Part shown: one piece after another, positions 1 through 31,872 of the stretch | How positions within the stretch are numbered: the first letter of the stretch is position 1 | How the letters are laid out: every line of letters starts with the position of its first letter | Virus record (IMG/VR): IMGVR_UViG_3300045988_180666 | Reading direction: 5' to 3' (one strand) | DNA from: a virus | Taxonomy: Duplodnaviria > Heunggongvirae > Uroviricota > Caudoviricetes | Length of the DNA stretch: 31,872 bases | Made by a program: the position numbers and the translations under genes | The notes under the pieces: generated by a model | What the model was told of the DNA's origin: nothing | What the model saw: the letters and a program-made list of their open reading frames with translations, nothing else | Databases searched by the model: none

Positions 1-1363
1 CCGAAAGACCGCAAGGACCACCATAGTAAGCGTCAGCACCACGAAGGCAGACACGAAAACCGGATGTAGCACCAGACGTATTCCAGAAATAGCTAGTCCA
101 GTAGGTTGACTCGGATGCGCCCGTAGCGGTCGGGAAGTTCTCTAGATGCTCCATCGAGAGCGTCTTGATATAGCCTTCGCCCTTGGTCGGCGAGGTGCTG
201 TAAGCCACCATGCCATCGGTGGAACCTATCGTCCACGTGCCGTAGATGGACGGTGCCACGAGATGGGTCACGGAAGTGTCCTCGTTGCAACGCACCTGCT
301 CGTCATCCATGTGTCGCCACAATAAGCCGAAGCCATTTTTGTAGCCGAAGAAGGATGGTATCTTGGCGGTATAGACCACGGTGCCATCGTCTTTTTTGAC
401 CTCGTAGCTCGCCTCGCCGCAAGCGTCGCCAAGCTCGATGCCAGCCGACATCGGCACGACAGGGCGATAGCCGTTGTAACCACCCCAATCAGGCATCTGT
501 GTCACGCCAGCGCCGAGACCACCCTGGTAGAGACCGTTGGCATCTTTTTGGCTGTTGACGGCATCCTGGTCGTAGTGGGTGCCGAAGATGACCCCGAAGA
601 GCACGGAGATGGCAGAGGTGTGGCGCATGGTGGTGCAGAGCCAGCCTGTGCCGTTTTTGCGGGCAGCAGCACGCCAGTATTCGGTAGTCTGGTTGGTGGC
701 AGCCTTGCCCAGCATGGTGCGGTTGGTGTTATCTAACGTGGAGTCGTTGTTGCCGCCTCGGTAGTTTGTGCCCTCGTTGATGTAGCTCACCAGCTTGCCT
801 GTGCTGCGCTCTAGCGTGGCGAAGCCAGCGGCGGAGATGCTGCCCACAGGTATCTTGTAATTGTACTCGCCTGGTATCGGCGTAGGGCTGACCATCTCGT
901 AATGGAGTCTGCCCACGGTCTTGATGACCATGTACCACTCCTTGCCCCAGCCCCACTGGTAGTGCCCCTCTGAGCCATCGAGCTTGGCTGTCTCGCCGGT
1001 GGCATACTTGTGGTGGTCTTTGGAGTCGAGCTTGCGACGGGAGTGGTCATTCTTGACCAGATAACAGCCCAGACCCAGCTCCGTTGGTAGGGTCTGCAGT
1101 AACTCTAGCGAGCCCACATAAGTGGCGGCTTTAGGGGTTGCATTGTCGAGGTTCCACACTCGACCACACCAAGGATGCTGTCCCATTTGGACGGCGCTTT
1201 TGAGCGACATCTGCTCAGACCTGCCGGATTTTTTGTCGAAGACCTCGACAATCTTGTCAGTGGCGCTCATGTCTGACTGTGGGAGGTCGTCAACCTGTTG
1301 ACCTCCATCGAAAGCGGCTATGATAGCCTTGAGCTTACTCTCTTCTTCTGATGTTAATGCCAT
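1..1363 (-). CDS. phage tail-associated structural protein, partial (start in window, 3' end beyond left edge)
   Basis: Hand translation of the minus strand. ATG at 1363-1361 (MALTSEEESKLKAIIAAFDGGQQVDDLPQ...) stays open to the window edge (...TSGFRVCLRGADAYYGGPCGLS). It is missing from the ORF track only because no stop lies in the window. It is the last gene of the tail-fibre string; function is inferred from position only. Confidence 0.6.
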   Translation of the reverse strand, partial: MALTSEEESKLKAIIAAFDGGQQVDDLPQSDMSATDKIVEVFDKKSGRSEQMSLKSAVQMGQHPWCGRVWNLDNATPKAATYVGSLELLQTLPTELGLGCYLVKNDHSRRKLDSKDHHKYATGETAKLDGSEGHYQWGWGKEWYMVIKTVGRLHYEMVSPTPIPGEYNYKIPVGSISAAGFATLERSTGKLVSYINEGTNYRGGNNDSTLDNTNRTMLGKAATNQTTEYWRAAARKNGTGWLCTTMRHTSAISVLFGVIFGTHYDQDAVNSQKDANGLYQGGLGAGVTQMPDWGGYNGYRPVVPMSAGIELGDACGEASYEVKKDDGTVVYTAKIPSFFGYKNGFGLLWRHMDDEQVRCNEDTSVTHLVAPSIYGTWTIGSTDGMVAYSTSPTKGEGYIKTLSMEHLENFPTATGASESTYWTSYFWNTSGATSGFRVCLRGADAYYGGPCGLS

Positions 1364-1385
1364 AATAAAAATTATATTTAATCGA

Positions 1386-2150
1386 TTAAACAATGCGTAA
1401 TTTATCACCAACTTTTCTAAGCTTGCCCGATGCCGACAGGCGAAGGCGAGGCTGGCGCACGGTGATGCTGACCTCTTGCCAGAGCGGTGTGTTGGCGGTG
1501 GGGATGACCCAGAACTTGGTGGTGCCCTCGCCCTTGATGATGAGGTTGCCGCTTGGGTCTGCCACGAGCGAGTCGCCCTCGGCTCGCTGGAAGAGCACGC
1601 TCTGAGGGAGGTAGCTCGGCAGGATCTGCACGGCGATGCGCAGAGCCACCTTGTTGCGTAGGCTTATCTCGGGGAGATAGGTCAGGTTCATGCGAGCTGG
1701 CGCGATGAAGCCTGTGGTTATCTGAGCGGCGAGACCATCCATCTGCGCTATCTTGGCATCGGCTCGCTTGGATGCCGCGTCAGCCTCTGCAGCCTTGGTC
1801 TCTGCCAAGGCTGCCTGTGATGCTGCAGCCTCGCCCTGCTCGCCAGCCGCCTTGGCTGCGCTCTGGGCGAGGTTAGCCGCCTTGTTGGCATCGTCGGCCG
1901 CACCCTGCGCTCTGACGGTCGGTGTCTTGTCGAGCCACAAGCGCCACTTGGCGTTGGTATCTGAAGGAGTCGTCGTGTTGCCATCCTCTAGGGAGGCGAA
2001 GACTCCTGACGATGTGTGAACGATGTCGCCCTCGTCGTAGCCCTTGACGGTCTGGCCATCCTCATCTTGATAGGAGTAGCCCGACTGCCAGGTGCCCTGG
2101 TCGGTGAAGGCGACATTGCCCACGATAATGATGTTTGTGTTATCTGCCAT
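1386..2150 (-). CDS. tail fibre-like protein with Ala-rich coiled coil
   Basis: 254 aa with ATG at 2150. The central segment AANLAQSAAKAAGEQGEAAASQAALAETKAAEADAASKRADAKIAQ is flanked by beta-rich ends. Tightly packed with neighbouring tail genes. Confidence 0.6.
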   Translation of the reverse strand: MADNTNIIIVGNVAFTDQGTWQSGYSYQDEDGQTVKGYDEGDIVHTSSGVFASLEDGNTTTPSDTNAKWRLWLDKTPTVRAQGAADDANKAANLAQSAAKAAGEQGEAAASQAALAETKAAEADAASKRADAKIAQMDGLAAQITTGFIAPARMNLTYLPEISLRNKVALRIAVQILPSYLPQSVLFQRAEGDSLVADPSGNLIIKGEGTTKFWVIPTANTPLWQEVSITVRQPRLRLSASGKLRKVGDKLRIV

Positions 2151-2156
2151 AATGAT

Positions 2157-2999
2157 TTATACTTTAATGACTAACTTGTTTCTGCGCTTGACAACGTGTT
2201 CAGCGACATGACTGCCGTAGTCGATCATGAGGAGTTTGTTGCGCCGTTGACGGAACGCCGGATACATGGCACCGCCTCGGGCGATGACTCCTGTATCGAC
2301 ATAGGTGTGCTTGGAGAGATCCCACTGCCACCAGTTGCCGTTGTCGCCCATCTTGGGTGGATGGTCGTTGAGCTCCTGGGCTAGGTTGGTCTGCTTCTCG
2401 CTCTCGGTGAGGGCTGTGAGCGTATCATCGATGCGCTTGTTCTCGGCGGTGACACGACCCGCCTCGGCGGCTATGCGAGCATTTTCGGCTGTCGCTCGCT
2501 TGATCTCTGAATCCATGCGAGCTTGCTCTTGGGACTGTCGGGTCTGCTCGGCAGCTTGTCTCTTGGCCTCGTTGCTCTCAATGGCAGCCTTGGAAGAGAG
2601 CGTGGCTTCGGTCGCCTGTTTGGCAGCCTCGGTCTGCGACTTGCTGGCACTGACCGCATCCTCTACCTTTTTGCGTTCGGCGGTGAGGTCAGTTGTCGCC
2701 TTGTTGACGCTAGCCGCCGCATCGTTGGCTTTGCCAGCTGCGGTGTTGGCCTCCTCTGTCGCCTGTTTCGCCTCCTCGATGCGGATATCCACATCTTTAG
2801 TCAAGAGTGACAGCGGTGCGATGACTTGCTTTTGCACACCGTCTTTGCTGTAGAGGGCGGGCATCGTACTGATGCCATCGAGCGAGGTGGCGAGCTCGCA
2901 AGAGAAGATGTTCTTGCTGTGCCGCTGTAGATATTCGTTGAACTTAGGTAAGAGCCGGGCGCATAGCGCCTCGAACTCTGTGTCATTCTCTATGCCCAT
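2157..2999 (-). CDS. tail fibre-like coiled-coil protein
   Basis: 280 aa with ATG at 2999. A long A/E/K/T-rich helical stretch (EEAKQATEEANTAAGKANDAAASVNKATTDL...RIAAEAGRVTAENKRIDD) is followed by a W-rich globular C-terminus. Confidence 0.6.
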   Translation of the reverse strand: MGIENDTEFEALCARLLPKFNEYLQRHSKNIFSCELATSLDGISTMPALYSKDGVQKQVIAPLSLLTKDVDIRIEEAKQATEEANTAAGKANDAAASVNKATTDLTAERKKVEDAVSASKSQTEAAKQATEATLSSKAAIESNEAKRQAAEQTRQSQEQARMDSEIKRATAENARIAAEAGRVTAENKRIDDTLTALTESEKQTNLAQELNDHPPKMGDNGNWWQWDLSKHTYVDTGVIARGGAMYPAFRQRRNKLLMIDYGSHVAEHVVKRRNKLVIKV

Positions 3000-3002
3000 A
3001 GG

Positions 3003-3299
3003 CTATGATTTTAAGATGTCCTGTTTCCACTCGGCAATCTTGGCGAAGACAGCCCCTGCCTCTTCATCGCTCAGCACGGCAGTGTTGATGCGACATGAGA
3101 GGTTGGTATCCATAAAGCTGATGTATCCAGCACCGCTCTCGGAGGCTGGTGCATCATCTTTGGACTCTGTACGTTTATAGACCTCACCGGAAAAAGAGAC
3201 CTTGTCATCTCGCTTTGTCTTGGTGAACTTGACGAAAACGCCTGTAACAACCTCAATCTCCTGGATGTCGGTTGTCGTAACTGTTGACTCTACCTTCAT
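3003..3299 (-). CDS. hypothetical phage protein (tail module)
   Basis: 98 aa with an ATG start. Gaps of 2-3 nt to both neighbours and same strand as the operon. Confidence 0.55.
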   Translation of the reverse strand: MKVESTVTTTDIQEIEVVTGVFVKFTKTKRDDKVSFSGEVYKRTESKDDAPASESGAGYISFMDTNLSCRINTAVLSDEEAGAVFAKIAEWKQDILKS

Positions 3300-3301
3300 A
3301 A

Positions 3302-3604
3302 TTAATCTTGCTCTATTAGTTTAACAATCTGACAATATACCCCTGGCACCAAGGAAGCCTTGGCGACCTCTTTGATCATGGTTAAGTCTTCGGTCGTACA
3401 CTCGACCTCACTTGGTTTAGTGTGCATCTGCACACTCAGGTTGTAGGCTCTCTTAAGAGACTCATCATCAGCCTTGACGCTGTTATTGCTTCCGTTGAAC
3501 AGATGAAGTCCGAGCACCTCATTCATCATCTGAGGCTGTCCGTTGCTGTCTGTCATCACCCCGCCCCTGTAGTTACGGATGGCGACCTTAAAATTTCTTT
3601 TCAT
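3302..3604 (-). CDS. hypothetical phage protein (tail module)
   Basis: 100 aa with ATG at 3604. Packed between the large tail gene and 3003..3299. Confidence 0.55.
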   Translation of the reverse strand: MKRNFKVAIRNYRGGVMTDSNGQPQMMNEVLGLHLFNGSNNSVKADDESLKRAYNLSVQMHTKPSEVECTTEDLTMIKEVAKASLVPGVYCQIVKLIEQD

Positions 3605-3622
3605 ATCTGTCTAAGTTTAAAA

Positions 3623-6600
3623 TTAATATGCGTGGTTCAGCTTGCGCGCTGTGTATTTGGTCGTGTAGTCACTCACCTTGTTGCCCATGGTTGAGTTATA
3701 GACCAGCAGGAACGTCGCACTGTCGCCCTGTCCCATCTCTATGTAATCTTTGTTGCCGCAGTTCTCATCGAGAATCAAAGGTAACTCCTCTTTGTTCCAT
3801 GCGTAGGAATCGCTTTTGTCTTTGATCTTGTTGCGCCCATAAATGAAGAAGTTTGTCGTGCCTGGCTCAGCGACCACCGTAAATGTCACGGCGAAGTTGG
3901 TAGATGAGCCACAGCCTAATGCGCTGCGCACCTCAGACAGTGTTGGCAGCGTTATGCCGCTTGACGAGACGTAGCTGTAGATGAGCCAGACGTTATTCTC
4001 AGAAATCTTGGCATAGCCATTATAGATGGTGTTTTTTGTGCTAAGCGCATATCTGCTATACTTATATCCACCTATCCATCCATTGAGTACGCCATTGCCA
4101 GCACCTGTGAAAGCAAAATTATAGGCACCGTTTTTAGCCGAGAGTATGGCTGCGATATTGTAACCAAGCCCCCACCAGTCGCTGCTGTCCTCATTTTCGA
4201 ATCGAGCCACCGCACGCTGTCCTGATGACGCTGGTAGTACGTTGCCACCGATGCCCGCAAAGCATTTATGGGTATCGTTGCGAAATATGATGTATGCATC
4301 ATTGGTAAATGGGTCGTTTGTCAGACCCGTGCCCTGGATAGTGAATCCAGCGATCTTGCCCGCCAATGCCTCCATGGAGCCATCTTTGTTGATTTTGAAA
4401 TTGCTGTTGGCCGTGACCACACCGTTAAGGTTGATTTGGTCTGCCGTGATGGTGGCAGAGGAGATGCCGTTGGCAATCATTGTCTTGATGGTAGCCTCGG
4501 ATAGAATCTTGCCATCGACACCCTCGATTTTTGTAGTCAGCGCATTGTAGTCTGCCGTCACAAGCAAGCCACCTTTGTTTTTGAGCGTGCCATCGGCATT
4601 GAATCGCTCGCTCATCAGGGCGTTGTAGTCAGCGGTGGTGATAAGATAGCTCGTATCTTTGAGCTTGCCATTGGCATCGAAACGAGCAACTGCCGAAGAC
4701 CACGAATCGGCGTTTTGACTGACTAACGATATAGTCGGACCATAATCGTTGCGTATGTCTGAGCCTACGCTGTCGGCGTGTCTCCTGGCTTCGGCAACGG
4801 AACTGTTGAGGGCATTGTAGTTGTCAGACATAGTCCCTTGCAAAGTGTTTTTGGCTGCATTCAGCTCGTCTTTTGTCGCAGCCTTGCCCACCGTGGTATT
4901 GATGCCATTGACCGTTATCTTTAACTCAGCGAGTGCCGCCTTGGTGCCGTTGGCAGTATTGGTGACGCTCTCGACACGTGCAGTGATGCTGTCGATGTCG
5001 GTGTAGATGCCAGAAATTTTCTCGTTTGTGCTATCCTGCCAGGTGTTGATGAGGTCGATGCGACCTGCCTCTATCTCTATTCTTGACGAGAGTGTTGTGT
5101 TGAGTTCGCCGTATCTCTTATCGACATATAGGCGTATTGCCTCTTTCTCAGCGTCCAGCTCGATGCCGAGCTGAGTTGTGGTACCATTGACCTTGTCGAT
5201 GTTTTGTCCCAGCAGCTTGATGTTTTTGGCCGTCTGAAGTATTTGTGTCGAGACGGTCTTGCTCAGGTTGTCGAGCGGCTCGTCGGTGATGGTGAGCAGC
5301 GCGACGTAGATGTCTCCTGTATATCGGAGCACGAAGTCGCCGGTGCCATTCCACTTGCCATTTAGCTCTACCGTCTGCCACTCTGCCGAGTATGGCACGC
5401 TGACGCTCTGGGCTGACAGGTCGTTGGTCTTGCCTTCGACAGCCTTGCAACCCTCGAAGCCAAAGGTGAGGGTGCCAGCAGTCTTGGCGTAGATGCGAGC
5501 ACTTATATATAAGGTGTCTTGCACCTCGGTGTAGTCATCGCCAGTGGTGTTCATGCCATCCTCGCCTTTTTCTGCCGATGGCTGGGTATATTCCTTGTGG
5601 GTACCGGGTTTGCGGATGAGATCATTGGCTTGTTTGATGCCGCTGTCCTGTATGTGCAGCATGTTGCGACCCTCGTTGTTGTCGATGCTCACTCGGTGGT
5701 TGCCACTCACGGTGGCGGCACCATTGACCATGACAGGTAAGCCATTGGCATCGACCCAGAACTGGGACTCGTCTGTATCGTCGATGGTCCAGCCATCAAT
5801 GAGCTGCTCATCGTTATAGCCTATCGCCGTCAGAAACTGACCGTTATGGAGGTAGTTGTTCTCCTCTGTCGCCTCGTAGGAGGTCTGTGCGAAGCGGGTG
5901 GCGAACTGGTTCTGCAGCATCTGTATTTTGGTGTCGATGCTCTCACCTGTGCGGCGGAGCACGAAGTCGCCCGTGGCGTAGAGGTTCTGCAGGAACTCAC
6001 CGAAGCCTGATAGTGCACCGAAGAGTGGATGGGTGATGCCCCGTAAGTTGCCGAGGCGACCTTTGAGCGCATTGTCTGGGTCTGTCTTGAGACCATAGAT
6101 GATGTCCATGTAGGGCGTATCGCTGCCCACAGTCATCATCTGTATGATGCCCTTGCGGTCGGGGTCGGTGAGGTTGTCGACCCTAACAAAAGTGTCTCGC
6201 TTGGTGATGAGCTGCTCTGCGGTGGCACCCTCCATCGATGAGGTGAAGTTCTTGAACTTGACCCATGCTAGCATATCCTCGCCACTGCCCTCGCTGCCCA
6301 CCTCTGTCACGATAAGCTCGTATCGCTTGGTGACATAGTGATTGTTTTCGGTGGAGGGCATGCCATTGTACTGCTGCACCATCACGTAGTCATCCTTGCG
6401 GAATGGGTTGTACATCCTGCCCTCGTGGGTGTCGAGATAGACCCTGCCTGTCTCTGGATCGTAGTGGTCAACCTCTAGCATCGCCGTGAAGATGCGGTTG
6501 TCATTCTCGCCCAAGAGTTGGGAGATAATCATCTCGAAGATGCGCATGGTACCACGCACGATGAGATTATCGAGCTCTAGACCATACCTATTCTCTTGCA

Positions 6601-7102
6601 CCCCGGCAGCGTTGGTCGTGGGGTTGTTGGCGAGTCGCCAGCCCTTGCCATCGAGGAAGCCCGAGACGAAGTCGGGAGAGCCTATGGTATCGTCAAAACG
6701 AGCAGCGCCCTTGACGTGCAGCGCACTGACTGTCGCCAAGCCCCACGCCAGGATCTCTTCGATGCAAAGCTTGTAACCCCCATTCTCTTTTGTGGCGAGG
6801 CAGAAGCCTTTTTGACCAGCCTCGGAGTAGTCATCAGTGGCGATGGAGTGGGCGATGATGTCGCCCTCTTTGGAGAAAGAAAAGAGGTTGCCTATCTTGA
6901 TGCCCTTGAGAAAGGTGATGAGCCCATGGGCTGTATCGTCGTTGATGGCGGAGAGTTTATCGTTGTCAGCAGAGGAAGCATAGTCGAGCAGGGACAGGAA
7001 GGCGTTGCCAATGCGGCTTGCCGTATTGGCGTGCTTGACTCTCTCGTCACGGATGCCCTCGAAAGCCTCTCTGATTTTGTTGATGTCTTTATTTTCTGCC
7101 AT
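3623..7102 (-). CDS. large tail fibre / tail spike-like structural protein
   Basis: 1159 aa, the longest ORF in the window, with ATG at 7102 and a -7 promoter box just upstream. The central coiled-coil region carries an internal duplication (TTADYNALMSERF... / VTADYNALTTKIEG...). The C-terminal part is beta-rich. Confidence 0.7.
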   Translation of the reverse strand: MAENKDINKIREAFEGIRDERVKHANTASRIGNAFLSLLDYASSADNDKLSAINDDTAHGLITFLKGIKIGNLFSFSKEGDIIAHSIATDDYSEAGQKGFCLATKENGGYKLCIEEILAWGLATVSALHVKGAARFDDTIGSPDFVSGFLDGKGWRLANNPTTNAAGVQENRYGLELDNLIVRGTMRIFEMIISQLLGENDNRIFTAMLEVDHYDPETGRVYLDTHEGRMYNPFRKDDYVMVQQYNGMPSTENNHYVTKRYELIVTEVGSEGSGEDMLAWVKFKNFTSSMEGATAEQLITKRDTFVRVDNLTDPDRKGIIQMMTVGSDTPYMDIIYGLKTDPDNALKGRLGNLRGITHPLFGALSGFGEFLQNLYATGDFVLRRTGESIDTKIQMLQNQFATRFAQTSYEATEENNYLHNGQFLTAIGYNDEQLIDGWTIDDTDESQFWVDANGLPVMVNGAATVSGNHRVSIDNNEGRNMLHIQDSGIKQANDLIRKPGTHKEYTQPSAEKGEDGMNTTGDDYTEVQDTLYISARIYAKTAGTLTFGFEGCKAVEGKTNDLSAQSVSVPYSAEWQTVELNGKWNGTGDFVLRYTGDIYVALLTITDEPLDNLSKTVSTQILQTAKNIKLLGQNIDKVNGTTTQLGIELDAEKEAIRLYVDKRYGELNTTLSSRIEIEAGRIDLINTWQDSTNEKISGIYTDIDSITARVESVTNTANGTKAALAELKITVNGINTTVGKAATKDELNAAKNTLQGTMSDNYNALNSSVAEARRHADSVGSDIRNDYGPTISLVSQNADSWSSAVARFDANGKLKDTSYLITTADYNALMSERFNADGTLKNKGGLLVTADYNALTTKIEGVDGKILSEATIKTMIANGISSATITADQINLNGVVTANSNFKINKDGSMEALAGKIAGFTIQGTGLTNDPFTNDAYIIFRNDTHKCFAGIGGNVLPASSGQRAVARFENEDSSDWWGLGYNIAAILSAKNGAYNFAFTGAGNGVLNGWIGGYKYSRYALSTKNTIYNGYAKISENNVWLIYSYVSSSGITLPTLSEVRSALGCGSSTNFAVTFTVVAEPGTTNFFIYGRNKIKDKSDSYAWNKEELPLILDENCGNKDYIEMGQGDSATFLLVYNSTMGNKVSDYTTKYTARKLNHAY

Positions 7103-7118
7103 ATTTTTTATTTTGATG

Positions 7119-7126
7119 CAAAGATA
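7119..7126 (-). promoter_or_regulatory. Bacteroides-type -7 box (TATCTTTG on minus strand) for the large tail gene
   Basis: Plus-strand GCAAAGATA lies 17 nt upstream of the ATG at 7102. No clear -33 TTTG. Confidence 0.5.
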
Positions 7127-7154
7127 GGTATGATGAGAACTATATAAAAATACG

Positions 7155-7613
7155 CTAGATCGGTGTGCCGAACATCTGCTTGAAGATGTCTGCCATCAGT
7201 CCCTGGTACTCATCGCCATAGAAGTAGCCCTCCATGTCGTTGAGCTTCATGATGGAGGCGTAGTACTTGCGATTGAACCATGGACGGCGCTGTCGTGGCT
7301 CGCCGAGGTTGTGCTTGGCACGGTACTCAGGGTCGAGGAACTCTAGGTCGCCGGGGTTGCCATGGTAATAGCCATTGCCTGTGCCCGTCTCTTGGTAGAG
7401 ACCGTAGAGCAGGAACTTGTGGGCTATCTGGCGAGAGGAACCGCCAAAGGATGTGGCTTGGACAGAGCTGAAGAGGGCACCGGTATGTCGGATGCGATAG
7501 TGGATGATTTTCTCTTTCCAGATATGCACCATCTCCTCTGCCCATCCTCGCTCGTAGGCGTAGATGTCCTCTTGTGAGACGGGTTGCTTGATGTCATTCG
7601 TTCCATTCCTCAT
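7155..7613 (-). CDS. phage virion protein, possible head-tail joining / tail completion component
   Basis: 152 aa with an ATG start. The motif RHTGALFSS recalls the TG.L..S motif of HK97 gp10-like proteins, but this is recollection only. The position between the portal side and the tail genes fits. Confidence 0.5.
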   Translation of the reverse strand: MRNGTNDIKQPVSQEDIYAYERGWAEEMVHIWKEKIIHYRIRHTGALFSSVQATSFGGSSRQIAHKFLLYGLYQETGTGNGYYHGNPGDLEFLDPEYRAKHNLGEPRQRRPWFNRKYYASIMKLNDMEGYFYGDEYQGLMADIFKQMFGTPI

Positions 7614-8124
7614 AATTATACTCCAGGTCTAGTGGCTCGCTCACGTCAAGATGGAACTCGACGCCTGTGAGACCGTTGATGAAATAGGCACCTATCTCTC
7701 GGCTGTCTATCTGGTCGCTGAGGGTGTAGGTGTTATAGTTGTCTTGCCAGTTGTATTTGTCGATGACAATCTTGCTCAGGAACTGTCGGAATATCTTGCG
7801 GCAGGTGTTGAGCTTCTCTTGTCGGTCGTTCATGTCGAACTGTTTGTATCGCATGAGAATCCACACGGTATAGGTCATCACCTTGCGATAGCTGCCATCG
7901 CCGTTGATGGCGACGTTGCCCTCGTTGGTGTCGTCGATGACCACGAAGTTTTTGCTCTTCGCCATATTCTGTAGCATGCCCTCAAACGAGGCAGGGGTGC
8001 TGCAGGTGGTTGGAGTGAAGCCAAGCTCGGAGGTGAGCTTGTTTTGGCGGGTGAGGTCTCTAAAGTAAGAGAAGGCATCGAACCCCACCTGAGTGTCGGG
8101 AGTCTTAACATCTGTACTGATCAT
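7594..8124 (-). CDS. hypothetical phage virion protein
   Basis: 176 aa with ATG at 8124. 4-nt overlap with the upstream gene and 20-nt overlap with the downstream gene. Confidence 0.6.
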   Translation of the reverse strand: MISTDVKTPDTQVGFDAFSYFRDLTRQNKLTSELGFTPTTCSTPASFEGMLQNMAKSKNFVVIDDTNEGNVAINGDGSYRKVMTYTVWILMRYKQFDMNDRQEKLNTCRKIFRQFLSKIVIDKYNWQDNYNTYTLSDQIDSREIGAYFINGLTGVEFHLDVSEPLDLEYNYEEWNE

Positions 8125-8918
8125 GATTTTTGTTTTAATCGTTTGTCTAACTCGTCAGCCTCGCGAGCCTTGGCATCCAGTTCGGTGAGTGCTCGCCATA
8201 CGTCTGAGTCTCTAATCTGCCCTTCTTTGGTGATGTCGCCGCCCGTGAGGGCACGGATCTGGGCGTTCATCGCCTCTATCATATCGTAGTCGCCATCAGC
8301 TGAAGCTGGCTTGAAGAGGTGTGGAAAACTTGTGGAAAAGTTTTGCTTGACCCACATGAACCACAGGAAGGCACCCATCACCTCGACTGGCGTACACTCG
8401 ATATGTTCGGGTGGGTTGCCCTTGGCATCGAGATAGAGGTAGCGCATCATCTCTCTGAGCGGTGCGTCGCTCGACTGGTCTGACTGCAGAAACTGCTGGA
8501 AGTAGTTGTCGGCGATGAGGTAATGTTGAAATGGGTACTCGTGCAGCTCGATGTCGGCGGCTTGGAAAAGCCCGATATGATCGAGGCGGTTGTCTGCGCC
8601 CTTGCCGTCGAATATGTAGTCGAAGGCTTGGCAGAAGTCTTGCACTTGCCATAGCTGAAGGAAGAAGCGCACAGTCTTGCCACTGTCTAGCTGGGTTTGG
8701 CAGAGCCAGCCGTCTTTTTTCTCGTTGAGCACCTCGATGCCAGCGAAGCGAGCGAAGAGGTAGGTGCGCACCTGCCACTCTTGCCACCCTTGGGTGAGGA
8801 GGTAGAGCACGTAGCGCAGCTGGTCTTGGGTGAGCTCGCCCCAGGAGTGAGGCACGTGGAGGTTGAGCGTGCCGTCAGCCAGCAAAGAAGAAGGTTGTGT
8901 CGTCAGCATTGTTTTCAT
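8121..8918 (-). CDS. hypothetical phage protein
   Basis: 265 aa with ATG at 8918. Same operon, with 44-nt overlap with the upstream ORF. Confidence 0.6.
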   Translation of the reverse strand: MKTMLTTQPSSLLADGTLNLHVPHSWGELTQDQLRYVLYLLTQGWQEWQVRTYLFARFAGIEVLNEKKDGWLCQTQLDSGKTVRFFLQLWQVQDFCQAFDYIFDGKGADNRLDHIGLFQAADIELHEYPFQHYLIADNYFQQFLQSDQSSDAPLREMMRYLYLDAKGNPPEHIECTPVEVMGAFLWFMWVKQNFSTSFPHLFKPASADGDYDMIEAMNAQIRALTGGDITKEGQIRDSDVWRALTELDAKAREADELDKRLKQKS

Positions 8919-9720
8919 AAGCTATATTGTGGCTAGCCTTGTAGGCGGTGGAATCTCTATATTTGGCGAAGTCATCGATGTTATCGTCTATGAGGGAGAG
9001 TAGGCTGAAGAAGAGTTTGTCTCTCGCCCTGAGGTCGATGGAATCGCCGTTTTTTGTGATATGGCACCCGATGAAATCGTAGATGCGCATGATGGCGACC
9101 CGATGGGAGGTGGTCGGGAACTGAGCCTTGCGCTCCTCTTCGAGCAACTGGTCTATCTGTGCATCGGAGAGCTCTCGGCGCAGGAAGGTCTCGGCTTGGT
9201 CTATCTCGCCCTTGTGCGCCACGAGGTCATCGAAGGTAAGCTTGCCGGGGATGCCGCAGAACTTGTTGAGGATGTATGGCGACCAAATGAAGGAGCGGAT
9301 GGTGTTGAAGGCTTGCAAGCTGTCAGCCCAGCCCTCGACCTGTCGCAATCGGTTGATGACGTTGTGCTGGGCGTAGTCTCGCCTGTAGGCAAGCTCGTGC
9401 TCCATGGCATCGACACGAGCCTGTGAGGCTGGGGCGATGTTGTCGTTGGAGACCACCCCGAAGCCGTTGTCGGTCATGATGATGTCGTGGGAGTGGAGAC
9501 TATCGAGGAAGGTGGCCAGTATGACATAGTCTCTGGCGTAGCGCTGCAGGGGCGAGTCTTCGGTCGAGACCGCTTGCTCGGCATCTGCGCCCACGACGGT
9601 GGCGATAAGATCGTCAAAATGGTTCTCGAAGGATGGCTGCATCTTGGTGAAGACATCCTCGGAGGCTGCCGCCACGAATGGCAGCAGCTGCTCGAACTGG
9701 TTTATATCAATCTGTATCAT
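8875..9720 (-). CDS. hypothetical phage protein (possible head-tail adaptor)
   Basis: The track ORF is 8875..9762. The internal ATG at 9720 (MIQIDINQFEQLLPF...) is preferred because it overlaps the upstream gene by 14 nt rather than 56 nt. The start remains uncertain. Confidence 0.5.
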   Translation of the reverse strand: MIQIDINQFEQLLPFVAAASEDVFTKMQPSFENHFDDLIATVVGADAEQAVSTEDSPLQRYARDYVILATFLDSLHSHDIIMTDNGFGVVSNDNIAPASQARVDAMEHELAYRRDYAQHNVINRLRQVEGWADSLQAFNTIRSFIWSPYILNKFCGIPGKLTFDDLVAHKGEIDQAETFLRRELSDAQIDQLLEEERKAQFPTTSHRVAIMRIYDFIGCHITKNGDSIDLRARDKLFFSLLSLIDDNIDDFAKYRDSTAYKASHNIAYENNADDTTFFFAG

Positions 9721-11113
9721 CTTGTTGCTTTGATTTTTGGTTGTTGGAAACTTGCTTGGCATCCTTGTTCTCGTCGAGGGTGGTGAGCATGATGAGCGGC
9801 ACGTCTGGATAGACCTTCTGCTCCCAGTGGTTGAAGTAGATGACCACCCAGTGAACGGTCTCCATGAGGTCGTGGAACGCCTTCTCTATCGACTGCTTGA
9901 GGGTGAAGAGCTCTCGCTTGTCTGAGCCAGAGTTGTTGGTTTGGCTCTTGCCCGGTGTGGCGCCCACGAGATTAGGGTGGATGTTGTCGGCATAACACTG
10001 CATGTTGTTGCTCTCGGCGATGTCGTCGCTGTAGTCACCGCCATCCTTTGAGGTGTCGATGCGCGTGATGCGCACCATCTTTACCTCTTTGCCATCAGGT
10101 GTGGTGTAATAGCCCGCTATCCAGAGCTTGCCGCTATTCTCGATGCCTGAGATGAAGGAGCGGATTTTTTCTTTCTCCTTCAGCTTGCGCTCCTTTTGCT
10201 TTGCCTTGTCGGTGATGTGCTCCTCTTGGAAGATGCCACGCCAATAGTCGTTGTGTATCTCTACGAGGTAAGGGATGGCAGCGTGGTTTTTGAGCTTTGC
10301 CATCTTGCCGATGGCGATGAGCCGGGAGATGTCGTACCACTTGTCTCGGAAGATGGCGCTGTAGTAGGGCACGGGGTAGTATTGACTGCCAGGAGTAGGG
10401 AAGCGAGTCACGATGGCGAAGACTCTGTCTTTGCACTTTGCTCCACCCGTCTGTCTGGTCAGGGTCTGTCCGCTTTGACCGTCGAGCCCCATGCGCTGCT
10501 GTAGGTCGCCCAGTGGGTCTAGCTCGTCGAGGAGTGGCAGCACCTCGATGTTGTCGGGTTTGACGGCATTGCGCCAGTTGGTATAGAGCACGTATTCGGA
10601 GCGACCGTTTTTGCTCTGGGTGAACCGACAGTAGCACGCCTCTTTGTGCCGGATGCCCACGATGCGATCGCCCTTTTTGTTGAGGATGATGGCTGAGACA
10701 CAAAAGAAGAAGTACTTCATGTCTGTGATTTGCTCGAGGAAGAAGCGCGAGAGGTTGTTGTGCATCTTGAAGAGGTTGACCTCTTTGTCTTGTGTCGGAA
10801 GCTTTGTCTTGATGTCGTTGTACTGGAAGCCCATGCCGTAGCAGGTGAGCACGTTGAAGAGCTTGTTTTGCGCCATCACGCTGCTCTCGCCGATGTTTTT
10901 GATGAGCTGGTAGGGCAGCTTGTTGTCTGCCCCGAAGGGGATGTAGGTGTATCTTTGCTTGTCCACCTCTACGGAGACGGTGGGTGTGGTACCATCATCA
11001 TCGAAGATGGATGAGGACTCGACGAAGCCGCTGGTGGGCGACGAGGTCTGGTAATCGAGCACCTCGCCCATGGTGGCGTATGTGATGTCTATGTTATTGC
11101 TTTTGTCTGCCAT
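9707..11113 (-). CDS. putative portal protein
   Basis: The track ORF extends to 11284, but its first 57 codons overlap 11119..11379 and look non-protein-like. The ATG at 11113 (MADKSNNIDITYATMGE...) gives 468 aa. Size, the polar/acidic C-terminal tail and the position ahead of adaptor/tail genes suggest a portal. No motif-level proof. Confidence 0.45.
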   Translation of the reverse strand: MADKSNNIDITYATMGEVLDYQTSSPTSGFVESSSIFDDDGTTPTVSVEVDKQRYTYIPFGADNKLPYQLIKNIGESSVMAQNKLFNVLTCYGMGFQYNDIKTKLPTQDKEVNLFKMHNNLSRFFLEQITDMKYFFFCVSAIILNKKGDRIVGIRHKEACYCRFTQSKNGRSEYVLYTNWRNAVKPDNIEVLPLLDELDPLGDLQQRMGLDGQSGQTLTRQTGGAKCKDRVFAIVTRFPTPGSQYYPVPYYSAIFRDKWYDISRLIAIGKMAKLKNHAAIPYLVEIHNDYWRGIFQEEHITDKAKQKERKLKEKEKIRSFISGIENSGKLWIAGYYTTPDGKEVKMVRITRIDTSKDGGDYSDDIAESNNMQCYADNIHPNLVGATPGKSQTNNSGSDKRELFTLKQSIEKAFHDLMETVHWVVIYFNHWEQKVYPDVPLIMLTTLDENKDAKQVSNNQKSKQQDDTD

Positions 11114-11118
11114 AATCT

Positions 11119-11379
11119 TTATAAGTATATTGAATGGTCGTTGTATCTGAAGATGAAAATGTCTCTCACCTTGCGTATCTGGTGGTTGACTGGGTTGTAG
11201 AGGGTGTGGGTGCCGTTTTGCCAGGATGAGGACTTGACGAGCCATCCCCTGTACTGGATGATGGAACCATCGCCGCCCTTCCAACAGTCGATGTCAACGG
11301 GCGAGCGGTCGATGCGCGAGATGTCGAGGGCACGGCGCAGCTCGTTGATGTGTATTGCCTTGGGTGTCTTGTCTGCCAT
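11119..11379 (-). CDS. hypothetical small phage protein
   Basis: 86 aa with ATG at 11379. 5-nt gap to the putative portal start. Confidence 0.5.
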   Translation of the reverse strand: MADKTPKAIHINELRRALDISRIDRSPVDIDCWKGGDGSIIQYRGWLVKSSSWQNGTHTLYNPVNHQIRKVRDIFIFRYNDHSIYL

Positions 11380-11396
11380 ATATCTGAAGATGTTTT

Positions 11397-12458
11397 TTAG
11401 TTGAACGTATCGTCGAAGGAGTCGTCGAAGATGCGACCGCCCGTATTGTCGATGTTTTTGAACACGACATTCTGGACTCGCTGGGCATATTGGTAGCTGA
11501 AGGTGAACTCAGCCATGTCATCCAGCTCGTTGGTGCGCTCGCTCTTGGAGTCGGTGAAGGTAATCTCTTTGTCCTGTGTGTAGTCACGGAACAGATAGAT
11601 CTCATCGGAGCGCAGCAGGTCTTCGGCGAAGTGTGCCATGGACGGAGGAATAACACCTGTGTCGCCCTCGAAGGTGCGGGTCTCTTTGACGGAGTAGTTG
11701 ATCTTTTTGCCGCTGATGACGGCGCTCTTGCGCTCGAAGGTAGGTGCAATCTTCTTTTTGCCTAGGCAATAGAAGATCTCTTGGCACCCGAAGGAGTTGG
11801 TGAAGAGGAGCACCGGGTCGGCGACCGCCTCGGTATGGTCTATCTGGAAGTCTTGCACTCGCTTGCCCACGGTGACGGTGTAGGCGAAGAGGTCGCCACG
11901 GTCGGCATCGTAGTAACGGTCGGGCGAGACATCGAAGGTGGTGATGTTATTCACCGTATGGGTAGGGGTGGCATCGGCGGCGATATTGCCCTCCACGACC
12001 TTGCCGTCTTTGTAATATCGGGCTGTGACGGCGGCAGTGGTTCTGTCGGCACCTGCGGCATGGAGATATTCACGGTGTCCGAGCTGTGTGAGCTTGGCAC
12101 CATCGAGGAGGGTGAGGAAGTATTGGTCGAGGAACGACTGGCACGACATGTTGATGTCAACGGTGGCGTAGTAGGCGGTGAACTCGCACGACCAGTTGGC
12201 GACATCGCTCTCGCCATTGTGCTCGACAATCTTGATGGCGCACTTGGCGACCACGGTCGTGCGCACGGCATCGGAGATGAGCGTGCCGAGGTCGTAGATG
12301 GTGATGGTGCCAGCCACTGGGTAGTAAGTCTCGCTGAGCAGCTCTTCGCCCTCGCAGGTGATGGTAACGGTAGCGCGCTCGCCACCTATCTTGAAGGAGA
12401 AGGAGTCGAGCGCACTGGTGAACAATGGCGAAGATGGTTGGTTGGTAACTGTAATCAT
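11397..12458 (-). CDS. phage structural protein, function unknown
   Basis: 353 aa with ATG at 12458. First gene downstream of the -7 box at 12482-12489. Composition is beta-rich. Confidence 0.6.
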   Translation of the reverse strand: MITVTNQPSSPLFTSALDSFSFKIGGERATVTITCEGEELLSETYYPVAGTITIYDLGTLISDAVRTTVVAKCAIKIVEHNGESDVANWSCEFTAYYATVDINMSCQSFLDQYFLTLLDGAKLTQLGHREYLHAAGADRTTAAVTARYYKDGKVVEGNIAADATPTHTVNNITTFDVSPDRYYDADRGDLFAYTVTVGKRVQDFQIDHTEAVADPVLLFTNSFGCQEIFYCLGKKKIAPTFERKSAVISGKKINYSVKETRTFEGDTGVIPPSMAHFAEDLLRSDEIYLFRDYTQDKEITFTDSKSERTNELDDMAEFTFSYQYAQRVQNVVFKNIDNTGGRIFDDSFDDTFN

Positions 12459-12481
12459 ATCAATGTCTCATTAAAACGATG

Positions 12482-12489
12482 CAAAGATA
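12482..12489 (-). promoter_or_regulatory. -7 box TATCTTTG for the 11397..12458 / portal / tail operon
   Basis: GCAAAGATA lies 24 nt upstream of the ATG at 12458, directly downstream of terminator 12503-12541. Confidence 0.5.
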
Positions 12490-12502
12490 GGAAGGAAGGG
12501 GA

Positions 12503-12541
12503 GAAAATAAAAATACCTGATTGTCATCACGACAACCAGGT
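12503..12541 (-). terminator. intrinsic terminator after 12636..12947
   Basis: Minus-strand RNA: ACCUGGUUGUC-GUGAU-GACAAUCAGGU (11 bp, one G-U pair) followed by AUUUUUAUUUUC. Confidence 0.75.
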
Positions 12542-12635
12542 ATCGACTCATGGAGCGGACCACGCCTTGTTAAGCCTAAGGCTCCATTCCGAGACTGTTT
12601 TATGTTGTAAATGAAAAAAAATGTGCTTGTCTTGC

Positions 12636-12947
12636 TTACTCTTCGGGCTGTGCGCAGTTGATTATCCAGACGAGTCTGCCACCCTCGACAGACTTCATCT
12701 TGAAGCCGTGCTCGACCATGTACTCGGTGATGACGGGGATGGGAGCGACGACCATGCCGCTGATGGCCTCTTGTATATCTTTGGAGGATAGGAAGTCAAC
12801 GCATTGGCTGTATGGGTCATCGCCCGGTGTGTCGCCCTCGAAGTAAGCGTCGAGCGCCATGCGCACATAGTCGATCTTGCTCTCTTGCTCTGACTGTTGC
12901 TGCTCGTCGCTGTTAGCACTGAAGCCCATCACACGCATACGTTTCAT
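12636..12947 (-). CDS. hypothetical small acidic protein
   Basis: 103 aa with ATG at 12947. ATGA-type 4-nt overlap with the upstream gene, and followed by a strong intrinsic terminator. Confidence 0.55.
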   Translation of the reverse strand: MKRMRVMGFSANSDEQQQSEQESKIDYVRMALDAYFEGDTPGDDPYSQCVDFLSSKDIQEAISGMVVAPIPVITEYMVEHGFKMKSVEGGRLVWIINCAQPEE

Positions 12948-13213
12948 GCCTCACCTCCTTTCGTCTCCAGTGCTATGTTGATGGTCTTGAAGAGCTTGCT
13001 CATGTGGTCGAAGTTGTTGAGCATGAGTAGCACTTTGTCGGCACCGCCGAGGTCTTCGACACAGTTGGTCACCACCTCGTCTGAGATAAGCACCTTTTTG
13101 ACTTGCTCTAGGTACTCGATGAAGTAGCTGAGCTGGTTGACATCCATCATTTCTACGAGCGCATTCCAGACCTCTGCTGTCATGTGCATATTTGTTGCGT
13201 TGTTTGTGTTCAT
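12944..13213 (-). CDS. hypothetical small protein
   Basis: 89 aa with ATG at 13213. 4-nt overlaps on both sides indicate translational coupling. Confidence 0.55.
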   Translation of the reverse strand: MNTNNATNMHMTAEVWNALVEMMDVNQLSYFIEYLEQVKKVLISDEVVTNCVEDLGGADKVLLMLNNFDHMSKLFKTINIALETKGGEA

Positions 13214-13461
13214 GCTACGACTCCTCCCATCAGATAACCACCAAAGAAAACCACTGCCATGAAGGCTGCGAAGCCTAGTGTGGCCTTGACCACCTCGCCG
13301 TAGGTCACGCTCTCGTCGCAGAGTGCGGTGAAGGTCTCGCTCTCGGTCTTGGCGAGCTTCTTGATTTCACACTTGAGGGTATTGATACCCTCCTCTACGC
13401 TGATGCCTGCAGGTCTCACCTGCGCATCACTAATTAAAATTGAATTCTGCATAATTGCCAT
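13210..13461 (-). CDS. small tail-anchored membrane protein (holin-like or exclusion-type, unproven)
   Basis: The track ORF starts at 13575. The first 38 codons are AT-rich and contain a 14-bp inverted-repeat pair, so the ATG at 13461 (MAIMQNSILISDAQ...) or at 13452 is preferred. The C-terminus ATLGFAAFMAVVFFGGYLMGGVVA is a clear hydrophobic helix. Confidence 0.5.
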   Translation of the reverse strand: MAIMQNSILISDAQVRPAGISVEEGINTLKCEIKKLAKTESETFTALCDESVTYGEVVKATLGFAAFMAVVFFGGYLMGGVVA

Positions 13462-13709
13462 CTTATAACCATTATAGACCGACCTTGATGTATAAATACA
13501 ATGGTGGCGGTCACATTCACCGTTGGTTATAAGATGGTAGCTTTCCCAGCGAAGGGCAAGTATCTTACGGATCATGCAACCGCCATATTGAAAAGACCTT
13601 TTTCCCGCTGCCGGGAAAATGATACTTTATAGGCATAAAAAAAGCCCACGGCGTGAAGCCTAGGCGAAACAGTCGCCATCGCTGAGTAGATTACTACTAT
13701 CTTATAACC
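13458..13709. repeat. three copies of ATCTTATAACC (two extend to the 14-mer CCATCTTATAACCA in inverted orientation)
   Basis: 13460-13470 (+), 13525-13535 (inverted) and 13699-13709 (+, at the predicted start site of the orphan promoter). Confidence 0.6.
13637..13665 (-). terminator. intrinsic terminator about 45-70 nt downstream of the orphan promoter
   Basis: Minus-strand GCCUAGGC-UUCAC-GCCGUGGGC (8 bp with one bulge) followed by U7. Confidence 0.6.
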
Positions 13710-13714
13710 GATGG

Positions 13715-13746
13715 CAAAAGTACGAAGAATAATTGGAACCGCCAAA
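13715..13746 (-). promoter_or_regulatory. full consensus promoter (-33 TTTG, 20-nt spacer, -7 TACTTTTG) with no ORF directly behind it
   Basis: Plus-strand CAAAAGTA at 13715-13722 and CAAA at 13743-13746. Confidence 0.55.
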
Positions 13747-13816
13747 AAAAAAGCGAGAAATTTTGAAATAAATGACTTTTTTATGTTTTAGAGCATAAAA
13801 CAAGGGGGTGAGGAAC

Positions 13817-13848
13817 GAAAAAGCCCCGGATGCTCACGCACCCGAGGC
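13817..13848 (-). terminator. intrinsic terminator of the AT-rich three-gene operon
   Basis: Minus-strand GCCUCGGG-UGCGUGAGCA-UCCGGGGC followed by UUUUUC, beginning 7 nt after the stop at 13855. Confidence 0.65.
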
Positions 13849-13854
13849 TGACAG

Positions 13855-14247
13855 TTATTTTTGGAAATAAACTTTTAAAGGGATTGAATTCTCCACATTG
13901 CCAATTTTGAAAGAGAACTGATAGTTGCCCTCTGCAGGGAACTGGAGGTCGGAGAACTCAAAGATGAAGTTGCTGAAGAGAAACTCATCTGAAGGGTGTG
14001 GCTCAATCTTGGAATTGATGGGCTGGCCAAGAATCATCTTGCCAGTGCTCATCTCTGTAACCTCTGCCGAGAACTCTTGCTGAAGTTTGCTTTCCTCGCT
14101 GTTCATCTTAACTCTCGCTACCATGAAGAGGTTGCTCTTAGGCAGCGGTGCTTTTCTTACCACATAGTGGTCAAAAGTGCCCACGATGGTAAGTTTGCCG
14201 TCATTATCTTGTGCAAAGTCACACAATGCAAGAATATCTATGTTCAT
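13855..14247 (-). CDS. hypothetical protein, third gene of AT-rich ORFan operon
   Basis: 130 aa (MNIDILALCDFAQDNDGKLTIVGTFDHYVV...), predicted all-beta by composition. ATG at 14247 overlaps the upstream stop by 4 nt. A terminator hairpin begins 7 nt after the stop. Confidence 0.65.
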   Translation of the reverse strand: MNIDILALCDFAQDNDGKLTIVGTFDHYVVRKAPLPKSNLFMVARVKMNSEESKLQQEFSAEVTEMSTGKMILGQPINSKIEPHPSDEFLFSNFIFEFSDLQFPAEGNYQFSFKIGNVENSIPLKVYFQK

Positions 14248-14684
14248 TTTATATGTCCTTTAATGTTAGACTCGATAGCCGAGTGTTTGAAAAGTTTTTT
14301 ATAATTGTCGAATGAATATTTGAGTTTGCTCACCGTGCGCTTGTTTGTGCTCACTAGGTTGGCTCCATGTCTGCCAGAGATGCCTTCCTTGGTATTGAAC
14401 TTCAGAGAATTTCTTTTGGAGTCAACCCAAAGCCTGATGGCATCGCCTTGTATCTTGTCACCCACATTGCCATGGACGTTGAGATCTTCTCGTATTTTCT
14501 TGTCCTCTTCGTTGAGCTCAAGAGCTTCGGTGATTTCTACGGAACTATTTCGGTCTAGTTCGTATAATGTCATCTTTTTGCCCGTGATAGGTTCCTCTTT
14601 GAGTCCCTTCCACTCAGCCCTTCTGGCAATGACATCAGCTTTTTTGCCCTCTATGATTTCACCTTCTTTGATATATATAGCCAT
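14244..14684 (-). CDS. hypothetical Lys-rich protein, second gene of AT-rich ORFan operon
   Basis: 146 aa. Its start overlaps the upstream stop in a TAATG arrangement (shared nt 14684). No motif recognised. Confidence 0.65.
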   Translation of the reverse strand: MAIYIKEGEIIEGKKADVIARRAEWKGLKEEPITGKKMTLYELDRNSSVEITEALELNEEDKKIREDLNVHGNVGDKIQGDAIRLWVDSKRNSLKFNTKEGISGRHGANLVSTNKRTVSKLKYSFDNYKKLFKHSAIESNIKGHIK

Positions 14685-15112
14685 TATTGGATACTTTTTT
14701 GCATTGATTTTTCACTGAAAGAGAATACCTCAGCCATATCATCAGGCGAGGTGATGCTCATGAGCGATGGGCTGACCTCAAGAGCCACCTCAATGTCTTC
14801 AATGGAAGCATCTTTATCTTGTTTGATGATGTACTTATCCTCATGCTCTTCAATCTCTTTATCAAACTCTTCTTCGGTAATATTGCCGTCAAGCATTTCG
14901 CAATATAGTTTGAAGTAGTTGCGCTCACGTGTGCGGTTGTTAACGGCACGAGTCATCAACTCCTTGAGTCTGTCGGCAGTACTGATGTTGAAAAAGTTAG
15001 CCTTATTGGTAACACCAGCGAATGCAACCTTGCCAGTACCTTTGTCTTGTATAGCCACAACAGGGCTGCCATCAGTTTGGTATGTTGTATATATAGTCGT
15101 TGTATTGCTCAT
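14684..15112 (-). CDS. hypothetical protein with acidic C-terminal half, first gene of AT-rich ORFan operon
   Basis: 142 aa with ATG at 15112, about 30 nt downstream of a full consensus promoter (15143-15174). Acidic stretch EEEFDKEIEEHEDKYIIKQDKDASIEDIEVALE. Confidence 0.65.
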   Translation of the reverse strand: MSNTTTIYTTYQTDGSPVVAIQDKGTGKVAFAGVTNKANFFNISTADRLKELMTRAVNNRTRERNYFKLYCEMLDGNITEEEFDKEIEEHEDKYIIKQDKDASIEDIEVALEVSPSLMSITSPDDMAEVFSFSEKSMQKSIQ

Positions 15113-15142
15113 AATTCACATCCTGTTTATATTAACACGGTG

Positions 15143-15174
15143 CAAAGATACGGATATTTTTTGTAAATCGCAAA
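15143..15174 (-). promoter_or_regulatory. full consensus promoter of the AT-rich three-gene operon
   Basis: Plus-strand CAAAGATA at 15143-15150 and CAAA at 15171-15174, an exact 20-nt spacer. The ATG at 15112 follows. Confidence 0.65.
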
Positions 15175-15299
15175 TTTAATGATAAATTTAACAACAAAAA
15201 TTGCAATAAAGATTGGAAAATGGTATATAAAAAATGCTCGACCGCTTTTTGGCTCTTGCCAGACGCTTTCGCCGCAGGCGAAAATTTTTGGAAAATGAG

Positions 15300-15321
15300 G
15301 GGGAAGGTTTTAGCCTTCCCC
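15300..15321. terminator. GC-rich hairpin after radC (possible bidirectional terminator)
   Basis: GGGGAAGG-ttttag-CCTTCCCC, 20 nt after the radC stop. U-rich tracts follow on both strands but are not immediately adjacent. Confidence 0.5.
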
Positions 15322-15340
15322 TTACCTTATTATATATATA

Positions 15341-16024
15341 TTATAGCTTTCCTTTGTCGTGGTAGCTGTAGAAGCCATCCTCAGCCAAGATGATATGGTC
15401 CATCAAGAAAAGTCTCATCACCTCGCACGCCTTGGCTATCTTCTGCGTGAGCATATCGTCCGCCTTGCTCGGCTGCGTGCTGTTCGATGGGTGGTTGTGT
15501 GCCACGGCGATGATGGTTGCATTGTTGAGCACGGCTTCTTTCATTATCAGTCGAACGTCCACCGCTGTCTCGGTGATGCCTCCCTCGCTGAGCTTGGTGC
15601 ACTTTATCAGCCTAAAGTTTTGGTTCATCAGCACTACCCAAAAGCCCTCTGTCTCATTGCAGCCTATCATTGGGCGAAGATAGTTGTAGAGTGCCAGGCT
15701 GCTGCCTAGGTCGGTGTTTCTCGCTACCTTTTCCATTTGGTAGCGTCTGCCTAGCTCGATGGCTGCCTGTAGGGCTATCGCCTTGCAGTCTCCAATTCCT
15801 GGTACCACTTCCAGGTCTTCTATTCTCGCCTTGCCGATGTTGCGAAGCGAGTTGCCCATGATGTTATAAATCTGTCGTGCCTGCTCTTGGCTGTCCTTGG
15901 TACCTGCCCCTCTGTTGATTACCAAAGAAATCAAGTCAACGTTGGTAAGGGTGTCGAAACCTTGGTTATAGGCTCTGTACTGCGGTCTCTCCTCCATACA
16001 AAGATTGTTATAATTTTGTCTCAT
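15341..16024 (-). CDS. radC: RadC-family JAB/MPN domain protein
   Basis: 227 aa. The N-terminal part is HhH-like (LEVVPGIGDCKAIALQAAIELGRR). The C-terminal JAMM motif is intact: E in ETEGFWVVLMN, then AHNHPSNSTQPSKADDMLT (HxHx7SxxD). Confidence 0.85.
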   Translation of the reverse strand: MRQNYNNLCMEERPQYRAYNQGFDTLTNVDLISLVINRGAGTKDSQEQARQIYNIMGNSLRNIGKARIEDLEVVPGIGDCKAIALQAAIELGRRYQMEKVARNTDLGSSLALYNYLRPMIGCNETEGFWVVLMNQNFRLIKCTKLSEGGITETAVDVRLIMKEAVLNNATIIAVAHNHPSNSTQPSKADDMLTQKIAKACEVMRLFLMDHIILAEDGFYSYHDKGKL

Positions 16025-16039
16025 ATCTTTTGTTATTTG

Positions 16040-16564
16040 TTAGTTATACATTCTCTTTGTTCTCGCTAGGAACATCGCTCCCATCACTTGTGCGCCACAT
16101 TCGGCTAGCTCGTTGGCGAACTCTCGGGCGGTCGCTCCGCTCGTCACCACGTCGTCGAAGATGATGACTTTCTTTCCGCTGAAGTACTCTCTATCGAGTG
16201 CCACTCTGTAGTCGAAGCTCTCACACACTCTGTCTGTGCTGAAGTGCTTGGCTGTGCGCTCTCCATAGATGGAAATGTGCTCGTTTCCGTTCTGTACCTT
16301 TGCGCCTTGGCTCACCTTTTGGGCGAAGCGAGAAAAGCGCTTGGTGTACTTCTTTGAGTTGGCTGCTGGAGCGCAAACCATCACGAAGTCGCTGGCTTTG
16401 TCGCCATAGGTGTTGACGAAAGAGCTGACCACCATATCGGCAGCTGCGTCTGTCGCCCACTGCTTTCCATCCTTGAAGGCAAAGATGAAGTTTCTCACTT
16501 GCTCTGCTTGTGCTGAGCGGTCGAAACGCTTGGAGCTGTACTCGTAATAATTGAAAGTTTTCAT
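16040..16564 (-). CDS. ComF-like phosphoribosyltransferase (PRTase) domain protein
   Basis: 174 aa. Canonical PRPP-binding loop KKVIIFDDVVTSGATAREFANELAECGA. The upstream segment VCAPAANSKKYTKRFSRFAQKVS resembles the ComF-type R.F.Q region. No N-terminal Cys4 zinc finger is present. Only 15 nt separate it from radC. Confidence 0.8.
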   Translation of the reverse strand: MKTFNYYEYSSKRFDRSAQAEQVRNFIFAFKDGKQWATDAAADMVVSSFVNTYGDKASDFVMVCAPAANSKKYTKRFSRFAQKVSQGAKVQNGNEHISIYGERTAKHFSTDRVCESFDYRVALDREYFSGKKVIIFDDVVTSGATAREFANELAECGAQVMGAMFLARTKRMYN

Positions 16565-16745
16565 ACGCTTAAAATTTTTATTCTAGCCAGAGGGAGGAAG
16601 GAGCTTTTTTATTTGAACTCGTCTTTGCCTGCCCGTCTGAGAGTTTTTTTTATTCTGTCCGTCGGTCGTTTTTGTCGCTTTTTACGGTGCGATGCAGACG
16701 AGCGGAGAAGAGGTATGAAAGCCAAGGAATTTTGCAAAAAGTTTA

Positions 16746-17299
16746 TGGAAAACCGTCATCTCTGATTGCGGAAGGCTGCCGAAAAGTTTTTGGAAAATAG
16801 ATTTATCGGTACTTGGTGCATGCCGTCCGCCGTACCTTTGCACCCGAAAAAGAGATAATGACCGATGGATAACCGATAAAGGGAAAAGCTCTCGGACAGG
16901 AAAAGCGGGCAAAGAAAAGGCTCTGCCTTACCTTGGTGGTTAAGCCTTAGCGACGTTTGAGCGCCATCACGGTCACCACCGCTTGAAAATTCGCAAATTT
17001 TAACCCTAGCGTATGAAATGAAAGATGGAAAATTTGCGTCATCAAAAACACCATGTTTTTCAGACTTCAGGAGGAAAAACATACCTTGGAGCGATGAAAT
17101 CGCAGCATTTGGCATGCTTCGACCCCGAGGTTGAAGATGCCGAATGTGTCGTTTTGCGACAGGTTTTCCACACCCACGGATTGGAAAACCCCGATTTTAT
17201 CGTGGTTTTAGGGATTCAAAGGGAAAATAATTCCCCTTTGTCGGCGATAGCACCCCCCACCGCCCTACGCCCGAGCGCGCCTTCCGCCCCCTTGGAAAA
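16746..17299 (+). repeat. cluster of nine same-strand GGAAAA motifs (five as TGGAAAA) plus one inverted copy
   Basis: GGAAAA hexamers start at 16747, 16792, 16882, 16899, 17027, 17073, 17183, 17222 and 17294, with the inverted copy at 17164-17170. A further TGGAAAA lies at 15289-15295. Confidence 0.55.
16833..16840 (+). promoter_or_regulatory. plus-strand -7 box TACCTTTG inside the ORF-poor segment
   Basis: GTACCTTTGCAC (16832-16843) is identical to the 12-mer at 25902-25913. No good -33 box. Confidence 0.35.
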
Positions 17300-17359
17300 G
17301 ACGGAATATGTAAAAGACCGTTAACGTTTTTGTAGGAATGTAAAAAGCCAAAAGGCACG

Positions 17360-17392
17360 AAAAAAGGGAACACGCTTCGCAGCGCACTCCCC
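17360..17392 (-). terminator. intrinsic terminator after terL
   Basis: Minus-strand GGGAGUGCGC-UGCGAA-GCGUGUUCCC (10 bp including three G-U pairs, hence strand-specific) followed by U6. Confidence 0.7.
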
Positions 17393-17462
17393 TTATCGGC
17401 GGTCAAGCAAGAATGCCAGCCACCTAACTTATATAAGAATCGTACTATCTAAAGAAATCAAA

Positions 17463-19064
17463 CTATAGCATGGAACCCGTGGCGATGTAGCCATCAGCCT
17501 GAGGGTATTTCTCCATGCCAATCATGAGCGTGTCGTAGGCATCGGAGCCATCGGTGCGAGCCTCCAACTTATCCTCCTCGGTCTCAGCCAGCTTCTCGCC
17601 TCGCTTATCCTTCTTGCCGTTGTAGACCCCGGCCAGGCGGATGGAGATGAGCAGGTCTTCGTTGTTCTCGCTGTTGATCATCGAGCGATGCTCAGCCTTG
17701 CCGAGGAACATGCGGTTGAGCAGAAGCATCTTTTCGAGATGTCCCATCGGGTTGCCCAGATAGACCTCGTTGACATACCAGCCATGGTCGGTGAGGTAGT
17801 CGGTGATGAAGGTATGGAAGTCATCGTTCATCAGGGCGTAGTTGTTGCCCACGAAGGTGGAGTCGTAGTAGAAGTTGACCTCTTTGCACCGATGGTACTC
17901 ATAGTACTGCATGAACTTGTCGAGCAGGGCTGGCAGCTTCTCCTCATACTTCACGAAGATGCTCTTGAGGCAGCGTGCCTCGCCCCGCAGGTTGTCTTGT
18001 CCGACGGCTATCCAGTTGATGAGGGCGTTGGCATCGAAGGCGATGCAGAGCGGACGGTCGGGGTCAACGTCGGCATCCATTCTGGAATCTACATGCTTGA
18101 GCTTGTCGATGTCGTAGCCCAAGCCATCGAGGTAGGCGAGGTTGGGCGCCGTGTATAGGTTGGCATCCCTGAGGTTGGAGTAGAAGCCATCGAGCGAGAT
18201 GGAAGGTCGCTTGCACATGATGGAGGTCTGGAAGGTGAGGGCAGGGAGGTCTCGCTTCATCTGCTTGATGAACTCCATGCCGAGCACCTCGATGTTATAG
18301 ACCGATGAGTACTCTTTATAGAAGAGTGCCTTGGAGCGCAGTTGCGCCAGGAGCTGACCAATCTCTCGGAGTCGGCGCTGGGCATAGCCTGAGACATGGC
18401 CCGAGGTCTTGATGCGGTTGCGTATGTCATACTCCTCTACCACGAGCGAGGCGATGGCGTCGATGAGCAGCTGGTCGCAGTCTTTCTTGTAGTTGAGGAA
18501 CCAGGAGCCCTTCTTGGTCACGGGCATATCAGAGGTGATGAGCATGCCATGGTGGTAGTAGTGCTGGCCGAAGAGGTTGACGTTGCCTCGATTGGCAGGG
18601 AAGGTCTCGTCTTTGAGCTGTTCGAAGTTGATGAACTTCGCCTCGTCGATGTCGAGGTAGTCGAGCGAGAGGGAGTTGGAGGTACCCTTGCGGTCTTGCG
18701 AGATGATGGTACCGATGGAGCCGTTATAGAAAGAGATGGTGTTCTCCCAGTTGCTGGGCGGTATGACCGGGTCGGGCCATCCCAGTTTTTTGGGAGGCTT
18801 GACCCCGATGAGATAATGCTTGCCCCGGTGGAAGCCCCATCGCTCCCAGTGCTGAAGCATCGACGGTATGGTGTTGGTGAGGCATCGCTTGGTGTTGGCG
18901 GATACGAAGCCGCCGTTGCTGCCAGGCATGCGCTGCATGTTGCGCAGGTTGAAGGTGGCGTGGAGAATGCTCTTGCCGATGCCTCGACCGCCCACGACCA
19001 CGTTGTCGCGGGCGGAGATGAGGTTGACCTCCATCTGGGCTGGGTTGAGATATTGATCTATCAT
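17463..19064 (-). CDS. terL: terminase large subunit
   Basis: 533 aa. Walker A is VVGGRGIGKS and Walker B-like is LSLDYLDIDEA, followed by a C-terminal nuclease-sized domain. The start overlaps the upstream gene in an ATGA arrangement. Confidence 0.85.
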   Translation of the reverse strand: MIDQYLNPAQMEVNLISARDNVVVGGRGIGKSILHATFNLRNMQRMPGSNGGFVSANTKRCLTNTIPSMLQHWERWGFHRGKHYLIGVKPPKKLGWPDPVIPPSNWENTISFYNGSIGTIISQDRKGTSNSLSLDYLDIDEAKFINFEQLKDETFPANRGNVNLFGQHYYHHGMLITSDMPVTKKGSWFLNYKKDCDQLLIDAIASLVVEEYDIRNRIKTSGHVSGYAQRRLREIGQLLAQLRSKALFYKEYSSVYNIEVLGMEFIKQMKRDLPALTFQTSIMCKRPSISLDGFYSNLRDANLYTAPNLAYLDGLGYDIDKLKHVDSRMDADVDPDRPLCIAFDANALINWIAVGQDNLRGEARCLKSIFVKYEEKLPALLDKFMQYYEYHRCKEVNFYYDSTFVGNNYALMNDDFHTFITDYLTDHGWYVNEVYLGNPMGHLEKMLLLNRMFLGKAEHRSMINSENNEDLLISIRLAGVYNGKKDKRGEKLAETEEDKLEARTDGSDAYDTLMIGMEKYPQADGYIATGSML

Positions 19065-19690
19065 AGTGCTTTGTCCTCCTTGACTTCTTCTGTAGGTGTA
19101 TATTCCAAGAGCTGTTCGTCGTAGTCCTCGGCCTCGATCTTGACGAGATCCATGGAGTTGTCGGTGTATTTCTTGACGAGCTTCTTGATGGTCTGCATCA
19201 CGTTAGGGATGCGCTTGAGACCCAAGTGTCGTGGGTCGGTGGTAGGGATGAAGACCTGAGGCTGAATCTGGTCGTAGCCGTTGTCGGTAGGATCCTCTTT
19301 GTCGAGCAGGTGATATTTGCCGTATGCAGCTGCGGCGGCAGCCATGGCTCGGGCATCGCCCATGGAGTCGGCCTTGTCGTAGGTGCGCTGTATCATCTGG
19401 TCGAAGCGATAGCGGGCGAAGTCTTTTGACACTTTTTGCAGGTTGCCCAATATGAGCTTGATGAGGTGCAGGTCGTTGTAAGCCATCATGCGCTGCACCT
19501 TGTAGTCGTGCATATCTTTATAGACCAGCTCTTGGTCGCTCTTGCGAGGGTTGATGAGCCACCAGGCATAGAGGGCACGGATGCGCAAAATGCGGTCGCG
19601 CACTGGGGCGGGCACATTTTGCGCATCCATCTCTTCGGGTGTGCGGTCCATCAGTTCGATGATGGCATCGATGTTGGCGGGTTCTCTCAT
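19061..19690 (-). CDS. possible terminase small subunit / packaging protein
   Basis: 209 aa, helical, translationally coupled (4-nt overlap) to terL on one side and to the HTH ORF on the other. The call rests on position only. Confidence 0.4.
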   Translation of the reverse strand: MREPANIDAIIELMDRTPEEMDAQNVPAPVRDRILRIRALYAWWLINPRKSDQELVYKDMHDYKVQRMMAYNDLHLIKLILGNLQKVSKDFARYRFDQMIQRTYDKADSMGDARAMAAAAAAYGKYHLLDKEDPTDNGYDQIQPQVFIPTTDPRHLGLKRIPNVMQTIKKLVKKYTDNSMDLVKIEAEDYDEQLLEYTPTEEVKEDKAL

Positions 19691-19968
19691 ATTCTAATCT
19701 CCTCTAACATTTGGTTCAGATATTCGTGTGTGCGCTGCACCGCCTGTGGCGAGCCAGCCGCAGCCAGGTCTAGCTTGTTTTTGCGTATCTGCTGGCGCAC
19801 CGTCGCCATGCCCAAGTAATAGACACGGTGAAGCTCGGAGTCGGGCTTCAGTATCTCGTCACGCAGATCGTCCTCGCTAATATCCAAAAGGACGGACATC
19901 TCGGATATCGGAGTCAACGTCTCCGCGAAGTCTTGCACTTTTTTGAGTAATTCCTGAGAAATTTCCAT
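19687..19968 (-). CDS. small HTH-like DNA-binding protein (TerS N-terminal-domain-like)
   Basis: 93 aa. The segment ISEMSVLLDISEDDLRDEILKPDSELHRVYYLGMATVRQQ resembles the HTH/recognition layout of small-terminase N-termini. ATG at 19968 lies 92 nt inside the upstream ORF. Confidence 0.4.
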   Translation of the reverse strand: MEISQELLKKVQDFAETLTPISEMSVLLDISEDDLRDEILKPDSELHRVYYLGMATVRQQIRKNKLDLAAAGSPQAVQRTHEYLNQMLEEIRI

Positions 19969-20452
19969 TGATTCTTAAGCTTTGAGTGTCACAATGAAGG
20001 GTATATCCGCCGAAGAGGTCGGCGAAGACCTGCGGGTCGGTGGTGATGATGGTTGACTCGTCACGGCTGCCGTAGGTCTGGTTTTGCGAGGTGACGACCG
20101 ACACGACGTGCTGGTCGTTGCGGAAGAGTGTCACCTTGGAGTGGTTTTGCCCCAGGAACACATCGTTGAAGCAGGTCTGCATCATGCGCCACAGCTGCAC
20201 GGTCTTTTTGCTCGCCTTGACATCGAGCAGCATCGTTGCCGACAGGATGCTGCCCGACTGGCGCATCAGGCGGAAGCCTCGCAGGAACTCCTCGGAGGTG
20301 GAGTAGGAAGACACCCACACATCTGCAGGGCCTATCTGGGAGAGAATCCACTTGATGAGACCGAGGGTGTGGAGGTGCCGCCCGAAGTAGGCTTGCGTCT
20401 GGGCATCGGCGATAGGACGGAGCAGGTCACTGACCTTGACCTTGGTCGGCAT
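19877..20452 (-). CDS. PLD/HKD-superfamily (Nuc-like) protein
   Basis: 191 aa. The single HKD-type motif GQNHSKVTLFRNDQHVVSVVTSQNQT fits the Nuc-like pattern (H.K...D......GS.N.T). The preceding VWVSSYSTSEEFLRGFRLMRQSG...LLDVK matches the first half of the fold. Confidence 0.55.
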   Translation of the reverse strand: MPTKVKVSDLLRPIADAQTQAYFGRHLHTLGLIKWILSQIGPADVWVSSYSTSEEFLRGFRLMRQSGSILSATMLLDVKASKKTVQLWRMMQTCFNDVFLGQNHSKVTLFRNDQHVVSVVTSQNQTYGSRDESTIITTDPQVFADLFGGYTLHCDTQSLRINGNFSGITQKSARLRGDVDSDIRDVRPFGY

Positions 20453-21170
20453 TGGCGGCTAGCTTAGCCTTGGCTACACGGTCACGGTCGGCATTGGTAA
20501 CCTGGTATGAGTCGTAGGTGAGCATGTCGGCACGATAGCGCTTGTCGAGGTCGGAGAGTATCTTGAGAAGCTCGTATCGGTCGCATGGCTCAAGGCGCTC
20601 CATCGTCTTGAGCGTCTCGAAGGTCGATTTAATCTGCTTGTATCGCTTGGCGTTGGCATCCCAGAGAGCGGCAACCTCGGCAGGAAGGAACTCATGGTCG
20701 CTGCGCTTGCCCTTGCGGATGACCGCCACGCCATCGCTCTCGGAGGAAGGCAGCTCGGCATCATCGGTCGAGCCATCATCGTCGATGGAATCGGCATTTT
20801 TTGCGATTTCATTGCCATTTTCGTCGGTTTCATCGGTCTTTTTGGTCGTTTTCTCGGTCGTATCGGTCGTTTCTTCGGTCGTTGCCACAGGTACGCCCTC
20901 ACTGATGATGGCTTGCGCCTCTGGTATGACGATGGCATCCATCTGCTTGACCTCTTCGATGGTCATGCCATCGAGACGAATCTTCAGGAACTTATTCAGC
21001 TCATACTCGATGTTGGTGCGATAAACCTGTGGCTGTCGGGTGGCACGGAAATGGTAGAAGCGATTGCGGTTGAGACGGAAGAGCATGTCTGCGCCCTTGA
21101 TGATGTCAGCGTCGCTCTCGTGCTTGGCATTGAGCCACGCCTGTATCTGTTTGGTGAATTGATGATCCAT
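20427..21170 (-). CDS. hypothetical phage protein with acidic T/D/E-rich linker
   Basis: The track ORF starts at 21302 and overlaps the upstream gene and a terminator. The ATG at 21170 (MDHQFTKQIQAWLNAK...) gives 247 aa, starting just downstream of the terminator at 21190-21230. Confidence 0.55.
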   Translation of the reverse strand: MDHQFTKQIQAWLNAKHESDADIIKGADMLFRLNRNRFYHFRATRQPQVYRTNIEYELNKFLKIRLDGMTIEEVKQMDAIVIPEAQAIISEGVPVATTEETTDTTEKTTKKTDETDENGNEIAKNADSIDDDGSTDDAELPSSESDGVAVIRKGKRSDHEFLPAEVAALWDANAKRYKQIKSTFETLKTMERLEPCDRYELLKILSDLDKRYRADMLTYDSYQVTNADRDRVAKAKLAANADQGQGQ

Positions 21171-21189
21171 ATATAAGAATGTTTTTGAT

Positions 21190-21230
21190 GAAAAGAACAA
21201 AGGTGGCTCAGGCACGAAGCGAGAGCCACC
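21190..21230 (-). terminator. intrinsic terminator after the capsid/198-aa gene pair
   Basis: Minus-strand GGUGGCUC-13 nt loop-GAGCCACC followed by UUUGUUCUUUUC. Confidence 0.65.
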
Positions 21231-21286
21231 TAAGCTTTGAAGTTTAAACCGTATGTAGTTATGCAAAAATTTGGGCAAATGAACGT

Positions 21287-21883
21287 TTATGCCGCCTCCC
21301 ATACAGAGCCATCGGAACCCTTGATGTCTCCGGACTCAGTCTCGATCTTGCCAGGATAGAACGGTGTAGGGCAGAAGTCTGTCGCCTCGGTGTTGACGGT
21401 CGTGGTGCAAGCATCGGTCACGCCGCTGCCTGATGCCTGGCTGACGGTAATCTTAGGTGCGAATGCCTCGCAGCCGATGAGACGGGCACGACCCTTGCGG
21501 TCTTGCACCATCATGATGAGCTCGTCGTTGATAGCCATGGTAGCGAAGCCACTGATGTCCTCGTCGGTACCACCCACCACGAACTCGCCTTTGTTGAGGA
21601 ACGTAGCGGAAGGTGCCTCGCCCTGAGTCTCTGCAGTAAAATTGCTCTTGGCATCTACGAGGTCGAGACTGTGCCACTTGGCATCGCTCGCCAAGGTGAA
21701 GTCGCCTGTATATTGAGCCAGCTTAGCTGGGTCTGTGGTCTCGTCAGTTGCCGCTGGCAATGTTGGCCAAGTCAGAATCTGACTCTTCAAGATGAAGAAA
21801 ACACGAGGGCGAACGCCTGGGGCTATGCGAGCCCCAGGACATTTCTTAACTGATTTATATAAATCTTTTGTATTACAAGCCAT
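21287..21883 (-). CDS. phage structural protein (head decoration or similar abundant virion protein)
   Basis: 198 aa, immediately after the putative capsid gene and followed by a strong terminator, the layout expected of a highly expressed head gene pair. No motif recognised. Confidence 0.5.
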   Translation of the reverse strand: MACNTKDLYKSVKKCPGARIAPGVRPRVFFILKSQILTWPTLPAATDETTDPAKLAQYTGDFTLASDAKWHSLDLVDAKSNFTAETQGEAPSATFLNKGEFVVGGTDEDISGFATMAINDELIMMVQDRKGRARLIGCEAFAPKITVSQASGSGVTDACTTTVNTEATDFCPTPFYPGKIETESGDIKGSDGSVWEAA

Positions 21884-21916
21884 AATTTTATCTCCTATAT
21901 ATAATAAGGTGAAACT

Positions 21917-23026
21917 TTACTCCTTGCCCTCAGCTCCGGTATCGTCTGCAGAAGAATTCTTCTGCTCTGCATCGCTAGCTGTGTTGCTGCTTGCAGGATC
22001 AGCACCTGAACCCTTTGTGATGAGCGATGTGGTACCATCGTTTGTGATGAACAGGGCTCGTTCTTTATTGATGCTCTCGTACTGGCAACCTAAGAACTTG
22101 GTGGCGATGAAGTCGAGCTTCCAAGGGTGGTACTTTTCTACGCTGATCTTCTCCTCGTCGCTGTTGTTTGCCTCGTTGACACCCACGAGCATATTGTTGC
22201 GAGTGGTGAGCTGGAAGAACGGAGCGTTCTTCTTGTTGATGAGTGGTACCATCTCAACGTTGTCGAAACCCTCGACGGTGTTGTGGTTGTAACCGGTATT
22301 GTATGGCACATTGCCAAACTTATTGAGGTAGTTGCGGTTGTAGAGATTGATGAACGCCTGTGGAACGTAGAGATAAAGCTTCTCTTCGCCAATCAGTTCT
22401 TCGTCAGCCTCCTCGCAAATGGCCTGTGCGAAGTCAACGGCGTTATCGCTGCTGATATTCTTACCACTGCCCAAAATATCTGAAACTTTGATGAGGTTGC
22501 CGAGGTCTCGAGACAGCTTGCCATTAGTCAACTCAGTCTTGGCGATGGTATCGAAACCATTGAAGAGGTCTTTTGAGCCTTTGCCCTCGTCGTTGCGCAC
22601 GGCATCGAAGAGGTGGAGGTTGAGGTTCTTGCCCAGCTTGAGCGCCAAGAGCTGCAGCACCTGAAGGGTGATTGGCACGTTCTTAAGCGCTTCGCCATTC
22701 ATGGCGTTGGCCCCCCAAATGGTGGAATAAACTGAGTTCGGGGAGAACTTGATGTCAACGTTGCCGAGGAACACCTGCAAAGTGCGAGGTGTAATCTTTA
22801 CGCCACCATCGCCCACGCGGTTCTCGTCGTATGGACCAAACTCTGCGTTGCCGAGCAACTCGCCCACGGTCTCTGAAACTCTGATGCCCGGGCGCAGGGT
22901 CATGTACTTGAGTGACTGAGCCAAGCCTTTGGTAGGCATCGTAATCAACTTCGAACGGTAAGTTTTCGCAGTGTTCTGCAGCTGTACATCGACATCTACA
23001 GGCACAATGAATTTATTATCTGCCAT
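21917..23026 (-). CDS. putative major capsid protein
   Basis: The ATG at 23026 (MADNKFIVPVDVDV...) lies 1 nt after the protease/scaffold stop and gives 369 aa. Position and size are typical of a capsid protein. It has a long polar C-terminal tail. Confidence 0.65.
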   Translation of the reverse strand: MADNKFIVPVDVDVQLQNTAKTYRSKLITMPTKGLAQSLKYMTLRPGIRVSETVGELLGNAEFGPYDENRVGDGGVKITPRTLQVFLGNVDIKFSPNSVYSTIWGANAMNGEALKNVPITLQVLQLLALKLGKNLNLHLFDAVRNDEGKGSKDLFNGFDTIAKTELTNGKLSRDLGNLIKVSDILGSGKNISSDNAVDFAQAICEEADEELIGEEKLYLYVPQAFINLYNRNYLNKFGNVPYNTGYNHNTVEGFDNVEMVPLINKKNAPFFQLTTRNNMLVGVNEANNSDEEKISVEKYHPWKLDFIATKFLGCQYESINKERALFITNDGTTSLITKGSGADPASSNTASDAEQKNSSADDTGAEGKE

Positions 23027-23027
23027 A

Positions 23028-24053
23028 TTATGCAAACTGATTTAAAACATCCAACACTTGATCTGAGCAGAAATCCTCGACCTTGGTGTCATCGACAGCA
23101 GTGTGCGTGTCGCCACCAGGCTCTCCCTCCAGATCCTTCACTTTATCCTTCAGGTCATCTCTCTCCTTTTCGAGATTCTTGACCTTAGTCTCTAACTCCT
23201 TCTTCTCGTCCTTGACCTTCTGAAGCTCTGTGTCTTTGTCGGTCACGGCCTTGGAGTCGGCAGCGATCTTATCCTCCAGTTTCTGCATCTGCTCCTGTGA
23301 GATTGTGCAGTTCTTTGCGGAATCTTCTGCCTCAATGCCCTCGATATTGAGGACATTGTTGATGTGAGTCCATTTTTTGATCATATTAATAATTTTATTT
23401 TGTGATTTATCTTTGCCGAATAATCGGTCGATGATGCTTGGCTTTTTATCATACCAGGAGTTAACAACCTCTGGGAGAACAGGAAGGTTGTTGTACTTGA
23501 TGAAGTCTTGCGTCTGCTCGGTGATGTCGGCAGGCTTGCCATCCATGGCTTCATCGACGAGACCCAGTTCGATGCACTCATCGACGGTGTGCCACATCGC
23601 TTCGGACATCACCTTGACGATGTCCTCGTGCTTCTTGCCCGAGCGATCGCAGTAAACGTTGGCGATGATGTTGTCGATTTTCTGCTGGTTCTCTTGCTGT
23701 TTTTGAAGTTGCTCGATGAGCGAGCCTATCTGCTCCTCGTTGAGCGCAGACCACACAAACTGCTCGGTAGAGCACTTGTGTACCAGGAGCAAGCTATATT
23801 TGCTCATGCGAATCTTGCTGGCACCCATCGCACAGATGGTGGCAGCAGAGGCAGAGAAGCCCGCCTGGAAGTCAACGGTCACGTCGCCATGGGACTTGAA
23901 CATCTGACAGATGGCGAGACCTGCGGAGACCTCGCCACCCAAGGAGTCGATGGCAACATCGACGTGCTTATCTTTGTTGGCCTTAAGAACATCGCGAACC
24001 ATGAGCTTGGTCCACGAGCCAATATATCCTGTGATAGAAATTTGGTACTTCAT
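23028..24053 (-). CDS. ClpP-like prohead serine protease fused to coiled-coil scaffold domain
   Basis: 341 aa. The N-terminal half has ClpP/S14-like motifs (DSLGGEVSAGLAI; Ser region QAGFSASAATICAMGA; His region LLLVHKCS). The C-terminal part is a K/E/D coiled coil (KVKDEKKELETKVKNLEKERDDLKDKVKDLEGE). Confidence 0.8.
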   Translation of the reverse strand: MKYQISITGYIGSWTKLMVRDVLKANKDKHVDVAIDSLGGEVSAGLAICQMFKSHGDVTVDFQAGFSASAATICAMGASKIRMSKYSLLLVHKCSTEQFVWSALNEEQIGSLIEQLQKQQENQQKIDNIIANVYCDRSGKKHEDIVKVMSEAMWHTVDECIELGLVDEAMDGKPADITEQTQDFIKYNNLPVLPEVVNSWYDKKPSIIDRLFGKDKSQNKIINMIKKWTHINNVLNIEGIEAEDSAKNCTISQEQMQKLEDKIAADSKAVTDKDTELQKVKDEKKELETKVKNLEKERDDLKDKVKDLEGEPGGDTHTAVDDTKVEDFCSDQVLDVLNQFA

Positions 24054-24087
24054 ATATCTTTGCGATTTTTACGGCGCAAAGATATAT
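24052..24087. promoter_or_regulatory. 13-bp perfect inverted repeat with 10-nt spacer spanning the protease promoter and start codon
   Basis: Arm 24052-24064 (ATATATCTTTGCG) pairs perfectly with arm 24075-24087 (CGCAAAGATATAT). Confidence 0.6.
24077..24084 (-). promoter_or_regulatory. -7 box TATCTTTG upstream of the protease/scaffold gene, embedded in a 13-bp inverted repeat
   Basis: GCAAAGATA lies 24 nt upstream of the ATG at 24053. Confidence 0.5.
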
Positions 24088-24113
24088 AATAATGTATAAG
24101 GATAAAAAAACTT

Positions 24114-24533
24114 TTATTGGATGATTTGGAGCGGTTTTATCACGTCAGACCATGTCACGGTATAAGTGATGAGCGATGAGTCTGTGTGTGAGCTTGGCAT
24201 ATTTTCGGTGCGAGTGAGCACCGGGAAGGGACGCTGGTCTCTGCCCAGAAGATAGGCGCACCCATCGGCGGTAGTCACCTTGTAGGCGAGCGGGTGAACC
24301 TCTGAGTCTATCTGCTCGCTCGACTTGAAGGTGAGCTTTGAAGTGAAAATGCGAACCTTGGACTCAATTTTGTCGGTGATTTCACAACTCGACGGCATTT
24401 TGCACTTTATCTGCTGGAAGACTGCACTTGCAGGAATGATGCAAAGATTTTTGGCTGGGAAGATGACAGCCTTGAGGTCATCGGCTCTCACGACCTCAAT
24501 CTTGATGATGTTTTTGATGTATGACATAAGCAT
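24114..24533 (-). CDS. hypothetical phage protein
   Basis: 139 aa with ATG at 24533, same strand and operon as the head genes. Confidence 0.5.
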   Translation of the reverse strand: MLMSYIKNIIKIEVVRADDLKAVIFPAKNLCIIPASAVFQQIKCKMPSSCEITDKIESKVRIFTSKLTFKSSEQIDSEVHPLAYKVTTADGCAYLLGRDQRPFPVLTRTENMPSSHTDSSLITYTVTWSDVIKPLQIIQ

Positions 24534-24612
24534 GAAAATTTATCTTTTTGTTTGGAATCGACGGATATTTCGGTTTTGTTCGGAGTTGTTTGCAGAGACG
24601 GAAAAATTTGTA

Positions 24613-25197
24613 TTAATCTTTGCTAAATCTTGTTGTAGATGTTAAATTTACGCCTCTTTTTGCGTGTTGATCACGCATTCTGTAGAAACATTGGCGTACG
24701 GTATCCTCGTAATCGATGCCAATGCCATGCTGTTCGCACCATGCCGAAATGAGCGATGAAAGCTTGCATGAGCGGTCGGCGATGTCTTTGAGCGAAGCCC
24801 AGAGATCCATCTTGAAGAGGTCGGAAATCATCTCTTTGACGGCACGTCTGGCACGTGGCCCGAGGTAGTTGTACTCTCGCACAGGCTTAGCCTTGGAGTC
24901 AGGCAGCTCGATGGCAAGATACTCTTCGGGATGGGTGAGCCATCGGCTCTGCTCGAACTCCTCGTCGTGGAAGGTATGCTTGACACTTTGGTGCAGTTGG
25001 CTGGCATCAGCCTGCTGCATCTCTTGGATGTTCTCTTGGTCGATAGGCGATAGGTTGACAACGGGAGGTCTGCTGGTGAACTTGCGGAGCACAGCCACCT
25101 CGTTGCCGATGGCAGGGAAGACCACTGGGTTGCCATAAGCTCGGTAAGCCCATTGTCTGATGTGGGTAGGAACTTTGATGTAAACAATTGGATTCAT
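24613..25197 (-). CDS. hypothetical phage protein, first gene of the late/head operon
   Basis: The track start at 25209 is TTG. The ATG at 25197 (MNPIVYIKVPTHIRQW...) lies about 20 nt downstream of the -7 box at 25218-25225 and gives 194 aa. Confidence 0.55.
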   Translation of the reverse strand: MNPIVYIKVPTHIRQWAYRAYGNPVVFPAIGNEVAVLRKFTSRPPVVNLSPIDQENIQEMQQADASQLHQSVKHTFHDEEFEQSRWLTHPEEYLAIELPDSKAKPVREYNYLGPRARRAVKEMISDLFKMDLWASLKDIADRSCKLSSLISAWCEQHGIGIDYEDTVRQCFYRMRDQHAKRGVNLTSTTRFSKD

Positions 25198-25217
25198 ATA
25201 GCTATGCAATTTTCGTG

Positions 25218-25225
25218 CAAAGATA
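25218..25225 (-). promoter_or_regulatory. -7 box TATCTTTG, candidate late/head operon promoter
   Basis: GCAAAGATA lies 21 nt upstream of the ATG at 25197. Confidence 0.55.
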
Positions 25226-25311
25226 CAAAGAAAATTTGAAATAACTAACGATAATCGGTAAAAACTAACTTTTATCAGTAAATTTGGTGTGATATAATTT
25301 CGTCCGAAAAG

Positions 25312-25600
25312 TTTGTATTTTTGTATCGTACAAACAAGGCTCTGTAACTAGCTGATAATCAATACTATTTTTGTGATACAATTTTCTGATACAGAAATTG
25401 TAACTCTTTAGCTTTTGTAACTTGGGGTTTTGTCGAGGTCGAAGACCTGTAGGAGAAGGGGCTTGTTACAAACTTGAAAAACTTTGTAACAGAGTTGTAA
25501 CGCAACTTTGTAAACATCGGCAAGGCGGCTTAACTCCATCTTTTATAATTATTTACCTCTTTTGCCAACATTATGTTACAGAGTTACAAAGGATTTGTAT
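25312..25600. repeat. iteron-like array of (T)TTGTAAC / GTTACAA(A) motifs
   Basis: TGTAAC-core copies were read at about 25343, 25398, 25415, 25484 and 25495, with a variant at 25508. Inverted copies lie at about 25465, 25575 and 25583. A TTTGTA-tcg-TACAAA palindrome lies at 25320-25334. Confidence 0.6.
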
Positions 25601-25734
25601 AAAATAAAAGAAAGGGGTGTGGGGAAAACGATGGCACGGGGCGTGAAGGAGGATAGGGAAGGCCCATCGAGACACCCAGGACACCCCCATTGGCCAATGG
25701 AGGGGTAGCGAGACGAAACATCGCCCATGGCAAC

Positions 25735-25770
25735 GAAAAAAGGGAGCGACGGCCAATGCGCATCGCTCCC
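25735..25770 (-). terminator. intrinsic terminator downstream of the primase-helicase gene
   Basis: Minus-strand GGGAGCGA-13 nt loop-UCGCUCCC followed by U6. Confidence 0.65.
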
Positions 25771-25878
25771 TCGTAACATGGGAAAAGAATTATAAATCAG
25801 CAAAAATCTGCCTATGAAATCAGCCCTCGTCTGCTTGCAAAAATAGTGAAAAATTGCTTGAAAATTTAGCCGAAAATA

Positions 25879-25910
25879 TTTGCATAATTCAGATATTTTT
25901 TGTACCTTTG
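25879..25910 (+). promoter_or_regulatory. plus-strand consensus promoter (-33 TTTG, 20-nt spacer, -7 TACCTTTG) pointing antisense into the primase 3' end
   Basis: TTTG at 25879-25882 and TACCTTTG at 25903-25910. Confidence 0.45.
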
Positions 25911-25951
25911 CACTATAACTTGGGGCTATCTATTCTATTATATATGGATGG

Positions 25952-28906
25952 CTAGAAAGGTTTATCACTATCTTTATCTACCTTGCTCCAGTCAATGGTA
26001 GATTGATATTCACCCCCAGCTGCAGGGACATCAGCCTTGGCAGCTTGTTTATCCTCTTTTTTATCATCACTCTTCTTGCTTCGGAGATAGATCATCTCGA
26101 CAGGGCTGCCGTCTGGGTTAGCTGGATCGCGTCTGATGATGCGGTGCTGGCTGTTGCAGAGATCAGCTGGGTTCAGCTCTTGGATGTATGGACACAGCTC
26201 GACGAAGGCTCTGAGCTTTTTGGTGAAGCTCTGTGTGGTCGCCTTGTTGATGCCTGAGAACTGCTTGAAGTCATTGAACGCACGCTCTCTCACGATAAAT
26301 GTATCGAGTCGCTCGCTCTCTTCTGAGAAGTAGGATGCAGCCCAGTCTTCGAAGTTGACACCCATGTCGGCCTTGAACTTGCGCTTGATGATGTTATCCA
26401 TCGGTGGCATGATCTTGATAGGTTCGCCAGCCAAGGAGAGATAGAAACGACAGCACTGCAGGAAAAAGTTGATGTCAGCATTCCACTCATCCTCAGTGTA
26501 TGTCTTTGAGAAGAGATCTTCGTCGAAGTCATCACGGATGCTTCGGGTCTCTTGGTAATCATTCTCCTCTGTGCGCTGATGGTAATAGTCGGAGAACACC
26601 ATATAGAGCAGTCTCGCCTCTGAGGAAGGGTCGAAGTCTGCCGGCACGTAGTTGGTGGTGAAGGCAATCTTCGGGCTATCCTCGAAAGGAATTGTGAAGC
26701 TCTGGTTGTTCTTTGGGTTGACTGTCATATCTGAAGTAATGTTATCGTAAAATAAACCTGTGTTGAGATAGCGGTCACAGTCATCGAGGAGCAGCATCTG
26801 GGTGTGCTGTGTCACCTGATCGAAGACGTGTGGGTTGTCCATCAGCTTAGGGTTGCGTCCGGAAAGCTTGACTGTTTTCATCAGCAGTGAAAGCGTCTTG
26901 AAGAAGAAACTCTTACCGGAACGGCCGTTGCACTCGTTGTTTTCACCAATCTTGTTGTCCATCGCCATCGGAGCCCAAGCCCTGGATGGTGCCTTGTAAT
27001 GATGGAGCATGTAGCCGAAGGTGAAAATCTTGTTTATCAAGTTCTGCTTTTGCTCTTGTATCTCGTTGTCGGCAAGCCCTTCGCCAGCGATGTCGAAGAG
27101 GTGTGCCTTGTGGTATGCCTCTTTCTCCTCGATGCTCTTGTCCTCAAAAGCATACTCTAGCTCTTTGCGCCAGTAGGTGCGAGAGGCGTTGATGAGATAG
27201 CCGAAGAAGTGGGACTTCACGTTCTTGACCTCGATGTCGAACTTCGGCCTGCCATCCTCGTCGATGGTTCGGGTGATGGAGAACATGTCATCCAACTTCT
27301 TGAAGTTGTGGTTGATGACATTCTCTTGCCAAACATAGTTTTTGAGCGAGCTGCCCTCACGCTGGTACTCGTTTAGTCCATCTTTGGTGACCTCGACGCT
27401 GACACGAGGGAAGAAGAACAACTGCGAGTGGTTGGTGTAGCTGGTGAAGTCTAGCGTAATCTCTTGGAGCGAGTCGAGCGCCGATGCCGACAGCTTTGGC
27501 GTGTTGAGCACCAAGTTAAGGATGTCACGCTTCTCAGCTCTCTCGATGACCCATTGGCGGCAGAACTCACGGATGTCTCTCGTGGTGATGAGCTTGACGA
27601 TGTTGCCCGTGATGCGAACATATTTGGTGATGGTCGAGTTGTCATCGTGCAAGGTATAGAAACCATTGAGACGAAGAAAATTGTAGAGGCACGCCGTGTC
27701 GATGTAGTGGTCCCAGGTGTTAGCCTTTTTGTTGAGCTTGCTCACCCAAAATCGGGCTGGCATCGCCAGTGTCATGAGGTTGCGGAAGTCTTTGCGAGTA
27801 TTGCGCAGCTCCATCCAGTCTCGCAGGTCTTTGCGCCCCTTGCCACGGTTGTCGTGGTAGGTGCGAAGCCAAGAAGGCAACCATATCGTATGGATGTCGA
27901 TGAAGCGCAGGGCAAGCTCTGTGCCCTTGGCGATGCCCGTCTCGTCGATGTCGGGTATATTGTAGAGCACCTCGACATACTTCATAATCTCTCGGTACTC
28001 CTCGTCGCTGAGCTTGTAGGTCTCGGAGTTGAACCATAACGGGTTGTAGCCCATGGAACGGCAGCAGAGACTGTCACGCTCGCCACTGCAGATGAAAGCC
28101 TCGGGAAGTTTCTTCTCCTTGTAAGGCTTGGACTCGTCTGTGTTGGTCTTGTTGTACTCAGCCTCTTCACGGCGGTTGAACTCGTGATAGGCAGCCTTCA
28201 GCTCAGCTAGGCCATTGATGTATTGCTTAGGCTTGATGCCGTCTGGGGTGTAAGAGAATCGCCACTGCTTTTGGTAGTTGAGAGGCTCATATATCTTGTA
28301 GAACTTAACCTCAGGCTTGTCGCCTTCAGCTGGGCGAACCAAGCACTCACGCATAAAGATAGGGTAGTGCTCGTTGCTGTGCTTAATCTTGACCTTGCGG
28401 TCTTTGACGTATCCTATCCACTTGGCGGAATGCCAGTTGAGCGCATCGACGTGCTCTTGCTTGACGTTTGGACCCAGTACCTTCAGTTCATCTTCGGTGA
28501 ACTTCTCGTTCAGCTCGAAAGGTCTGGTACCATCTTTCTCGTTGATGGTGGCATCACGCTCTGTGAACGTAGGCTTGTTGACCTCTTTTTTGAGTTCATC
28601 GCTAACGTTGTATTCGGAAGCCAGTCGCAGGATAGCATCAGGAAAGCGGTCGATGCACTTCTCTCTCATGTAGAGGTCGATAGGTGACTCGGCAGATCCG
28701 TCGCCGCCGAAGTCTGTCACTCGCCAGCAGTCTTTGAACTTTTTGAGACTGCAGGAAGGTGTTTTCTCATTGCGGATGGCAAAGTGCTTTTTAGGCGTGC
28801 CAGTCGTGCAATATTTCTGGATGCATTCTTTTGCGTCCGGGTATAGTGAGATGATGATGTCGAGACCATCATCTGTAGCTTGATAAATTTGTTCTGCTTT
28901 GATCAT
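25952..28906 (-). CDS. DNA primase (Toprim) fused to SF3 (P4/D5-like) helicase
   Basis: The track start at 28936 is TTG inside the promoter, so the ATG at 28906 (MIKAEQIYQATDDG...) is preferred. The Toprim-like segment is FICSGERDSLCC...LYNIPDIDETGIAKG. Walker A is ECNGRSGKSFFFK and Walker B is QMLLLDDCD. Confidence 0.8.
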   Translation of the reverse strand: MIKAEQIYQATDDGLDIIISLYPDAKECIQKYCTTGTPKKHFAIRNEKTPSCSLKKFKDCWRVTDFGGDGSAESPIDLYMREKCIDRFPDAILRLASEYNVSDELKKEVNKPTFTERDATINEKDGTRPFELNEKFTEDELKVLGPNVKQEHVDALNWHSAKWIGYVKDRKVKIKHSNEHYPIFMRECLVRPAEGDKPEVKFYKIYEPLNYQKQWRFSYTPDGIKPKQYINGLAELKAAYHEFNRREEAEYNKTNTDESKPYKEKKLPEAFICSGERDSLCCRSMGYNPLWFNSETYKLSDEEYREIMKYVEVLYNIPDIDETGIAKGTELALRFIDIHTIWLPSWLRTYHDNRGKGRKDLRDWMELRNTRKDFRNLMTLAMPARFWVSKLNKKANTWDHYIDTACLYNFLRLNGFYTLHDDNSTITKYVRITGNIVKLITTRDIREFCRQWVIERAEKRDILNLVLNTPKLSASALDSLQEITLDFTSYTNHSQLFFFPRVSVEVTKDGLNEYQREGSSLKNYVWQENVINHNFKKLDDMFSITRTIDEDGRPKFDIEVKNVKSHFFGYLINASRTYWRKELEYAFEDKSIEEKEAYHKAHLFDIAGEGLADNEIQEQKQNLINKIFTFGYMLHHYKAPSRAWAPMAMDNKIGENNECNGRSGKSFFFKTLSLLMKTVKLSGRNPKLMDNPHVFDQVTQHTQMLLLDDCDRYLNTGLFYDNITSDMTVNPKNNQSFTIPFEDSPKIAFTTNYVPADFDPSSEARLLYMVFSDYYHQRTEENDYQETRSIRDDFDEDLFSKTYTEDEWNADINFFLQCCRFYLSLAGEPIKIMPPMDNIIKRKFKADMGVNFEDWAASYFSEESERLDTFIVRERAFNDFKQFSGINKATTQSFTKKLRAFVELCPYIQELNPADLCNSQHRIIRRDPANPDGSPVEMIYLRSKKSDDKKEDKQAAKADVPAAGGEYQSTIDWSKVDKDSDKPF

Positions 28907-28933
28907 AATTCTTTTCCATTGTAAATTTGCTTG

Positions 28934-28964
28934 CAAAATTATTGCAAAGCGAGTTCAAAACAAA
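28934..28964 (-). promoter_or_regulatory. promoter of the primase-helicase gene (-33 TTTG, 19-nt spacer, -7 TAATTTTG)
   Basis: Plus-strand CAAAATTA at 28934-28941 and CAAA at 28961-28964. The ATG at 28906 is downstream. Confidence 0.6.
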
Positions 28965-28968
28965 ATAC

Positions 28969-29088
28969 TTATTTTTTGTCGCATAGAGCCTTTGGCTCAT
29001 ACTCGACGTATCTGTGGAGAGGGTGGCAGTATCTGCCATTGATGCAGTTGCTGCCATCCTCGCACTTTTGGCATTTAATCGGTGGCAT
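28969..29088 (-). CDS. possible 39-aa Cys-rich (zinc-ribbon-like) peptide
   Basis: Hand translation gives MPPIKCQKCEDGSNCINGRYCHPLHRYVEYEPKALCDKK. The ATG at 29088 overlaps the end of 29075..29386 by 14 nt. It is below the ORF-track size cut-off. Confidence 0.3.
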   Translation of the reverse strand: MPPIKCQKCEDGSNCINGRYCHPLHRYVEYEPKALCDKK

Positions 29089-29386
29089 CGACTTTTATAT
29101 CAAAAGTGTCGTTGTGTAGCAACATCTTGGTATGAACATAAATTGGCTTTTGCTCATCCTCATCCCATCCAACCTCTCGGAAGTCTCTGCCATCGATATA
29201 GCATTCGGTGGCGTATCCTTTGTCGGTCCACTCTACGATATGGTCTTTGTCGAACTCGTCTCTTGCTGGCACTGTAGCCAGAACACGAGTGCCAAACTTG
29301 CTGTAGCTAATCTCGTGTATGGTTACGTTAGGATATTTCTCGATGATTGCCTCCTCGATAGATTTTGTCTTAGTCTTCTTTTTCAT
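29075..29386 (-). CDS. hypothetical early phage protein
   Basis: 103 aa with an ATG start, part of the early leftward operon. Confidence 0.55.
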   Translation of the reverse strand: MKKKTKTKSIEEAIIEKYPNVTIHEISYSKFGTRVLATVPARDEFDKDHIVEWTDKGYATECYIDGRDFREVGWDEDEQKPIYVHTKMLLHNDTFDIKVDATD

Positions 29387-29576
29387 TGTTCTTCATTCTG
29401 AATTTAACAATACCTGCCACGATGCCGTCTTCTTGGTCATCGTAGAACATATTTAAATCTGTTGTGCCCTTATGGAGTGTACCATAGGACACGTCAACGG
29501 CAACGCTGGCATCCTCGAAATCTTTGAGGATGGCTTGAAGCTGTTTGCTGTTGCATCTGACTGTCATTTTTCCCAT
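29370..29576 (-). CDS. hypothetical early phage protein
   Basis: 68 aa, overlapping both neighbours by 13-17 nt. Confidence 0.45.
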   Translation of the reverse strand: MGKMTVRCNSKQLQAILKDFEDASVAVDVSYGTLHKGTTDLNMFYDDQEDGIVAGIVKFRMKNNEKED

Positions 29577-29788
29577 GATCCATCATTGATAATTTGCTCG
29601 ATGACCTCTCTGTCGATGGCACGCCAAGTATTGGTGCGCATCTTATTGTAGATGGTGTTCTGGCTCATCTCTAGCTTTAGCTGCAGTGTGGCCATGAACT
29701 TGCTTCTCTTTTTGCGTGGTATCTCATTATACCATGCGAGGATGATATTTTCATCATCATTTTTTTGTTTTTTTCTTGCATATTCCAA
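29564..29788 (-). CDS. small HTH-like early protein (Cro/excisionase-like position)
   Basis: 74 aa, first ORF after the leftward early promoter. The segment RSKFMATLQLKLEMSQNTIYNKMRTNTW looks HTH-like. The only start at the 5' end is TTG, so the start is uncertain. Confidence 0.45.
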   Translation of the reverse strand: MEYARKKQKNDDENIILAWYNEIPRKKRSKFMATLQLKLEMSQNTIYNKMRTNTWRAIDREVIEQIINDGSWEK

Positions 29789-29798
29789 TATTTATTAT

Positions 29799-29806
29799 TA
29801 ATTTTG
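29799..29806 (+). promoter_or_regulatory. -7 box TAATTTTG, candidate rightward promoter for the repressor gene
   Basis: The plus-strand TAATTTTG is separated by 3 nt from the leftward -7 box. The repressor ATG is at 29903. Confidence 0.4.
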
Positions 29807-29809
29807 TTG

Positions 29810-29817
29810 CAAAGTTA
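29810..29817 (-). promoter_or_regulatory. -7 box TAACTTTG, leftward early promoter
   Basis: Plus-strand GCAAAGTTA lies 22 nt upstream of the first early ORF. Confidence 0.5.
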
Positions 29818-29902
29818 GTAATAAAAATCGGAAAATACTAACGAAAGTAAGTAAAAACACCTACGATAATAGGTTAAATATTATTAATTAAATTAGGTAA
29901 TT

Positions 29903-30280
29903 ATGTTTAATGGTCAGATAATCAGAAAGTTAATGTCGGATGCTGGCTTAACTAAAAAAGAGTTTGAAAGACGTATGTTCGGTAGTAAATCGACCGACCT
30001 CAACCATTTGGAAAAAGCGAAGAATCTTCGCAGTGACACTCTCGAACGTCTGCGTGATGTGTTGAAGTGCTCTATGGATGACTTCTTTACAGCACCCTCA
30101 TGGGCTGAGAACGGAAAGGGGACAGTCGTAGGCTCTAACAATGTGCTGTCAACAGTAGCCATCGGCAACGAAGTGATGGAAGCCCAATATCTCAAGGAGT
30201 TGCTCTTGGAGAAGGACAAACGCATCAGCACTTTGGAAAATTATATCAAGCTTCTGGAGACTAACTTAAATAAGGACTAA
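29903..30280 (+). CDS. XRE-family HTH regulator, putative prophage repressor
   Basis: 125 aa, the only phage gene on the plus strand and divergent from the early operon. The N-terminal HTH is IIRKLMSDAGLTKKEFERRMFGSKSTDLNHLEKAKNLRSDTLERLRDVLKCSMDDFF. The C-terminal part is a coiled coil (QYLKELLLEKDKRISTLENYIKLLE). Confidence 0.75.
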   Translation: MFNGQIIRKLMSDAGLTKKEFERRMFGSKSTDLNHLEKAKNLRSDTLERLRDVLKCSMDDFFTAPSWAENGKGTVVGSNNVLSTVAIGNEVMEAQYLKELLLEKDKRISTLENYIKLLETNLNKD

Positions 30281-30510
30281 TACGAAACATAATTCGTAAG
30301 ATGAATCCTTATATATAATAAGGTGTATAAAATATATCGTATAATCTCAGCAGTGATATCCAACTCGTTAGTCCTGCCGCCGCAACTAGTTTCGGGTAAG
30401 AAGTTGGTAAACAACATCTTATCCGATTTCTGTTTTTCTATTGGAACTATATCAGAACGAAATACTTTCCATTCCACATTCCTTTGATATTCAATATTTA
30501 ACACTTATTA

Positions 30511-30542
30511 TTTGCGTATATTGAATAAAAGTGCTACTTTTG
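30511..30542 (+). promoter_or_regulatory. host TetR gene promoter (-33 TTTG, 20-nt spacer, -7 TACTTTTG)
   Basis: TTTG at 30511-30514 and TACTTTTG at 30535-30542. The ATG at 30592 follows. Confidence 0.55.
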
Positions 30543-30565
30543 CACATTGATAATTTATTGTGCAA
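30540..30565. promoter_or_regulatory. 7-bp perfect inverted repeat TTGCACA-N12-TGTGCAA overlapping the TetR -7 box / start site (likely autoregulatory operator)
   Basis: Read directly: arms at 30540-30546 and 30559-30565. Confidence 0.5.
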
Positions 30566-30591
30566 CCAAATCTCGATGGAGGTACTTCGTT

Positions 30592-31188
30592 ATGTCAATA
30601 TCAAAAACTAGACAGAAATTAGTGGATGTCGCTCGACAACTCTTTGCAAAGAACGGAATCGCCAATACAACGATGAATGACATCGCTGTGGCTTCTGGTA
30701 AGGGACGTCGCACGCTTTATACCTATTTTAGTCGTAAGGAGGACGTCTATTACGCAGTGATAGAGTCGGAATTGGAGCGCCTTTCTGACAAACTTGACGA
30801 AGTGGCCGCCAGTAAGATTCGACCTCAAGACAAAATCATCGAATTGATTTATACCCACTTGAGCATGATCAAGGAGACTGTTGTCAGAAATGGAAATCTG
30901 AGAGCTGAGTTCTTCCGCAATATTTGGATGGTGGAAAAGGCTCGCAAGAATTTCGATGAAGACGAGATAGAACTTCTCAGGAAGGTTTATTCCGAGGGCA
31001 AGGCGGACGGCGAGTTTGACATCGATAATGTAGATTTGGTGGCTGACATCACACACTATTGCATCAAAGGTCTCGAAGTTCCGTTTATCTATGGGCGATT
31101 GGGACATGGCTTGAACGTGGAGTCGAGCAAACCGCTGGTTGCCAAGGTTGTCTATGGTGCTTTAGGAAAGTCGGGAATGAAGTTGTAA
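30592..31188 (+). CDS. TetR/AcrR-family transcriptional regulator (host)
   Basis: The track start at 30547 is TTG; the ATG at 30592 gives MSISKTRQKLVDVARQLFAKNGIANTTMNDIAVASGKGRRTLYTYF, the canonical TetR N-terminal HTH. A consensus promoter and a palindrome lie just upstream. Confidence 0.85.
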   Translation: MSISKTRQKLVDVARQLFAKNGIANTTMNDIAVASGKGRRTLYTYFSRKEDVYYAVIESELERLSDKLDEVAASKIRPQDKIIELIYTHLSMIKETVVRNGNLRAEFFRNIWMVEKARKNFDEDEIELLRKVYSEGKADGEFDIDNVDLVADITHYCIKGLEVPFIYGRLGHGLNVESSKPLVAKVVYGALGKSGMKL

Positions 31189-31330
31189 GAGATTGCTTGC
31201 TAGAATAGCGAAATGCTCTTTTTCTGTTATTCAAAGTATATTGAATGATGGACTAAACTTTCTTGCAAATTCTCAGCAAATCACAAATTGAATAATATAA
31301 AGTGTTAAATATCAAATAAATAAAAAGAAA

Positions 31331-31872
31331 ATGGGATTATTAACAGGTAAGACAGCCCTTATTACAGGTGCTGCACGCGGCATCGGTAAAGCTGTCGCAA
31401 TGAAATTCGCATCAGAAGGTGCTAACATCGCATTCACAGACCTAGTTCTCAATGACGACATGGCTGCTGGTTTGGAAGCTACTCGTAAGGAAATCGAGGC
31501 TCTTGGCGTAACATGCCGTGCTTATGCTGGTAACGCTGCTGATTTCGCGGAGACAGACAAGACTGTTAAGCAGATTCATGCTGACTTCGGTTCTATCGAT
31601 ATTTTGGTTAACAACGCTGGTATCACTAAGGATGGTTTGATGCTCCGTATGAGCGAGGCTCAGTGGGATGCTGTGTTGAACGTTAACTTGAAGTCTGCTT
31701 TCAACTTCATCCACGCTTGTTCTCCTATCATGCTCCGTCAGCGCAGCGGTTCTATCATCAACATGGCTTCTGTAGTAGGTGTTCATGGTAACGCAGGTCA
31801 GTGCAACTATGCAGCTTCTAAGGCTGGTATGATTGCTTTGGCTAAGTCTATCGCTCAGGAGTTGGGTCCTAA
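31331..31872 (+). CDS. fabG: 3-oxoacyl-[acyl-carrier-protein] reductase FabG, partial (runs off right edge)
   Basis: Hand translation from the ATG at 31331: MGLLTGKTALITGAARGIGKAVAMKFASEGANIAF...ILVNNAGITKDGLMLRMSEAQWDAVLNVNLKSAF...NYAASKAGMIALAKSIAQELGP. This shows the SDR TGxxxGIG, NNAG and YxxxK motifs in the FabG pattern. Confidence 0.9.
   Translation, partial: MGLLTGKTALITGAARGIGKAVAMKFASEGANIAFTDLVLNDDMAAGLEATRKEIEALGVTCRAYAGNAADFAETDKTVKQIHADFGSIDILVNNAGITKDGLMLRMSEAQWDAVLNVNLKSAFNFIHACSPIMLRQRSGSIINMASVVGVHGNAGQCNYAASKAGMIALAKSIAQELGP

Follow-up and report, generated by a model that had tools for sequence, protein, structure and literature searches.

The region between the terminase and portal genes of the analyzed phage very probably represents an accessory-gene (moron) hotspot of self-contained cassettes, which lies at the packaging/portal-to-tail junction and carries a pair of genes coding for a ShosT-like phosphoribosyltransferase (PRTase) and RadC. 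The window, i.e., the whole stretch of DNA which was analyzed, comprises 31,872 nucleotides, and all features given here with coordinates lie on its minus strand, except for one inverted promoter-like motif. The phage belongs to a Segatella/Prevotella tailed-phage family with genomes of ~44 kb, and the host group is Segatella/Prevotella of the gut; a 92%-identical terL was found in a Segatella copri MAG. Only two hints of lysogeny were observed, an opposite-strand gene of the Cro/CI-type HTH and the presence of recombinases among the hotspot cargo of two relatives.

The left anchor of the hotspot is the conserved gene terL (17463-19064), coding for the terminase large subunit and found in 72 of 72 related loci. 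Its product matches phrog_2 weakly, and tblastn gave 34% identity to annotated terminase large subunits, covering 98% of the protein. The gene p353 (11397-12458) is the first gene of the right-hand conserved block. It was kept in all 65 loci extending that far (identity 38-100%), while family and PDB searches with p353 gave no match. The product of 9707-11113 was confirmed as the portal protein by its predicted fold: the best 50 Foldseek matches of the AlphaFold model (mean pLDDT 64) in the PDB were all phage portals, with E-values down to 1e-5. This bears out the portal identity, which an earlier note on this DNA, made from the sequence, had named as a possible point of refutation. The portal gene is followed by a gene for a DUF6712 protein, in the same position as the adaptor of the Porphyromonas phage BK068109. 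The gene order of that phage is protease, capsid, terL, one small gene, portal and adaptor; by this synteny, a relative has terL and portal nearly side by side, whereas here ~5 kb (12459-17462) separate terL from p353, the next conserved gene, in agreement with the split described in the earlier note. The base composition also differs along the island as claimed there, with 46.2% GC compared to 53.1-53.5% in the flanks and a range of 42-55% among its units (PRTase-RadC 50-51%, o142-o146-DUF6941 42-43%, o121 to o103 48.5-55%), and none of the island genes matched a virion family.

The earlier note had proposed a hotspot for cargo exchange and the alignment of related phages as a check. This comparison was performed with 65 related viral contigs containing both anchors, terL and the p353-o86-portal block, and it supports the proposal. 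Both flanks are kept in 65 of 65 contigs, while the gap between terL and p353 ranges from 1773 to 8762 bp (median 5998) and contains 47 gene orders and 48 plus-strand ORF families. The family counts are approximate, as ORFs in the relatives were called by a home-made codon score with ATG starts only. The PRTase-RadC pair and the trio o142-o146-DUF6941 assort independently, with 23 loci having both, 22 only the PRTase, 5 only the trio and 15 neither. Other cargo at the same site includes a protein with a SocA/Panacea antitoxin domain together with a neighboring gene, a protein matching the PADLOC candidate family PDC-S02, a tyrosine recombinase with an N6 DNA methylase (two occurrences), a DEDDh exonuclease with a BRCT domain, as well as DUF5053 and DUF2335 proteins. 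It is very improbable that the island is a fixed block of fast-evolving early or lysis-related phage genes, in which the variation would only be undetectable divergence. The genes o121, o89, and o103 are kept at 35-66% identity in most loci, so that some absences could indeed be divergence, but the gap length itself ranges five-fold, the same position is held by unrelated domain families, and cassettes with 99-100% identity occur in phages whose flanks differ by 6-25%, while they are missing from closer relatives.

Not all of the content is exchanged, however. The non-coding stretch 3′ of terL, o121 together with its leader (63 of 65 loci), and o103 (64 of 65 loci) are all near-constant, and these three pieces frame the variable zones.

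Lambdoid morons and the defence hotspots of P2 and P4 are accessory-gene hotspots of phages. The region described here shares with them the fixed spot between core genes, cargo varying among close relatives, cassettes that have a promoter and terminator of their own and deviate in base composition, as well as toxin-antitoxin-like, defence-like and methylase genes as cargo. It differs by its location in a Segatella/Prevotella phage family, where it separates terL from the portal block, by Bacteroidota-type promoters, and by most of the cargo being without a known family. Furthermore, it is also a joint of packaging and structural modules from different clades, since in L009 and L061 terL from one clade is joined to p353/portal from the other clade. 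The hotspot as such is ordinary.

Three cassettes were counted in the window, and each has a promoter and a terminator of its own, both being motif predictions. They consist of the hairpin leader, PRTase and RadC (cassette 1), o142-o146-DUF6941 (cassette 2) and o121-o89-o103 (cassette 3), so that the "at least five" separately terminated units of the earlier note are reduced to three. The window contains 21 copies of the Bacteroidota -7 motif TAnnTTTGC (3.7 ± 2.0 expected), some of them just upstream of o142, the o121 leader and p353, and 17 terminator-like sites were counted in 11000-19500, compared to 8.5 ± 3.0 in shuffles. Terminators come after terL, RadC, DUF6941 and o103 and are mostly cassette-specific, not shared linkers. 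Four of the five terminators proposed before are present (17360-17392, 15300-15321, 13822-13849, and 12512-12544), while the one at 13637-65 was not found by the terminator scan. The homology breakpoints of PRTase-RadC and the trio lie at ~15215-15233, between a terminator and a promoter. According to the proposed mechanism, the cargo would consist of self-contained cassettes, in which a promoter precedes one to three genes and an intrinsic terminator follows them. All cassettes would be oriented like the late genes, and they would be gained, lost and swapped by recombination with breakpoints between one terminator and the next promoter.

The terL terminator (17360-17392), read from the sequence as a GC-rich hairpin followed by a T-run, was found 3′ of terL in 38 loci before nine different first genes and shows compensatory changes at alignment columns 88-115. 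It is followed by a conserved non-coding stretch tied to terL (about 16984-17359), which in the alignment of loci is 70-100% identical in every locus with a terL identity of at least 92%, regardless of the next cargo. Its alignment has frame-breaking indels, a scan of both strands found no promoter box, and covariation is only weak, while 16984-17462 including the terminator has a fold z-score of -3.6. The "ORF-poor RNA-like segment" of the earlier note is non-coding as described, but it comprises two things, this terL-tied stretch and the leader region of the PRTase cassette (16565-16983).

In the o121-o89-o103 cassette, the o121 promoter (-7 box at 13715-13722, of the type TAnnTTTG, a motif match) and the conserved leader (together 13576-13764) form the right-hand anchor of the main variable zone. 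The leader is 74-100% conserved in nearly all loci, including a clade with a 52% identical terL, and contains a weak hairpin at 13600-13619. Since 13637-65 lies inside this leader downstream of the promoter box, the putative "mini transcription unit" is the promoter and leader of o121-o89-o103 and no separate unit. The near-constant genes themselves (12636-13575) occur in 63 (o121), 49 (o89), and 64 (o103) of 65 loci, and other families (F3, F6, F13, F22, or the recombinase with methylase) are inserted between o121 and o89 in other loci. They had been regarded as a membrane-protein trio; a hydrophobic helix was found only in o121, which has a C-terminal membrane-type helix (Kyte-Doolittle 19-residue maximum of 2.0, compared to 1.0 for o89 and 1.3 for o103). 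A terminator with a 15-pair stem and a T-run (12512-12544, scan) follows o103, and the -7 box TATCTTTG at 12482-12489 belongs to the predicted promoter, by motif match, for p353 and the downstream morphogenesis genes.

The trio cassette o142-o146-DUF6941 (13855-15112) encodes three small cytoplasmic proteins, has overlapping start and stop codons and a GC content of 42%. The three genes always occur together (28 of 65 loci). Their canonical Bacteroidota promoter (15143-15178), predicted by motif matches, consists of TTTG, 20 bases and TATCTTTG, and this promoter region was also found at the matching position past the conserved stretch in L006, L017, and L024, which all lack the trio. The trio terminator (13822-13849), with a 12-pair stem including 8 GC pairs and a T-run, lies 3′ of DUF6941 in 11 loci. 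The trio had been called ORFans, which holds for o142 and o146, as neither has a match in Pfam, PHROGs, PADLOC or NCBIfam, but not for the third gene, which matches Pfam DUF6941 (E 6e-21) and whose modeled product (pLDDT 89) appears as a generic Ig-like beta sandwich.

The PRTase of 174 amino acids (16040-16564) is ComF/ShosT-like and has an intact FDDxxTSG PRPP loop. It matches PF00156 (E 4.5e-7), ShosT (E 1.6e-9) and PsyrT (E 9e-9) of PADLOC and TIGR00201 comF (E 1.6e-7), the latter with 31.5 bits far under the cut-off of 233.55, and it scores about equally for the ShosT, PsyrT, ComF and generic PRTase models (30-36 bits). Its family profile matches the crystallized 432-aa ShosT in the PRPP loop only (E 0.05). 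RadC (15341-16024, 227 amino acids) consists of an N-terminal UPF0758 domain (PF20582, E 7e-12) and a JAB domain with the HNHPS...D motif (PF04002, E 1e-35), and it exceeds the TIGR00608 cut-off of 133.85 with 152.9 bits. The radC gene lies directly 3′ of the PRTase gene in all 45 hotspot loci that have the latter and in all 46 further loci, and the pairing extends to lineages with a 28% identical terL. The position 3′ of terL, directly or past other cargo, is kept even where terL is only 28-58% identical, which indicates an old and widely shared cargo. The pair is missing from 19 of the 65 close relatives. In decayed copies (L062, L067, and L071) the PRTase is lost or truncated, sometimes together with part of RadC, whereas an intact PRTase without RadC was seen in no locus. 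The terminator 15300-15321 (scan) goes along with RadC in 20 loci, with cassette breakpoints just downstream.

Upstream of the PRTase gene, in the non-coding leader region, lies a long unbranched hairpin of ~250 nt (16604-16852), a candidate for either a Frpo-like single-strand promoter or a structured 5′-UTR. Of its 46 predicted pairs, 15 show compensatory changes and 95% of alignment cells are paired; none of 500 shuffles reached the same, and such pairs numbered no more than 6 in slid controls. The hairpin has no match in Rfam. Its covariance model scores 130 bits here and detects three copies in L163 and two weak ones in plasmid L161. Inside the hairpin, on the plus strand and opposite to the genes, a Bacteroidota promoter-like motif (16812-16841) consists of CTTG, 17 bases and TACCTTTGC. 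The antisense -7 box is present at the hairpin base in all 11 copies examined, 9 of which also have TTG 17-18 bases before it, and likewise in 12 of 15 other PRTase leaders, compared to an estimated ~0.2 expected per leader.

By analogy, the hairpin with its inverted -7 box resembles the Frpo single-strand promoters (Frpo/ssi) of conjugative plasmid leading regions (PMC11541004). Both are long, imperfect hairpins without branches (about 120-250 nt) that immediately precede accessory genes. The gene-distal arm of the stem carries promoter boxes which are misoriented in the duplex, whereas according to the strand analysis the folded template strand would aim transcription into the gene. Several tandem copies (L163) and plasmid copies near ssb and methylase genes are further common features. 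The likeness is one of layout, and the promoter activity is predicted. In contrast to Frpo/ssi, the boxes follow the Bacteroidota consensus (TTG, 17-18 bases, TAnnTTTG) instead of -35/-10, and selection maintains the element in double-stranded DNA phages, for which no single-stranded entry stage is known.

PRTase-fold proteins such as PyrR bind leader RNA. The hairpin might be an ordinary structured 5′-UTR with an upstream or read-through promoter, where it could, e.g., be bound by the PRTase for a PyrR-like autoregulation or stabilize the RNA; the inverted box would then be incidental or drive an unrelated antisense transcript. This is a serious though less probable alternative. The compensatory changes fit RNA equally, several sense-strand pairs are G-U, weak PyrR matches were obtained, and selection acts on the element inside double-stranded DNA phages. 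However, a sense-strand TAnnTTTG box is absent within 420 nt upstream in 14 of the 15 other PRTase leaders and occurs within the hairpin in none of the 11 copies checked, which all have the antisense box at the same structural position, and such a box is also present in the 12 further leaders. In addition, the antisense fold is at least as good (consensus energy of -21.9 compared to -15.1 kcal/mol), and the L163 copies precede three unrelated genes, so that the element is not PRTase-specific.

In the toxin-antitoxin defence system ShosTA, the toxin is a PRTase and the antitoxin is DprA-like (PMC11961720, PMC12961424). On a plasmid of Segatella copri DSM 18205 a PRTase homolog (ShosT, E 7e-14) has DprA (ShosA, E 7e-67) as its downstream neighbor, and the phage PRTase is 30% identical to the ShosT of this pair. 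A PRTase followed by a SLOG protein was found on three Bacteroidales plasmids and five gut phage scaffolds, and in L166, a scaffold in the plasmid-type PRTase lineage, the PRTase is followed by RadC. From these sequence comparisons we infer that PRTase-RadC may be a partner-swapped ShosTA-like module. As in ShosTA (type IV toxin-antitoxin), a ShosT/ComF-like PRTase comes first, a DNA-processing protein follows directly 3′, and both are on mobile elements. The differences are the partner, which is RadC (JAB and N-terminal UPF0758) and not DprA-like, the PRTase of 174 amino acids without the N-terminal part of the crystallized ShosT, the long hairpin leader before the PRTase, and a tailed phage as host element; toxicity and defence of PRTase-RadC are only predicted. 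The island had been regarded as the most likely place for an undescribed system. The PRTase falls into the ShosT/ComF-like group of a described defence system, but no paper was found in the literature that describes a RadC partner of a ShosT/ComF-like PRTase or the hairpin leader.

A link to DNA uptake is known for ComFC, DprA, and RadC of competent bacteria. Likewise, the PRTase matches the comF model, its partner is a full-length RadC, and PRTase relatives are paired with DprA or SLOG proteins. In contrast to natural competence, both genes form an obligate two-gene operon and reside on a phage, the comF score is far below the cut-off, and no zinc-finger N-terminus as in ComFC was observed. 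Rather unlikely, but worth weighing, is an establishment or counter-defence module, which handles the own incoming or replicating DNA of the element and is expressed very early from the hairpin leader. It is favored by the match to comF and the likeness of the leader to Frpo promoters, as well as by the plasmid PRTase-SLOG homologs near ssb, N6 methylase, LPD28 and TraM-recognition genes, as establishment and anti-defence genes occur in such settings (PMC11541004); this setting suits these functions as well as toxin-antitoxin pairs. Furthermore, according to a proposal by Iyer et al. (2017), the targets of PRTase and RadC domains found in invasive elements would be nucleic acids or nucleotides during DNA entry (PMC5512222). 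However, a tailed phage injects double-stranded DNA, so that a role in single-strand entry is not directly transferable, the sole homolog whose partner is of a described type belongs to a full ShosTA pair, i.e., toxin-antitoxin defence, and the pair is dispensable, as its absence from close relatives shows.

In a ShosTA-like module, the PRTase would disturb nucleotide metabolism by using or depleting PRPP, and the DNA-processing partner, RadC in place of the DprA-like protein, would hold this effect in check. PRTase-RadC is the cargo of greatest interest in the hotspot, whose cassettes would be expressed on their own and may serve in conflicts among phage, host, and rival elements.

Nearly all genes of the window lie on the minus strand. 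Their order begins with a ClpP-type prohead protease with a coiled-coil tail (23028-24053) and a 372-aa gene in the capsid position (21917-23035), continues through several small genes to the terminase gene terL (17463-19064) and the 5-kb region, and is followed by p353 (11397-12458), o86, the gene of a 468-aa protein (9707-11113), the gene of a DUF6712 protein and further genes. A matching order of protease, capsid, terminase, one small gene, portal, adaptor and tape measure was found in an annotated Porphyromonas phage. The protease with its coiled-coil C-terminal tail is likely a prohead protease plus scaffold, and the location of the head genes upstream of terS/terL is an arrangement that Porphyromonas phages have as well. 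TerL shares 26-34% identity with terminases from Bacteroidota and Microcystis phages. As a Segatella copri MAG holds terL at 92% identity and a Prevotella MAG at 52%, the element was assigned to the tailed phages of Segatella/Prevotella. The phages of Segatella (Prevotella) copri, a major bacterium of the human gut, have been little characterised. The window contains no tRNA and gave no Rfam hit at the gathering score, and a nucleotide search of the GenBank phages with 9000-20000 gave no match.

Furthermore, a 1159-aa coiled-coil protein (3623-7102, minus strand) matches phrog_22546 (E 8e-97), a family of unknown function, and is probably a tape measure or tail protein. A Cro/CI-type HTH gene (29903-30280) and a TetR-family regulator (30547-31188) lie on the plus strand in a low-GC stretch. 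The near-identical viral contig L001 stops at about window position 30281, and other related contigs stop 10-11.5 kb upstream of terL. These contig ends near the HTH and TetR genes hint at a genome end or a lysogeny module there.

Sequence searches with the 468-aa protein were silent. When this portal candidate, p353 and p295 were compared by pairwise BLASTP with the proteins of the Porphyromonas and Microcystis phages, no significant match resulted, so that a fold search was needed for the portal. The AlphaFold model, built from 26 homologues, is of moderate confidence (pLDDT 64, pTM 0.57). The best 50 Foldseek matches in the PDB were all phage portals, with probabilities up to 1.00 and E-values down to 1e-5 at low TM-scores of 0.26-0.38. 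Based on the fold matches and the synteny with the Porphyromonas phage, the prediction as portal stands, and the reservation of the earlier note that the product of 9707-11113 might be another protein is not borne out. For p353, o86 and the five island genes o142, o146, o121, o89 and o103, PHROGs, Pfam and NCBIfam gave no match.

A search of IMG/VR with terL yielded 72 loci, 65 of which also contain p353. The upstream genes terS and terL and the downstream genes p353, o86, portal, p295 and p265 are present in all loci extending that far, and the gap between terL and p353 ranges from 1773 to 8762 bp among the 65 loci. ORF calling by codon score resulted in 48 plus-strand families in 47 gene orders; most reverse-strand ORFs in the related loci had negative codon scores and were dropped as spurious. 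The presence or absence of cassettes differs even among phages with terL 92-100% identical. The phosphoribosyltransferase (PRTase)-RadC pair (45 loci) and the trio o142-o146-DUF6941 (28 loci) assort independently, with both found in 23 loci, only the PRTase pair in 22, only the trio in 5 and neither in 15. Other loci carry alternative cargo at the site. A SocA/Panacea antitoxin-domain protein is encoded next to a further gene, a 338-aa product matches PDC-S02, a PADLOC candidate family, and a DEDDh exonuclease carries a BRCT domain. Proteins of DUF5053 and DUF2335 also occur, as do many without a family and, twice, a tyrosine recombinase with an N6 methylase. In the latter two cases (L036 16866-18450 and L048 13350-15429) the recombinase adjoins an N6 DNA methylase fragment, possibly a phase-variable methylase or what is left of an integrated element.

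Two loci are recombinant. L009 combines a terL 94% identical to that of the window with p353 and portal proteins only 39-43% identical, and L061 shows the reverse. As both join the terL of one clade to the p353/portal block of the other, the site is also a junction between genome modules. The comparison supports an accessory-gene (moron) hotspot between terL and the portal block. The earlier note, which had proposed this from the sequence, was largely right: 65 loci keep the flanks, and the content between them varies in 47 gene orders over 1.8-8.8 kb. Such hotspots are an already known, ordinary kind of phage feature. The mapped exchange site provides 48 ORF families, most of them without a known family, as a candidate list for Bacteroidales defence and counter-defence.

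The interval 12459-17462 has a GC content of 46.2% versus 53.1-53.5% in the flanks, with steps between the units and only 42-43% in the trio (13855-15112), which confirms the alternating base composition described before. A terminator hairpin after terL (17360-17392) was read from the sequence and is conserved with compensatory changes; three further ones (15300-15321, 13822-13849 and 12512-12544) were found by a scan. Four of the five terminators proposed by the earlier note were thus recovered, and the one at 13637-65 was not found by the scan. The Bacteroidota -7 motif TAnnTTTGC occurs 21 times in the window versus 3.7 expected, with minus-strand copies just 5′ of o142, the o121 leader and p353. 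At motif level, the cassette borders carry predicted Bacteroidota promoters and intrinsic terminator hairpins. From their placement three cassettes were counted, rather than the five or more units claimed: a leader, PRTase (16040-16564), RadC (15341-16024) and terminator; a promoter, o142-o146-DUF6941 and terminator; and a promoter, leader, o121-o89-o103 (12636-13575) and terminator. Among the last three genes, suggested to be a membrane-protein trio, a membrane-type helix is present only in o121. The other trio, suggested to consist of ORFans, retains this status for o142 and o146, which match nothing in Pfam, PHROGs or NCBIfam, and loses it for the third gene, a Pfam DUF6941 protein.

The homology breakpoints of adjoining cassettes lie at about 15215-15233, between the upstream terminator and the downstream promoter, and the trio promoter region was also found at the matching position in three loci without the trio. 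Shared terminators were tested as recombination linkers and mostly failed, as the terminators mostly travel with their own cassette. The trio itself is always inherited together and is confined to the present phage family. The fold of DUF6941 is a generic Ig-like sandwich, for which the fold search gave only generic Ig-like matches, and elsewhere DUF6941 occurs as a lone chromosomal gene. With the PRTase and DUF6941 as queries, word-based protein searches hardly reached beyond close relatives.

Not all of the interval is cargo. Three pieces are near-constant: a non-coding stretch, o121 with its leader, and o103. The non-coding stretch at about 16984-17359 (minus strand), following the terL terminator, is present in every close relative at 70-100% identity, whatever cargo comes next. 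The o121 leader (13576-13764, minus strand) is 74-100% identical even in phages with a terL 52% identical, and o121 and o103 were found in 63 and 64 of the 65 loci, respectively. Within the non-coding stretch lies an invariant G-rich run, GGGCGTAGGGCGGTGGGGGGT, and promoter boxes are absent from both of its strands. Upstream of o121, promoter and leader are more conserved than the o121 protein itself, which points to recent exchange or strong constraint. In addition, GTTATAAGATRG occurs three times, once inverted, around the o121 promoter and inside the o121 start (13458-13471, 13524-13537 and 13697-13708). This triple was rejected as a set of operator sites, as the set exists in only 9 of the 65 loci.

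The first cassette encodes a 174-aa PRTase with an intact PRPP loop, followed after 15 nt by RadC. The RadC protein is full-length (PF04002, E 1e-35; PF20582, E 7e-12; TIGR00608 above cut-off), with a JAB domain carrying the metal-binding motif HxHxxxxxxxxxxD and an N-terminal UPF0758 domain, and every copy retains the motif AHNHPSNSTQPSKADD. RadC follows the PRTase in 45 of 45 hotspot loci and in 46 of 46 further loci, which were obtained by an alignment-based scan of viral contigs and have a terL 28-58% identical where detected. Three loci are decayed: L067 is without the PRTase, L071 has a truncated PRTase, and L062 has a single deletion that cuts into both genes. An intact PRTase without RadC was found in no locus.

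Nearly the whole PRTase matches the PADLOC ShosT model PDLC03962 (E 1.6e-9). [quoted passage not shown] Like ShosTA, the pair in the window is a strictly co-inherited two-gene operon with the PRTase first. It differs in the partner: the gene downstream of the PRTase has no PADLOC match to ShosA and is RadC, where ShosTA has a DprA-like protein, and a DprA partner was found only in relatives of the PRTase. The closest annotated PRTase homologues are encoded by Bacteroides, Parabacteroides and Phocaeicola plasmids (31-34% identity, E 1e-23 to 1e-27), where a "SLOG family protein" starts one base later. On a plasmid of Segatella copri DSM 18205, the gene after a PRTase homologue (ShosT, E 7e-14) encodes DprA (ShosA, E 7e-67); judged by these matches, this is a true ShosTA pair. 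Among six unannotated gut phage scaffolds, five carry PRTase-SLOG and one, L166, carries PRTase-RadC with a PRTase of the plasmid-type lineage. Directly after this second-lineage pair, L166 (MT836146.1) encodes 78-aa and 137-aa proteins (2383-3060), which look like another toxin-antitoxin-type pair.

We read the PRTase-RadC pair as a putative ShosTA-like module, with RadC in place of the DprA or SLOG partner. Against this, the PRTase scores no closer to ShosT than to ComF: its matches to the PADLOC model of another toxin, PsyrT (E 9e-9), comF (E 1.6e-7) and PF00156 are similar in score. Furthermore, the N-terminal part of the crystallised ShosT is missing from it, and its similarity to this protein and to the second PADLOC ShosT model is confined to the PRPP loop. 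The neighbours of the plasmid PRTases (ssb, a methylase and LPD28) would suit a role in establishment just as well. A retron reading, combining a non-coding RNA with the PRTase, was prompted by a weak PADLOC match to the retron PRTase_III-A and was rejected; no reverse-transcriptase domain was found among the scanned ORF-family representatives. The comparison of loci indicates that the DNA-processing partner of ShosT-like PRTases is swapped among DprA, SLOG and RadC. PRTase and RadC domains have both been listed among invasive-element weapons with unknown roles (Iyer et al., 2017; PMC5512222), and no paper describing the PRTase-RadC pair was found in the literature. ShosTA is already described, and the partner-swapped pair is a new variant.

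The segment upstream of the PRTase had been described as ORF-poor and RNA-like. A 119-aa ORF in it (16756-17115) has a negative codon score and is spurious. The segment has two parts: the PRTase-side half (16565-16983) travels with the cassette and contains a covarying hairpin, and the half at about 16984-17359 stays with terL and is not cargo. Leaders of lineages with PRTases only 47-52% identical to that of the window still align, with invariant blocks. RNAalifold predicted one long unbranched hairpin (16604-16852), in which compensatory changes support 15 of the 46 pairs and 95% of cells are paired. None of 500 shuffles was as good and slid controls reached at most 6 compensatory pairs, a comparison somewhat inflated by deriving the structure from the same alignment. 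Rfam gave no match for 16565-17462 at any E-value up to 1. Searching with a covariance model of the core recovered the element 5′ of each PRTase-RadC in those lineages. On scaffold L163 (MT835483.1, 1365-3883) three copies lie in a row, each 61-85 nt before a different small gene, namely for a 161-aa protein, a 193-aa protein starting with MPNWC and PRTase-SLOG; this arrangement looks like a leading-region anti-defence island. A Bacteroides plasmid gave two weak matches, one preceding an LPD28 gene and the other preceding PRTase-SLOG.

For this hairpin, a single-strand promoter and a structured 5′ UTR are rival explanations of about equal probability. Folding of the antisense strand is no weaker than that of the sense strand, and the promoter-like box in the stem is inverted. 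An antisense -7 box, TAnnTT(T/C)G, was found at the hairpin base in all 11 copies, preceded 17-18 bases before by TTG in 9 of them, and a sense-strand box is absent from all 11. In the window the inverted box is TACCTTTG. The spacer of 17-18 bases among the copies falls slightly short of the 20 bases in the window's trio promoter. Among other PRTase leaders, 12 of 15 have the antisense box and no sense box. The clade-2 leaders, from phages with a terL 52% identical, were not detected by the covariance model. Their long hairpin is another one, with compensatory changes in 16 pairs, and again carries the inverted box at its base. The plus-strand box (16833-16841) was also considered as driving an antisense RNA through the conserved stretch, and this was rejected, as the stretch is also present in loci without the box.

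Frpo are single-strand promoters of plasmid leading regions (PMC11541004). We infer from the strands that transcription from a backwards promoter on the far arm of the hairpin would enter the gene only with the template strand folded. The element resembles Frpo/ssi in its long imperfect hairpin upstream of a gene and, with the orientation read in this way, also in the promoter boxes within the stem. On plasmids, its copies have ssb, methylase, LPD28 and TraM-recognition genes in their vicinity; oriT was not located. Frpo belong to conjugative leading regions, whereas the copy in the window belongs to a tailed double-stranded DNA phage. It is possible, though rather doubtful, that the hairpin of about 250 nt represents an undescribed class of Bacteroidales mobile-element promoters working like Frpo, in which a Bacteroidota -33/-7 promoter lies backwards on the far arm. 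Such a promoter would stay silent unless the template strand is single-stranded and folded, and would turn on other early cargo as well as the PRTase modules with their exchangeable partners (DprA, SLOG or RadC).

The hairpin with its inverted promoter-like box, common to phages and Bacteroidales plasmids, is a new variant. The partner swap gives the long-unexplained RadC protein a testable role. If the hairpin is Frpo-like, its compensatory upkeep in double-stranded DNA phages would imply that a single-stranded or cruciform stage is sensed, or that the cassette is a sensor of replication or damage. A role as single-strand promoter would carry the Frpo principle over to Bacteroidota and into phages.

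Follow-up and report, generated by a model that had tools for sequence, protein, structure and literature searches.

Three co-varying repeats in the leader of a membrane-protein gene of a putative Segatella copri phage: a candidate RNA switch gating translation

The window analysed here is a stretch of 31,872 nucleotides of DNA from a virus (IMGVR_UViG_3300045988_180666), in which positions are counted from the first letter and all long ORFs lie on the minus strand. It is a phage, and its products include a head maturation protease (23028-24053), a weak match to the terminase large subunit (17463-19064), a Cro/C1-type HTH protein (29903-30280) and a portal homologue (9707-11200), which is distantly related to annotated portal proteins (Polaribacter phage Leef_1: 26% identity, E = 9e-23). 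No tRNA or tmRNA gene was found in the window.

The region of interest is an intergenic stretch of ~400 nt that holds three copies of a short repeat (Table 1). It follows the terminator of a DUF6941 cargo gene and precedes a gene that we call TM80, whose product is predicted to have a soluble N-terminal part and a hydrophobic C-terminal segment. The stop codon of TM80 overlaps the start of p89, and p103 begins in the same manner; since each start overlaps the preceding stop, p89 and p103 are probably translationally coupled to TM80. None of the three products matched a family in Pfam, PHROGs, NCBIfam or PADLOC. Further downstream, ~1 kb from the leader and in the same orientation, lies the gene for a 353-aa protein, and the portal gene shares this orientation too. 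Sequence searches of the PDB with the 353-aa protein and with a 497-aa protein came back empty.

Table 1. Parts of the leader and the genes on either side, in the order of transcription
Feature	Position	Strand	Description
DUF6941 cargo gene	13855-14247	-	Upstream of leader
Intrinsic terminator of upstream cargo gene	13822-13849	-	12-bp stem, 8 G-C pairs, then UUUUU; predicted -22.8 kcal/mol
Promoter block	13715-13764	-	-33 TTTG 13746-13743, 20-nt spacer, -7 TACTTTTG 13722-13715
Copy 3, proposed anti-sequestor	13699-13709	-	~+1 to +13 of predicted transcript; pairing with copy 2 extends to 13694
Hairpin H1 (AGUAG-UAAU-CUACU)	13685-13698	-	100% of cells paired; 3/5 pairs changed on both sides
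Extension helix, 5' strand	13679-13688	-	Pairs with 13543-13552; 95.9% paired
Hairpin H2	13679-13662	-	99.2% paired; overlaps T1
Candidate intrinsic terminator T1	Stem 13665-13644, U7 13643-13637	-	GC-rich; invariant U7 directly after stem
Hairpin T2 (UUUUCCCG-GCAG-CGGGAAAA)	13590-13621	-	Terminator-like, U-run displaced; z = -3.1
Stem-loop SL-B	13505-13585	-	Carries copy 2; z = -4.6 (window), -5.5 (relative L041)
Copy 2, proposed switching strand	13524-13537	-	Complementary to copies 1 and 3
Copy 1, putative ribosome-loading region	13458-13471	-	-6 to -19 of AUG 13452
UAUGCAG with start codon AUG (13452-13450)	13447-13453	-	Can pair with UUGCAUG 13579-13573
TM80	13210-13452	-	80 aa, C-terminal transmembrane segment; first gene past leader
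p89	12944-13213	-	Start overlaps preceding stop (ATGA)
p103	12636-12947	-	Start overlaps preceding stop (ATGA)

The consensus for sigma-A promoters of Bacteroidota is TAnnTTTG at -7 and TTTG at about -33 (PMC7366714). A single complete match of this type occurs on either strand within 13300-13900, at 13746-13715, and the terminator at 13849-13822 would insulate what follows it from upstream transcription. The promoter block is 97% identical among relatives whose upstream flanks are unrelated, the 5' edge of the conserved element falls at 13764, and the promoter motifs are retained in a diverged class of leaders described below. The initial annotation had called this an orphan promoter, whereas we find that it drives the leader of TM80. 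Going by the promoter motif, the transcript would start at 13712-13709, about 13711.

The exact 11-mer ATCTTATAACC occurs exactly three times in the window, at 13460-13470 on the plus strand, 13525-13535 on the minus strand and 13699-13709 on the plus strand, so the earlier report of three exact copies is confirmed, coordinates included. The contention that they are not due to chance is also borne out: with up to one mismatch allowed the window has four matches where 0.32 would be expected, and 0 of 100 dinucleotide shuffles have as many as four. The 14-mers CCATCTTATAACCA (13458-13471) and TGGTTATAAGATGG (13524-13537) form a perfect inverted pair with 52 nt in between, in agreement with the spacing of about 52 bp first described. 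Taken over 13697-13710, copy 3 is identical to the 14-mer at 12 of 14 positions; it had been placed at the predicted start of transcription, and it does lie there. Since the promoter puts the start at ~13712-13709, copy 3 would be the extreme 5' end of the RNA. Read as minus-strand RNA, copy 3 is GGUUAUAAGAU, copy 2 is CCAUCUUAUAACCA and copy 1 is UGGUUAUAAGAUGG, and from these readings copy 2 is complementary to both of the others. A search of the window and of ~1.08 Mb of flanking sequence from relatives found neither a fourth copy nor a trans target. The window contains no paralogous element elsewhere, and no locus that we collected has a second element.

Relatives were gathered by three routes. 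The exact inverted pair retrieved 28 viral contigs; the 353-aa downstream protein retrieved 60 loci, with the element at the same place in 51; and a pattern for the conserved core retrieved at least 120 contigs. The element is present in more than 200 gut viral contigs and in Segatella copri isolates, and also in MT835559, a GenBank entry from Mexican faecal samples. A pattern of the element that omitted the repeats matched genomes of Segatella (Prevotella) copri, two isolates among them, and these matches point to this gut bacterium as the host. In one isolate the element lies inside a 171-kb scaffold, which indicates that the phage is temperate. Every relative that has the leader has the repeats as well. 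One relative (L034) lacks the leader together with TM80, p89 and p103, so the cassette is dispensable for the phage.

Close relatives share 99.6-100% identity over the non-coding block 13764-13440. Upstream of it their flanks show no relationship (aligned identity 58%), and in the coding sequence directly downstream of the leader identity drops from 95% to 84% to 63%. In pairs of phages whose leaders diverge by less than 1%, 17% of the four-fold degenerate sites of TM80 differ. Because near-identical leaders thus adjoin diverged coding sequence, the leader appears either to be much more constrained than TM80 or to be transferred between phages as a unit. A second, diverged class of leaders occupies the same position and is 66-81% identical to the window.

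These loci bear on whether the inverted copies might be sites of DNA-inversion recombination of the invertible-promoter type known from Bacteroidales, or whether gene conversion might keep them identical. Inverted repeats around short segments are common phase-variation switches in Bacteroidales. In our collection, however, the loci with the exact pair have the same orientation and the same 52-nt spacer in 28 of 28 cases, and throughout the element collinearity with the window holds for all 51 leaders from the neighbouring-protein search, which leaves the inverted orientation at 0/28 and 0/51. The promoter moreover lies outside both segments, conserved symmetric arms for recombinase binding are absent, and no recombinase gene is adjacent. 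We regard an origin of the repeats in inversion or conversion as scarcely credible.

The comparison also fixes the start codon. ATG 13452 (MQNSIL...) is the only start codon that is in frame at every locus, and it gives 80 aa, the commonest length of TM80 among relatives. With this start, copy 1 falls at -6 to -19 and does not cover the initiation codon, as it had been thought to do when ATG 13461 was preferred. An additional A follows 13474 in seven close relatives, and leaders of the diverged class are longer by 1 nt between the ATG of the repeat and ATGCAG; owing to these +1 indels, neither the ATG at 13575 nor that at 13461 keeps its frame across relatives. Longer ORFs from ATG 13575 (121 aa) or from ATG 13461 were rejected on this account, as the frame-breaking indels leave only 13452. 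A conserved uORF or dual-start motif was likewise rejected, the upstream ATGs being in frame in one class and elsewhere out of frame or absent. Bacteroidota mRNAs are without Shine-Dalgarno sequences, and their initiation is tuned by mRNA structure and by upstream A residues (PMC7366714, PMC6847099); A is enriched at -3, -6 and -11 to -15 of Bacteroidota starts (PMC7366714). The invariant AAGA of copy 1 falls within this A-rich zone that favours initiation.

The sequence of the repeat varies widely among relatives, and its three copies vary together. Loci for this comparison were gathered via the neighbouring protein or the conserved core, not via the repeats, and yielded 166 distinct complete leaders of both classes. 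They contain at least 34 versions of the repeat, some of them one nucleotide longer; examples are GGTTATAAGAT, GCTTATAAGAT, GCGTTAAAGAT, GGTTACAAGATGAT, GCTTAACAGATGAT, GTCTACAAGATGAT and GCTAACAAAGATGA. All three copies match perfectly in 153 of the 166 leaders, and copy 3 matches copy 2 perfectly in 155. Within the diverged class (n = 131, none selected by repeat), copy 3 matches copy 2 at 14/14 positions in 120 leaders and copy 1 matches copy 2 at 14/14 in 125. Control 14-mers taken from nearby always had at least three mismatches. Mismatched copies occur in a few loci (L058, L077, L091 and L157), which look like recombinants or assembly chimeras. Two others look like intermediates, the change being confined to copy 3 in L150 and shared by copies 3 and 2 in L081.

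Pairing of the copies and of their surroundings was counted in an alignment of 41 sequences (A1) that was not fitted to any structure. Together with its extension (13688-13679 with 13552-13543), the copy 3:copy 2 helix is paired in 94.2% of cells, with 11 pairs changed on both sides; 8 of these belong to the copy 3 helix itself (columns 8-25:218-235) and 3 to the extension, which has in addition 4 one-sided changes into G-U. The alternative pairing of copy 2 with copy 1, together with UUGCAUG (13579-13573) against UAUGCAG (13453-13447), is paired in 97.6% of cells with 8 pairs changed on both sides. Within it, the copy 2:copy 1 helix (columns 219-235:304-320) is 96.5% paired and has all 8 of the double changes, and the anti-AUG helix (columns 173-179:324-330) is 100% paired and invariant except for one C-G to U-G change. 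The local hairpins H1 and H2 and the SL-B stem are together 99.8% paired, with 4 pairs changed on both sides. For the three structures tested, the observed percentage paired or covariation score was reached in 0 of 500 shuffles, and sliding one partner by 1-3 columns as a control left only 20-53% of cells paired. Both repeat pairings and four further helices thus keep pairing by means of compensatory changes. Several of the compensatory changes separate just the two sequence classes, and these may be single events.

The strand on which this pairing takes place is given by the non-repeat helices, which contain 161 G-U cells against 3 C-A cells, so that the pairing fits minus-strand RNA only. 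The repeat helices hold no informative G-U pairs, their copies being nearly always exact DNA repeats, and the strand assignment therefore rests on the neighbouring helices.

The same data weigh on the proposal, made in the initial annotation, that the copies are DNA operators of a phage repressor, possibly acting by looping, which keep the unit off. Copy 3 does overlap the predicted transcription start, copy 1 is near the gene start, and a Cro/C1-type HTH protein is among the products of the window. Yet all three copies change together, even in the variants one nucleotide longer, which RNA-RNA complementarity accounts for trivially but which makes recognition by a protein implausible: 34 versions, some of different length, matched at three places would demand equally many co-evolved protein specificities inside a single narrow group of phages. 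Most versions are without dyad symmetry. The co-variation also reaches flanking helices outside the repeats, where changes that preserve pairing only through G-U would be meaningless in duplex DNA. We consider operators and looping highly improbable. The broader suggestions that came with them, namely that the repeats are functional, form one regulatory unit with the promoter and can silence the membrane-protein gene, are upheld, silencing being one state of the unit.

The leader can be described as a structured RNA of ~170 nt. At its 5' end, H1 and the extended copy 3:copy 2 helix share nucleotides and are therefore mutually exclusive. The candidate terminator T1 has a predicted fold of -11.7 kcal/mol in the window and -12.8 kcal/mol in the diverged class; its stem is nearly invariant, so covariation gives it no support. 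Termination at T1 would release an RNA of ~70 nt with copy 3 at the 5' end. T2 is 98.5% paired with G-U-compatible changes; it is variable in relatives, and in one subclass it is duplicated. The stem of SL-B is 100% paired, with a U-A to C-G change and several G-U-compatible changes. SL-B places the variable half of copy 2, unpaired, in an internal loop and lets the constant half pair with AAGAU (13566-13562); its 5' strand contains the UUGCAUG (13579-13573) that is able to pair with the start-codon region instead. The exposed half of copy 2 would be a natural nucleation site for either partner. A tRNA-like RCCA after SL-B was tried as an RNase P signal and rejected: it reads ACCA in the window class and ACCC in the diverged class.

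The copy 3:copy 2 and copy 2:copy 1 helices share nucleotides and so must be alternatives. Folding algorithms find both of them. Without guidance, RNAalifold arrives at the copy 2:copy 1 hairpin, and the minimum free energy fold of the window RNA taken as a single sequence has the copy 3:copy 2 closure (z = -4.5). When copies 1 and 3 were blocked alternately, the predicted energies of the two types of structure, with copy 2 paired to copy 3 or to copy 1, differed by -1.2 +/- 2.1 kcal/mol in a total of about -90, and the predicted ground state varies among sequences. Energies this close are what a bistable element would show.

We propose that a cis-encoded RNA switch gates translation here and that the repeats make up its three segments, with copy 3 as anti-sequestor, copy 2 as sequestor and copy 1 as the ribosome-loading site, and we hold this to be the probable explanation of the locus. 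The minus-strand transcript would begin at ~13711, with copy 3 at its extreme 5' end. In the OFF state, copy 2 would pair with copy 1 and mask the A-rich stretch at -6 to -19 on which ribosomes would load, and UUGCAUG (13579-13573) would pair with the AUG region. Initiation at TM80 would then be blocked, and probably that at p89 and p103 too, via the overlapping stop and start codons. In the ON state, copy 2 and neighbouring sequence would pair with copy 3 and 13688-13679, closing a domain of ~185 nt and freeing the start region. SL-B would provide a third, local fold in which the variable half of copy 2 stays unpaired and open to either partner. Translation would thus be the controlled step, with some trigger presumed to act on the choice between states.

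One kind of trigger would make the leader a riboswitch-type sensor. The copy 3:copy 2 helix would then be the P1 of a ~160-nt core that binds a metabolite, a protein or an RNA; the ligand would stabilise P1, keep copy 2 off copy 1 and switch translation on, and the diversity of the repeat would be neutral covariation of P1 and the expression platform. The architecture is classic in this respect, since P1 joins the two ends of the core and has its 3' strand in common with the sequestor of the initiation region, and the core is extremely conserved, many unpaired nucleotides included. Against this, Rfam has no match even at E up to 10. The whole window is without a match in Rfam 15 at the gathering score, and a search of 13350-13900 at E up to 10 returned only chance-level isrL, Hrs12 and psRNA6. 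(The isrL match, at 13817-13900, is just the upstream terminator and was discarded.) Two hairpins of the core are also unusual for a ligand pocket, one that resembles a terminator, with U7, and one whose duplication or replacement sets subclasses apart, and P1 turns over very fast for leaders that otherwise differ by 1-6%. A sensor of this type seems unlikely to us.

The turnover itself may suggest a further layer. Per-site differences in the repeat columns are 3.4-4.7 times those of the leader backbone, and these columns diverge at least as fast as the four-fold (synonymous) sites of TM80, even though each change of the repeat requires three coordinated substitutions. Such divergence is a hint that new specificities are selected, as would suit an action in trans: version-specific riboregulation added to the cis switch, with the versions of the repeat as specificities that limit cross-talk of related phages in one cell. 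It might take two forms. In the first, the ~70-nt leader RNA ending at T1 would bind copy 2 of full-length transcripts and switch them on, as IsrK does; in the second, a processed SL-B RNA would bind copies 1 and 3 of other transcripts and bring about silencing or termination, as P4 CI does. The GC-rich T1 stem directly before the invariant U7, with the fold energies given above, agrees with the first, and the second finds some support in SL-B, a very stable and autonomous fold in which the variable half of copy 2 lies exposed. The order target-antisense-target is that of P4 seqA-CI-seqC, and the logic of short and long isoforms is that of IsrK (PMC4825925). On the other side, the T1 stem is invariant and thus lacks support from covariation, no fourth, unlinked target turned up in the flanks or the window, and no locus has two elements. 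The diversity of versions could moreover be inflated without selection, by drift that is tolerated and compensated and by the passage of entire leaders between phages. Selection for specificities is not proven, because the variable positions are the least constrained, being least bound by the A-rich initiation signal, and because whole leaders appear mobile. We rate trans action as possible but doubtful. As tentative is the idea to which it leads, an RNA-based self/non-self recognition among co-circulating S. copri phages, in which the short leader RNA or processed SL-B RNA of each phage would act solely on leaders of its own repeat version. Activation or immunity at a virion-gene operon would then be version-specific, and frequency-dependent selection would maintain the versions as specificities.

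Little has been charted of how Bacteroidota and their phages control genes by RNA, and the leader is a testable natural example of such control. Because Bacteroidota lack Shine-Dalgarno sequences, structure that masks the A-rich loading region should be a main route of translation control in this phylum. The 34 matched triplets amount to a natural compensatory-mutation experiment. If the versions are trans specificities, the phages of a highly prevalent human gut bacterium would have a heteroimmunity or kin recognition encoded in RNA, and orthogonal RNA switch parts would become available for Bacteroidota engineering. If the self/non-self reading is true, the system would be the first of its kind in Bacteroidota, with late instead of early genes as its target.

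The cis switch that we propose has counterparts among known systems. For the hok family, the folding pathway has reportedly been inferred from coupled covariations (a study cited in PMC9841398). In hok mRNA the 5'-end element tac competes with the ribosome-binding site for the anti-RBS box ucb, so that a closed form is untranslatable and an open form translatable, and the product is a small membrane protein (PMC9841398). Here as well a 5' element (copy 3) and the ribosome-loading region (copy 1) compete for one strand (copy 2), and both helices co-vary. Unlike hok, the leader has no Shine-Dalgarno sequence, since the host belongs to Bacteroidota; TM80 is 80 aa long and has a soluble part at its N-terminus; and there is no similarity in sequence or in Rfam. 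Matches to a locus's own version of the repeat, sense or antisense, within 900 nt downstream were no better than those to the versions of other loci, and so gave no sign of a hok-like fbi element. Nor did a motif test for a Sok-like antisense promoter find TTTG-N17-23-TAnnTTTG on the plus strand of 13300-13900.

In P4 immunity, as outlined in PMC4825925 after Sabbattini 1995 and Briani 2000, the CI RNA (seqB) and its targets seqA and seqC lie on one transcript, and the outcome is premature termination of transcription upstream of the replication genes, by a processed stable RNA. The leader has the same order of target, antisense and target (copy 3, copy 2, copy 1), with an antisense segment that is complementary to the targets on both sides, transcribed from one promoter in a temperate phage. 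It differs in that its downstream target overlaps the translation start that heads a membrane-protein and portal operon, and by Rfam it has no homology to described families, the P4 CI and P1-P7 c4 RNAs included.

In IsrK of Gifsy-1, an internal terminator yields a short RNA and a read-through mRNA; the latter is silent through an intramolecular helix, and the short form carries the sequence that displaces this helix, with two alternative structures of similar energy (PMC4825925). Its action in trans has been shown, and it works via an upstream ORF and RBS in Salmonella (PMC4825925). The leader likewise has two predicted structures of near-equal energy, and termination at the candidate T1 would give a comparable short form with copy 3; its trans action is conjectural, and it is without homology and from a different phylum. 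With translational ON riboswitches the leader shares a helix that closes the two ends of the core and gives up its 3' strand, in the alternative fold, to sequester the initiation region; unlike these it matches no aptamer family in Rfam, and its closing helix turns over unusually fast. In its logic the proposed switch is closest to hok tac/ucb/SD, P4 seqA-CI-seqC and IsrK, and it is best regarded as a new, non-homologous form of RNA switch with three segments, fitted to a phylum without Shine-Dalgarno sequences and represented by an unusually rich allelic series.

Among loci related to the window, two leaders (the minus-strand 5′ RNA upstream of the small gene TM80) look like stepwise intermediates of a single change in repeat version, from GCTTAAC to GATTAAC. 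In L150 the change is present in copy 3 only, the proposed anti-sequestor at the RNA 5′ end, and in L081 it is found in copy 3 and in copy 2, the proposed sequestor, with copy 1, in the proposed ribosome-loading region, unchanged. The leader of L091 (Prevotella MAG UMGS1464; copies at about 1037–1250) is mismatched: both copy 3 and copy 1 carry GGTTAAAAGACGAT, and copy 2 complements GTCTACAAGATGAT instead (four mismatches). Either this locus, at 4.6x coverage, is an assembly chimera, or it is a natural leader whose sequestor is unable to bind its own targets. A partial fourth copy lies within TM80 of the window, and in relatives it is neither conserved nor matched to the repeat version.

The leader and the small genes that follow it, TM80, p89 and p103, form a cassette that is dispensable, or was lost in the related locus L034. 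There (positions 1–5062) the terminase gene is followed by a RadC remnant and then by the gene for the 353-aa protein (91% identical), and all four cassette elements are absent between terminase and the 353-aa gene. In the window, a PRTase gene whose product matches defence toxins in PADLOC is paired with a RadC-like JAB gene (15341–16564, minus strand) as defence-like cargo, with the terminase on one side and the leader on the other; the cargo at this spot differs among relatives. Further along, a 497-aa protein has no family in Pfam, PHROG or NCBIfam, and it is distantly homologous to proteins annotated as portals in phages of Polaribacter and Microcystis. As a portal homologue, it places the portal gene apart from those for terminase and head protease, separated by the cargo region and leader.

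Upstream of the leader, the 3′ end of the Rfam family isrL gave a weak match (18.8 bits, E = 0.003). Its score is below the gathering score of 35. The match falls on the terminator that ends the DUF6941 cargo gene and most likely reflects terminator similarity only. At 29000–31872, where GC content falls to about 0.40 and a Cro/C1-type HTH gene and a TetR-family gene lie on the opposite strand, the window may hold a lysogeny module or a prophage–host boundary.

Features of the window discussed in the text
Feature	Coordinates	Strand	Remarks
497-aa protein, distant portal homologue	9707-11200	-	likeness to annotated portal proteins
Partial fourth sense copy CCATCAGATAACCA	13227-13240		2 mismatches; 3′ end of TM80 coding sequence
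3′ strand of SL-B stem and the ACCA after it	13500-13511	-	
T2 hairpin	13590-13621	-	UUUUCC...GGAAAA
isrL match	13817-13900	-	
RadC-like JAB protein	15341-16024	-	adjoins PRTase
PRTase	16040-16564	-	PADLOC: ShosT 1.6e-9, PsyrT 9e-9
Cro/C1-type HTH gene	29903-30280	+	opposite strand
TetR-family gene	30547-31188	+	opposite strand

In one subclass of leaders (L066 and similar loci) two tandem copies stand in place of the terminator-like hairpin T2, which is thus a variable peripheral module within an otherwise invariant RNA. After the 3′ strand of the stem of SL-B, the stem-loop carrying copy 2, leaders of the window class have ACCA, whereas the diverged class has ACCC. The ACCA resembles a tRNA 3′ end; a tRNA-like 3′ end guides RNase P processing of the P1 c4 and P4 CI RNAs.

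Follow-up and report, generated by a model that had tools for sequence, protein, structure and literature searches.

A leader with three covarying copies of one key: a candidate competing-helix RNA switch ahead of a small membrane-protein gene in Segatella copri prophages

In the stretch of viral DNA analysed here (31,872 nucleotides, hereafter the window), a minus-strand promoter is followed within a short distance by an intrinsic terminator. A preliminary description treated this pair as an orphan unit, yielding either a discrete sRNA of ~70 nt or a terminator-controlled attenuator leader for the small genes beyond it. This raises the question of what such a short transcript would act upon, and whether RNA and leader are alternatives at all.

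A promoter-to-terminator unit at the head of a long leader

The following features define the unit and its surroundings:

13822-13849, minus strand: strong intrinsic terminator of the upstream operon, a 12-bp stem with a U tract
13715-13746, minus strand: Bacteroidota-type promoter, -33 TTTG(G) and -7 TACTTTTG with N20 between
13637-13712, minus strand: predicted short RNA of ~72-76 nt from start site to U7, bounded by promoter and terminator
13685-13698, minus strand: hairpin 1, AGUAG-uaau-CUACU
13663-13677, minus strand: hairpin 2, GGCGA-cuguu-UCGCC
13637-13665, minus strand: intrinsic terminator, GCCUAGGC-UUCAC-GCCgUGGGC with U7; eight pairs, a 1-nt bulge and one G-U

The promoter is present where it had been reported (13746-13715, TTTG-N20-TACTTTTG) and is near-invariant among 73 relatives. 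It has both elements of a Bacteroidota housekeeping promoter (-33 TTTG and -7 TAnnTTTG, ~19-21 nt apart), and, read from the letters, its boxes fit the -33/-7 boxes mapped by dRNA-seq in S. copri (bioRxiv 10.1101/2024.04.05.588293). The pattern TTTG-N18-22-TANNTTTG occurs six times in the window against 0.40 expected, a 15-fold enrichment, while TANNTTTG by itself occurs 37 times against 12.2 expected. A sigma-70 scan listed nothing at this promoter; the sigma-70 model is not relevant for this host. Transcription is predicted to start at about 13712-13709. Upstream, the terminator of the preceding operon (-22.8 kcal/mol, z -5.4), which is kept in MT835559, forms the upstream boundary of the unit.

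The downstream terminator, described earlier as an 8-bp stem with U7, is likewise real: a G+C-rich hairpin followed by a U tract, as expected of Rho-independent termination, with a predicted energy of -11.7 kcal/mol (z -2.6; -12.4 in relatives of type B, one side of a deep type A/type B split). It is absent from a simple scanner's list because of its 1-nt bulge and single G-U pair. Among 72 relatives the U7 is invariant and both arms are invariant or nearly so. The GGCGA-cuguu-UCGCC hairpin also stands (13677-13663), 99.6% paired across relatives with little variation; it has 3 nt in common with the 5' arm of the terminator, and the two are competing, roughly iso-energetic folds. Hairpin 1 is 100% paired, with three of its five pairs changed on both sides. 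More than 150 related sequences from gut phages and Segatella copri prophages keep the promoter, the two small hairpins and the terminator, and the short-RNA region (13637-13712) is 94-100% identical in many relatives. The isolated 76-nt RNA has no excess stability over shuffled sequence (z -0.95); its support comes from conservation and covariation, not from folding energy.

The unit had been said to contain no ORF. Mechanically a 57-aa ORF with a TTG start (13745-13572) does overlap it, but this ORF begins inside the promoter and is not conserved. We rejected it as coding, together with two further readings of the leader, a 121-aa in-frame extension to ATG 13575 and an antisense 43-aa ORF: indels that separate type A from type B, some of them of 2 nt, break all three. 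ARAGORN found no tRNA or tmRNA genes in the window. In L039-like loci the promoter is duplicated and drives an inserted lipoprotein-like gene; no second copy of the sRNA was found behind it.

The first downstream ORF had been taken to start at 13461; its conserved start is instead ATG 13452 (MQNSIL...). This places about 260 nt (258) of leader ahead of it, unusually long given a mean 5' UTR of about 70 nt in S. copri, where a Shine-Dalgarno consensus is absent (bioRxiv 10.1101/2024.04.05.588293). The promoter-to-terminator unit is probably the 5' arm of this one conserved leader.

One key in three covarying copies

An element of 11-16 nt, which we call the key, recurs along the leader:

13699-13709, minus strand: copy 1, GGUUAUAAGAU, at the 5' end of the predicted transcript and complementary to copy 2
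13524-13537, minus strand: copy 2, CCAUCUUAUAACCA, the reverse complement of copies 1 and 3, in a structured mid-domain
13458-13471, minus strand: copy 3, UGGUUAUAAGAUGG, at -19 to -6 of ATG 13452, the ribosome-binding region

Copy 1 is placed at +1 to +14 of the predicted transcript, and copy 2 lies about 170 nt downstream of it. The exact 11-mer is found three times in the window against 0.27 expected, an expectation that allows up to one mismatch. Across the 31.9 kb, perfect partners of the 5' seed of the short RNA occur only within its own leader, and the label 'orphan' is thus misplaced.

In a comparative alignment, the helix between copies 1 and 2 has 11 pairs, six of them changed on both sides, and is 99.3% paired; that between copies 2 and 3 has 14 pairs, seven of which show two-sided changes and none a one-sided change, and is 99.2% paired. 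Slid controls for these two helices are 33-51% paired. Complementarity extends further than these pairs and to different lengths, 14 nt for copies 1 and 2 and 16 nt for copies 2 and 3. The duplexes have predicted energies of -22 and -21.4 kcal/mol in the window (the latter with a type-B median of -27.7), and their medians, -24.6 and -27.0 kcal/mol, are near iso-energetic.

In 147 of 152 distinct leaders a core of 11 nt or more is common to copy 1, copy 3 and copy 2 read as its reverse complement. About 30 versions of the core were distinguished, including one with a 1-nt insertion in all three copies, and across these alleles the three-way complementarity is maintained by strict covariation. 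The window and one close relative (L078) differ at four of 268 leader positions, three of which are the same position in the three copies; such coordinated triple substitutions in otherwise near-identical leaders make the comparative evidence unusually clean. Within each clade the cores are 3.3-5.2 times as diverse as the rest of the leader, and changes recur at the same core positions in both clades. The leader as a whole outconserves its ORF: in the relatives L004 and L038 it shows 100% identity across 325 nt, the protein only 79%. Outside the cores, much of the covariation derives from the one deep type A/type B split, covariation is uninformative for the invariant helices (terminator, hairpin 2 and a UGCAUG:AUGCA pairing), and related sequences may exceed shuffle controls without any structure.

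Competing folds in the leader

Further elements surround the key:

13679-13688, minus strand: 5' strand of a second long-range helix, UACUCAGCGA, pairing with 13552-13543
13543-13552, minus strand: 3' strand of that helix, UCGCUGGGAA, pairing with 13688-13679
13600-13619, minus strand: U-rich/A-rich spacer hairpin, UUUUCCCG-gcag-CGGGAAAA
13572-13586, minus strand: putative mini-ORF of four codons, AUG GCG GUU GCA UGA (MAVA; MAAA in type B)
13502-13584, minus strand: structured mid-domain of 83 nt, closed by GGCGGUUGC:GUGACCGCC, then A-CCA; carries copy 2
13562-13568, minus strand: fourth, partial copy of the key, GUAAGAU, pairing locally with the conserved half of copy 2
13477-13512, minus strand: alternative hairpin, GACCG...CGGUC

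The second long-range helix has 10 pairs, three changed on both sides and many with G-U replacements, and is 96.1% paired against 29-56% for its slid controls. The spacer hairpin, an 8-bp structure noted earlier at 13600-13619, is present in the window and is swapped in relatives for one or two copies of other U-rich/A-rich hairpins. The mini-ORF, invariant bar one Y position among 72 relatives, overlaps the 5' strand of the helix that closes the mid-domain.

The mid-domain folds at -30.7 kcal/mol (z -3.89). Its closing helix, 9-11 bp and G+C-rich, leaves the ends of the domain paired and is itself 100% paired across relatives, one pair having changed on both strands and two on a single strand; the A-CCA that trails it in the window is ACCC in type B. 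In the isolated domain the variable half of copy 2 is predicted to be unpaired (median probability 0.82), and the conserved half meets the fourth copy, a pairing kept in 96.9% of cases largely through U-G wobble, in which the fourth copy tracks the insertion and AAGAA variants of copy 2. Since the fourth copy and the second helix keep pairing via G-U, which on the opposite strand would be A-C mismatches, the signal is strand-specific and lies at the RNA level. The alternative hairpin is 98.5% paired, with two pairs changed on both sides, including changes in a third lineage (L023, L050, L077); it excludes the closing helix and forms within the loop between copies 2 and 3.

The full leader also folds better than shuffled sequence (z -4.07), and its minimum free energy (MFE) structure has copy 1 clamped on copy 2 with the start region open. 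Across 129 leaders the predicted MFE partner of copy 2 is the local fourth element in 76, copy 1 in 45 and copy 3 in eight. MFE prediction thus points to no single preferred partner.

The genes behind the leader and the spread of the locus

The leader is followed by a cassette of small genes:

13210-13452, minus strand: 80-aa ORF, a soluble N-terminal part and a C-terminal transmembrane helix
13213-12944, minus strand: 89-aa ORF, overlapping the preceding stop codon (ATGA)
12947-12636, minus strand: 103-aa ORF, overlapping the preceding stop codon (ATGA)
12512-12544, minus strand: terminator closing the cassette, followed by a -7 box (12489-12482) and a 353-aa gene

The 80-aa protein has 754 homologues in S. 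copri genomes and gut viromes, all annotated 'hypothetical'; identities in an alignment of the protein are 76-99%. Searches with Pfam, PHROGs and PADLOC gave no match for the 80-, 89- and 103-aa ORFs, and the AlphaFold2 model of the 80-aa protein is of low confidence (pLDDT 52). The ATGA overlaps suggest translational coupling of the second and third ORFs. Gene content between the 80-aa and ~103-aa ORFs varies among relatives; no replication or antirepressor gene was recognised among the downstream ORFs, and searches of the adjacent small ORFs gave no DNA-binding domain. The window also contains a Cro/CI-type HTH gene. The locus occurs in more than 190 viral contigs and several Segatella/Prevotella genomes, and the leader element resides in S. 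copri prophages.

A candidate switch at the start codon

Here we propose that these parts form a competing-helix RNA switch around one key, which would control translation of the 80-aa ORF and in which copy 1 would be an anti-sequestor both in cis and in trans; we put the probability of this reading at roughly 0.65. In the OFF state copy 3 would be sequestered by copy 2, hiding the ribosome-binding region and silencing the 80-aa ORF together with the ORFs coupled to it. This pairing would be joined by the GACCG:CGGUC hairpin and possibly by pairing of UGCAUG with the AUG. Were copy 2 paired instead with copy 1, strengthened by the second helix (13688-13679 with 13552-13543), the start region would stay open. 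A third partner would be the local fourth element in the closed mid-domain, a fold in which the variable half of copy 2 may stay accessible for landing.

The terminator, moderately strong and rivalled by hairpin 2, would be leaky and split output between two RNAs: a short RNA of ~72-76 nt with copy 1, and a read-through mRNA with copies 1, 2 and 3. Copy 1 would then act in cis on read-through transcripts and in trans, as the short RNA, on transcripts of the same allele, its accessibility in the isolated short RNA being only about 50%. Every read-through transcript includes copy 1, and an anti-sequestor working only in cis would keep the switch open at all times, barring an influence of folding kinetics, of processing or of a factor in trans; the proposed sign of regulation is accordingly tentative. 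By this evidence translation initiation of the 80-aa ORF appears the best-supported control point, over a classical attenuator. The preliminary description's choice between a ~70-nt sRNA and an attenuator leader thus caught part of the matter on each side, and the two are probably not alternatives; what it missed was the threefold, covarying key.

Relation to known RNA systems

At the gathering threshold Rfam gave no family match over the whole window, including C4 (RF01695), isrK (RF01394) and riboswitch or cis-regulatory leaders, and at E <= 10 neither C4 nor isrK matched in 13400-13900 or in a type-B leader (L005, 2600-3060). Weak matches to isrL, Hrs12, snoRNA or miRNA models are far below threshold; the isrL match (13817-13900; 18.8 bits, gathering score 35) is confined to the upstream terminator. 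The supplementary files of the S. copri transcriptome preprint (10.1101/2024.04.05.588293), searched with leader sequences, gave no match to those tried.

In phage P4 the CI RNA has a pairing partner on either side, seqA upstream and seqC downstream (PMC4825925). The leader resembles the P4 seqA-CI-seqC region in that one promoter serves an antisense element set between two direct-repeat targets, the upstream target near the 5' end and the downstream one ahead of the first small ORF, with the antisense element in a compact structured domain of ~80 nt. As in that system, copy 2 is complementary to both flanking copies, 1 (six compensatory pairs) and 3 (seven). It differs from P4 in host phylum (Bacteroidota rather than Enterobacteria), in having no match to the Rfam C4/CI model, in the intrinsic terminator between upstream target and antisense domain, and in its downstream genes, small variable ORFs instead of a replication operon. 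In the immI region of P1/P7 (c4-icd-ant), too, the antisense RNA precedes its target, which lies on the same transcript where a small first ORF begins; there c4 acts in trans, and a few nucleotide differences create new specificities (heteroimmunity). About 30 versions exist here against two specificities in P1/P7, and the leader lacks a recognised antirepressor gene downstream as well as a C4 match.

In Salmonella Gifsy-1, experiments showed that the terminated short RNA IsrK (STnc1160) frees an ORF start by acting on the mRNA that arises from it by read-through, on which the first small ORF is translationally silent (PMC4825925). Promoter, terminator and small ORF are arranged here as in such a locus: a predicted short RNA with its own Rho-independent terminator and a small ORF downstream, complementarity of the short RNA to a downstream part of the long form, and alternative long-range helices at the ORF start (copies 1 and 2 with the second helix, against copies 2 and 3, at near equal energies). 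Translational coupling of the ORFs behind is a further likeness, here from sequence alone. The differences are again substantial. There is no isrK (RF01394) match; the key is triplicated and hyper-allelic, with one copy directly on the ribosome-binding region; the product is an 80-aa membrane protein and not a route to an antiterminator; and cis pairing gives the inactive form in IsrK but, in the clamp predicted here, an open start region.

A looser parallel is with activating sRNAs. DsrA and RprA free the translation start of rpoS by pairing with an inhibitory upstream strand. Unlike these, the activator candidate here comes from its target's own promoter and has the same sequence as the sequestered site. 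An Hfq-type context is not known from Bacteroidota.

Weighing other explanations

The same covariation can be read with the opposite sign, as P4/P1-type immunity, which we regard as somewhat unlikely. Here the mid-domain (13584-13502) would be excised as a stable antisense RNA of ~80 nt that acts in trans on copies 1 and 3 of new transcripts, whether made by the resident prophage or by same-allele phages that superinfect, blocking translation of the first ORF and perhaps favouring termination, and the ~30 alleles would be immunity specificities. Promoter, upstream target, structured antisense domain and downstream target at a small first ORF follow one another as in P4 seqA-CI(seqB)-seqC and P1 immI (c4-icd-ant). 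The compact mid-domain (z -3.89), with its paired ends and trailing A-CCA (type B: ACCC), is reminiscent of a model substrate of RNase P and exposes the specificity nucleotides, and the concentrated, compensated allele diversity is the outcome expected of selection for private specificity, P1/P7 heteroimmunity itself stemming from minor nucleotide differences in immI. Residence in S. copri prophages and the Cro/CI-type HTH gene in the window would also suit a role in immunity. Against it, neither the C4 nor the isrK model matches even at E <= 10, the CCA is not conserved in type B, and a terminator lying after copy 1 but ahead of the antisense domain would leave little repressor to be made; nor is lytic control evident from downstream ORFs that are small, variable and accessory-like, with no replication or antirepressor gene recognised.

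A purely cis leader, in which all helices form within one molecule as a kinetic, temperature- or factor-sensitive translational switch or an mRNA stability element, strikes us as unlikely even though every partner lies on one transcript and the full-leader MFE is an intramolecular clamp. The alleles would then reflect neutral compensatory drift, sped by template switching between the short inverted repeats (quasipalindrome correction), rather than selection for specificity. Templated mutation is known to use inverted repeats 50 nt apart, which could explain the lack of G-U intermediates between copies 2 and 3. However, neutral drift does not predict cores 3-5 times more diverse than the rest with recurrent changes in both clades; template switching alone cannot give three-way identity with copy 1 standing 170 nt away and in direct orientation to copy 3; and the terminator between copies 1 and 2 is hard to account for. 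A free-standing sRNA for host or other phage mRNAs, or a classical terminator/antiterminator attenuator gating the small genes, seems improbable. Promoter, terminator and hairpin 2 over the terminator arm are all present and conserved, and near-equal energies of hairpin and terminator could make termination tunable, but the seed's only perfect partners in 31.9 kb are in its own leader, the covarying elements indicate control at a start codon 185 nt past the terminator, and the antiterminator alternative has no covariation support because hairpin 2 and terminator hardly vary. We give very little credence to DNA operator sites for a sequence-specific protein (a repressor, a recombination directionality factor or an integrase binding arm-type sites) that covary with its specificity. 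Three motifs of 11-14 bp, two direct and one inverted, over about 250 bp beside a promoter, one of them overlapping the transcription start, and copies that are strictly identical rather than G-U tolerant, would suit such a protein. Yet ~30 single-base alleles in near-identical leaders would each demand matching protein changes, the adjacent small ORFs have no recognisable DNA-binding domain, the complementarity is unequal in length (14 against 16 nt), further helices and the fourth element stay paired via strand-specific G-U wobble, and copy 3 sits exactly on the translation-initiation region.

Implications

Very little work has addressed post-transcriptional control in Bacteroidota and their phages; S. 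copri received its first transcriptome map in 2024, and phages go unmentioned in it (bioRxiv 10.1101/2024.04.05.588293). The competing-helix switch proposed above would place one key in the 5' seed of a short RNA, in the exposed loop of an antisense domain and in the ribosome-binding region of a membrane-protein gene. We tentatively suggest, at less than even odds, that this is an RNA-only, hyper-allelic lock-and-key, its ~30 keys being private specificities maintained by conflict between related phages (through immunity or avoided cross-activation), and that it would be the first such system in Bacteroidota, arisen independently of enterobacterial C4/CI/IsrK. If so, the locus would in effect be a natural library of orthogonal riboregulators. 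Should the switch act only in cis, it would still be a new structured leader with good support. Were the alleles true specificities, Bacteroidota would gain about 30 natural key/lock pairs, orthogonal and suitable as riboregulators, the logic of P4, P1 and IsrK would have evolved independently in a phylum without Shine-Dalgarno-based initiation, and the keys would explain the coexistence and exclusion of related prophages in a highly prevalent human gut bacterium.

Three copies of a short key in the leader

The minus-strand leader of about 260 nt that precedes the small membrane-protein gene (80-aa ORF, 13452..13210) contains a short 'key', missed in the preliminary description: the window has exactly three occurrences of the 11-mer GGTTATAAGAT. 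The elements of the leader and its cassette are:

13746-13715 (-): promoter TTTG-N20-TACTTTTG, -33/-7 type
13709-13699 (-): copy 1 of GGTTATAAGAT, at the extreme 5' end of the predicted transcript
13688-13679 (part of the short RNA) with 13552-13543 (-): second long-range helix, from covariation
13665-13637 (-): intrinsic terminator, bulged 8-bp stem (-11.7 kcal/mol), then an invariant U7
13584-13576 with 13514-13506 (-): 9-bp, G+C-rich closing helix of the mid-domain, enclosing 83 nt around copy 2
13568-13562 (-): fourth, partial key copy, pairing with the conserved half of copy 2
13525-13535 (+ strand match): copy 2, the reverse complement of copy 1, about 170 nt downstream of it
13470-13460 (-): copy 3 of GGTTATAAGAT, ending six bases ahead of the AUG of the 80-aa ORF
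12544-12512 (-): terminator of the cassette itself, followed by a -7 box

The sole other near match, GGTGATAAGAT (one mismatch; 4637-4647, +), lies antisense inside a 1159-aa gene and is probably due to chance. MT835559, an unannotated human-gut 'Bacteriophage sp.' and the only match to the window in the phage collection, conserves only 13764-13223 out of the local 1.7 kb; its key copies are unlike those of the window, yet they match one another.

Promoter, terminator and hairpins

The promoter proposed in the preliminary description lies where it had been placed; its motif occurs at six sites in the window against 0.40 expected, and it agrees with the -33/-7 boxes mapped in Segatella copri (bioRxiv 10.1101/2024.04.05.588293). 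The remaining full matches are at 15143-15174 (-), 28934-28964 (-), 25879-25910 (+), 28898-28929 (+) and 30511-30542 (+). Extra -7 boxes directly upstream of the genes starting at 12458, 7102, 24053 and 25209 suggest a structural region with many internal promoters. Five related loci (L039 at 2130-2700, L008, L031, L027, L042) repeat the promoter region in degenerate form about 500 nt upstream, where it would drive an inserted gene of about 126 aa with a signal-peptide- or lipoprotein-like N-terminus; in these loci a T9 run in the -33 region of the main promoter is also the U tract of the inserted gene's terminator hairpin.

The terminator and the GGCGA/UCGCC hairpin of the predicted short RNA (~72-76 nt, carrying copy 1) are likewise present as first described, the former overlooked by a simple scanner because of its bulge. 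The two share three bases in the 5' arm of the terminator and are about iso-energetic. The further hairpin reported at 13619-13600 also exists, and in relatives gives way to other U/A-rich hairpins in one or two copies. Comparison of this spacer (alignment A2 columns 106-150, equivalent to window ~13620-13590) found it tandemly duplicated in most type-B leaders (one of two leader clades) and single in L009, L054, L067 and L080; in L015 the sequence differs and a hairpin is still formed. Two earlier details need amendment. The downstream ORF has its conserved start codon at 13452, not 13461, and the interval said to hold no ORF is in fact overlapped by mechanical ORFs, which we reject as coding since their reading frames are not conserved in relatives.

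Covariation across relatives

A protein-based scan yielded 195 related viral loci, 80 of which were retrieved, and DNA-pattern scans supplied more. In many of them conservation is higher in the non-coding leader than in the ORF behind it (100% over 325 nt versus 79% protein identity). About 30 different cores occur among 152 distinct leaders, and in 147 of these copies 1 and 3 and the reverse complement of copy 2 have a core of at least 11 nt in common; the other five show one- or two-base differences, mostly in copy 1. One core version has a one-base insertion in all three copies. In 72 aligned sequences the copy 2:copy 3 helix comprises 14 pairs, seven changed on both sides and none on one side only (99.2% of cells paired), and the copy 1:copy 2 helix 11 pairs, six of them compensatory (99.3% paired), compared with 33-51% in slid controls. 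The window differs from the related locus L078 at 4 of 268 leader positions, three of which are the equivalent position of the three copies. Within each of the two clades, the cores are 3.3-5.2 times as diverse as the remainder of the leader. One locus, L084 (uncultured Prevotella MAG UMGS1464), has GGTTAAAAGACGAT as copies 1 and 3 and the complement of another allele, GTCTACAAGATGA, as copy 2; this mismatch reflects either natural recombination or a low-coverage assembly that is chimeric.

The second long-range helix is 96.1% paired, with three compensatory pairs and many G-U replacements. Much covariation outside the cores depends on one deep clade split, and several helices are invariant and hence beyond such testing. 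The same applies to the pairing of UGCAUG with the start codon that RNAalifold adds, because those bases never vary. The fourth key copy tracks copy 2 variants, largely via U-G wobble. The mid-domain (13584-13502, -) has a predicted fold of -30.7 kcal/mol (z -3.89); in the isolated domain, copy 2 is predicted to be accessible in its variable half (median unpaired probability 0.82) and paired in its conserved half (0.30). A covarying GACCG/CGGUC hairpin competes with the closing helix and forms once copy 2 pairs with copy 3. After the closing helix stands A-CCA (13502-13505, -; ACCC in type B), resembling a tRNA acceptor end or RNase P model substrates. A four-codon mini-ORF, AUG GCG GUU GCA UGA (MAVA; MAAA in type B; 13572-13586, -), is invariant in relatives save one pyrimidine and overlaps the 5' strand of the closing helix, which its translation, if it occurs, would melt.

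Phage setting and gene neighbourhood

All long ORFs of the window are on the minus strand; identifiable genes also include a long coiled-coil protein.

30547-31188 (+): TetR-family regulator, after the HTH gene, with its own -33/-7 promoter (30511-30542)
29903-30280 (+): Cro/CI-type HTH gene near the right end, divergent from the minus-strand genes
23028-24053 (-): ClpP-like prohead protease
17463-19064 (-): large terminase, weak match
16040-16564 and 15341-16024 (-): phosphoribosyltransferase and adjoining RadC-like JAB protein

A conserved 20-nt leader pattern matched nine Segatella/Prevotella genomes, and the 80-aa protein has 754 homologues, at least one in a complete S. copri genome; on these sequence grounds the window is assigned to a temperate phage or prophage of the Segatella copri complex. 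The HTH and TetR region may be its lysogeny-control end or neighbouring host DNA. The phosphoribosyltransferase (174 aa) hits two PADLOC toxin models, ShosT (1.6e-9) and PsyrT (9e-9), and with the JAB gene, just upstream of the regulatory cassette, may form a phage-borne defence or counter-defence pair. In MT835559 (L001, 2117-2809) the place upstream of the leader that in the window is taken by DUF6941 and two unknown ORFs has, from inspection of translations alone, a 61-aa ORF resembling the toxin HicA paired with a 142-aa ORF resembling the HTH-containing antitoxin HicB. The cassette-flanking region appears to be an accessory-gene hotspot. Relatives also differ in which genes separate the 80-aa ORF from the conserved genes of ~103 and 353 aa (window 12636-13213): ORFs of ~146 and ~98 aa are optional, and there is a 111-aa or else an 89-aa ORF. 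For the 80-aa protein, AlphaFold gives a poor model (pLDDT 52).

Proposed mechanism and alternatives

Copy 2 would have three mutually exclusive partners of similar energy: its duplex with copy 1 has a median energy of -24.6 kcal/mol and that with copy 3 one of -27.0, and its predicted MFE partner differs across 129 leaders. Pairing with copy 3 would bury the translation-initiation region, whereas pairing with copy 1, together with the second long-range helix, would leave it open; MFE prediction on the full leader of the window gives this copy 1-clamped fold (z -4.07). The terminator would divide output between the short RNA and a read-through mRNA. We read copy 2:copy 3 as the OFF state and copy 1 as an anti-sequestor, in cis and also in trans when carried by the terminated short RNA; we infer the sign of regulation, that the terminator leaks, and any action in trans.

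The same order of parts is found in P4 immunity (seqA, CI RNA with seqB, seqC), in the Gifsy-1 isrK locus (PMC4825925), whose terminated short RNA acts on the translationally silent mRNA made by read-through, with a processed complementary RNA located further downstream, and in P1/P7 c4-icd-ant, where few nucleotide differences give heteroimmunity. The leader is predicted to work like these systems, yet no relationship is detectable, and membership tests placed it in neither the C4 nor the isrK family of Rfam. No description of the element was found in the S. copri transcriptome study, its supplements or literature searches. A closer P4 parallel, with the mid-domain processed into a trans-acting repressor and key alleles serving as immunity types, would explain why the domain is compact, why it has an A-CCA tail and why alleles are so diverse. 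We rank it as plausible but less likely; behind the leader no gene for lytic control can be recognised, and gene content there differs among relatives. It is possible that the switch acts in cis only and that the copies co-evolve neutrally by template switching, but this leaves unexplained both the concentration of variation in the cores and the terminator placed between copies 1 and 2. That the copies are protein operators is unlikely: the G-U wobble is strand-specific and meaningless for duplex DNA, and this, with the placement of the elements relative to promoter, terminator and start codon, argues for RNA pairing.

A 258-nt structured leader is exceptional for S. copri, which is without a Shine-Dalgarno consensus and has 5' UTRs that are short on average (bioRxiv 10.1101/2024.04.05.588293). 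The three small ORFs of the cassette overlap via ATGA (at 13213 and 12947), so that control of the 80-aa ORF should spread by translational coupling to the next two.

What the first reader, a model, noticed from the sequence alone, without database searches (positions are those of the whole stretch)
13817..15174. Self-contained AT-rich three-gene ORFan operon (moron) inside the phage
Three ORFs of 142, 146 and 130 aa are translationally coupled: the stop and start overlap as TAATG at 14684 and as ATGA at 14244-14247. They are preceded by a textbook Bacteroides promoter (TTTG-N20-TATCTTTG, 15143-15174) and followed within 7 nt by an intrinsic terminator. Sampled lines in this block are about 35% GC, against about 57% in the flanking virion genes, which argues for separate acquisition. 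The first protein has a strongly acidic C-terminal half, the second is Lys-rich, and the third looks like a small all-beta domain. None carries a motif I recognise. An autonomous promoter-plus-terminator cassette in a prophage is the classic signature of lysogen-expressed defence, exclusion or anti-defence cargo.
Basis: partly seen in the sequence, partly recalled or inferred. Interest (0 to 1): 0.7.

Follow-up and report, generated by a model that had tools for sequence, protein, structure and literature searches.

The report
Mobile three-gene cassette in gut phage
A small, self-contained set of three genes of unknown function sits in a swap-prone spot of a very common Segatella (Prevotella) copri gut phage, and the same trio recurs in unrelated Bacteroidales phages and chromosomes, which makes it a good but unproven candidate for a new phage-bacterium conflict system.

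Summary
The anatomy is real. Three tightly packed minus-strand genes (A 142 aa, B 146 aa, C 130 aa) lie behind a Bacteroidetes-type promoter (TTTG-N20-TATCTTTG) and in front of a strong terminator.

- GC is 42%, against about 50-56% in the flanking genes, not 35% against 57%.
- The genes are not ORFans. C is Pfam DUF6941, and A and B have hundreds of homologs.

In about 155 fetched Bacteroidales loci (many near-identical or re-fetched contigs; about 24 distinct contexts) the order A-B-C is strictly kept. The three genes diverge together, and dN/dS is about 0.05. The flanks differ completely: several phage positions, sites next to integrases, and plain housekeeping chromosome.

Among 50 close relatives of this phage, 28 carry the trio and 22 do not. 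The break points enclose promoter, genes and terminator. The same hotspot holds other cargo in relatives, including a ShosT-like PRTase with RadC and a DUF4065/Panacea gene.

Function is unresolved. A and B give confident models with no informative fold match. C looks Ig-like. Nothing matches known defence families.

My best guess, at moderate confidence, is a three-component conflict module of the toxin-antitoxin, abortive-infection or exclusion type.

The parts
15300..15321 (-). Terminator of the upstream RadC gene, which insulates the cassette from upstream transcription
   Evidence: Stem of 8 pairs (6 G-C) followed by CTCATTTT. It lies 20 nt after the RadC stop at 15341.
15143..15174 (-). 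Bacteroidetes-type promoter: -33 TTTG (15174-15171), 20-nt spacer, -7 box TATCTTTG (15150-15143)
   Evidence: Read directly and matched by pattern. A TAnnTTTG box lies within -120..+60 of the called start of A in 17 of 23 distinct loci, where 11% is expected (binomial P 3e-12). Activity was not tested.
14684..15112 (-). Gene A, 142 aa, acidic (pI 4.58). It has a variable N-terminal three-strand region and a long helix carrying the invariant motif A-x-N-N-R-T-R-E-R-N-Y-F (residues 56-67). A SHOCT-like segment G-x-I-T-E-E-E-F-D-K-E follows, then three short C-terminal helices that resemble a helix-turn-helix.
   Evidence: alignment; AlphaFold2 model, pLDDT 85.9; 390 clusters; weak SHOCT and helix-turn-helix hits; dN/dS about 0.06.
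14244..14684 (-). Gene B, 146 aa, basic (pI 9.4), mostly beta. Its ATG shares one base with the stop codon of A (TAATG). Invariant residues are N46, G75, E100, G101, H106 and G107. Nearly invariant are E12, R21, Y41, D44, R45, H71, D76 and D81.
13855..14247 (-). Gene C, 130 aa, a DUF6941 protein that is probably an Ig-like beta-sandwich. Its start overlaps the stop of B (ATGA).
   Evidence: Pfam PF22091, E 6e-21. The family profile gives consistent weak hits to Ig V/I-set domains, for example LRIG1 at E 0.0035 and PD-L1 at 0.02. It is the fastest-evolving of the three, with mean pairwise identity 0.33.
13814..13849 (-). Intrinsic terminator of the cassette
   Evidence: 12-pair stem (8 G-C), 4-nt loop, then TTTTCGTT. 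RNAfold gives -22.7 kcal/mol.
13746..15233 (.). The unit exchanged between related phages. Sequence similarity to relatives that lack the trio stops at 13746-13823 on one side and at 15116-15233 on the other.
   Evidence: blastn of window 12401-16100 against L193, L205, L177, L168, L173 and L169.

Best explanation
The block is one insulated transcription unit encoding three cytoplasmic proteins that are inherited and exchanged together. It is accessory cargo (a moron) in a variable hotspot between the terminase gene and the next structural genes of a very common Segatella copri phage. The same cassette moves among Bacteroidales phages, integrative elements and chromosomes. All of that is shown.

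The following is inferred. The three proteins most likely act together as a conflict module of the toxin-antitoxin, abortive-infection or exclusion type, expressed from its own promoter.
- A is the acidic helical protein with an invariant Asn/Arg-rich helix and a helix-turn-helix-like tail. It would act as regulator or neutraliser, and would also contact a conserved cellular or nucleic-acid target.
- B is the basic beta-rich protein with conserved His, Asp and Glu residues. It would be the effector.
- C is the fast-evolving Ig-like DUF6941 protein. It would be the binding or specificity subunit.

The confidence figure refers to this functional reading. The architecture itself I hold at more than 0.9.
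For: Shown:
- Gene anatomy, promoter and both terminators.
- Strict A-B-C synteny with small junction gaps or overlaps in the ~155 fetched loci, which reduce to about 24 distinct contexts, down to 33% identity. Hosts span Segatella, Prevotella, Bacteroides, Parabacteroides, Muribaculaceae, Odoribacter and Symbiothrix.
- Co-divergence of the three genes: Mantel r 0.77-0.88, p <= 5e-4.
- Strong purifying selection.
- The flanks are unrelated between contexts. They include phage terminase, protease and integrase, but also PAP2-TrmO-TatC-[trio]-prfC-RmlD, a hybrid two-component regulator and a GH35 galactosidase.
- The trio has lower GC than its flanks in all 23 other loci examined.
- All four combinations of the trio and the neighbouring PRTase-RadC pair occur among close relatives: 23, 5, 9 and 13 loci.
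- The exchange boundaries enclose promoter and terminator.

Supporting the conflict reading:
- The same hotspot carries other conflict-type cargo. The PRTase matches ShosT at 1.6e-9 and PsyrT at 9e-9.
- A relative without the trio carries a DUF4065/Panacea antitoxin-domain gene with an overlapping 123-aa ORF (PMC8832971).
- An acidic-first, basic-second overlapping gene pair is the usual layout of type II toxin-antitoxin systems (layout from general knowledge).
- None of the three proteins has a hydrophobic segment of transmembrane strength: the 19-residue Kyte-Doolittle maximum is 0.85 or less, a rough check only, with no dedicated signal-peptide or TM predictor run.
- Isolated low-GC three-gene islets in housekeeping regions are typical of toxin-antitoxin and small defence systems (inference).
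- Homologs of A occur alone in other phages. That would fit phage-borne antidotes, but other readings are possible.
Against: - No homology to any toxin, antitoxin or defence family in Pfam, NCBIfam, PHROGs or PADLOC.
- No fold match for A or B in the PDB, and none for B in BFVD.
- The neighbours are not generally defence islands. The only recurrent conflict-type neighbour is the PRTase, in 3 of 125 flanking proteins.
- The motif in A is invariant even in copies that lack B and C. A must therefore do something independent of B and C, which is unusual for a mere antitoxin.
- Antitoxins normally evolve faster than A does.
- DUF6941 occurs alone next to dnaK in Ferruginibacter, so C need not be conflict-related.
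- Expression in the lysogen, toxicity and phage resistance are all untested.
Confidence: 0.4

Rival explanations
1. Anti-defence or host-takeover cargo that benefits the phage. A would be an acidic mimic or inhibitor of a host immune or nucleic-acid-binding protein, with B and C as helpers.
For: - Most copies are in phages.
- A has a strongly acidic C-terminal half.
- A-like genes occur alone in other phages, within tail-gene regions.
- One A-like gene lies next to an ORF that I read, from memory of the GxFxPxHxGH motif and not by any search, as an NMN-adenylyltransferase-like gene.
- In L012 the trio lies beside a DNA methylase or PAPS reductase and a giant polyvalent protein.
Against: - Complete trios sit in phage-free housekeeping regions that are conserved between two Prevotella genomes. 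Others lie next to a two-component regulator and a GH35 gene. A purely phage-serving function would not be maintained there under dN/dS of about 0.05.
- The cassette has its own promoter and terminator inside a late-gene region rather than lying among early genes.
Confidence: 0.2
2. A cellular fitness module unrelated to phage conflict, for example a small regulatory, stress or chaperone-type complex that phages pick up as an auxiliary gene set.
For: - Chromosomal copies lie among housekeeping genes.
- DUF6941 occurs as a single chromosomal gene in Ferruginibacter and relatives, once next to dnaK.
- A has a helix-turn-helix-like tail and a SHOCT-like segment.
Against: - The distribution is patchy and there is presence/absence polymorphism among near-identical phages.
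- GC is lower than the flanks everywhere.
- No neighbour is conserved across contexts.
- Together these point to a selfish or conflict-driven element rather than a housekeeping function.
Confidence: 0.2
3. A core phage function, such as a late-gene regulator, an assembly factor or a virion component, that merely looks like cargo.
For: - The trio has the same orientation as the morphogenesis genes and lies among them.
- A has a possible DNA-binding tail.
- In L009 the trio directly precedes the protease and capsid genes.
Against: - It is absent from 22 of 50 close relatives and from all 13 more distant relatives that share the same terminase family.
- It is present in phage-free chromosome.
- It has no PHROG structural hit.
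- It is bounded by terminators.
Confidence: 0.03

Closest known systems
Phage morons and accessory-gene hotspots, as in lambdoid phages and the P2/P4 hotspots that carry defence systems
   Same: - An independent promoter-genes-terminator unit inside the late region.
- Deviant base composition.
- Present or absent among near-identical phages.
- Alternative cargo at the same site.
   Different: - The content is a fixed three-gene set with no known family for two of its members.
- The same set also occurs as isolated islets in bacterial chromosomes.
Type II toxin-antitoxin systems and tripartite variants such as toxin-antitoxin-chaperone (HigBA-SecB) systems
   Same: - Small overlapping genes, with an acidic protein first and a basic protein second.
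- Its own promoter.
- High mobility and patchy distribution, on both prophages and chromosomes.
   Different: - No homology to any toxin, antitoxin or SecB family.
- A is highly conserved, with a motif kept even where B and C are missing.
- The third protein is an Ig-like DUF6941, not a SecB-type chaperone.
- Toxicity is untested.
Pfam DUF6941 (PF22091)
   Same: C is a full-length member (residues 5-126 on profile positions 2-124 of 125).
   Different: The family has no known function. In Ferruginibacter and relatives it is a stand-alone gene, whereas here it is always the third gene after A and B.
ShosTA and PsyrTA PRTase-toxin defence systems (relevant to the neighbouring gene pair, not to the trio)
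   Same: The neighbouring 174-aa PRTase matches ShosT and PsyrT in PADLOC and shares the hotspot with the trio.
   Different: It is paired with a RadC/JAB protein, not with ShosA or PsyrA. It varies independently of the trio and is therefore not part of it.

Membership tests
Pfam DUF6941 (protein C) | Score above the family's gathering threshold over the full domain | tested here: met
   75.5 bits against a cut-off of 27, E 6.3e-21, residues 5-126 on profile positions 2-124 of 125.
Phage moron (autonomous accessory cassette) | Own promoter and own terminator flanking the genes | tested here: met
   TTTG-N20-TATCTTTG and the terminators at 13849-13822 and 15321-15300. The motif is enriched across loci. 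This is shown at sequence level only.
Phage moron (autonomous accessory cassette) | Present in some and absent in other closely related phages, with break points around the unit | tested here: met
   28 with and 22 without among 50 relatives with TerL at least 90% identical. Break points are at 13746-13823 and 15116-15233.
Phage moron (autonomous accessory cassette) | Base composition different from the host phage | tested here: met
   GC 0.424 against 0.505, and GC3 0.46-0.55 against 0.65-0.81. GC is lower than the flanks in all 23 other loci.
Phage moron (autonomous accessory cassette) | Transcribed in the lysogen while late genes are silent | not testable with these tools
   No transcriptome data are available here.
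Type II toxin-antitoxin system | Adjacent small co-transcribed genes with overlapping stop and start | tested here: met
   TAATG and ATGA overlaps. Junction gaps or overlaps are small in all loci, though starts are called by longest ORF so overlap lengths are approximate.
Type II toxin-antitoxin system | Homology of either partner to a known toxin or antitoxin family | tested here: not met
   No significant Pfam, NCBIfam, PHROG or PADLOC hit for A or B. No PDB hit by sequence profile.
Type II toxin-antitoxin system | Antitoxin with a DNA-binding domain | tested here: inconclusive
   The three short C-terminal helices of A carry a helix-turn-helix-like pattern. Only about 7 of 119 family members give weak hits, and these go to assorted helix-turn-helix families.
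Type II toxin-antitoxin system | Toxicity of one partner, neutralised by the other | not testable with these tools
   Needs expression experiments.
Toxin-antitoxin-chaperone (TAC) systems | Third gene encodes a SecB-like chaperone | tested here: not met
   C is DUF6941 with an Ig-like signal and no SecB match.
Known anti-phage defence systems (PADLOC-DB v2) | Match of at least one component to a system model | tested here: not met
   No families found for A, B or C at E <= 1.
SHOCT domain (segment of A) | Pfam match above threshold | tested here: inconclusive
   Weak hits only, all below the curated cut-offs: 10 members to SHOCT, 4 to SHOCT_2 and 4 to DUF1707, out of 119, with best E 6.8e-4.

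The most novel reading that the evidence does not exclude
The trio is a previously undescribed three-component immunity or exclusion system of Bacteroidales. B would be an effector with a new fold, C an Ig-like specificity subunit, and A a regulator whose invariant Asn/Arg helix engages a conserved target. A highly prevalent Segatella copri phage would carry it to protect its lysogens, and phages that carry A alone would use it as an antidote.
Probability: 0.25. Interest if true: 0.75.

Novelty: new member of a known kind. Interest (0 to 1): 0.5.

Why it matters
Segatella copri is a dominant human gut species with few genetic tools and almost no characterised phage biology.

This cassette rides on a phage whose B protein, in exactly this sequence, is indexed in 6548 blocks of the public assembly collection. 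The same trio is spread across Bacteroidales.

If it is an immunity, exclusion or addiction module, three things would follow:
- It would add a new system type for the most abundant gut order.
- It would give a function to DUF6941.
- It would add two protein families that have no detectable relatives.

Even without a function, the terminase-proximal hotspot with swappable promoter-terminator cassettes is a practical place to look for further Bacteroidales conflict genes.

Tried and rejected
- **B as a ribosomal protein S9 relative.** A weak full-length NCBIfam hit (E 0.087) suggested this.
- **A as a phycobilisome-linker relative.** The A profile hit the three repeats of Glr2806 (PDB 9k9w) through the motif ASNNRFIELNF. 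The summed E-value is 2e-4 but each repeat is only E 10-20. I treat this as a motif coincidence.
- **Cultured phages and plasmids.** There was no tblastn or megablast match for A, B, C or the region in INPHARED phages or PLSDB plasmids.
- **Structured RNA.** Rfam gave only sub-threshold hits, one of them over the cassette terminator, and there are no tRNAs.
- **Literature.** No paper mentions DUF6941 or PF22091.
- **Fusions.** The longer A-family proteins were uninformative or looked like chimeric gene calls.

Full report
**1. What is in the sequence**

On the minus strand there are three ORFs: A at 15112..14684 (142 aa), B at 14684..14244 (146 aa) and C at 14247..13855 (130 aa).
- The stop of A and the start of B share TAATG. 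The stop of B and the start of C share ATGA.
- The string TTTG-N20-TATCTTTG lies at exactly 15174..15143, and its -7 box ends 30 nt before the ATG of A.
- Five nucleotides after the stop of C there is a 12-bp stem with 8 G-C pairs followed by TTTTCGTT, at 13849..13822.
- A further terminator at 15321..15300 closes the upstream RadC gene. The unit is therefore insulated on both sides.
- The region has more terminator-like sites than shuffled sequence: 8 against 1.7.

The block is 42.4% GC, against 50.5% for the window and 50-56% for the neighbouring genes. The contrast is real at third codon positions, where GC3 is 0.46-0.55 in the trio and 0.65-0.81 in the neighbours.

A is acidic (pI 4.58, C-terminal half net -15). 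B is basic (pI 9.4, 21 Lys). C has pI 5.0. None of the three has a hydrophobic segment that looks like a membrane span by a rough Kyte-Doolittle scan; no dedicated signal-peptide predictor was run.

**2. The genes are not ORFans**

- C is a full-length member of Pfam DUF6941 (E 6e-21).
- A and B have no Pfam, PHROG, NCBIfam or PADLOC family. They do have 210 and 75 clusters at 90% identity in the protein collection.
- A profile of A finds 390 clusters at 50% identity among 1.84 billion representatives. Nearly all are 120-190 aa long.
- The exact B sequence is indexed in 6548 blocks of the assembly collection. The samples are mostly human gut. It occurs on recurrent contigs of 61-65 kb and on contigs of 113-362 kb.
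- A Segatella copri MAG carries an identical copy. Integration as a prophage is likely from the large contigs, but I did not verify it.
- All three genes are under strong purifying selection, with dN/dS 0.05-0.07.

**3. The trio is one unit**

I built HMMs of A, B and C and ran them on all ORFs of the fetched loci.
- Every locus found through B has A-B-C in that order on one strand, with only small gaps or overlaps between genes. This holds down to 33% identity, excepting contigs cut short.
- These loci come from Segatella, Prevotella, Bacteroides, Parabacteroides, Muribaculaceae, Odoribacter, Symbiothrix and other Bacteroidia.
- Of the 86 loci found through A or C, 78 are A-B-C. Many of these are the same contigs re-fetched; about 24 contexts are truly distinct.
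- The exceptions are two contigs cut at one end and six phage loci that carry an A homolog alone, within tail-gene regions.
- Pairwise identities of A, B and C across 23 distinct loci are strongly correlated (Mantel r 0.88, 0.85 and 0.77, p <= 5e-4). The three genes therefore travel together.
- B is the most conserved (mean identity 0.46), then A (0.40), then C (0.33).

**4. The unit is mobile cargo**

The flanks of the trio share nothing across contexts. The contexts are:
- after the terminase gene, as in this window;
- before the protease and capsid genes (L009);
- beside a DNA methylase or PAPS reductase and a polyvalent protein of about 5000-5800 aa (L012-L014);
- next to integrases;
- in phage-free chromosome. 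Examples are PAP2-TrmO-TatC-[trio]-prfC-RmlD-LysE-ROK in Prevotella sp. BV3P1 and a second Prevotellaceae genome, downstream of a hybrid two-component regulator, and downstream of a GH35 galactosidase.

In all 23 other loci the trio has lower GC than its flanks, by 1 to 13 points. A TAnnTTTG box lies near the start of A in 17 of 23 loci, where 11% is expected (P 3e-12). Many loci also have a hairpin with a T-run after C.

I then seeded a scan with the terminase of this phage. Among 50 close relatives that contain both anchor genes:
- 23 carry the trio together with the PRTase-RadC pair;
- 5 carry the trio alone;
- 9 carry PRTase-RadC alone;
- 13 carry neither.

None of the 13 more distant relatives has the trio.

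Homology to relatives without the trio stops at 13746-13823 and resumes at 15116-15233. That interval is exactly the promoter, the three genes and the terminator.

One relative (L168) keeps a TATCTTTG promoter but has a different small gene and terminator behind it. Another (L182) carries a DUF4065/Panacea-domain gene with an overlapping 123-aa ORF at the same hotspot (the domain is described as an antitoxin domain in PMC8832971).

The 'moron' reading is therefore well supported. A core phage function is close to excluded.

**5. What the proteins look like**

Protein A (AlphaFold2, pLDDT 85.9):
- It has a small, variable three-strand N-terminal region.
- A helix spanning residues 42-74 holds A56-x-N-N-R-T-R-E-R-N-Y-F67. 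N58-F67 is invariant among 24 homologs; in the wider family only N59 is invariant, though the motif dominates the consensus.
- The motif is also kept (with small substitutions) in the copies that occur alone.
- A G-x-I-T-E-E-E-F-D-K-E segment gives weak SHOCT-type hits in 18 of 119 family members.
- Three short terminal helices carry a helix-turn-helix-like pattern (DDMAEVFSFSEKSMQKSI). Only scattered weak Pfam hits support this.

Protein B (pLDDT 81.8, pTM 0.75):
- It is mostly beta, with one helix and a disordered tail.
- Across 25 diverse members, N46, G75, E100, G101, H106 and G107 are invariant. E12, R21, Y41, D44, R45, H71, D76 and D81 are nearly so.
- That pattern is compatible with a catalytic or metal-binding site. 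This is inference only.

Protein C: its profile gives consistent weak hits to Ig V/I-set domains through the G-x-Y-x F-strand motif, so it is probably an Ig-like sandwich. In Ferruginibacter and relatives, DUF6941 is a single chromosomal gene with no A or B beside it.

**6. How it most likely works**

Shown: this is a co-inherited, self-transcribed, horizontally mobile set of three soluble proteins. It is dispensable for the phage and persists on its own in chromosomes.

Inferred: such behaviour is typical of addiction and immunity modules.
- The acidic-then-basic overlapping gene pair fits that picture.
- So does the company the trio keeps at the hotspot: a ShosT/PsyrT-like PRTase and a Panacea-domain gene.
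- I therefore favour a three-component conflict module, with B as effector, A as regulator or neutraliser, and C as binding or specificity subunit.

Weaknesses of this reading:
- There is no homology to any known system.
- The neighbourhoods are not defence islands in general.
- The invariant helix of A is kept without B and C, so A must have a target of its own.

The rivals are anti-defence cargo (weakened by the phage-free chromosomal copies), a non-conflict cellular module (weakened by patchiness and compositional foreignness), and a core phage function (nearly refuted).

**7. Comparison with what is known, and verdict**

As an architecture this is a classic moron in a phage cargo hotspot. 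As a gene set it is undescribed. DUF6941 has no literature, A and B have no family, and there is no match in cultured phage or plasmid records.

I file it as a new member of a known kind: phage-borne accessory conflict-type cassettes. It fails the membership tests for type II toxin-antitoxin systems, toxin-antitoxin-chaperone systems and the PADLOC defence systems wherever homology is required. Interest is moderate (0.5). It is a clean, widespread and experimentally tractable candidate, but one whose function is still a guess.

Noticed in passing
window 15341-16564 (- strand): A 174-aa phosphoribosyltransferase is followed by a 227-aa RadC/JAB protein with its own terminator. The PRTase matches PADLOC ShosT at 1.6e-9 and PsyrT at 9e-9, and is ComF-like in NCBIfam. 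The RadC protein matches Pfam RadC at 1e-35. Among close relatives the pair is present or absent independently of the trio, so it looks like a separate two-gene accessory module with an unusual partner for a ShosT-like toxin.
   Followed up: partly
L182 10145-11021 (same hotspot in a relative that lacks the trio): A 179-aa DUF4065/Panacea-domain protein is overlapped by a 123-aa ORF. The best tblastn hit is annotated DUF4065 at E 4e-24. This is the layout of a PanA-type toxin-antitoxin pair.
   Followed up: partly
L168 11990-12470; similar ORFs in L174, L177 and L188: A TATCTTTG promoter like the one in front of the trio drives a different small gene (MRMLKITRRR...GSLGGDNSLFNDYL...), followed by its own terminator. 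The hotspot therefore exchanges whole promoter-gene-terminator cassettes.
   Followed up: partly
L113 2986-3444; L118-L122 2842-3414: Homologs of A with the NNRTRERN(Y/F) motif occur alone, without B or C, inside tail-gene regions of other phages. In L113 the gene follows a 592-aa ORF that looks tape-measure-like by eye.
   Followed up: partly
L164 120-999: A 215-aa A-like protein with an N-terminal extension is overlapped at its end by an ORF starting METTKVGVFLARMQPIHNGHIEL. From memory this resembles an NMN/nicotinamide-nucleotide adenylyltransferase. The contig is only 1 kb long and the resemblance was not tested.
   Followed up: no
L015 and L016 4141-4533; L017 4232-4615: DUF6941 is a stand-alone chromosomal gene in Ferruginibacter and related genomes. 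In L015 and L016 it lies about 2.4 kb from dnaK, separated by two genes on the opposite strand, and there is no A or B homolog nearby.
   Followed up: partly
window 25952-28936 (- strand); L074 1966-5022; L076 1758-4775: A protein of about 1000 aa with no Pfam match lies 11 kb from the trio in the window. In L074 a related protein ends about 0.46 kb upstream of the trio with one short opposite-strand ORF between; in L076 it is about 0.6 kb upstream with two 98-aa ORFs between. Both are distant loci.
   Followed up: no
window 25201-25600 and 29601-30000: Two further low-GC patches (0.33 and 0.34) lie in a window that averages 0.505. They may be other foreign or regulatory segments.
   Followed up: no
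protein A residues 56-67 compared with PDB 9k9w chain M2: The invariant motif of A resembles the repeated ASNNRFIELNF motif of phycobilisome-linker domains. The summed E-value is 2e-4 but each repeat alone is only E 10-20, so this is probably coincidence.
   Followed up: partly

What the first reader, a model, noticed from the sequence alone, without database searches (positions are those of the whole stretch)
15341..16564. Prophage-borne ComF-like PRTase + RadC/JAB gene pair: a ShosTA-like two-gene architecture with a different partner
Seen in the sequence: a 174-aa protein consists of little more than a PRTase core with an intact PRPP loop (VIIFDDVVTSGATA) and lacks the ComF zinc finger. Fifteen nt later comes a RadC-family protein with an HhH-like N-terminus and an intact JAMM motif (HNHPSNSTQPSKAD). 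A GC-rich hairpin closes the pair. The pair sits between terL and the virion genes, where no DNA-uptake function is expected. Established knowledge: in the ShosTA defence/toxin-antitoxin system a PRTase-domain toxin (ShosT) is neutralised by a DprA-like protein (ShosA). PRTase effectors also occur in some retron systems. ComF, DprA and RadC are all nominal competence/DNA-processing families that recur in mobile-element conflict loci. Inference: this could be a ShosTA-like abortive-infection or TA module in which a RadC/JAB protein replaces the DprA-like antitoxin. Alternatively it could be a phage counter-defence pair, with the JAB acting as a deconjugase or processing enzyme. I do not know of this pairing as a named system.
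Basis: partly seen in the sequence, partly recalled or inferred. Interest (0 to 1): 0.8.

Follow-up and report, generated by a model that had tools for sequence, protein, structure and literature searches.

The report
Phage PRTase–RadC two-gene conflict cassette
A prophage of the gut bacterium Segatella copri carries a self-contained two-gene cassette, a ShosT/ComF-like phosphoribosyltransferase followed by a RadC enzyme; it recurs in many Bacteroidales phages, looks like a partner-swapped relative of a known toxin-antitoxin phage-defence system, and makes the long-unexplained RadC protein testable.

Summary
On the minus strand a 174-aa core-only PRTase (16040-16564) lies 15 nt upstream of a full-length RadC (15341-16024), and a GC-rich hairpin follows. 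The adjacency is not chance. It holds across at least five deep PRTase lineages (30-52% identity), almost always beside terL in Bacteroidales phages. Sister PRTases on plasmids and integrative elements carry a YpsA/SLOG (DprA-like) protein in the same downstream position. Two loci carry PRTase-RadC-SLOG, and one proteobacterial locus carries a DprA-like gene. The PRTase matches the PADLOC ShosT model. Its structure resembles ComFC most, and it has neither ShosT's N-terminal domain nor ComF's zinc finger. The pair is a 1.77-kb present/absent cassette in a variable slot after terL. In sibling phages that slot holds a Panacea-type toxin-antitoxin pair. Both genes keep their catalytic residues and are under purifying selection. 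Best reading (about 0.45): a ShosTA-like, type-IV-style effector-neutraliser module with RadC in the DprA/SLOG role. A counter-defence or establishment role is the main rival. Toxicity and defence were not tested. I found no description of this pairing, so I rate it a new variant of a known kind.

The parts
16040..16564 (-). PRTase gene (174 aa). It is a core-only type I phosphoribosyltransferase of the ComF/ShosT/PsyrT-like clade, with the PRPP loop VIIFDDVVTSGAT.
15341..16024 (-). RadC gene (227 aa): an N-terminal UPF0758_N/HhH-like domain plus a RadC-type JAB domain with a complete E...HxHx7Sx2D motif.
   Evidence: ORF. PF04002 1.2e-35, PF20582 7e-12. TIGR00608 152.9 bits against cutoff 133.85. 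PDB 2qlc 1e-14. E126, H176, H178, S186 and D189 are invariant among PRTase-linked RadCs of about 30% identity. dN/dS 0.09-0.19.
16025..16039 (-). 15-nt spacer between the two genes, consistent with one operon.
   Evidence: Coordinates. In relatives the partner gene starts between -7 and +29 nt from the PRTase stop.
15267..15323 (-). Terminator-like element closing the pair: GC-rich hairpin GGGGAAGG/CCTTCCCC (15300-15321) followed by a second hairpin (15267-15283).
   Evidence: Scan, which flags the hairpin on both strands. RNA fold -26 kcal/mol, z = -2.9.
16565..16714 (-). Conserved leader upstream of the PRTase. It contains a candidate degenerate Bacteroidetes -7 box TACCTCTT (16707-16714, inferred), conserved blocks, an invariant A8 run (16644-16651), a long imperfect hairpin with an A-rich loop (16588-16639) and a CAGAATAAA-type box before the ATG. 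Read on the + strand, the hairpin followed by a T run looks like an intrinsic terminator.
   Evidence: blastn-level conservation between lineages whose PRTases share only 35-52% aa identity. Alignment. Single folds. No Rfam match. No consensus structure recovered. Function not established.
15216..16983 (-). The whole mobile cassette (about 1.77 kb), defined as the indel relative to sibling phages that lack it.
   Evidence: In L137 and L156 homology to the window breaks at 16984 and resumes at 15215, with 35 bp in between. L133 retains only the 3' end of RadC (window 15234-15436). GC is 0.46-0.48 here against 0.51-0.58 in the flanks.
16908..16927 (-). Terminator-like hairpin downstream of terL, which would separate terL from the cassette.
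17463..19064 (-). Large terminase gene. It is context only: the conserved neighbour of nearly all PRTase-RadC pairs.
   Evidence: phrog_2 E 1e-4. A terL homologue (24-100% identity) lies beside the pair in every RadC-type locus except L059, L060 and the 2.8-kb contig L090.

Best explanation
The pair is an autonomous accessory cassette of a temperate Segatella copri phage. It belongs to a large family of mobile-element modules built on a ComF/ShosT-like PRTase effector followed by a nucleic-acid or nucleotide-processing partner.

Proposed mechanism, by analogy with ShosTA; none of it is shown here. The PRTase uses PRPP, through its intact DD PRPP loop, to transfer or consume phosphoribosyl groups. 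This disturbs nucleotide and DNA metabolism and is harmful when unchecked. RadC is a DNA-binding (HhH) JAB metallo-hydrolase. It acts downstream, on DNA or on the nucleotide product, to prevent or reverse that damage. It would therefore hold the place that DprA-like ShosA or YpsA/SLOG holds in sister modules, as a type-IV-like, non-sequestering neutraliser. When infection or loss of the element perturbs the balance, the effector prevails. The outcome is abortive infection, superinfection exclusion or addiction, which benefits the lysogen or prophage.

Shown here: homology, catalytic-site conservation, conserved adjacency, partner swapping, and the cassette and hotspot nature of the locus.

Inferred: toxicity, the neutralising role of RadC, and the biological outcome.
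For: 1. The PRTase matches PADLOC ShosT (1.6e-9) and PsyrT (9e-9). Relatives reach 7e-14. A profile of the family finds 4408 representative proteins, many as C-terminal domains of 400-1200-aa proteins that also match ShosT.
2. In ShosT the DD motif and PRPP binding are required for toxicity, and ShosA neutralises without binding ShosT (PMC11961720, PMC12961424). The window protein keeps DD, T and G of the PRPP loop.
3. The order is the same, effector first and partner second. The downstream partner is interchangeable. Of 80 genome loci, 60 have YpsA/SLOG, 13 RadC, 2 RadC plus SLOG and 5 neither. SLOG partners weakly hit ShosA. DprA-like, XRE-HTH, 102-aa and GNAT neighbours occur in outliers.
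4. RadC pairing spans several deep PRTase lineages, and the JAMM residues are invariant.
5. The cassette is present or absent among near-identical phages. Of 72 terL-seeded loci, 46 have the pair, 24 have neither gene, 2 have RadC only and none has the PRTase alone. The indel boundaries are clean and one deletion scar is visible.
6. In sibling phages the same slot holds a SocA/Panacea antitoxin pair.
7. Terminator-like hairpins flank the cassette and it has its own conserved leader, as morons do.
8. Both genes are under purifying selection.
9. Within the close clade, PRTase and RadC distances track each other (r 0.87) better than either tracks terL (0.57 and 0.46). One recombinant pairs PRTase and RadC alleles of different origin, which is compatible with a partner that does not need allele-specific binding.
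Against: - No experiment shows toxicity or rescue.
- Canonical ShosT has an extra N-terminal PPase-like domain, and ShosA is DprA-like. Neither is present here.
- The PDB profile hit to ShosT covers only the PRPP loop (E 0.0095). Structurally ComFC is the nearest neighbour.
- Over deep time the pair has co-diverged with terL (r about 0.9) and keeps the same position in phages whose terL is only 24-28% identical. That is more stable than typical defence cargo.
- PRTase and RadC are both domains of 'polyvalent proteins' thought to act for the invading element (PMC5512222). On pMMCAT plasmids the PRTase-SLOG pair lies near LPD28 and an orphan methylase.
- In L057 an intact PRTase sits next to a RadC disrupted after HNHPSG. 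This is a MAG, so it could be an assembly error.
- L036 and L037 have the PRTase with an unrelated 102-aa protein.
- No PRTase-RadC fusion was found.
Confidence: 0.45

Rival explanations
1. The pair is a counter-defence or establishment module working for the phage. The PRTase makes, consumes or senses a nucleotide or PRPP-derived molecule, and RadC processes nucleic acid or a nucleotide signal, so as to blunt host immunity or condition the cell at DNA entry or during replication. Any toxicity is a side effect.
For: - Iyer et al. 2017 (PMC5512222) place PRTase and RadC domains in polyvalent proteins of phages and conjugative elements. They propose a role in producing or sensing a nucleotide at DNA entry.
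- PRTase-SLOG pairs lie next to SSB and ParA and next to LPD28 and an orphan N6-methylase on pMMCAT.
- Viral YpsA-like SLOGs are predicted to degrade immune signals (PMC9503650).
- The pair keeps its position beside terL across very divergent phages and has co-diverged with terL.
Against: - The cassette lies in the late or structural region, bounded by terminator-like hairpins. That is unusual for an early anti-defence gene.
- It is dispensable in a third of close relatives.
- The slot also carries a toxin-antitoxin-type pair.
- The nearest characterised relatives of the PRTase, ShosT and PsyrT, are toxins of defence systems.
- The solo PRTase has no MuF or other packaging domain.
Confidence: 0.27
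2. The pair is a DNA-handling module copied from the competence toolkit. A ComFC-like protein binds ssDNA and RadC, with or without a DprA-like SLOG, processes it. The phage would use this for recombination, replication restart or a packaging-linked step.
For: - PRTase-RadC-SLOG trios (L059, L060) mirror the ComFC, RadC and DprA genes that are co-regulated in competence regulons. That co-regulation is established knowledge, cited in PMC12826799.
- The pair is constantly adjacent to terL.
Against: - It has no zinc finger, and its comF score is far below cutoff.
- It is dispensable among sibling phages.
- Strict conservation of the PRPP-loop catalytic residues argues for enzymology rather than binding alone.
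- RadC has no demonstrated role in transformation (Attaiech 2008, cited in PMC5512222).
Confidence: 0.12
3. The pair is an auxiliary nucleotide-salvage or DNA-base-modification pathway. The PRTase converts a free, possibly modified, base into a nucleotide for phage DNA synthesis, and RadC trims an intermediate.
For: It has a generic type I PRTase fold with an intact PRPP loop. PyrR, APRT and OPRT are among the structural neighbours.
Against: - No other biosynthetic or modification genes accompany the pair.
- No hood or base-binding domain is recognisable.
- The family is confined to mobile elements and is fused to non-metabolic domains.
- Scores against curated salvage-enzyme families are far below cutoffs.
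- The cassette is present or absent among near-identical phages.
Confidence: 0.06

Closest known systems
ShosTA (Shosta) toxin-antitoxin / abortive-infection system of E. coli
   Same: - The effector has a PRTase domain with a PRPP-binding DD loop.
- The effector gene comes first and a nucleic-acid-related partner second.
- The PADLOC ShosT model is matched (1.6e-9).
- Sister modules of the window's PRTase carry DprA-fold (SLOG) partners with weak ShosA similarity.
   Different: - E. coli ShosT is 424 aa, with an N-terminal PPase-like domain and a long flexible loop. The window protein is a 174-aa core.
- The partner is a RadC JAB enzyme, not DprA-like ShosA.
- The pair sits in a Bacteroidales prophage beside terL.
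- No function has been tested.
PRTase-YpsA (SLOG) gene pairs noted by comparative genomics (Brzozowski et al. 2019, PMC6459960; Burroughs et al. 2015)
   Same: It is the same PRTase family (30-38% identity, one HMM, one tree) with the same gene order and tight spacing. A similar A-run plus hairpin leader is seen by eye in several of them.
   Different: The partner is RadC instead of YpsA. The context is phage, beside terL, rather than plasmid, ICE or CTn. RadC is not mentioned in that work.
PsyrTA / RqlHI (RecQ-like helicase-PRTase toxin with a DprA/SLOG-like antitoxin)
   Same: The PRTase domain matches the C-terminal 130 residues of the PADLOC PsyrT model (9e-9). The effector-then-partner logic is the same.
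   Different: There is no helicase domain, and the partner belongs to a different fold.
ComFC (competence protein) together with DprA and RadC of competence regulons
   Different: There is no 4-Cys zinc finger, the TIGR00201 score is 31.5 against a cutoff of 233.55, there is no comFA or competence context, and the pair is carried by mobile elements.
Polyvalent-protein PRTase and RadC domains of phages and conjugative elements (Iyer et al. 2017, PMC5512222)
   Same: These are mobile-element PRTases that form a ComFC-related group with a conserved Arg. The RadC JAB domain is predicted to process nucleic acids or nucleotides.
   Different: Here both are solo proteins paired in one operon. That paper does not describe the two as a coupled pair.

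Membership tests
ShosTA (PADLOC/DefenseFinder 'Shosta') | ShosT: a PRTase-domain protein with a PRPP-binding DD loop that matches the ShosT profile | tested here: met
   PADLOC PDLC03962 E 1.6e-9, 36 bits, residues 9-171. DD137-138, T141 and G143 are invariant.
ShosTA (PADLOC/DefenseFinder 'Shosta') | The N-terminal PPase-like hydrolase domain of characterised ShosT (residues 1-164 of 424; PMC11961720) | tested here: not met
   The protein is 174 aa and the AF2 model is a single PRTase core. The PDB ShosT profile match is confined to the PRPP loop.
ShosTA (PADLOC/DefenseFinder 'Shosta') | An adjacent DprA-like ShosA antitoxin | tested here: not met
   The neighbour is RadC (PF04002). It has no PADLOC ShosA hit, only a weak JAB hit at 0.0057.
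ShosTA (PADLOC/DefenseFinder 'Shosta') | Toxicity of the PRTase, neutralisation by the partner, and anti-phage activity | not testable with these tools
   This requires expression and phage-challenge experiments.
ComF/ComFC family | Reaches the curated family score (TIGR00201 or GntX) | tested here: not met
   31.5 bits against cutoff 233.55, and 23.4 against 304.
ComF/ComFC family | N-terminal four-cysteine zinc finger | tested here: not met
   The translation has no N-terminal Cys cluster. The first element of the model is a beta strand at residues 2-9.
ComF/ComFC family | ComFC-like PRTase fold | tested here: met
RadC family (PF04002 / TIGR00608) | RadC-type JAB domain with E...HxHx7Sx2D | tested here: met
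   PF04002 E 1.2e-35. E126, H176, H178, S186 and D189 are invariant in alignment A3.
RadC family (PF04002 / TIGR00608) | Full-length architecture with the N-terminal UPF0758_N/HhH region, and curated score cutoffs | tested here: met
   PF20582 E 7e-12. TIGR00608 scores 152.9, above 133.85. The PRK00024 equivalog scores 175.5, just below 180.
PRTase-YpsA (SLOG) pair | PRTase of this clade followed by a YpsA-family SLOG protein | tested here: not met
   The PRTase clade is shared, but the window has RadC and no SLOG gene. SLOG is present in 60 of 80 genome loci.
Retron type III-A (PRTase effector) | A reverse transcriptase and msr/msd ncRNA next to the PRTase | tested here: not met
   The PADLOC PRTase_III-A hit is only 2.4e-4. 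There is no Rfam hit in the window. No RT appears among the neighbours, which are terL and small ORFs.
PsyrTA / RqlHI | RecQ-like helicase fused N-terminally to the PRTase | tested here: not met
   Only positions 554-685 of the 689-position PsyrT model are matched, and the protein is 174 aa.
Toxin-antitoxin module (generic) | The effector is never found without a partner, whereas the partner may occur alone; the module is an accessory, mobile, two-gene operon | tested here: inconclusive
   - terL-seeded set: 46 loci with the pair, 24 with neither gene, 2 with RadC only and 0 with the PRTase only.
- RadC-only loci also appear.
- Exceptions: L036 and L037 have the PRTase with a 102-aa protein. 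L089 and L091 have the PRTase by an integrase. L057 has a disrupted RadC.

The most novel reading that the evidence does not exclude
RadC is an enzymatic 'eraser' or repair factor for a PRPP-dependent modification. The ComF/ShosT-like PRTase would phosphoribosylate a base in DNA or RNA, or in a nucleotide pool. The RadC JAB hydrolase would remove or process that adduct, as LOG-type SLOG enzymes cleave N-ribosyl-5'-phosphate bonds. The pair would then be a DarTG-style writer-eraser module. That would give the first biochemical function for the RadC family, with implications for ComFC, DprA and RadC in natural competence. The conserved structured leader before the PRTase could additionally be a new cis-regulatory RNA that senses the pathway's metabolite.
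Probability: 0.13. Interest if true: 0.88.

Novelty: new variant of a known kind. Interest (0 to 1): 0.64.

Why it matters
RadC is nearly universal in bacteria and common on mobile elements, yet it has had no accepted function for decades. Here it is locked, across deep divergence, to an effector-type PRTase, in exactly the position that DprA-like or SLOG neutralisers hold in ShosTA, PsyrTA and PRTase-YpsA modules. That gives a simple test: co-express the PRTase with and without RadC, use catalytic mutants, and cross-complement with SLOG partners.

The cassette is also very common in the human gut. The identical PRTase occurs in 6317 assembly blocks, in prophages of Segatella (Prevotella) copri. 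If it is a defence, addiction or counter-defence module, it probably shapes phage-host dynamics of a major gut taxon. It would also extend the ShosTA concept to Bacteroidota, where few systems have been characterised, and would add a candidate to defence and anti-defence catalogues that current PADLOC models would miss.

Tried and rejected
- **Rfam and tRNA scans.** Rfam at gathering thresholds on the whole window, Rfam at E<=10 on 16500-17000, and a tRNA scan found nothing relevant. No retron-like or known riboswitch RNA is present.
- **PDB sequence searches.** With the single PRTase and with profile A1, only generic PRPP-loop matches came back. ShosT scored E 0.0095 over about 38 residues, so sequence alone cannot place it.
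- **Structure prediction with alignment A1.** I redid it with A2.
- **Rosetta-stone fusions.** I looked for PRTase-RadC fusions among 269 retrieved proteins and found none. There was one PRTase-SLOG fragment.
- **Consensus structure for the conserved leader.** RNAalifold on MAFFT alignments predicted no pairs. mafft-qinsi was unavailable. An automated single-hairpin scan gave mixed z-scores. The RNA structure therefore remains a visual, partly supported inference.
- **Exact Bacteroidetes -7 box (TAnnTTTG) upstream of the PRTase.** None was found on the minus strand between 16565 and 17460. Only a degenerate candidate exists.
- **Burroughs et al. 2015 (PMC4678834).** The paper is not held.
- **Literature searches.** Searches for RadC with JAB and anti-defence were mostly noise.
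- **Explanations considered and rejected.** A chance adjacency or a ubiquitous chromosomal comF-radC arrangement is ruled out because every RadC-type locus is phage- or element-borne. A retron effector is ruled out because there is no RT.
Full report
**1. What is in the window**

Both genes lie on the minus strand and match the finding's coordinates exactly. The PRTase is at 16040..16564 (174 aa) and RadC at 15341..16024 (227 aa), with 15 nt between them. The PRTase contains KKVIIFDDVVTSGATA. It passes Pfam PF00156 narrowly (29.7 bits against a cutoff of 26.3). It scores far below the curated ComF cutoff (TIGR00201 31.5 against 233.55) and has no N-terminal cysteine cluster.

RadC is a full-length family member. 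PF04002 gives 1.2e-35 and the N-terminal PF20582 gives 7e-12. TIGR00608 scores 152.9 against 133.85, and the motif HNHPSNSTQPSKAD is intact.

A GC-rich hairpin (15300-15321) follows RadC on the minus strand. terL lies upstream at 17463..19064.

**2. Host and element**

The Bacteroidetes -7 promoter motif TAnnTTTG occurs 37 times against 12 expected. A 100% identical PRTase lies in a Segatella copri MAG (L046). The exact protein is recorded in 6317 assembly blocks, including contigs of 113 kb, 258 kb and 3.5 Mb. IMG/VR holds about 40-45-kb phage contigs with the same gene order. This is an abundant temperate phage or prophage of Segatella copri.

**3. The adjacency is conserved and functional, not chance**

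- Of 37 PRTase-seeded viral loci, 35 have RadC directly downstream.
- Of 80 RadC-seeded viral loci, 69 have the PRTase upstream. The 11 without it are mostly the most divergent RadCs.
- In a neighbour-joining tree the RadC-linked PRTases form several deep lineages that share only about 30-52% identity.
- The RadC partners keep all JAMM residues (E126, H176, H178, S186, D189) at about 30% identity.
- The PRTases keep D137, D138, T141, G143, P66 and R76.
- dN/dS against close relatives is 0.11-0.17 for the PRTase and 0.09-0.19 for RadC, compared with 0.02-0.08 for terL.

Both proteins are thus maintained as active enzymes.

**4. Partner swapping links the pair to known modules**

A profile-guided scan of one genome per species returned 80 loci, almost all from Bacteroidales. 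I classified the gene after the PRTase with local HMMs:

| Gene after the PRTase | Loci |
|---|---|
| YpsA/SLOG | 60 |
| RadC | 13 |
| RadC then SLOG (L059, L060) | 2 |
| Neither | 5 |

Pfam confirms PF06908 (YpsA SLOG) for the SLOG partners, and PADLOC gives them weak ShosA hits of 3e-5 to 3e-3. The PRTases of those loci hit PADLOC ShosT at 2e-13 and 7e-14. The window's PRTase hits ShosT at 1.6e-9, PsyrT at 9e-9 and PRTase_III-A at 2.4e-4.

One proteobacterial locus (L099) has a DprA-like gene next to the PRTase. L102 has an XRE-HTH protein, L036 and L037 a 102-aa protein, and L045 a GNAT.

The PRTase-YpsA pair is already in the literature as a conserved gene pair (PMC6459960). ShosTA has been characterised. 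ShosT is a 424-aa protein with a PPase-like domain and a PRTase domain, and its toxicity needs the DD motif and PRPP binding. ShosA is DprA-like, binds ssDNA and RecA, and does not bind ShosT (PMC11961720 and PMC12961424). I found no paper that describes a PRTase-RadC pair. The only held paper containing both words treats them as separate polyvalent-protein domains.

**5. Where each variant lives**

Twelve of the 13 RadC-only genome loci have a terL homologue next door, at 24-100% identity to the window's. The thirteenth is a 2.8-kb contig. No SLOG-type locus has one. SLOG-type pairs sit in plasmid, ICE or CTn contexts. One arrangement is SSB-PRTase-YpsA-ParA-RecD2-like helicase. On the widespread Bacteroides pMMCAT plasmids the pair lies among LPD28, an orphan N6-methylase, MazEF and HipBA. 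The RadC-SLOG trio (L059) is in a non-phage island that contains a HipA-like gene.

**6. The pair is a discrete accessory cassette in a hotspot**

I seeded a scan with terL alone. Of 72 related phage loci, 46 carry the pair, 24 carry neither gene although their terL is 91-96% identical, 2 carry RadC only, and none carries the PRTase alone.

DNA comparison puts the indel at window ~15216-16983, about 1.77 kb. In L137 and L156 it is replaced by 35 bp. L133 retains only the last ~100 nt of RadC plus the terminator, which is a deletion scar.

The region has lower GC than its flanks. It is bounded by terminator-like hairpins after terL (16908-16927) and after RadC.

The slot is hypervariable. One alternative occupant is a SocA/Panacea-domain antitoxin (PF13274, 7e-18) followed by a 123-aa protein. 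Others carry DUF2335 or DUF5053.

Within the close clade, PRTase and RadC distances correlate with each other (r 0.87) better than with terL (0.57 and 0.46), so the pair moves as a unit. One recombinant pairs PRTase and RadC alleles of different origin. Across deep lineages all three genes co-diverge (r 0.87-0.94).

**7. What kind of PRTase it is**

An exhaustive profile search finds 4408 representative proteins (334 at E<=1e-30). Many carry the domain at the C-terminus of 400-1200-aa proteins that also match PADLOC ShosT.

The protein therefore belongs to the ComFC-related clade of mobile-element effector PRTases described by Iyer et al.. It is neither housekeeping ComFC nor canonical ShosT.

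**8. Interpretation**

The most economical reading is a ShosTA-like effector-neutraliser module in which RadC occupies the place of the DprA/SLOG partner. RadC is a DNA-binding JAB hydrolase long, and controversially, linked to recA-dependent repair. It is a plausible functional analogue of ShosA, which counteracts ShosT through DNA and RecA rather than by sequestration.

This reading is supported by:
- the cassette and hotspot behaviour;
- the TA-type neighbours in the same slot;
- the absence of PRTase-only loci in the unbiased terL-seeded set.

It is weakened by:
- the long-term positional stability next to terL;
- the polyvalent-protein and leading-region flavour of both domains;
- one locus with an apparently broken RadC (L057);
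- the complete lack of functional data.

A counter-defence or establishment role is the main rival. A competence-like DNA-handling role and a salvage or modification role are less likely. I put the TA/Abi-like model at about 0.45.

**9. A conserved leader seen in passing**

The ~120-135 nt directly upstream of the PRTase ATG can be aligned at the nucleotide level between lineages whose proteins share only 35-52% identity. It contains conserved blocks, an invariant A8-10 run, a long imperfect hairpin with an A-rich loop, and a CAGAATAAA-like box. The stem sequence of the hairpin differs between lineages.

On the opposite strand the hairpin followed by a T run reads as an intrinsic terminator. 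By eye, similar elements precede several SLOG-type PRTases.

Rfam has no match, and automatic consensus folding failed on the available alignments. Whether this is a 5'-UTR regulator, an antisense terminator or both is open.

**10. Verdict**

The pairing is a new variant of a known kind. It is of fairly high interest because it makes RadC's function directly testable and because the cassette is so prevalent in a major gut bacterium.

Noticed in passing
window 16565-16714 (minus strand); also L034, L035, L036, L040, L048, L057, L186 upstream of their PRTase genes: A ~120-135-nt leader before the PRTase start codon is conserved at the nucleotide level between lineages whose proteins share only 35-52% identity. 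It holds an invariant A8-10 run, a long imperfect hairpin with an A-rich loop whose stem sequence varies by lineage, and a CAGAATAAA-like box. On the + strand the hairpin followed by a T run looks like a terminator. There is no Rfam match.
   Followed up: partly
L135 7234-8110 (also L146, L153, L155); L048 6449-7515: In sibling phages the slot after terL holds a SocA/Panacea-domain antitoxin (PF13274, E 7e-18) followed by a 123-aa protein, which is a PanA-type toxin-antitoxin pair. L048 has a Panacea-like 185-aa protein plus a 166-aa protein right after its RadC; that second call rests on sequence resemblance only.
   Followed up: partly
window 13855-15112 (minus strand): A second independent cassette encodes three small proteins of 142, 146 and 130 aa; the last is DUF6941. 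It has its own TAnnTTTG boxes (15143-15150, 15171-15178) and a strong terminator (13822-13849). It is present or absent independently of the PRTase-RadC pair in related phages.
   Followed up: partly
L059 and L060 (Bacteroides gallinaceum, Ca. Bacteroides avicola), about 4947-6772: A three-gene PRTase-RadC-SLOG arrangement lies in a non-phage island next to a HipA-like kinase. It is a possible evolutionary intermediate between the RadC-type and SLOG-type modules.
   Followed up: partly
L099 3780-5594 (Anaerobiospirillum MAG): A 353-aa DprA-like protein lies directly upstream of a 217-aa PRTase of the same family. This is a ShosA-like partner in the reverse order, outside Bacteroidota.
   Followed up: no
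P0050, P0126; plasmids NZ_OY725765.1, NZ_OY725888.1: NCBI annotation names some members of this PRTase family 'ribonucleotide-diphosphate reductase subunit alpha'. This appears to be a propagated mis-annotation.
   Followed up: no
window 16984-17462 (minus strand): The long spacer between terL and the cassette is GC-rich in part (about 17180-17300). It contains a doubtful 119-aa ORF (16756-17115) that spans the cassette boundary. Every related phage keeps a 500-900-bp spacer between terL and the PRTase. Its content is unexplained.
   Followed up: partly
L057 5523-6356 (uncultured Bacteroides MAG): RadC diverges right after HNHPSG, losing the Ser and Asp of the JAMM motif, and runs on to 277 aa, while the PRTase next to it is intact. 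This is either a real RadC loss or an assembly frameshift.
   Followed up: no
P0132, P0171, P0179, P0198, P0253 and P0217, P0236, P0243: The same PRTase domain is fused to many uncharacterised N- or C-terminal regions, including Sel1/TPR repeats, ankyrin-like repeats, a repeated C-terminal module and membrane anchors. This points to a large unexplored family of PRTase effectors.
   Followed up: partly
window 17463-24053: The gene order is unusual. The ClpP-like head maturation protease (23028-24053) and neighbouring genes lie upstream of terS/terL, and other conserved late genes lie downstream (353 aa at 11397-12458; 525 aa at 9707-11284). Most virion genes have no PHROG or Pfam match.
   Followed up: no

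What the first reader, a model, noticed from the sequence alone, without database searches (positions are those of the whole stretch)
16565..17359. ORF-poor 0.8-kb segment with GGAAAA motif cluster and stacked perfect hairpins: candidate large ncRNA or protein-binding array
The phage is otherwise packed gene-to-gene, yet about 800 bp between the terL terminator and the PRTase gene has only short ORFs that do not look protein-like. Nine GGAAAA hexamers lie on the plus strand, five of them as TGGAAAA, plus one inverted copy. A random hexamer would be expected well under once in this length. From 17092 to 17190 a run of perfect small hairpins follows: GCGAT-gaa-ATCGC, AGCAT-ttggc-ATGCT, TGTCG-ttttg-CGACA and the 9-bp GGTTTTCCA-N11-TGGAAAACC. 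The last is followed by U-rich sequence, and CAAAGGG...CCCTTTG lies at 17217-17240. A plus-strand -7 box (TACCTTTG, 16833-40) could launch an RNA of roughly 350 nt running antisense to the phage operons. Phased T-tracts (about 16577, 16607, 16657, 16681, 16691) lie between this region and the PRTase start. Possible roles are a structured phage ncRNA (large ornate RNAs such as GOLLD/ROOL are known to reside in prophages), a protein-sponge RNA, a pac or origin-type binding array, or the regulatory or RNA component of the adjacent PRTase-RadC pair.
Basis: partly seen in the sequence, partly recalled or inferred. Interest (0 to 1): 0.7.

Follow-up and report, generated by a model that had tools for sequence, protein, structure and literature searches.

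The report
Conserved structured element downstream of terL
The gap really has no gene; it holds a folded, highly conserved non-coding element found just after the terminase gene in hundreds of gut Bacteroidales phages and missing from RNA databases, followed by the control region of an inserted accessory cassette, while the eye-catching GGAAAA cluster is mostly a local quirk of this phage's lineage.

Summary
The 0.9-kb gap is non-coding and evolves more slowly than silent sites in both flanking genes. It is two modules, not one array.

Module 1 (about 17400-16990, minus strand) is the terL terminator followed by a structured element. The element has two near-invariant boxes: Z (CATATTCCG) and X (GCGTAGGGCGGTGGGGG). 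After them come hairpins whose sequences differ between lineages but stay paired. X+Z occurs in 241 loci (187 distinct) of Bacteroidales phages and prophages. Where a terL homologue is in view, the element lies downstream on the same strand in 98 of 99 loci. No Rfam family matches. It is most likely an RNA read from the gene strand. A cos-type packaging site is the main rival.

Module 2 (16565-16985) travels with the ShosT/ComF-like PRTase-RadC cassette. Its -7 box (16833-40) always points away from the PRTase and is flanked by inverted repeats. No flipped copy was found.

Of the ten GGAAAA copies, only the inverted one belongs to the family-wide element. Most plus-strand copies are missing at the same positions in sister clades. 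Function is unproven.

The parts
17360..17393 (-). terL intrinsic terminator (GGGGAGUGCGC-UGCGAA-GCGUGUUCCC followed by U6)
   Evidence: Sequence. In the 21-sequence alignment the stem uses G.U pairs on the minus strand and shows compensatory changes. A hairpin plus T-run sits 45-60 nt before box Z in most of the clades printed.
17302..17310 (-). Box Z (CATATTCCG on the minus strand), near-invariant; also the 5' arm of helix P2
   Evidence: Invariant in the alignments. It is part of the pattern that hit at least 120 IMG/VR contigs. A degenerate upstream copy lies at about 17332-17346.
17282..17306 (-). Helix P2 (UUCCGUCUUUU / AGGGGGCGGAA), rich in G.U pairs on the minus strand
   Evidence: Predicted in both the minimum-energy and centroid folds. 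Equivalent CCGC...GCGG hairpins occur in other clades. Its covariation was not tested formally.
17254..17270 (-). Box X (GCGTAGGGCGGTGGGGG on the minus strand), near-invariant and G-rich
   Evidence: Found together with Z in 241 loci, and conserved in phages whose terL is only 51-60% identical. Three low-coverage contigs end at its edges.
17217..17253 (-). Helices P3 (about 17244-17253, weak in this window) and P4 (17217-17240, CAAAGGGGAA-UUAU-UUUCCCUUUG)
   Evidence: On the Infernal alignment of 75 loci all 11 modelled pairs show compensatory changes: 86.9% of cells paired versus 59.4% when shuffled, and a covariation score of 0.415 versus 0.110. On the curated alignment 95.2% versus 51.1%. 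The structured model scores 5-21 bits above the sequence-only model for most of the held-out members compared. The window's own match is 17229-17314(-), 35.4 bits, E 2e-5; here the structured model does not beat the sequence-only one (36.7 bits).
17147..17209 (-). P5 (17185-17209, AAAACC.CGAU-AAA-AUCG.GGUUUU, terminator-like), the alternative 9-bp hairpin (17162-17190), the conserved GUGGAAAA motif (17164-17171) and P6 (17147-17161)
   Evidence: The P5 pairs are kept in 20-21 of the 21 close relatives, and P5 shares AAAACC with the 9-bp hairpin. An [CT]GGAAAA motif recurs about 150-165 nt after X in distant clades. P6 reads UGUCG/CGACA here and UUGGUG/CACCAA in the L057 clade.
16986..17146 (-). 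Clade-specific 3' extension of module 1, with hairpins at 17092-17104, 17053-17082 and 16992-17038
   Evidence: It co-inherits with terL in all 56 loci with terL at least 92% identical, including those that lack the PRTase. It is not alignable to the terL 51-60% groups.
16565..16985 (.). Module 2: upstream region of the PRTase-RadC cassette, with inverted-repeat arms at 16622-16632/16905-16915, 16650-16661/16893-16904 and 16559-16577/16995-17018
   Evidence: It travels with the PRTase and is absent where the PRTase is absent. Repeats are listed. Analogous arms are seen in L057/L063 (27-30 nt) and L151/L178.
16833..16840 (+). Bacteroidetes-type -7 box TACCTTTG pointing away from the PRTase
   Evidence: The same outward orientation, 275-313 nt from the ATG assigned by the script, is found in all 54 distinct spacers and in L057, where the cassette lies upstream of the element. 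A related 126-nt stretch occurs in an unrelated phage contig, L073.
16040..16564 (-). PRTase (ShosT/PsyrT/ComF-like), first gene of the accessory cassette with RadC (15341-16024)
   Evidence: Pfam PF00156; PADLOC ShosT 1.6e-9 and PsyrT 9e-9; NCBIfam ComF for the PRTase and RadC 1e-51 for its partner.

Best explanation
The gap is a composite of two conserved non-coding modules. Module 1 starts immediately after the terL terminator. It is a member of a previously uncatalogued family of structured elements: box Z, helix P2, box X, then helices P3, P4, P5 and P6. This family is co-inherited with one terL family of Bacteroidales phages (Segatella, Prevotella, Bacteroides, Muribaculaceae). I take it to be an RNA read from the gene (minus) strand. 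RNA polymerase that passes the leaky terL terminator would transcribe it, and the transcript would end at the A-tract/hairpin/U-tract P5 or further on. The two invariant single-stranded boxes would be the functional contact sites, and the variable helices would be scaffolding. The unit tolerates cassette insertions on either side and, rarely, inversion. It therefore behaves as a self-contained signal of the packaging/late module, not as the UTR of a particular neighbouring gene. My preferred mechanism is an RNA signal at the operon junction, either put/nut-like control of read-through into the downstream structural genes or binding of a packaging protein. Module 2 is the control region of a ShosT-like PRTase-RadC accessory cassette. 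Its promoter fires away from the cassette and would transcribe a purine-rich RNA. That RNA accounts for several of the GGAAAA copies. Shown: the region is non-coding; it is constrained; the family is widespread; it is syntenic with terL; P3 and P4 covary; Rfam has no match; the promoter orientation is fixed. Inferred: that the element acts as RNA, which strand is used, how it is transcribed, and what it does.
For: Non-coding: every ORF in the gap is broken in relatives. Constraint: the gap is about 80% identical between clades, while four-fold degenerate sites are 58-68% identical in terL and 54-62% in the PRTase. Two modules: homology breaks at about 16984 in loci that lack the PRTase. Family: Z and X recur in the terL 52% group, in 52 genome loci that include a Segatella copri MAG, and in at least 120 IMG/VR contigs. 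In total 241 loci carry X+Z, with 187 distinct cores. The element is on the same strand as terL and downstream of it in 98 of 99 loci. Structure: model R1, built from 9 sequences, finds exactly one hit per locus in 75 of 85 sources, all on the element strand where that was determined. All 11 pairs covary; 184 double-change cells compare with 60 in shuffles; slid controls score at most 0.106 against 0.415. Structure adds 5-21 bits for most held-out members compared, and the sequence-only hits stop at X. Strand: the window folds to -69.4 kcal/mol (z -2.43) on the minus strand and -55.8 (z -1.19) on the plus strand. Across 31 representatives the X strand is favoured by 4.7 kcal/mol on average, in 20 of 31. 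No Rfam hit was found in the window or in 11 diverse loci. Autonomy: a PRTase cassette lies downstream of the element in 66 loci and upstream in 47. Module 2: the outward -7 box is present in all 54 distinct spacers and in L057.
Against: No TAnnTTTG promoter sits at a fixed place upstream of Z, and in most clades examined a terminator lies just before the element, so its transcription is unproven. G.U pairs (24) barely outnumber A.C pairs (16) in the paired columns, so the strand asymmetry expected of an RNA is weak. The covariation alignments were fitted to the structure, either by hand or by Infernal. In this window P3 is weak, and R1 does not outscore the sequence-only model (35.4 versus 36.7 bits). 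Three contigs end at box X, which fits a DNA end. In most loci a promoter sits between the element and the next gene, so the element is not an ordinary 5' leader.
Confidence: 0.45

Rival explanations
1. Module 1 is the cos (or pac) site of this terminase family, a DNA-level signal. Box X would be the cleavage site that gives G-rich cohesive ends, and Z and its neighbours would be terminase-binding sites. The hairpins would be terminators or insulators, or would form only in melted DNA.
For: The element is strictly co-inherited with one terL family and absent from phages whose terL is about 27-34% identical. It lies in a spacer between a terminator and the next promoter, and no promoter of its own was found. 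It works as an autonomous unit, with cassettes accumulating on both sides as happens at genome ends. Three independent contigs stop at the edges of GGCGGTGGGGG: L066 ends ...GAGCGTAG, L356 starts at GGGTGC, and L359 starts 2 nt after the G-run. This is what trimming of a 3' overhang would produce. An endonuclease-like gene lies two genes upstream of terL (PHROG E 3e-5). G.U and A.C counts are nearly symmetric.
Against: Several different hairpins at fixed positions keep their pairing while their sequences turn over completely. Duplex recognition sites are not expected to behave this way, and the hairpins within one phage differ from each other. Known cos sites usually lie upstream of terS, not downstream of terL (my own knowledge). 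The three contig ends differ by about 5 nt and come from contigs of roughly 3x coverage; G-runs next to inverted repeats are also a known cause of Illumina dropout (my own knowledge). None of the 16 IMG/VR contigs carrying the window-type element ends there.
Confidence: 0.27
2. One reading: one plus-strand RNA of about 350 nt starts at the 16833-40 promoter. Its GGAAAA/TGGAAAA copies form a protein-binding or sponge array, and it ends at the 9-bp hairpin plus U-tract.
For: The motif is enriched in the window, 9 copies against 1.1 expected. The promoter and its orientation are conserved with the PRTase cassette. Purine-rich GGAAAA-type strings also follow the equivalent promoter in L057.
Against: Most plus-strand copies are missing at the same positions in sister clades. 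The putative RNA would span two modules that assort independently. The 9-bp terminator hairpin is not kept in the L011/L026 group. The plus strand folds no better than shuffled sequence, z -1.19. Loci without the cassette have the promoter at the same distance facing the other way.
Confidence: 0.12
3. Module 2 is an invertible promoter (inverton) that switches PRTase-RadC expression on and off. The window shows the OFF state.
For: Inverted repeats flank the promoter-bearing segment in three divergent clades. The promoter would face the PRTase after a flip.
Against: No flipped copy was found. There are no minus-strand matches among 54 distinct spacers. The ON-state pattern hit 0 metagenome contigs and the OFF-state pattern hit 15. 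One predicted flipped junction gave only unrelated chance hits in IMG/VR. No recombinase was seen among the window proteins scanned.
Confidence: 0.08
4. The gap is a decayed protein gene.
For: ORFs of 99 and 119 aa exist in the window.
Against: Nucleotide identity exceeds amino-acid identity, stops and frameshifts differ between clades, no family matches, and the region is more conserved than silent sites.
Confidence: 0.02

Closest known systems
Candidate structured RNA motifs found by comparative genomics in phages and metagenomes (Weinberg/Breaker-type motifs; the catalogue of candidate structured RNAs in IMG/VR, PMC10690425)
   Same: Near-invariant single-stranded boxes are joined by helices that covary. 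The element is intergenic, phage-borne, widespread in gut metagenomes and of unknown function.
   Different: No Rfam 15 family matches, even at E up to 10. I could not check whether it is among the unnamed IMG/VR candidates, because no supplement is held. It has an unusually strict linkage to one terL family.
cos sites of lambda, P2 and HK97-type phages
   Same: A short, G/C-rich, highly conserved sequence next to the terminase genes is co-inherited with them. GGGCGG resembles the start of the lambda cohesive end (from memory). Accessory genes accumulate beside it.
   Different: It lies downstream of terL, not upstream of terS. It is surrounded by covarying hairpins. Genome ends were not mapped.
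Cis-acting antitermination RNAs (HK022 put, lambda nut boxA/boxB, EAR)
   Same: A conserved linear box is followed directly by a small hairpin. The element sits at an operon junction followed by terminator-like hairpins, on the strand of late transcription.
   Different: There is no sequence similarity and no promoter just upstream. Neither binding to RNA polymerase nor binding to a phage factor has been shown.
phi29 pRNA (packaging RNA)
   Same: It would be a structured RNA of about 100-200 nt functionally tied to the packaging machinery.
   Different: There is no Rfam match, the phages are of a different type (long genomes with an ordinary terL), and there is no evidence of multimerisation loops. 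This is an analogy only.
Bacteroidales invertons (for module 2)
   Same: Inverted repeats flank a segment of 140-420 bp that carries a TAnnTTTG promoter upstream of accessory genes.
   Different: Only one orientation is ever seen, and no invertase was identified.

Membership tests
Any Rfam 15 family (including GOLLD, ROOL, HEARO, JUMPstart, pRNA and the riboswitches) | A covariance-model match at the gathering score, or even at E up to 10 | tested here: not met
   No matches in the window at gathering score, none in 16400-17600 at E up to 10, and none in 11 diverse related loci at gathering score.
Structured non-coding RNA (generic) | Base pairs maintained through compensatory changes across diverged homologues | tested here: met
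   P3 and P4: all 11 pairs show changes on both sides, and the observed values are far above the shuffled and slid controls. Structure adds 5-21 bits for most held-out members compared. Caveat: the alignments were fitted to the structure.
Structured non-coding RNA (generic) | Transcription of the element, and strand asymmetry with G.U pairs far outnumbering A.C | tested here: inconclusive
   G.U 24 versus A.C 16. Folding energies favour the minus strand. No promoter was found. No expression data are available.
cos site | Adjacent to the terminase genes and co-inherited with them | tested here: met
   98 of 99 loci have the element 100-3500 nt downstream of terL. It is absent from phages with distant terL.
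cos site | Virion DNA ends map to the site (cohesive ends) | tested here: inconclusive
   Three low-coverage contigs end at the edges of box X, but none of the 16 IMG/VR contigs with the window-type element does. Virion read data are not available.
Bacteroidales inverton | Inverted repeats flanking a promoter | tested here: met
Bacteroidales inverton | Both orientations found in nature | tested here: not met
   No flipped copy among 54 distinct spacers. The ON pattern hit 0 metagenome contigs and the OFF pattern 15.
Type III toxin-antitoxin RNA array (ToxI-like) for the PRTase | Tandem direct repeats upstream of the toxin gene on the same strand | tested here: not met
   The only notable direct repeat is one 16-nt pair 45 nt apart (16737/16782), and the GGAAAA copies are irregularly spaced. 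The promoter points away from the PRTase.
ops/JUMPStart antitermination leader | GGCGGTAG in a 5' leader downstream of a promoter of a long operon | tested here: not met
   Box X contains GGCGGTGG, a 7-of-8 match (consensus recalled from memory). There is no Rfam JUMPstart hit and no promoter upstream. No NusG-like protein was found among the window proteins scanned.

The most novel reading that the evidence does not exclude
The terL-linked element is a trans-acting structured RNA that works with the terminase or portal during DNA packaging. That would make it a functional counterpart of phi29 pRNA in ordinary long-tailed Bacteroidales phages, and would explain why it is never separated from this terL family.
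Probability: 0.08. Interest if true: 0.9.

Novelty: new member of a known kind. Interest (0 to 1): 0.58.

Why it matters
If it is an RNA, this is a new and abundant structured RNA class in the phages of dominant human-gut and rumen Bacteroidales. It has a 17-nt box that stays nearly invariant while the linked terL drops to about 51% identity, so it offers a clean handle on late-gene or packaging control in phages that are hard to culture. If it is a cos site, it defines the packaging signal and genome ends for a large uncultured phage group. That would help with genome completion, host-range vectors and transduction studies. Under either reading, the Z-X signature is a compact marker for this phage lineage and for a hotspot where defence-like PRTase-RadC cassettes insert.

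Tried and rejected
1. Rfam at gathering score and at E up to 10, and tRNA/tmRNA scans: nothing found.
2. Coding hypotheses for the ORFs p99, m119, m69, m76, p50 and p42: all are broken in relatives.
3. RNAalifold on plain MAFFT alignments of distant clades found almost nothing, because the variable helices were misaligned. I replaced this with a curated N-padded alignment and with Infernal.
4. One DNA alignment was wasted on wrong coordinates.
5. GGAAAA as a conserved binding array: rejected, because most plus-strand copies are missing at the same positions in sister clades.
6. The 9-bp hairpin as a conserved terminator: rejected for the L011/L026 group.
7. Inverton: one predicted flipped junction gave only chance hits, there are no flips among loci, and the ON pattern hit 0 metagenome contigs against 15 for OFF.
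8. Pairing between the upstream Z-like box and X, and between Z and X: by eye I saw no consistent covariation, so I did not pursue it.
9. The looser pattern for contigs ending at X was swamped by chance hits. A scan for IMG/VR contigs starting just after X found none.
10. Literature: I found no description of the motif in three searches. The IMG/VR structured-RNA catalogue has no searchable supplement. The Porphyromonas phage paper gives no cos information.
11. More distant phages (terL 27-34% identical: MT835542, Flavobacterium FPSV-F7, Polaribacter Leef_1) lack the element.

Full report
Observation. The window is a Bacteroidota-type phage with its genes on the minus strand. The TAnnTTTG -7 motif occurs 37 times against 12 expected. 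The ORF at 17463-19064(-) matches PHROG terminase large subunit and is 34% identical to an annotated terL. The ORF at 16040-16564(-) is a phosphoribosyltransferase and 15341-16024(-) is RadC. There are nine plus-strand GGAAAA copies and one inverted copy within 16747-17299. That is 9 against 1.1 expected from dinucleotide-preserving shuffles of the region itself, with no shuffle out of 5000 reaching it. The named hairpins are there, and so is TACCTTTG at 16833-16840. No tRNA and no Rfam family matches, even at E up to 10.

Non-coding and constrained. A terL search of IMG/VR returned 72 related loci. The gap is alignable in all 56 loci whose terL is at least 92% identical. None of the gap's ORFs (99 aa on the plus strand; 119, 76 and 69 aa on the minus strand) stays open. 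Relatives carry different stop codons and frameshifts, and amino-acid identity falls below nucleotide identity. Between the three main clades the gap is about 80% identical. Four-fold degenerate sites are only 58-68% identical in terL and 54-62% in the PRTase. The sequence is therefore under purifying selection as DNA or RNA, and a decayed gene is excluded.

Two modules. In loci that lack PRTase-RadC, homology to the window stops at about 16984, or at about 17150 in the most divergent group. So 16986-17400 travels with terL, and 16565-16985 travels with the PRTase. Most plus-strand GGAAAA copies, for example those at 16747 and 16792, are missing at the same positions in sister clades, which carry 3-5 copies; more distant relatives carry 0-2.

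The terL-linked element. In phages whose terL is only 52% identical, two blocks of the window's minus strand recur. They are Z (CATAT[TA]CCG) and, about 41 nt later, X (GCGTAGGGC[GA][GC]TGGGGG). A genome-collection scan with a terL alignment gave 52 loci in genomes and MAGs labelled almost entirely as Bacteroidales: Segatella copri, Bacteroides, Prevotellaceae, Muribaculaceae and Alloprevotella. Most of them carry Z and X just downstream of terL. A terL homologue is visible in 99 of those loci, and in 98 of them the element is on the same strand, 100-3500 nt downstream of the terL stop. In all, 241 loci carry X+Z, with 187 distinct cores. Phages whose terL is 27-34% identical lack the element. 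Eleven diverse loci have no Rfam match at gathering score.

Structure. Directly after the G-run of X comes a short hairpin, P3. Examples are GUCGG/CCGAC, CUGC/GCAG and CAGAAC/GUUCUG. A second hairpin, P4, follows; examples are CCGCAU/AUGCGG, GUGGGGCGC/GCGCCCCAC and, in the window, CAAAGGGGAA/UUUCCCUUUG at 17217-17240. On a hand-curated alignment of 34 sequences, 95.2% of cells pair against 51.1% after shuffling, with 153 double-change cells against 41. I then built a covariance model from nine in-register sequences. It finds exactly one hit per locus in 75 of 85 sources, on the element strand. The window's hit is 17229-17314(-), 35.4 bits, E 2e-5. On the resulting Infernal alignment, where 66 members are not in the seed, all 11 pairs show compensatory changes. 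There, 86.9% of cells pair against 59.4%, the covariation score is 0.415 against 0.110, and slid controls reach at most 0.106. A sequence-only model built from the same seed aligns distant members only as far as X. It scores 5-21 bits lower for most held-out members compared, for example L120 at 61.2 versus 39.9 and L131 at 53.6 versus 38.5. Both covariation alignments were fitted to the structure, which inflates the counts. The comparison of the two models on held-out sequences does not depend on those fitted alignments.

Further helices are visible but were not tested formally. They are P2, which uses Z as one arm; a small AAUU-centred hairpin (GGUAAUUACC in some clades, GGCAAUUGCC in others); P5, which has an A-tract, a hairpin and a U-tract and lies at 17185-17209 in the window; and P6. 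A conserved [CT]GGAAAA motif lies about 150-165 nt after X. In the window it is the single inverted GGAAAA copy.

Strand and transcription. The window folds to -69.4 kcal/mol (z -2.43) on the minus strand and to -55.8 (z -1.19) on the plus strand. Across 31 representatives the X strand is favoured by 4.7 kcal/mol on average, in 20 of 31 cases. However, G.U pairs (24) barely outnumber A.C pairs (16) in the paired columns. Most of the clades printed have a hairpin plus T-run 45-60 nt before Z, and no TAnnTTTG box sits at a fixed distance upstream. In most loci a TAnnTTTG box follows 250-430 nt after X, 40-70 nt before the next gene. The element thus sits between a terminator and the next promoter. 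If it is an RNA, it is made by read-through or from a promoter type I cannot recognise.

Autonomy. PRTase homologues lie beside the element in 113 of 241 loci: 66 downstream, as in the window, and 47 between terL and the element. A few loci have the element inverted. The element therefore functions independently of its immediate neighbours yet never leaves the terL neighbourhood. That points to a role tied to the packaging/late module.

The cos alternative. Strict linkage to terL, the position between a terminator and the next promoter, and the G-rich invariant box also fit a cos site. Three independent low-coverage contigs stop at the edges of GGCGGTGGGGG: L066 ends ...GAGCGTAG, L356 begins at GGGTGC, and L359 begins 2 nt after the G-run. 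This could reflect trimmed 3' cohesive ends. It could equally reflect Illumina dropout at a G-run next to inverted repeats. None of the 16 IMG/VR contigs with the window-type element ends there. Several different hairpins at fixed positions keep their pairing while their sequences turn over, and that is hard to reconcile with duplex recognition. I therefore rank the RNA model first (0.45) and cos second (0.27).

Module 2. The PRTase resembles the ShosT and PsyrT toxins and ComF, and its partner is a full-length RadC, so the pair is a defence-like or toxin-antitoxin-like accessory cassette. In all 54 distinct element-to-PRTase spacers the -7 box points away from the PRTase, 275-313 nt from the ATG assigned by the script. 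The same holds in L057, where the cassette lies upstream of the element: the box is at 6824-6831(-) and the ATG at 7104. A related 126-nt stretch precedes an unrelated gene in another phage contig, L073. Inverted repeats flank the promoter-bearing segment in the window (16622-32/16905-15, 16650-61/16893-904, 16559-77/16995-17018), in L057/L063 (27-30-nt arms) and in L151/L178. This looks like an inverton, but no flipped copy exists among the loci. A metagenome scan also found 0 contigs for the ON arrangement against 15 for OFF. The outward promoter would transcribe a purine-rich RNA. That RNA accounts for the GGAAAA copies at 16882 and 16899, and L057 has similar strings.

Verdict. The real finding is an uncatalogued, widespread, structured non-coding element tied to one terL family, next to the control region of an accessory cassette. 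Its function is unproven, and the decisive experiments are transcript mapping and virion end mapping.

Noticed in passing
window 29903-31188: A Cro/C1-type HTH protein (29903-30280, +) is followed by a TetR-family regulator (30547-31188, +). Many related IMG/VR contigs start about 10.8-11.5 kb upstream of terL, which corresponds to about 30.3-30.5 kb here. The prophage or host boundary probably lies there.
   Followed up: partly
window 15341-16564 and 113 of 241 related loci: A ShosT/PsyrT/ComF-like PRTase, paired with RadC in the window and in the L057 group, inserts on either side of the terL-linked element (66 loci downstream, 47 upstream). The region is therefore a hotspot for this defence-like cassette.
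   Followed up: partly
L066 end; L356 and L359 starts (equivalent to window 17250-17264): Three low-coverage metagenome or virome contigs from different clades break at the edges of the G-rich box X, leaving GGCGGTGGGGG out. This is either a physical DNA end or a sequencing dropout.
   Followed up: partly
L057 8795-8867 and 8905-8985: In the distant clade the spacer after the element holds a perfect 34-bp inverted repeat and two copies of TTTTTGACATCATTTAAAAATGATGATT, each itself palindromic. These look like operator-type sites upstream of the next promoter.
   Followed up: no
L073 (MT836929.1) 5001-5129: An unrelated faecal phage contig shares 126 nt (75% identity) with window 16723-16848, including the outward-facing TACCTTTG box. 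There too it lies between two genes on the opposite strand, so it may be a mobile promoter cassette.
   Followed up: partly
window 19061-24053: The gene order is unusual. The head protease (23028-24053) and a likely capsid gene lie upstream of an endonuclease-like 191-aa ORF, a 93-aa ORF, a 209-aa ORF (terS?) and terL, instead of the usual terS-terL-portal-protease order. Neither Pfam nor PHROGs identified a portal.
   Followed up: no
L178 about 1033-1180 (locus + strand): In the L151/L178 clade the inverted copy of the PRTase start region (CACCGATATGAA) opens a 47-codon ORF that runs away from the PRTase, downstream of the outward promoter. In the window the equivalent reads ATG AAA TGA.
   Followed up: no
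L003 about 6707-6787 (between the terL terminator and the element): One close relative has an insertion of about 80 nt containing repeated GGTACGGAGC-type units at the spot where other clades carry a 23-nt insertion. This is a small variable site just before the element.
   Followed up: no

Follow-up and report, generated by a model that had tools for sequence, protein, structure and literature searches.

A PLD/HKD Nuc-like protein encoded beside the terminase genes of a gut Prevotella-type bacteriophage

The 31,872-nucleotide viral sequence analyzed here (the window) derives from a gut Prevotella-type bacteriophage and contains, directly upstream of its terminase genes, a minus-strand gene (19877..20452, a 191-codon ATG-to-TAG open reading frame) for a PLD/HKD protein related to the nucleases Nuc and NucT. 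This protein is a member of the large phage family designated phrog_16945 "endonuclease" or, in SEA-PHAGES, "NucT-like nuclease", of which it represents a divergent Bacteroidota branch. Its modeled fold, together with the conservation of its catalytic residues, points to a presumably active HKD nuclease. We tentatively favor the view that this nuclease, produced with the late head-packaging operon, assists in packaging DNA or in processing its ends.

Database searches retrieved 258 homologues (best E-value 1e-120), nearly all of them full length at 191–194 amino acids, and an exhaustive profile search assigned 824 clusters at 50% identity to the family. Given these numbers, ORF 19877–20452 is a real conserved gene and not a chance reading frame. 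Among 50,697 phage records, tblastn yielded only two unannotated weak matches to the protein (about 30% identity), and a DNA search of 50,697 phage records with the 6.7-kb region around the gene yielded none. The protein matches phrog_16945 over residues 30–143 (E = 3.1e-5), as do 57 of its 78 relatives (best 5e-23). With Pfam PLDc_2, it aligns over residues 96–144 at 13.9 bits (E = 0.048) and does not reach the curated gathering cut-off of 27 bits, so that its membership in the PLDc_2 clan is established via the fold and via intermediate relatives, 38 of 78 matching at E ≤ 0.01 (best 1.8e-7). Relatives also match the NgoFVII and Tdp1 models and not lipid enzymes. Gp53 of Arthrobacter phage Galaxy, the top structural match in BFVD (E = 3e-10), belongs to the same sequence family (75 bits against the family HMM). 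Like the window protein, the phrog_16945/NucT-like phage proteins, including Galaxy gp53 and BetterKatz gp1, possess a single HKD motif in about 160–240 amino acids, their nuclease label being an annotation; a 92-nt overlap with the following gene sets the window's member apart from them. In other records, members of the family bear the labels "polyphosphate kinase" or "C4-dicarboxylate ABC transporter", which are misannotations. A literature search on PLD/HKD proteins with terminases or on "NucT-like" proteins returned nothing relevant and no experimental study of any family member.

Since sequence and profile searches of the PDB gave only noise, a comparison of folds was needed. The AlphaFold2 (AF2) model of the protein (mean pLDDT 81.7) comprises a folded domain covering approximately residues 1–163, followed by a disordered tail (164–191). 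Foldseek aligned this model, with a probability of 1.00, to NucT (6ehi), Nuc (1byr), Zucchini (4gel), BfiI (2c1l), NgoAVII (4rct) and the C-domains of PPK1 (E about 3e-6, target TM about 0.6–0.65, with 0.63–0.66 for Nuc and NucT); phosphatidylserine synthase was also among the matches, and in the comparison with PPK1 one PLD-like C-domain was aligned, with a target TM of 0.18. The PLD alpha/beta sandwich is thus present in the predicted structure, in agreement with the Nuc-like half fold of the original prediction.

The catalytic HKD segment (20057..20146, minus strand) includes N103-H104-S105-K106, S122-Q-N124-Q-T126 and R130-x-E132. The superfamily motif HxK...(G/S)SxN is recognized as H104-S-K106 followed by S122-Q-N124, the window protein displaying TSQNQT where the canonical motif is GSxN. 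All 78 relatives aligned, some with identity as low as about 20%, have H104, K106, N124 and E132 without exception; D77, S122 and R130 are conserved at 90% or more in the same set, and the HKD motif is listed in every full-length representative of the family. E132 lies 28 residues after H104 and fits the conserved supporting acidic residue expected at about this distance from the histidine; its counterpart in Nuc would be E122, an equivalence based on spacing and not on a residue-level structural alignment. The single-copy HKD motif originally proposed was therefore found, with its histidine and lysine conserved in every homologue examined. One relative, P0262, is a tandem duplication bearing two HKD motifs in one chain, which lends indirect support to the idea that the single-HKD protein would act as a homodimer.

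Nuc (pKM101/Salmonella) and NucT (Helicobacter pylori) resemble the PLD protein in fold, in size, in having one HKD motif per chain and in the H/K/N/E set, although identity is only 12–15%. Their genes are found in a plasmid or chromosomal context, whereas the PLD gene is part of a phage packaging operon. Nuc is secreted, whereas no signal peptide or membrane segment was found in the sequence of the phage protein.

The PLD gene is co-directional with its neighbors and overlaps them at both ends. As originally described, it lies directly upstream of HTH/TerS-like genes and terL, in the order PLD, 93-aa HTH, 209-aa and TerL on one strand. The 93-aa HTH-like protein (19687..19968, minus strand), assigned by synteny and homologue annotation, is a candidate for the DNA-recognition part of the small terminase: in the Microcystis phage, its homologue carries the annotation 'terminase small subunit', one of 14 relatives matches phrog_309 TerS (E = 2e-4), and hhalign relates it to the 'HTH' protein gp15 of BT-TP2 with 82% probability. 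Its profile gave no match in the PDB or Pfam, and no homology was detectable with the TerS of phi16 or with the 134-aa gene adjoining the tandem PLD. The next gene (19061..19690, minus strand) encodes a 209-aa protein with an acidic C-terminus, which always stands between the HTH gene and terL and may correspond to the portion of TerS that oligomerises or binds TerL. The AF2 model of this protein consists entirely of helices (pLDDT 70.8, pTM 0.40) and has no Foldseek match; the protein matches nothing in Pfam or PHROG, and database searches found only 39 relatives. The large terminase subunit itself (17463..19064, minus strand; 533 aa) was identified through phrog_2 (E = 1e-4). Its profile matches the ATPase domain of P74-26 TerL (4znj), and tblastn matches it to proteins annotated as TerL in the Microcystis phage, BT-TP2 and a Porphyromonas phage. 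D344 and D401 are invariant, and a TDGSDAxD motif is present in the C-terminal domain.

On the upstream side, gene X (20427..21302, minus strand) probably starts, according to the alignment, at M45, near position 21170. It is preceded by a co-directional block of head genes (21287..24053, minus strand), defined by Pfam, PHROG, BLASTP and synteny, which encodes a ClpP-type prohead protease/scaffold (23028–24053; Pfam CLP_protease 4e-14, phrog_94 1.5e-29), a putative major capsid protein (21917–23035; weak BLASTP match to the protein annotated as capsid in the Microcystis phage, E = 2e-4) and a 198-aa head-associated protein conserved by synteny (21287–21883), all on the minus strand. The BT-TP2 homologue of gene X is gp13 (hhalign 95%, E = 2e-8), and the gene that follows gp13 encodes a methyltransferase instead of a PLD protein; X was accordingly rejected as a PLD-specific partner. 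X showed no similarity to the methyltransferase of the Porphyromonas phage over the N-terminal half of that enzyme.

The end of gene X overlaps the PLD start by 26 nt, and the PLD 3′ end overlaps the HTH 5′ end by 92 nt in the +1 frame (19877..19968, minus strand), an overlap that the original prediction had not mentioned. The same bases encode the PLD tail DVRPFGY and the ISEMSVLLD of the HTH protein. An overlap of the same length and frame occurs in 64 of 168 loci; lineages without it keep the HTH N-terminus and have no PLD tail. A docking motif formed by the conserved C-terminal D-x-RPFG tail is probably to be rejected, since the tail shares its nucleotides with the conserved LLD of the HTH protein, is disordered, is missing where the overlap is missing and is lost in the viable PLD-HTH fusion P0020. 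This rejection is not proven, as conservation within the overlap is about equal in both frames. A programmed frameshift joining the two proteins would require a +1 shift, for which we found no evidence, and a scan for promoters and terminators, ill-suited to Bacteroidota, gave no signal above chance.

The block protease-MCP-198aa-X-PLD-HTH(93aa)-209aa-TerL proved syntenic across all 168 related loci fetched, the HTH gene being in place in 166 and the 209-aa gene in 167 of them. Its order is maintained at PLD identities as low as 22–28% in a Rufibacter prophage, a Microcystis phage and the Flavobacterium phages 6H and laban6-1, and terminase-block genes follow PLD in five of the five distant representatives sampled with downstream context. 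The association also recurs in independent lineages of cos phages, whose TerL is unrelated to that of the window. In Gordonia phage BetterKatz, the family member is gene 1, which precedes terS/terL and is separated from the left cohesive end by 139 bp; this end has a 10-nt 3′ overhang (PMC4982276). In Corynebacterium phage phi16, with 14-nt 3′ cohesive ends (PMC5506516), it is ORF1, with terS and terL as the next genes. The tandem double-HKD protein likewise lies upstream of a TerL of the Terminase_6 type. Moreover, natural fusions of PLD with HTH occur in P0020, P0007, P0017, P0144, P0171 and P0226, and one fusion was found on 22 contigs. The co-occurrence of this family with terminase genes, suggested as a check on the original prediction, is thus largely borne out, and the arrangement, which had been considered unusual, is not rare in what is a large family. 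IMG/VR contig ends do not cluster near the PLD gene, and nothing on the genome termini can be deduced from them.

This recurrent position at the side of the terminase suggests a role in the cutting or processing of DNA for packaging. The analysis shows how the protein folds, that its catalytic residues and its position are conserved, that it recurs beside terminase genes and cos ends, and that it is naturally fused to HTH in some relatives; nuclease activity, dimerisation, a DNA substrate and a link with packaging are what we infer. The protein would be a metal-independent PLD/HKD phosphodiesterase, most likely a DNA nuclease, working as a homodimer whose two chains share a single composite active site; there, H104 would act as nucleophile or general acid, with support from K106, N124 and E132, on the model of Nuc and BfiI. 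Expressed late, from the operon that also supplies the head proteins, the small HTH protein and the terminase, it would act on phage DNA as a packaging accessory, helping to make or process genome ends or concatemers at the site where the HTH/TerS-like protein recognizes DNA.

The analogy for such a role is provided by HNH accessory endonucleases, which, as Kala et al. 2014 are said to have described, lie beside the terminase genes of HK97-like cos phages. The requirement for HNH in cos cleavage has been shown. Both types are small nuclease genes placed directly upstream of terS/terL, the TerL nuclease domain is kept in both, and the PLD relatives of BetterKatz and phi16 adjoin a 3′-overhang cos end. 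The chemistry differs, a covalent phosphohistidine without metal for PLD and a beta-beta-alpha-metal site for HNH; the folds are unrelated, and the PLD protein has no HNH match in Pfam. A second likeness concerns BfiI and NgoAVII, whose PLD nuclease domain is structurally similar to the window protein. Their layout of nuclease plus reader is echoed by the PLD-HTH proteins P0020, P0144, P0171 and P0226. In BfiI and NgoAVII, the nuclease is fused to a B3-like barrel, whereas the window protein has a single domain and its HTH is a separate overlapping gene; the domain fused in its relatives is a small helical HTH-like protein and not B3-like. Unlike BfiI and NgoAVII, the window protein has no partner methyltransferase or restriction-modification context.

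Several observations speak against an obligatory packaging role and support a different, less probable reading, in which the protein would be an accessory cargo nuclease lodged by chance in a permissive late-operon slot and directed at non-phage nucleic acid, for host or competitor DNA breakdown, nucleotide salvage or anti-defence, with no part in packaging. In BT-TP2 and Porphyromonas phage028a, the slot between X and HTH-209aa-TerL, with both flanks kept, is occupied by an N6/N4 DNA methyltransferase, typical of the cargo that counters restriction, and no PLD homologue was detectable upstream of TerL in Cellulophaga phage Ingeline and Polaribacter phage Leef_1; this type of terminase therefore works without PLD. 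The gene is present or absent within a single virus family, the Duneviridae, and cargo genes (morons) are inserted at neighboring junctions of the block. In the Arthrobacter phages (37 records), the family member is located in the early DNA-metabolism region, after SSB and about 4 kb from terL. An HD nucleotidase adjoins one relative, which hints at nucleotide salvage, and Nuc and NucT, which come nearest among small PLD structures, are nucleases without sequence specificity. What weighs against cargo is a position that has survived very deep divergence (22–28% identity) among phages of Bacteroidota, Cyanobacteria and Actinobacteria, always ahead of terS/terL, which is unusual for such genes, together with the recurrence of HTH fusions. 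A late non-specific nuclease would also have to spare the replicating phage genome, by no evident means. The original prediction had offered degradation of host or competitor DNA, or a defence or anti-defence role, as an alternative to packaging. Membership in a known defence system is unsupported: PADLOC returned only a spurious Cas5a match for the protein, a few relatives match DrmC or MkoB weakly and generically (best 2.6e-5), and the neighbors are head and terminase genes. Nor is the protein established as a substitute for HNH or as needed for packaging, as had also been proposed. The slot is swappable, the Arthrobacter copies are early, and BetterKatz carries, besides its PLD, an HNH near the other cohesive end. 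In addition, the acidic nuclease motifs of TerL are conserved in phages with and without PLD, leaving no catalytic gap to fill; replacement of a lost TerL nuclease by PLD was rejected on this ground.

It is improbable that the PLD-fold enzyme acts on a non-DNA substrate such as polyphosphate or nucleotides, phospholipid, or a cyclic or oligonucleotide immune signal. PLD chemistry is a generic phosphodiester transfer, the PPK1 C-terminal domains and phosphatidylserine synthase appear among the Foldseek matches, and the Microcystis phage homologue is labeled polyphosphate kinase (PMC8875630). PPK1, however, is a protein of about 690 aa with four domains (N, H, C1 and C2), of which the 191-aa protein matches a single PLD-like one. 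The best size-matched structural neighbors are the nucleases NucT, Nuc, Zucchini and BfiI, the models matched by relatives are NgoFVII and Tdp1 and not lipid enzymes, the HTH fusion points to DNA, and the protein is devoid of membrane segment and signal peptide. A catalytically dead protein with a structural or regulatory role, or the lack of a functional gene, is close to refuted: the sub-threshold PLDc_2 score would fit it, against which stand the four catalytic residues invariant over 78 diverse sequences, the hundreds of full-length homologues and the confident AF2 model.

A broader proposition, which we regard as speculative, is that the accessory nucleases dedicated to terminases include a second class, so far unrecognised, made up of HKD/PLD proteins. 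Phosphohistidine-forming, metal-independent and recruited by, or in some phages fused to, a small HTH/TerS-like protein, they would introduce nicks into cos/pac DNA or process it in a large set of phages infecting Bacteroidota, Cyanobacteria and Actinobacteria, either in parallel to HNH or beside it. The packaging question is directly testable, since two relatives, Gordonia BetterKatz and Corynebacterium phi16, can be cultivated, are genetically tractable and have cohesive ends that are defined. Even if the link with packaging is wrong, the assignment corrects the "polyphosphate kinase" and "C4-dicarboxylate ABC transporter" misannotations, and the block X-[PLD or methyltransferase]-HTH-209aa-TerL aids the annotation of poorly characterised phages. 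If the link is true, a chemically different nuclease, operating without metal through a covalent intermediate, would join the phage packaging machinery in parallel to HNH, and this would extend to the very abundant, scarcely known Prevotella/Bacteroides prophages of the human gut and the rumen.

The minus strand of the window carries at 19877-20452 a 191-aa open reading frame with an ATG start and a TAG stop, in keeping with the orientation of all substantial ORFs of the window, and it is a real gene, hereafter the PLD gene. When 5.8 billion proteins were searched with a word index, 258 homologues emerged (best E 1e-120), nearly all with full-length coverage and 191-194 aa long, none of which carried a precomputed Pfam domain. 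A profile searched exhaustively against 1.84 billion cluster representatives matched 824 clusters at E ≤ 1e-3, the majority of 150-200 aa, with 297 of them at E ≤ 1e-10. Close relatives were found in prophages of Segatella copri (82% identity), Prevotella, Hallella, Bacteroides and Phocaeicola, as well as on 514 IMG/VR viral contigs, many of ~40-48 kb.

Taken by sequence alone, the protein was only marginally recognized. Pfam PLDc_2 matched at E 0.048 and 13.9 bits (cut-off 27 bits), PHROG gave phrog_16945 "endonuclease" at E 3e-5, and no match was obtained in the PDB by sequence or by profile. An AlphaFold2 model, computed from 25 homologues, reached a mean pLDDT of 81.7, with residues 1-163 confident and residues 164-191 disordered. 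The top Foldseek matches of this model in the PDB were exclusively PLD-superfamily folds, as the original prediction had proposed, and included PPK1 C-domains, NucT (6ehi), BJ-TSA-9/FAM83, NgoAVII, Nuc (1byr), Zucchini and BfiI, at E ~3e-6 and TM-scores of ~0.6-0.65 (normalised to small targets).

The HKD motif first quoted for this protein was confirmed as N103-H104-S105-K106 ... S122-Q-N124-Q-T126. An alignment of 78 family members, extending down to ~20% identity with the window protein, shows full conservation at exactly four positions, H104, K106, N124 and E132, so that conservation of the catalytic His and Lys holds among homologues; D77, S122 and R130 are conserved in at least 90%. Every representative shows the motif H-x-K ... 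(S/T/G)S(Q/A)N-x-T ... R-x-E, which shades into the canonical GSAN in distant ones. PLDc_2 was matched by 38 of the 78 relatives (best 1.8e-7) and phrog_16945 by 57 (best 5e-23). This fold, the invariant catalytic residues and the matches of its relatives place the window protein in the PLD superfamily, as a single-HKD member whose catalytic set is intact. Nuc is a dimer with one composite active site. One relative, P0262 (434 aa; locus L181, 3021-4325), is a tandem duplicate bearing two HKD motifs, as would be expected if the single-domain proteins dimerise around one composite site.

The best match of the model in a viral structure library was the "NucT-like nuclease" of Arthrobacter phage Galaxy (E 3e-10), followed by a "polyphosphate kinase C-terminal domain 1" of an uncultured siphovirus. 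Galaxy gp53 scores 75 bits over the whole domain against the HMM built here, and therefore belongs to the same sequence family. Other members are labelled "polyphosphate kinase" (ORF44 of Microcystis phage Mea-Yong924-1, L169 4588-5163; PMC8875630) or "C4-dicarboxylate ABC transporter" (Prevotella and Alloprevotella MAGs); both are misannotations, since the protein is a single PLD domain of 191 aa, and they have spread through the databases. In the literature, we found no paper linking a PLD/HKD protein with terminase and none characterising a "NucT-like" phage nuclease. The window protein is a new divergent member of a catalogued, uncharacterised phage family of the PLD superfamily, phrog_16945/NucT-like nuclease.

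The gene order on the minus strand runs from a primase/helicase-like protein (994 aa) and two small genes to a ClpP-type prohead protease/scaffold (23028-24053; Pfam 4e-14, phrog_94 1.5e-29), a putative major capsid protein (MCP, 21917-23035), a 198-aa protein, the gene that we call X (20427-21302), the PLD gene, a 93-aa HTH-like protein (19687-19968), a helical 209-aa protein (19061-19690) and TerL (17463-19064), which agrees with the placement initially described, upstream of HTH/TerS-like genes and terL. TerL is divergent: it matches phrog_2 and no Pfam family, its profile matches the ATPase domain of P74-26 TerL, and tblastn recovered annotated large terminases at 25-34% identity. The start of the PLD gene and the end of X share 26 nt. 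The middle of X is acidic and of low complexity, a GKRxDHDxLP motif in X is conserved, and its mechanical ORF is probably over-extended at the 5' end, because its homologues start at a residue aligned with M45 (~21170). Just downstream of terL, RadC-like and phosphoribosyltransferase-like genes (15341-16024 and 16040-16564, minus) stand between it and the remaining structural genes; the RadC-like gene matches phrog_10276 'DNA repair protein' (E 2e-28), with Pfam RadC in the homologous locus L174. The portal is probably encoded by a 525-aa ORF (9707-11284) that had no family match.

To follow this arrangement across phages, 168 loci were fetched: 6 taken from assemblies, 80 IMG/VR loci belonging to the close group, 80 to a second group (~32% PLD identity), and 2 that stand for distant representatives. 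In all loci of sufficient length, the homologous block protease-MCP-198aa-X-PLD-HTH-209aa-TerL is present with its order unchanged; TerL and the 209-aa gene were each found in 167 of the 168. At 22-28% PLD identity, it is retained in a Rufibacter immobilis prophage, in Flavobacterium phages 6H and laban6-1, and in Mea-Yong924-1, whose 93-aa gene carries the annotation "terminase small subunit". Terminase-block genes lie downstream of PLD in all five distant representatives having downstream context. On one short contig (L088 1472-2089), the ORF after PLD matched the HMM of X and not that of the HTH protein, perhaps because the gene order is rearranged there or because mis-assigned sequences contaminate the X HMM.

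Co-occurrence with terL, proposed at the outset as a test, extends to lineages whose TerL proteins are unrelated by HMM. Gordonia phage BetterKatz and 15 relatives have a family member as gene 1 (139-792), and behind it come three small ORFs and then terS and terL; in BetterKatz, gene 1 lies 139 bp from the left cohesive end, with a 3' overhang of 10 nt (PMC4982276). In Corynebacterium phage phi16, whose genome has 3' cohesive ends of 14 nt (PMC5506516), ORF1 (204-1076) is PLD, ORF2 a putative TerS and ORF3 TerL. The double-HKD P0262 is encoded two genes upstream of a TerL of the Pfam Terminase_6 family and of a portal that is fused to 5'-3' exonuclease domains.

The PLD 3' end and the HTH 5' end overlap by 92 nt in the +1 frame (19877-19968, minus), an overlap kept in 64 of the 168 loci. 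In the close group, a variable disordered linker leads to a terminal D-(V/W)-R-P-F-G motif, and the bases of 'RPFG' also encode, in the other frame, the sequence ...S-x-L-L-D... that is conserved in the first HTH helix (CCT TTT GGA versus CTT TTG GAT). Lineages devoid of the overlap conserve the HTH N-terminus and their PLD ends at ~170 aa, the fusion protein P0020 has lost the PLD tail, and mean pairwise identity within the overlap is about equal in the two frames (0.41 versus 0.46). The tail is most simply read as an overprinting by-product, not a docking motif.

Six database proteins fuse the PLD domain to the full 93-aa HTH protein: the close relatives P0020 (L174 5001-5765), P0007 and P0017, and the distant P0144, P0171 (L177 650-1525) and P0226, with differing linkers. 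Several samples contributed the 22 contigs that carry P0020, in an otherwise intact module where the 209-aa gene and terL follow it. In 12 loci, the PLD and HTH genes are in the same frame, 7 nt apart. Such fusions arise easily, because one indel in the overlap would join both frames. That they persist shows that phages tolerate a nuclease tethered to the HTH protein, and suggests joint action of the two. Specificity of the HTH protein for PLD is not seen, since its homologue gp15 (hhalign 82%, E 1e-5) occurs in Bacteroides phage BT-TP2, which has no PLD.

PLD-family enzymes cleave phosphodiester bonds through a phosphohistidine intermediate, independently of metal ions. On the best-supported reading, and by this chemistry, a homodimeric HKD enzyme co-expressed with the head and terminase genes would cut phage DNA, with the HTH/TerS-like protein as partner, during end formation or the processing of ends or concatemers. 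We tentatively give such an accessory role in packaging slightly less than an even chance, and there is real counter-evidence to an obligatory one. The TerL C-terminal domain keeps invariant D344 (CIAFDAN) and D401 (FYYDxT) and a TDGSDAxD motif in phages with and without PLD, a spacing typical, by motifs and not by structure, of an RNase-H-like terminase nuclease. The slot between X and HTH-209aa-TerL is occupied by an N6/N4 DNA methyltransferase (PF01555, E 1e-27 to 1e-30) in BT-TP2 (gp14, L172 3327-4001) and Porphyromonas phage028a (L170 3668-5014; no recognised domain in its N-terminal 227 aa), which retain the flanking X (hhalign 95% in BT-TP2), HTH, ~210-aa and TerL genes. Cellulophaga phage Ingeline_1 and Polaribacter phage Leef_1 have no detectable PLD homologue among the ORFs that lie upstream of TerL. 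Some prophages accept cargo inside the terminase block, at junctions neighbouring the PLD slot. In L112 (9254-11488), the HTH gene is separated from the 209-aa gene by one for a 744-aa lipoprotein-like product that has a lipoprotein signal and glycine-rich repeats; in L163 (9450-10788) and L103 (9697-10709), inserts of ~1-1.3 kb part the 209-aa gene from terL.

These exchanges fit the main rival explanation, a cargo nuclease in a permissive slot, directed at host or competitor nucleic acid or serving nucleotide salvage or anti-defence; we consider it somewhat less likely than the accessory role in packaging. Also against an obligatory packaging role, 37 Arthrobacter phage records place the family member behind SSB in the early region, with ~4 kb to terL across the genome ends and an HNH gene in the end-proximal position, and P0262 is directly preceded by an HD-domain phosphohydrolase (nucleotidase). 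BetterKatz carries both enzymes, HNH near the right end and PLD at the left, so PLD cannot simply be the HNH substitute originally envisaged. The suggestion of a defence effector, taken as membership of a known defence system, was not borne out: PADLOC gave only weak generic DrmC and MkoB similarity in a few relatives, and the neighbours are structural genes. A non-DNA substrate appears improbable, even with PPK1 domains among the structural matches, and an inactive protein, given the invariant residues, extremely so.

That this family recurs immediately upstream of terS/terL and beside cohesive ends in several unrelated phage groups appears to be unreported, and so do the natural fusions of PLD to a small HTH protein. 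Together, they give a concrete hypothesis, parallel to the HNH-terminase association, that is testable in cultivable phages.
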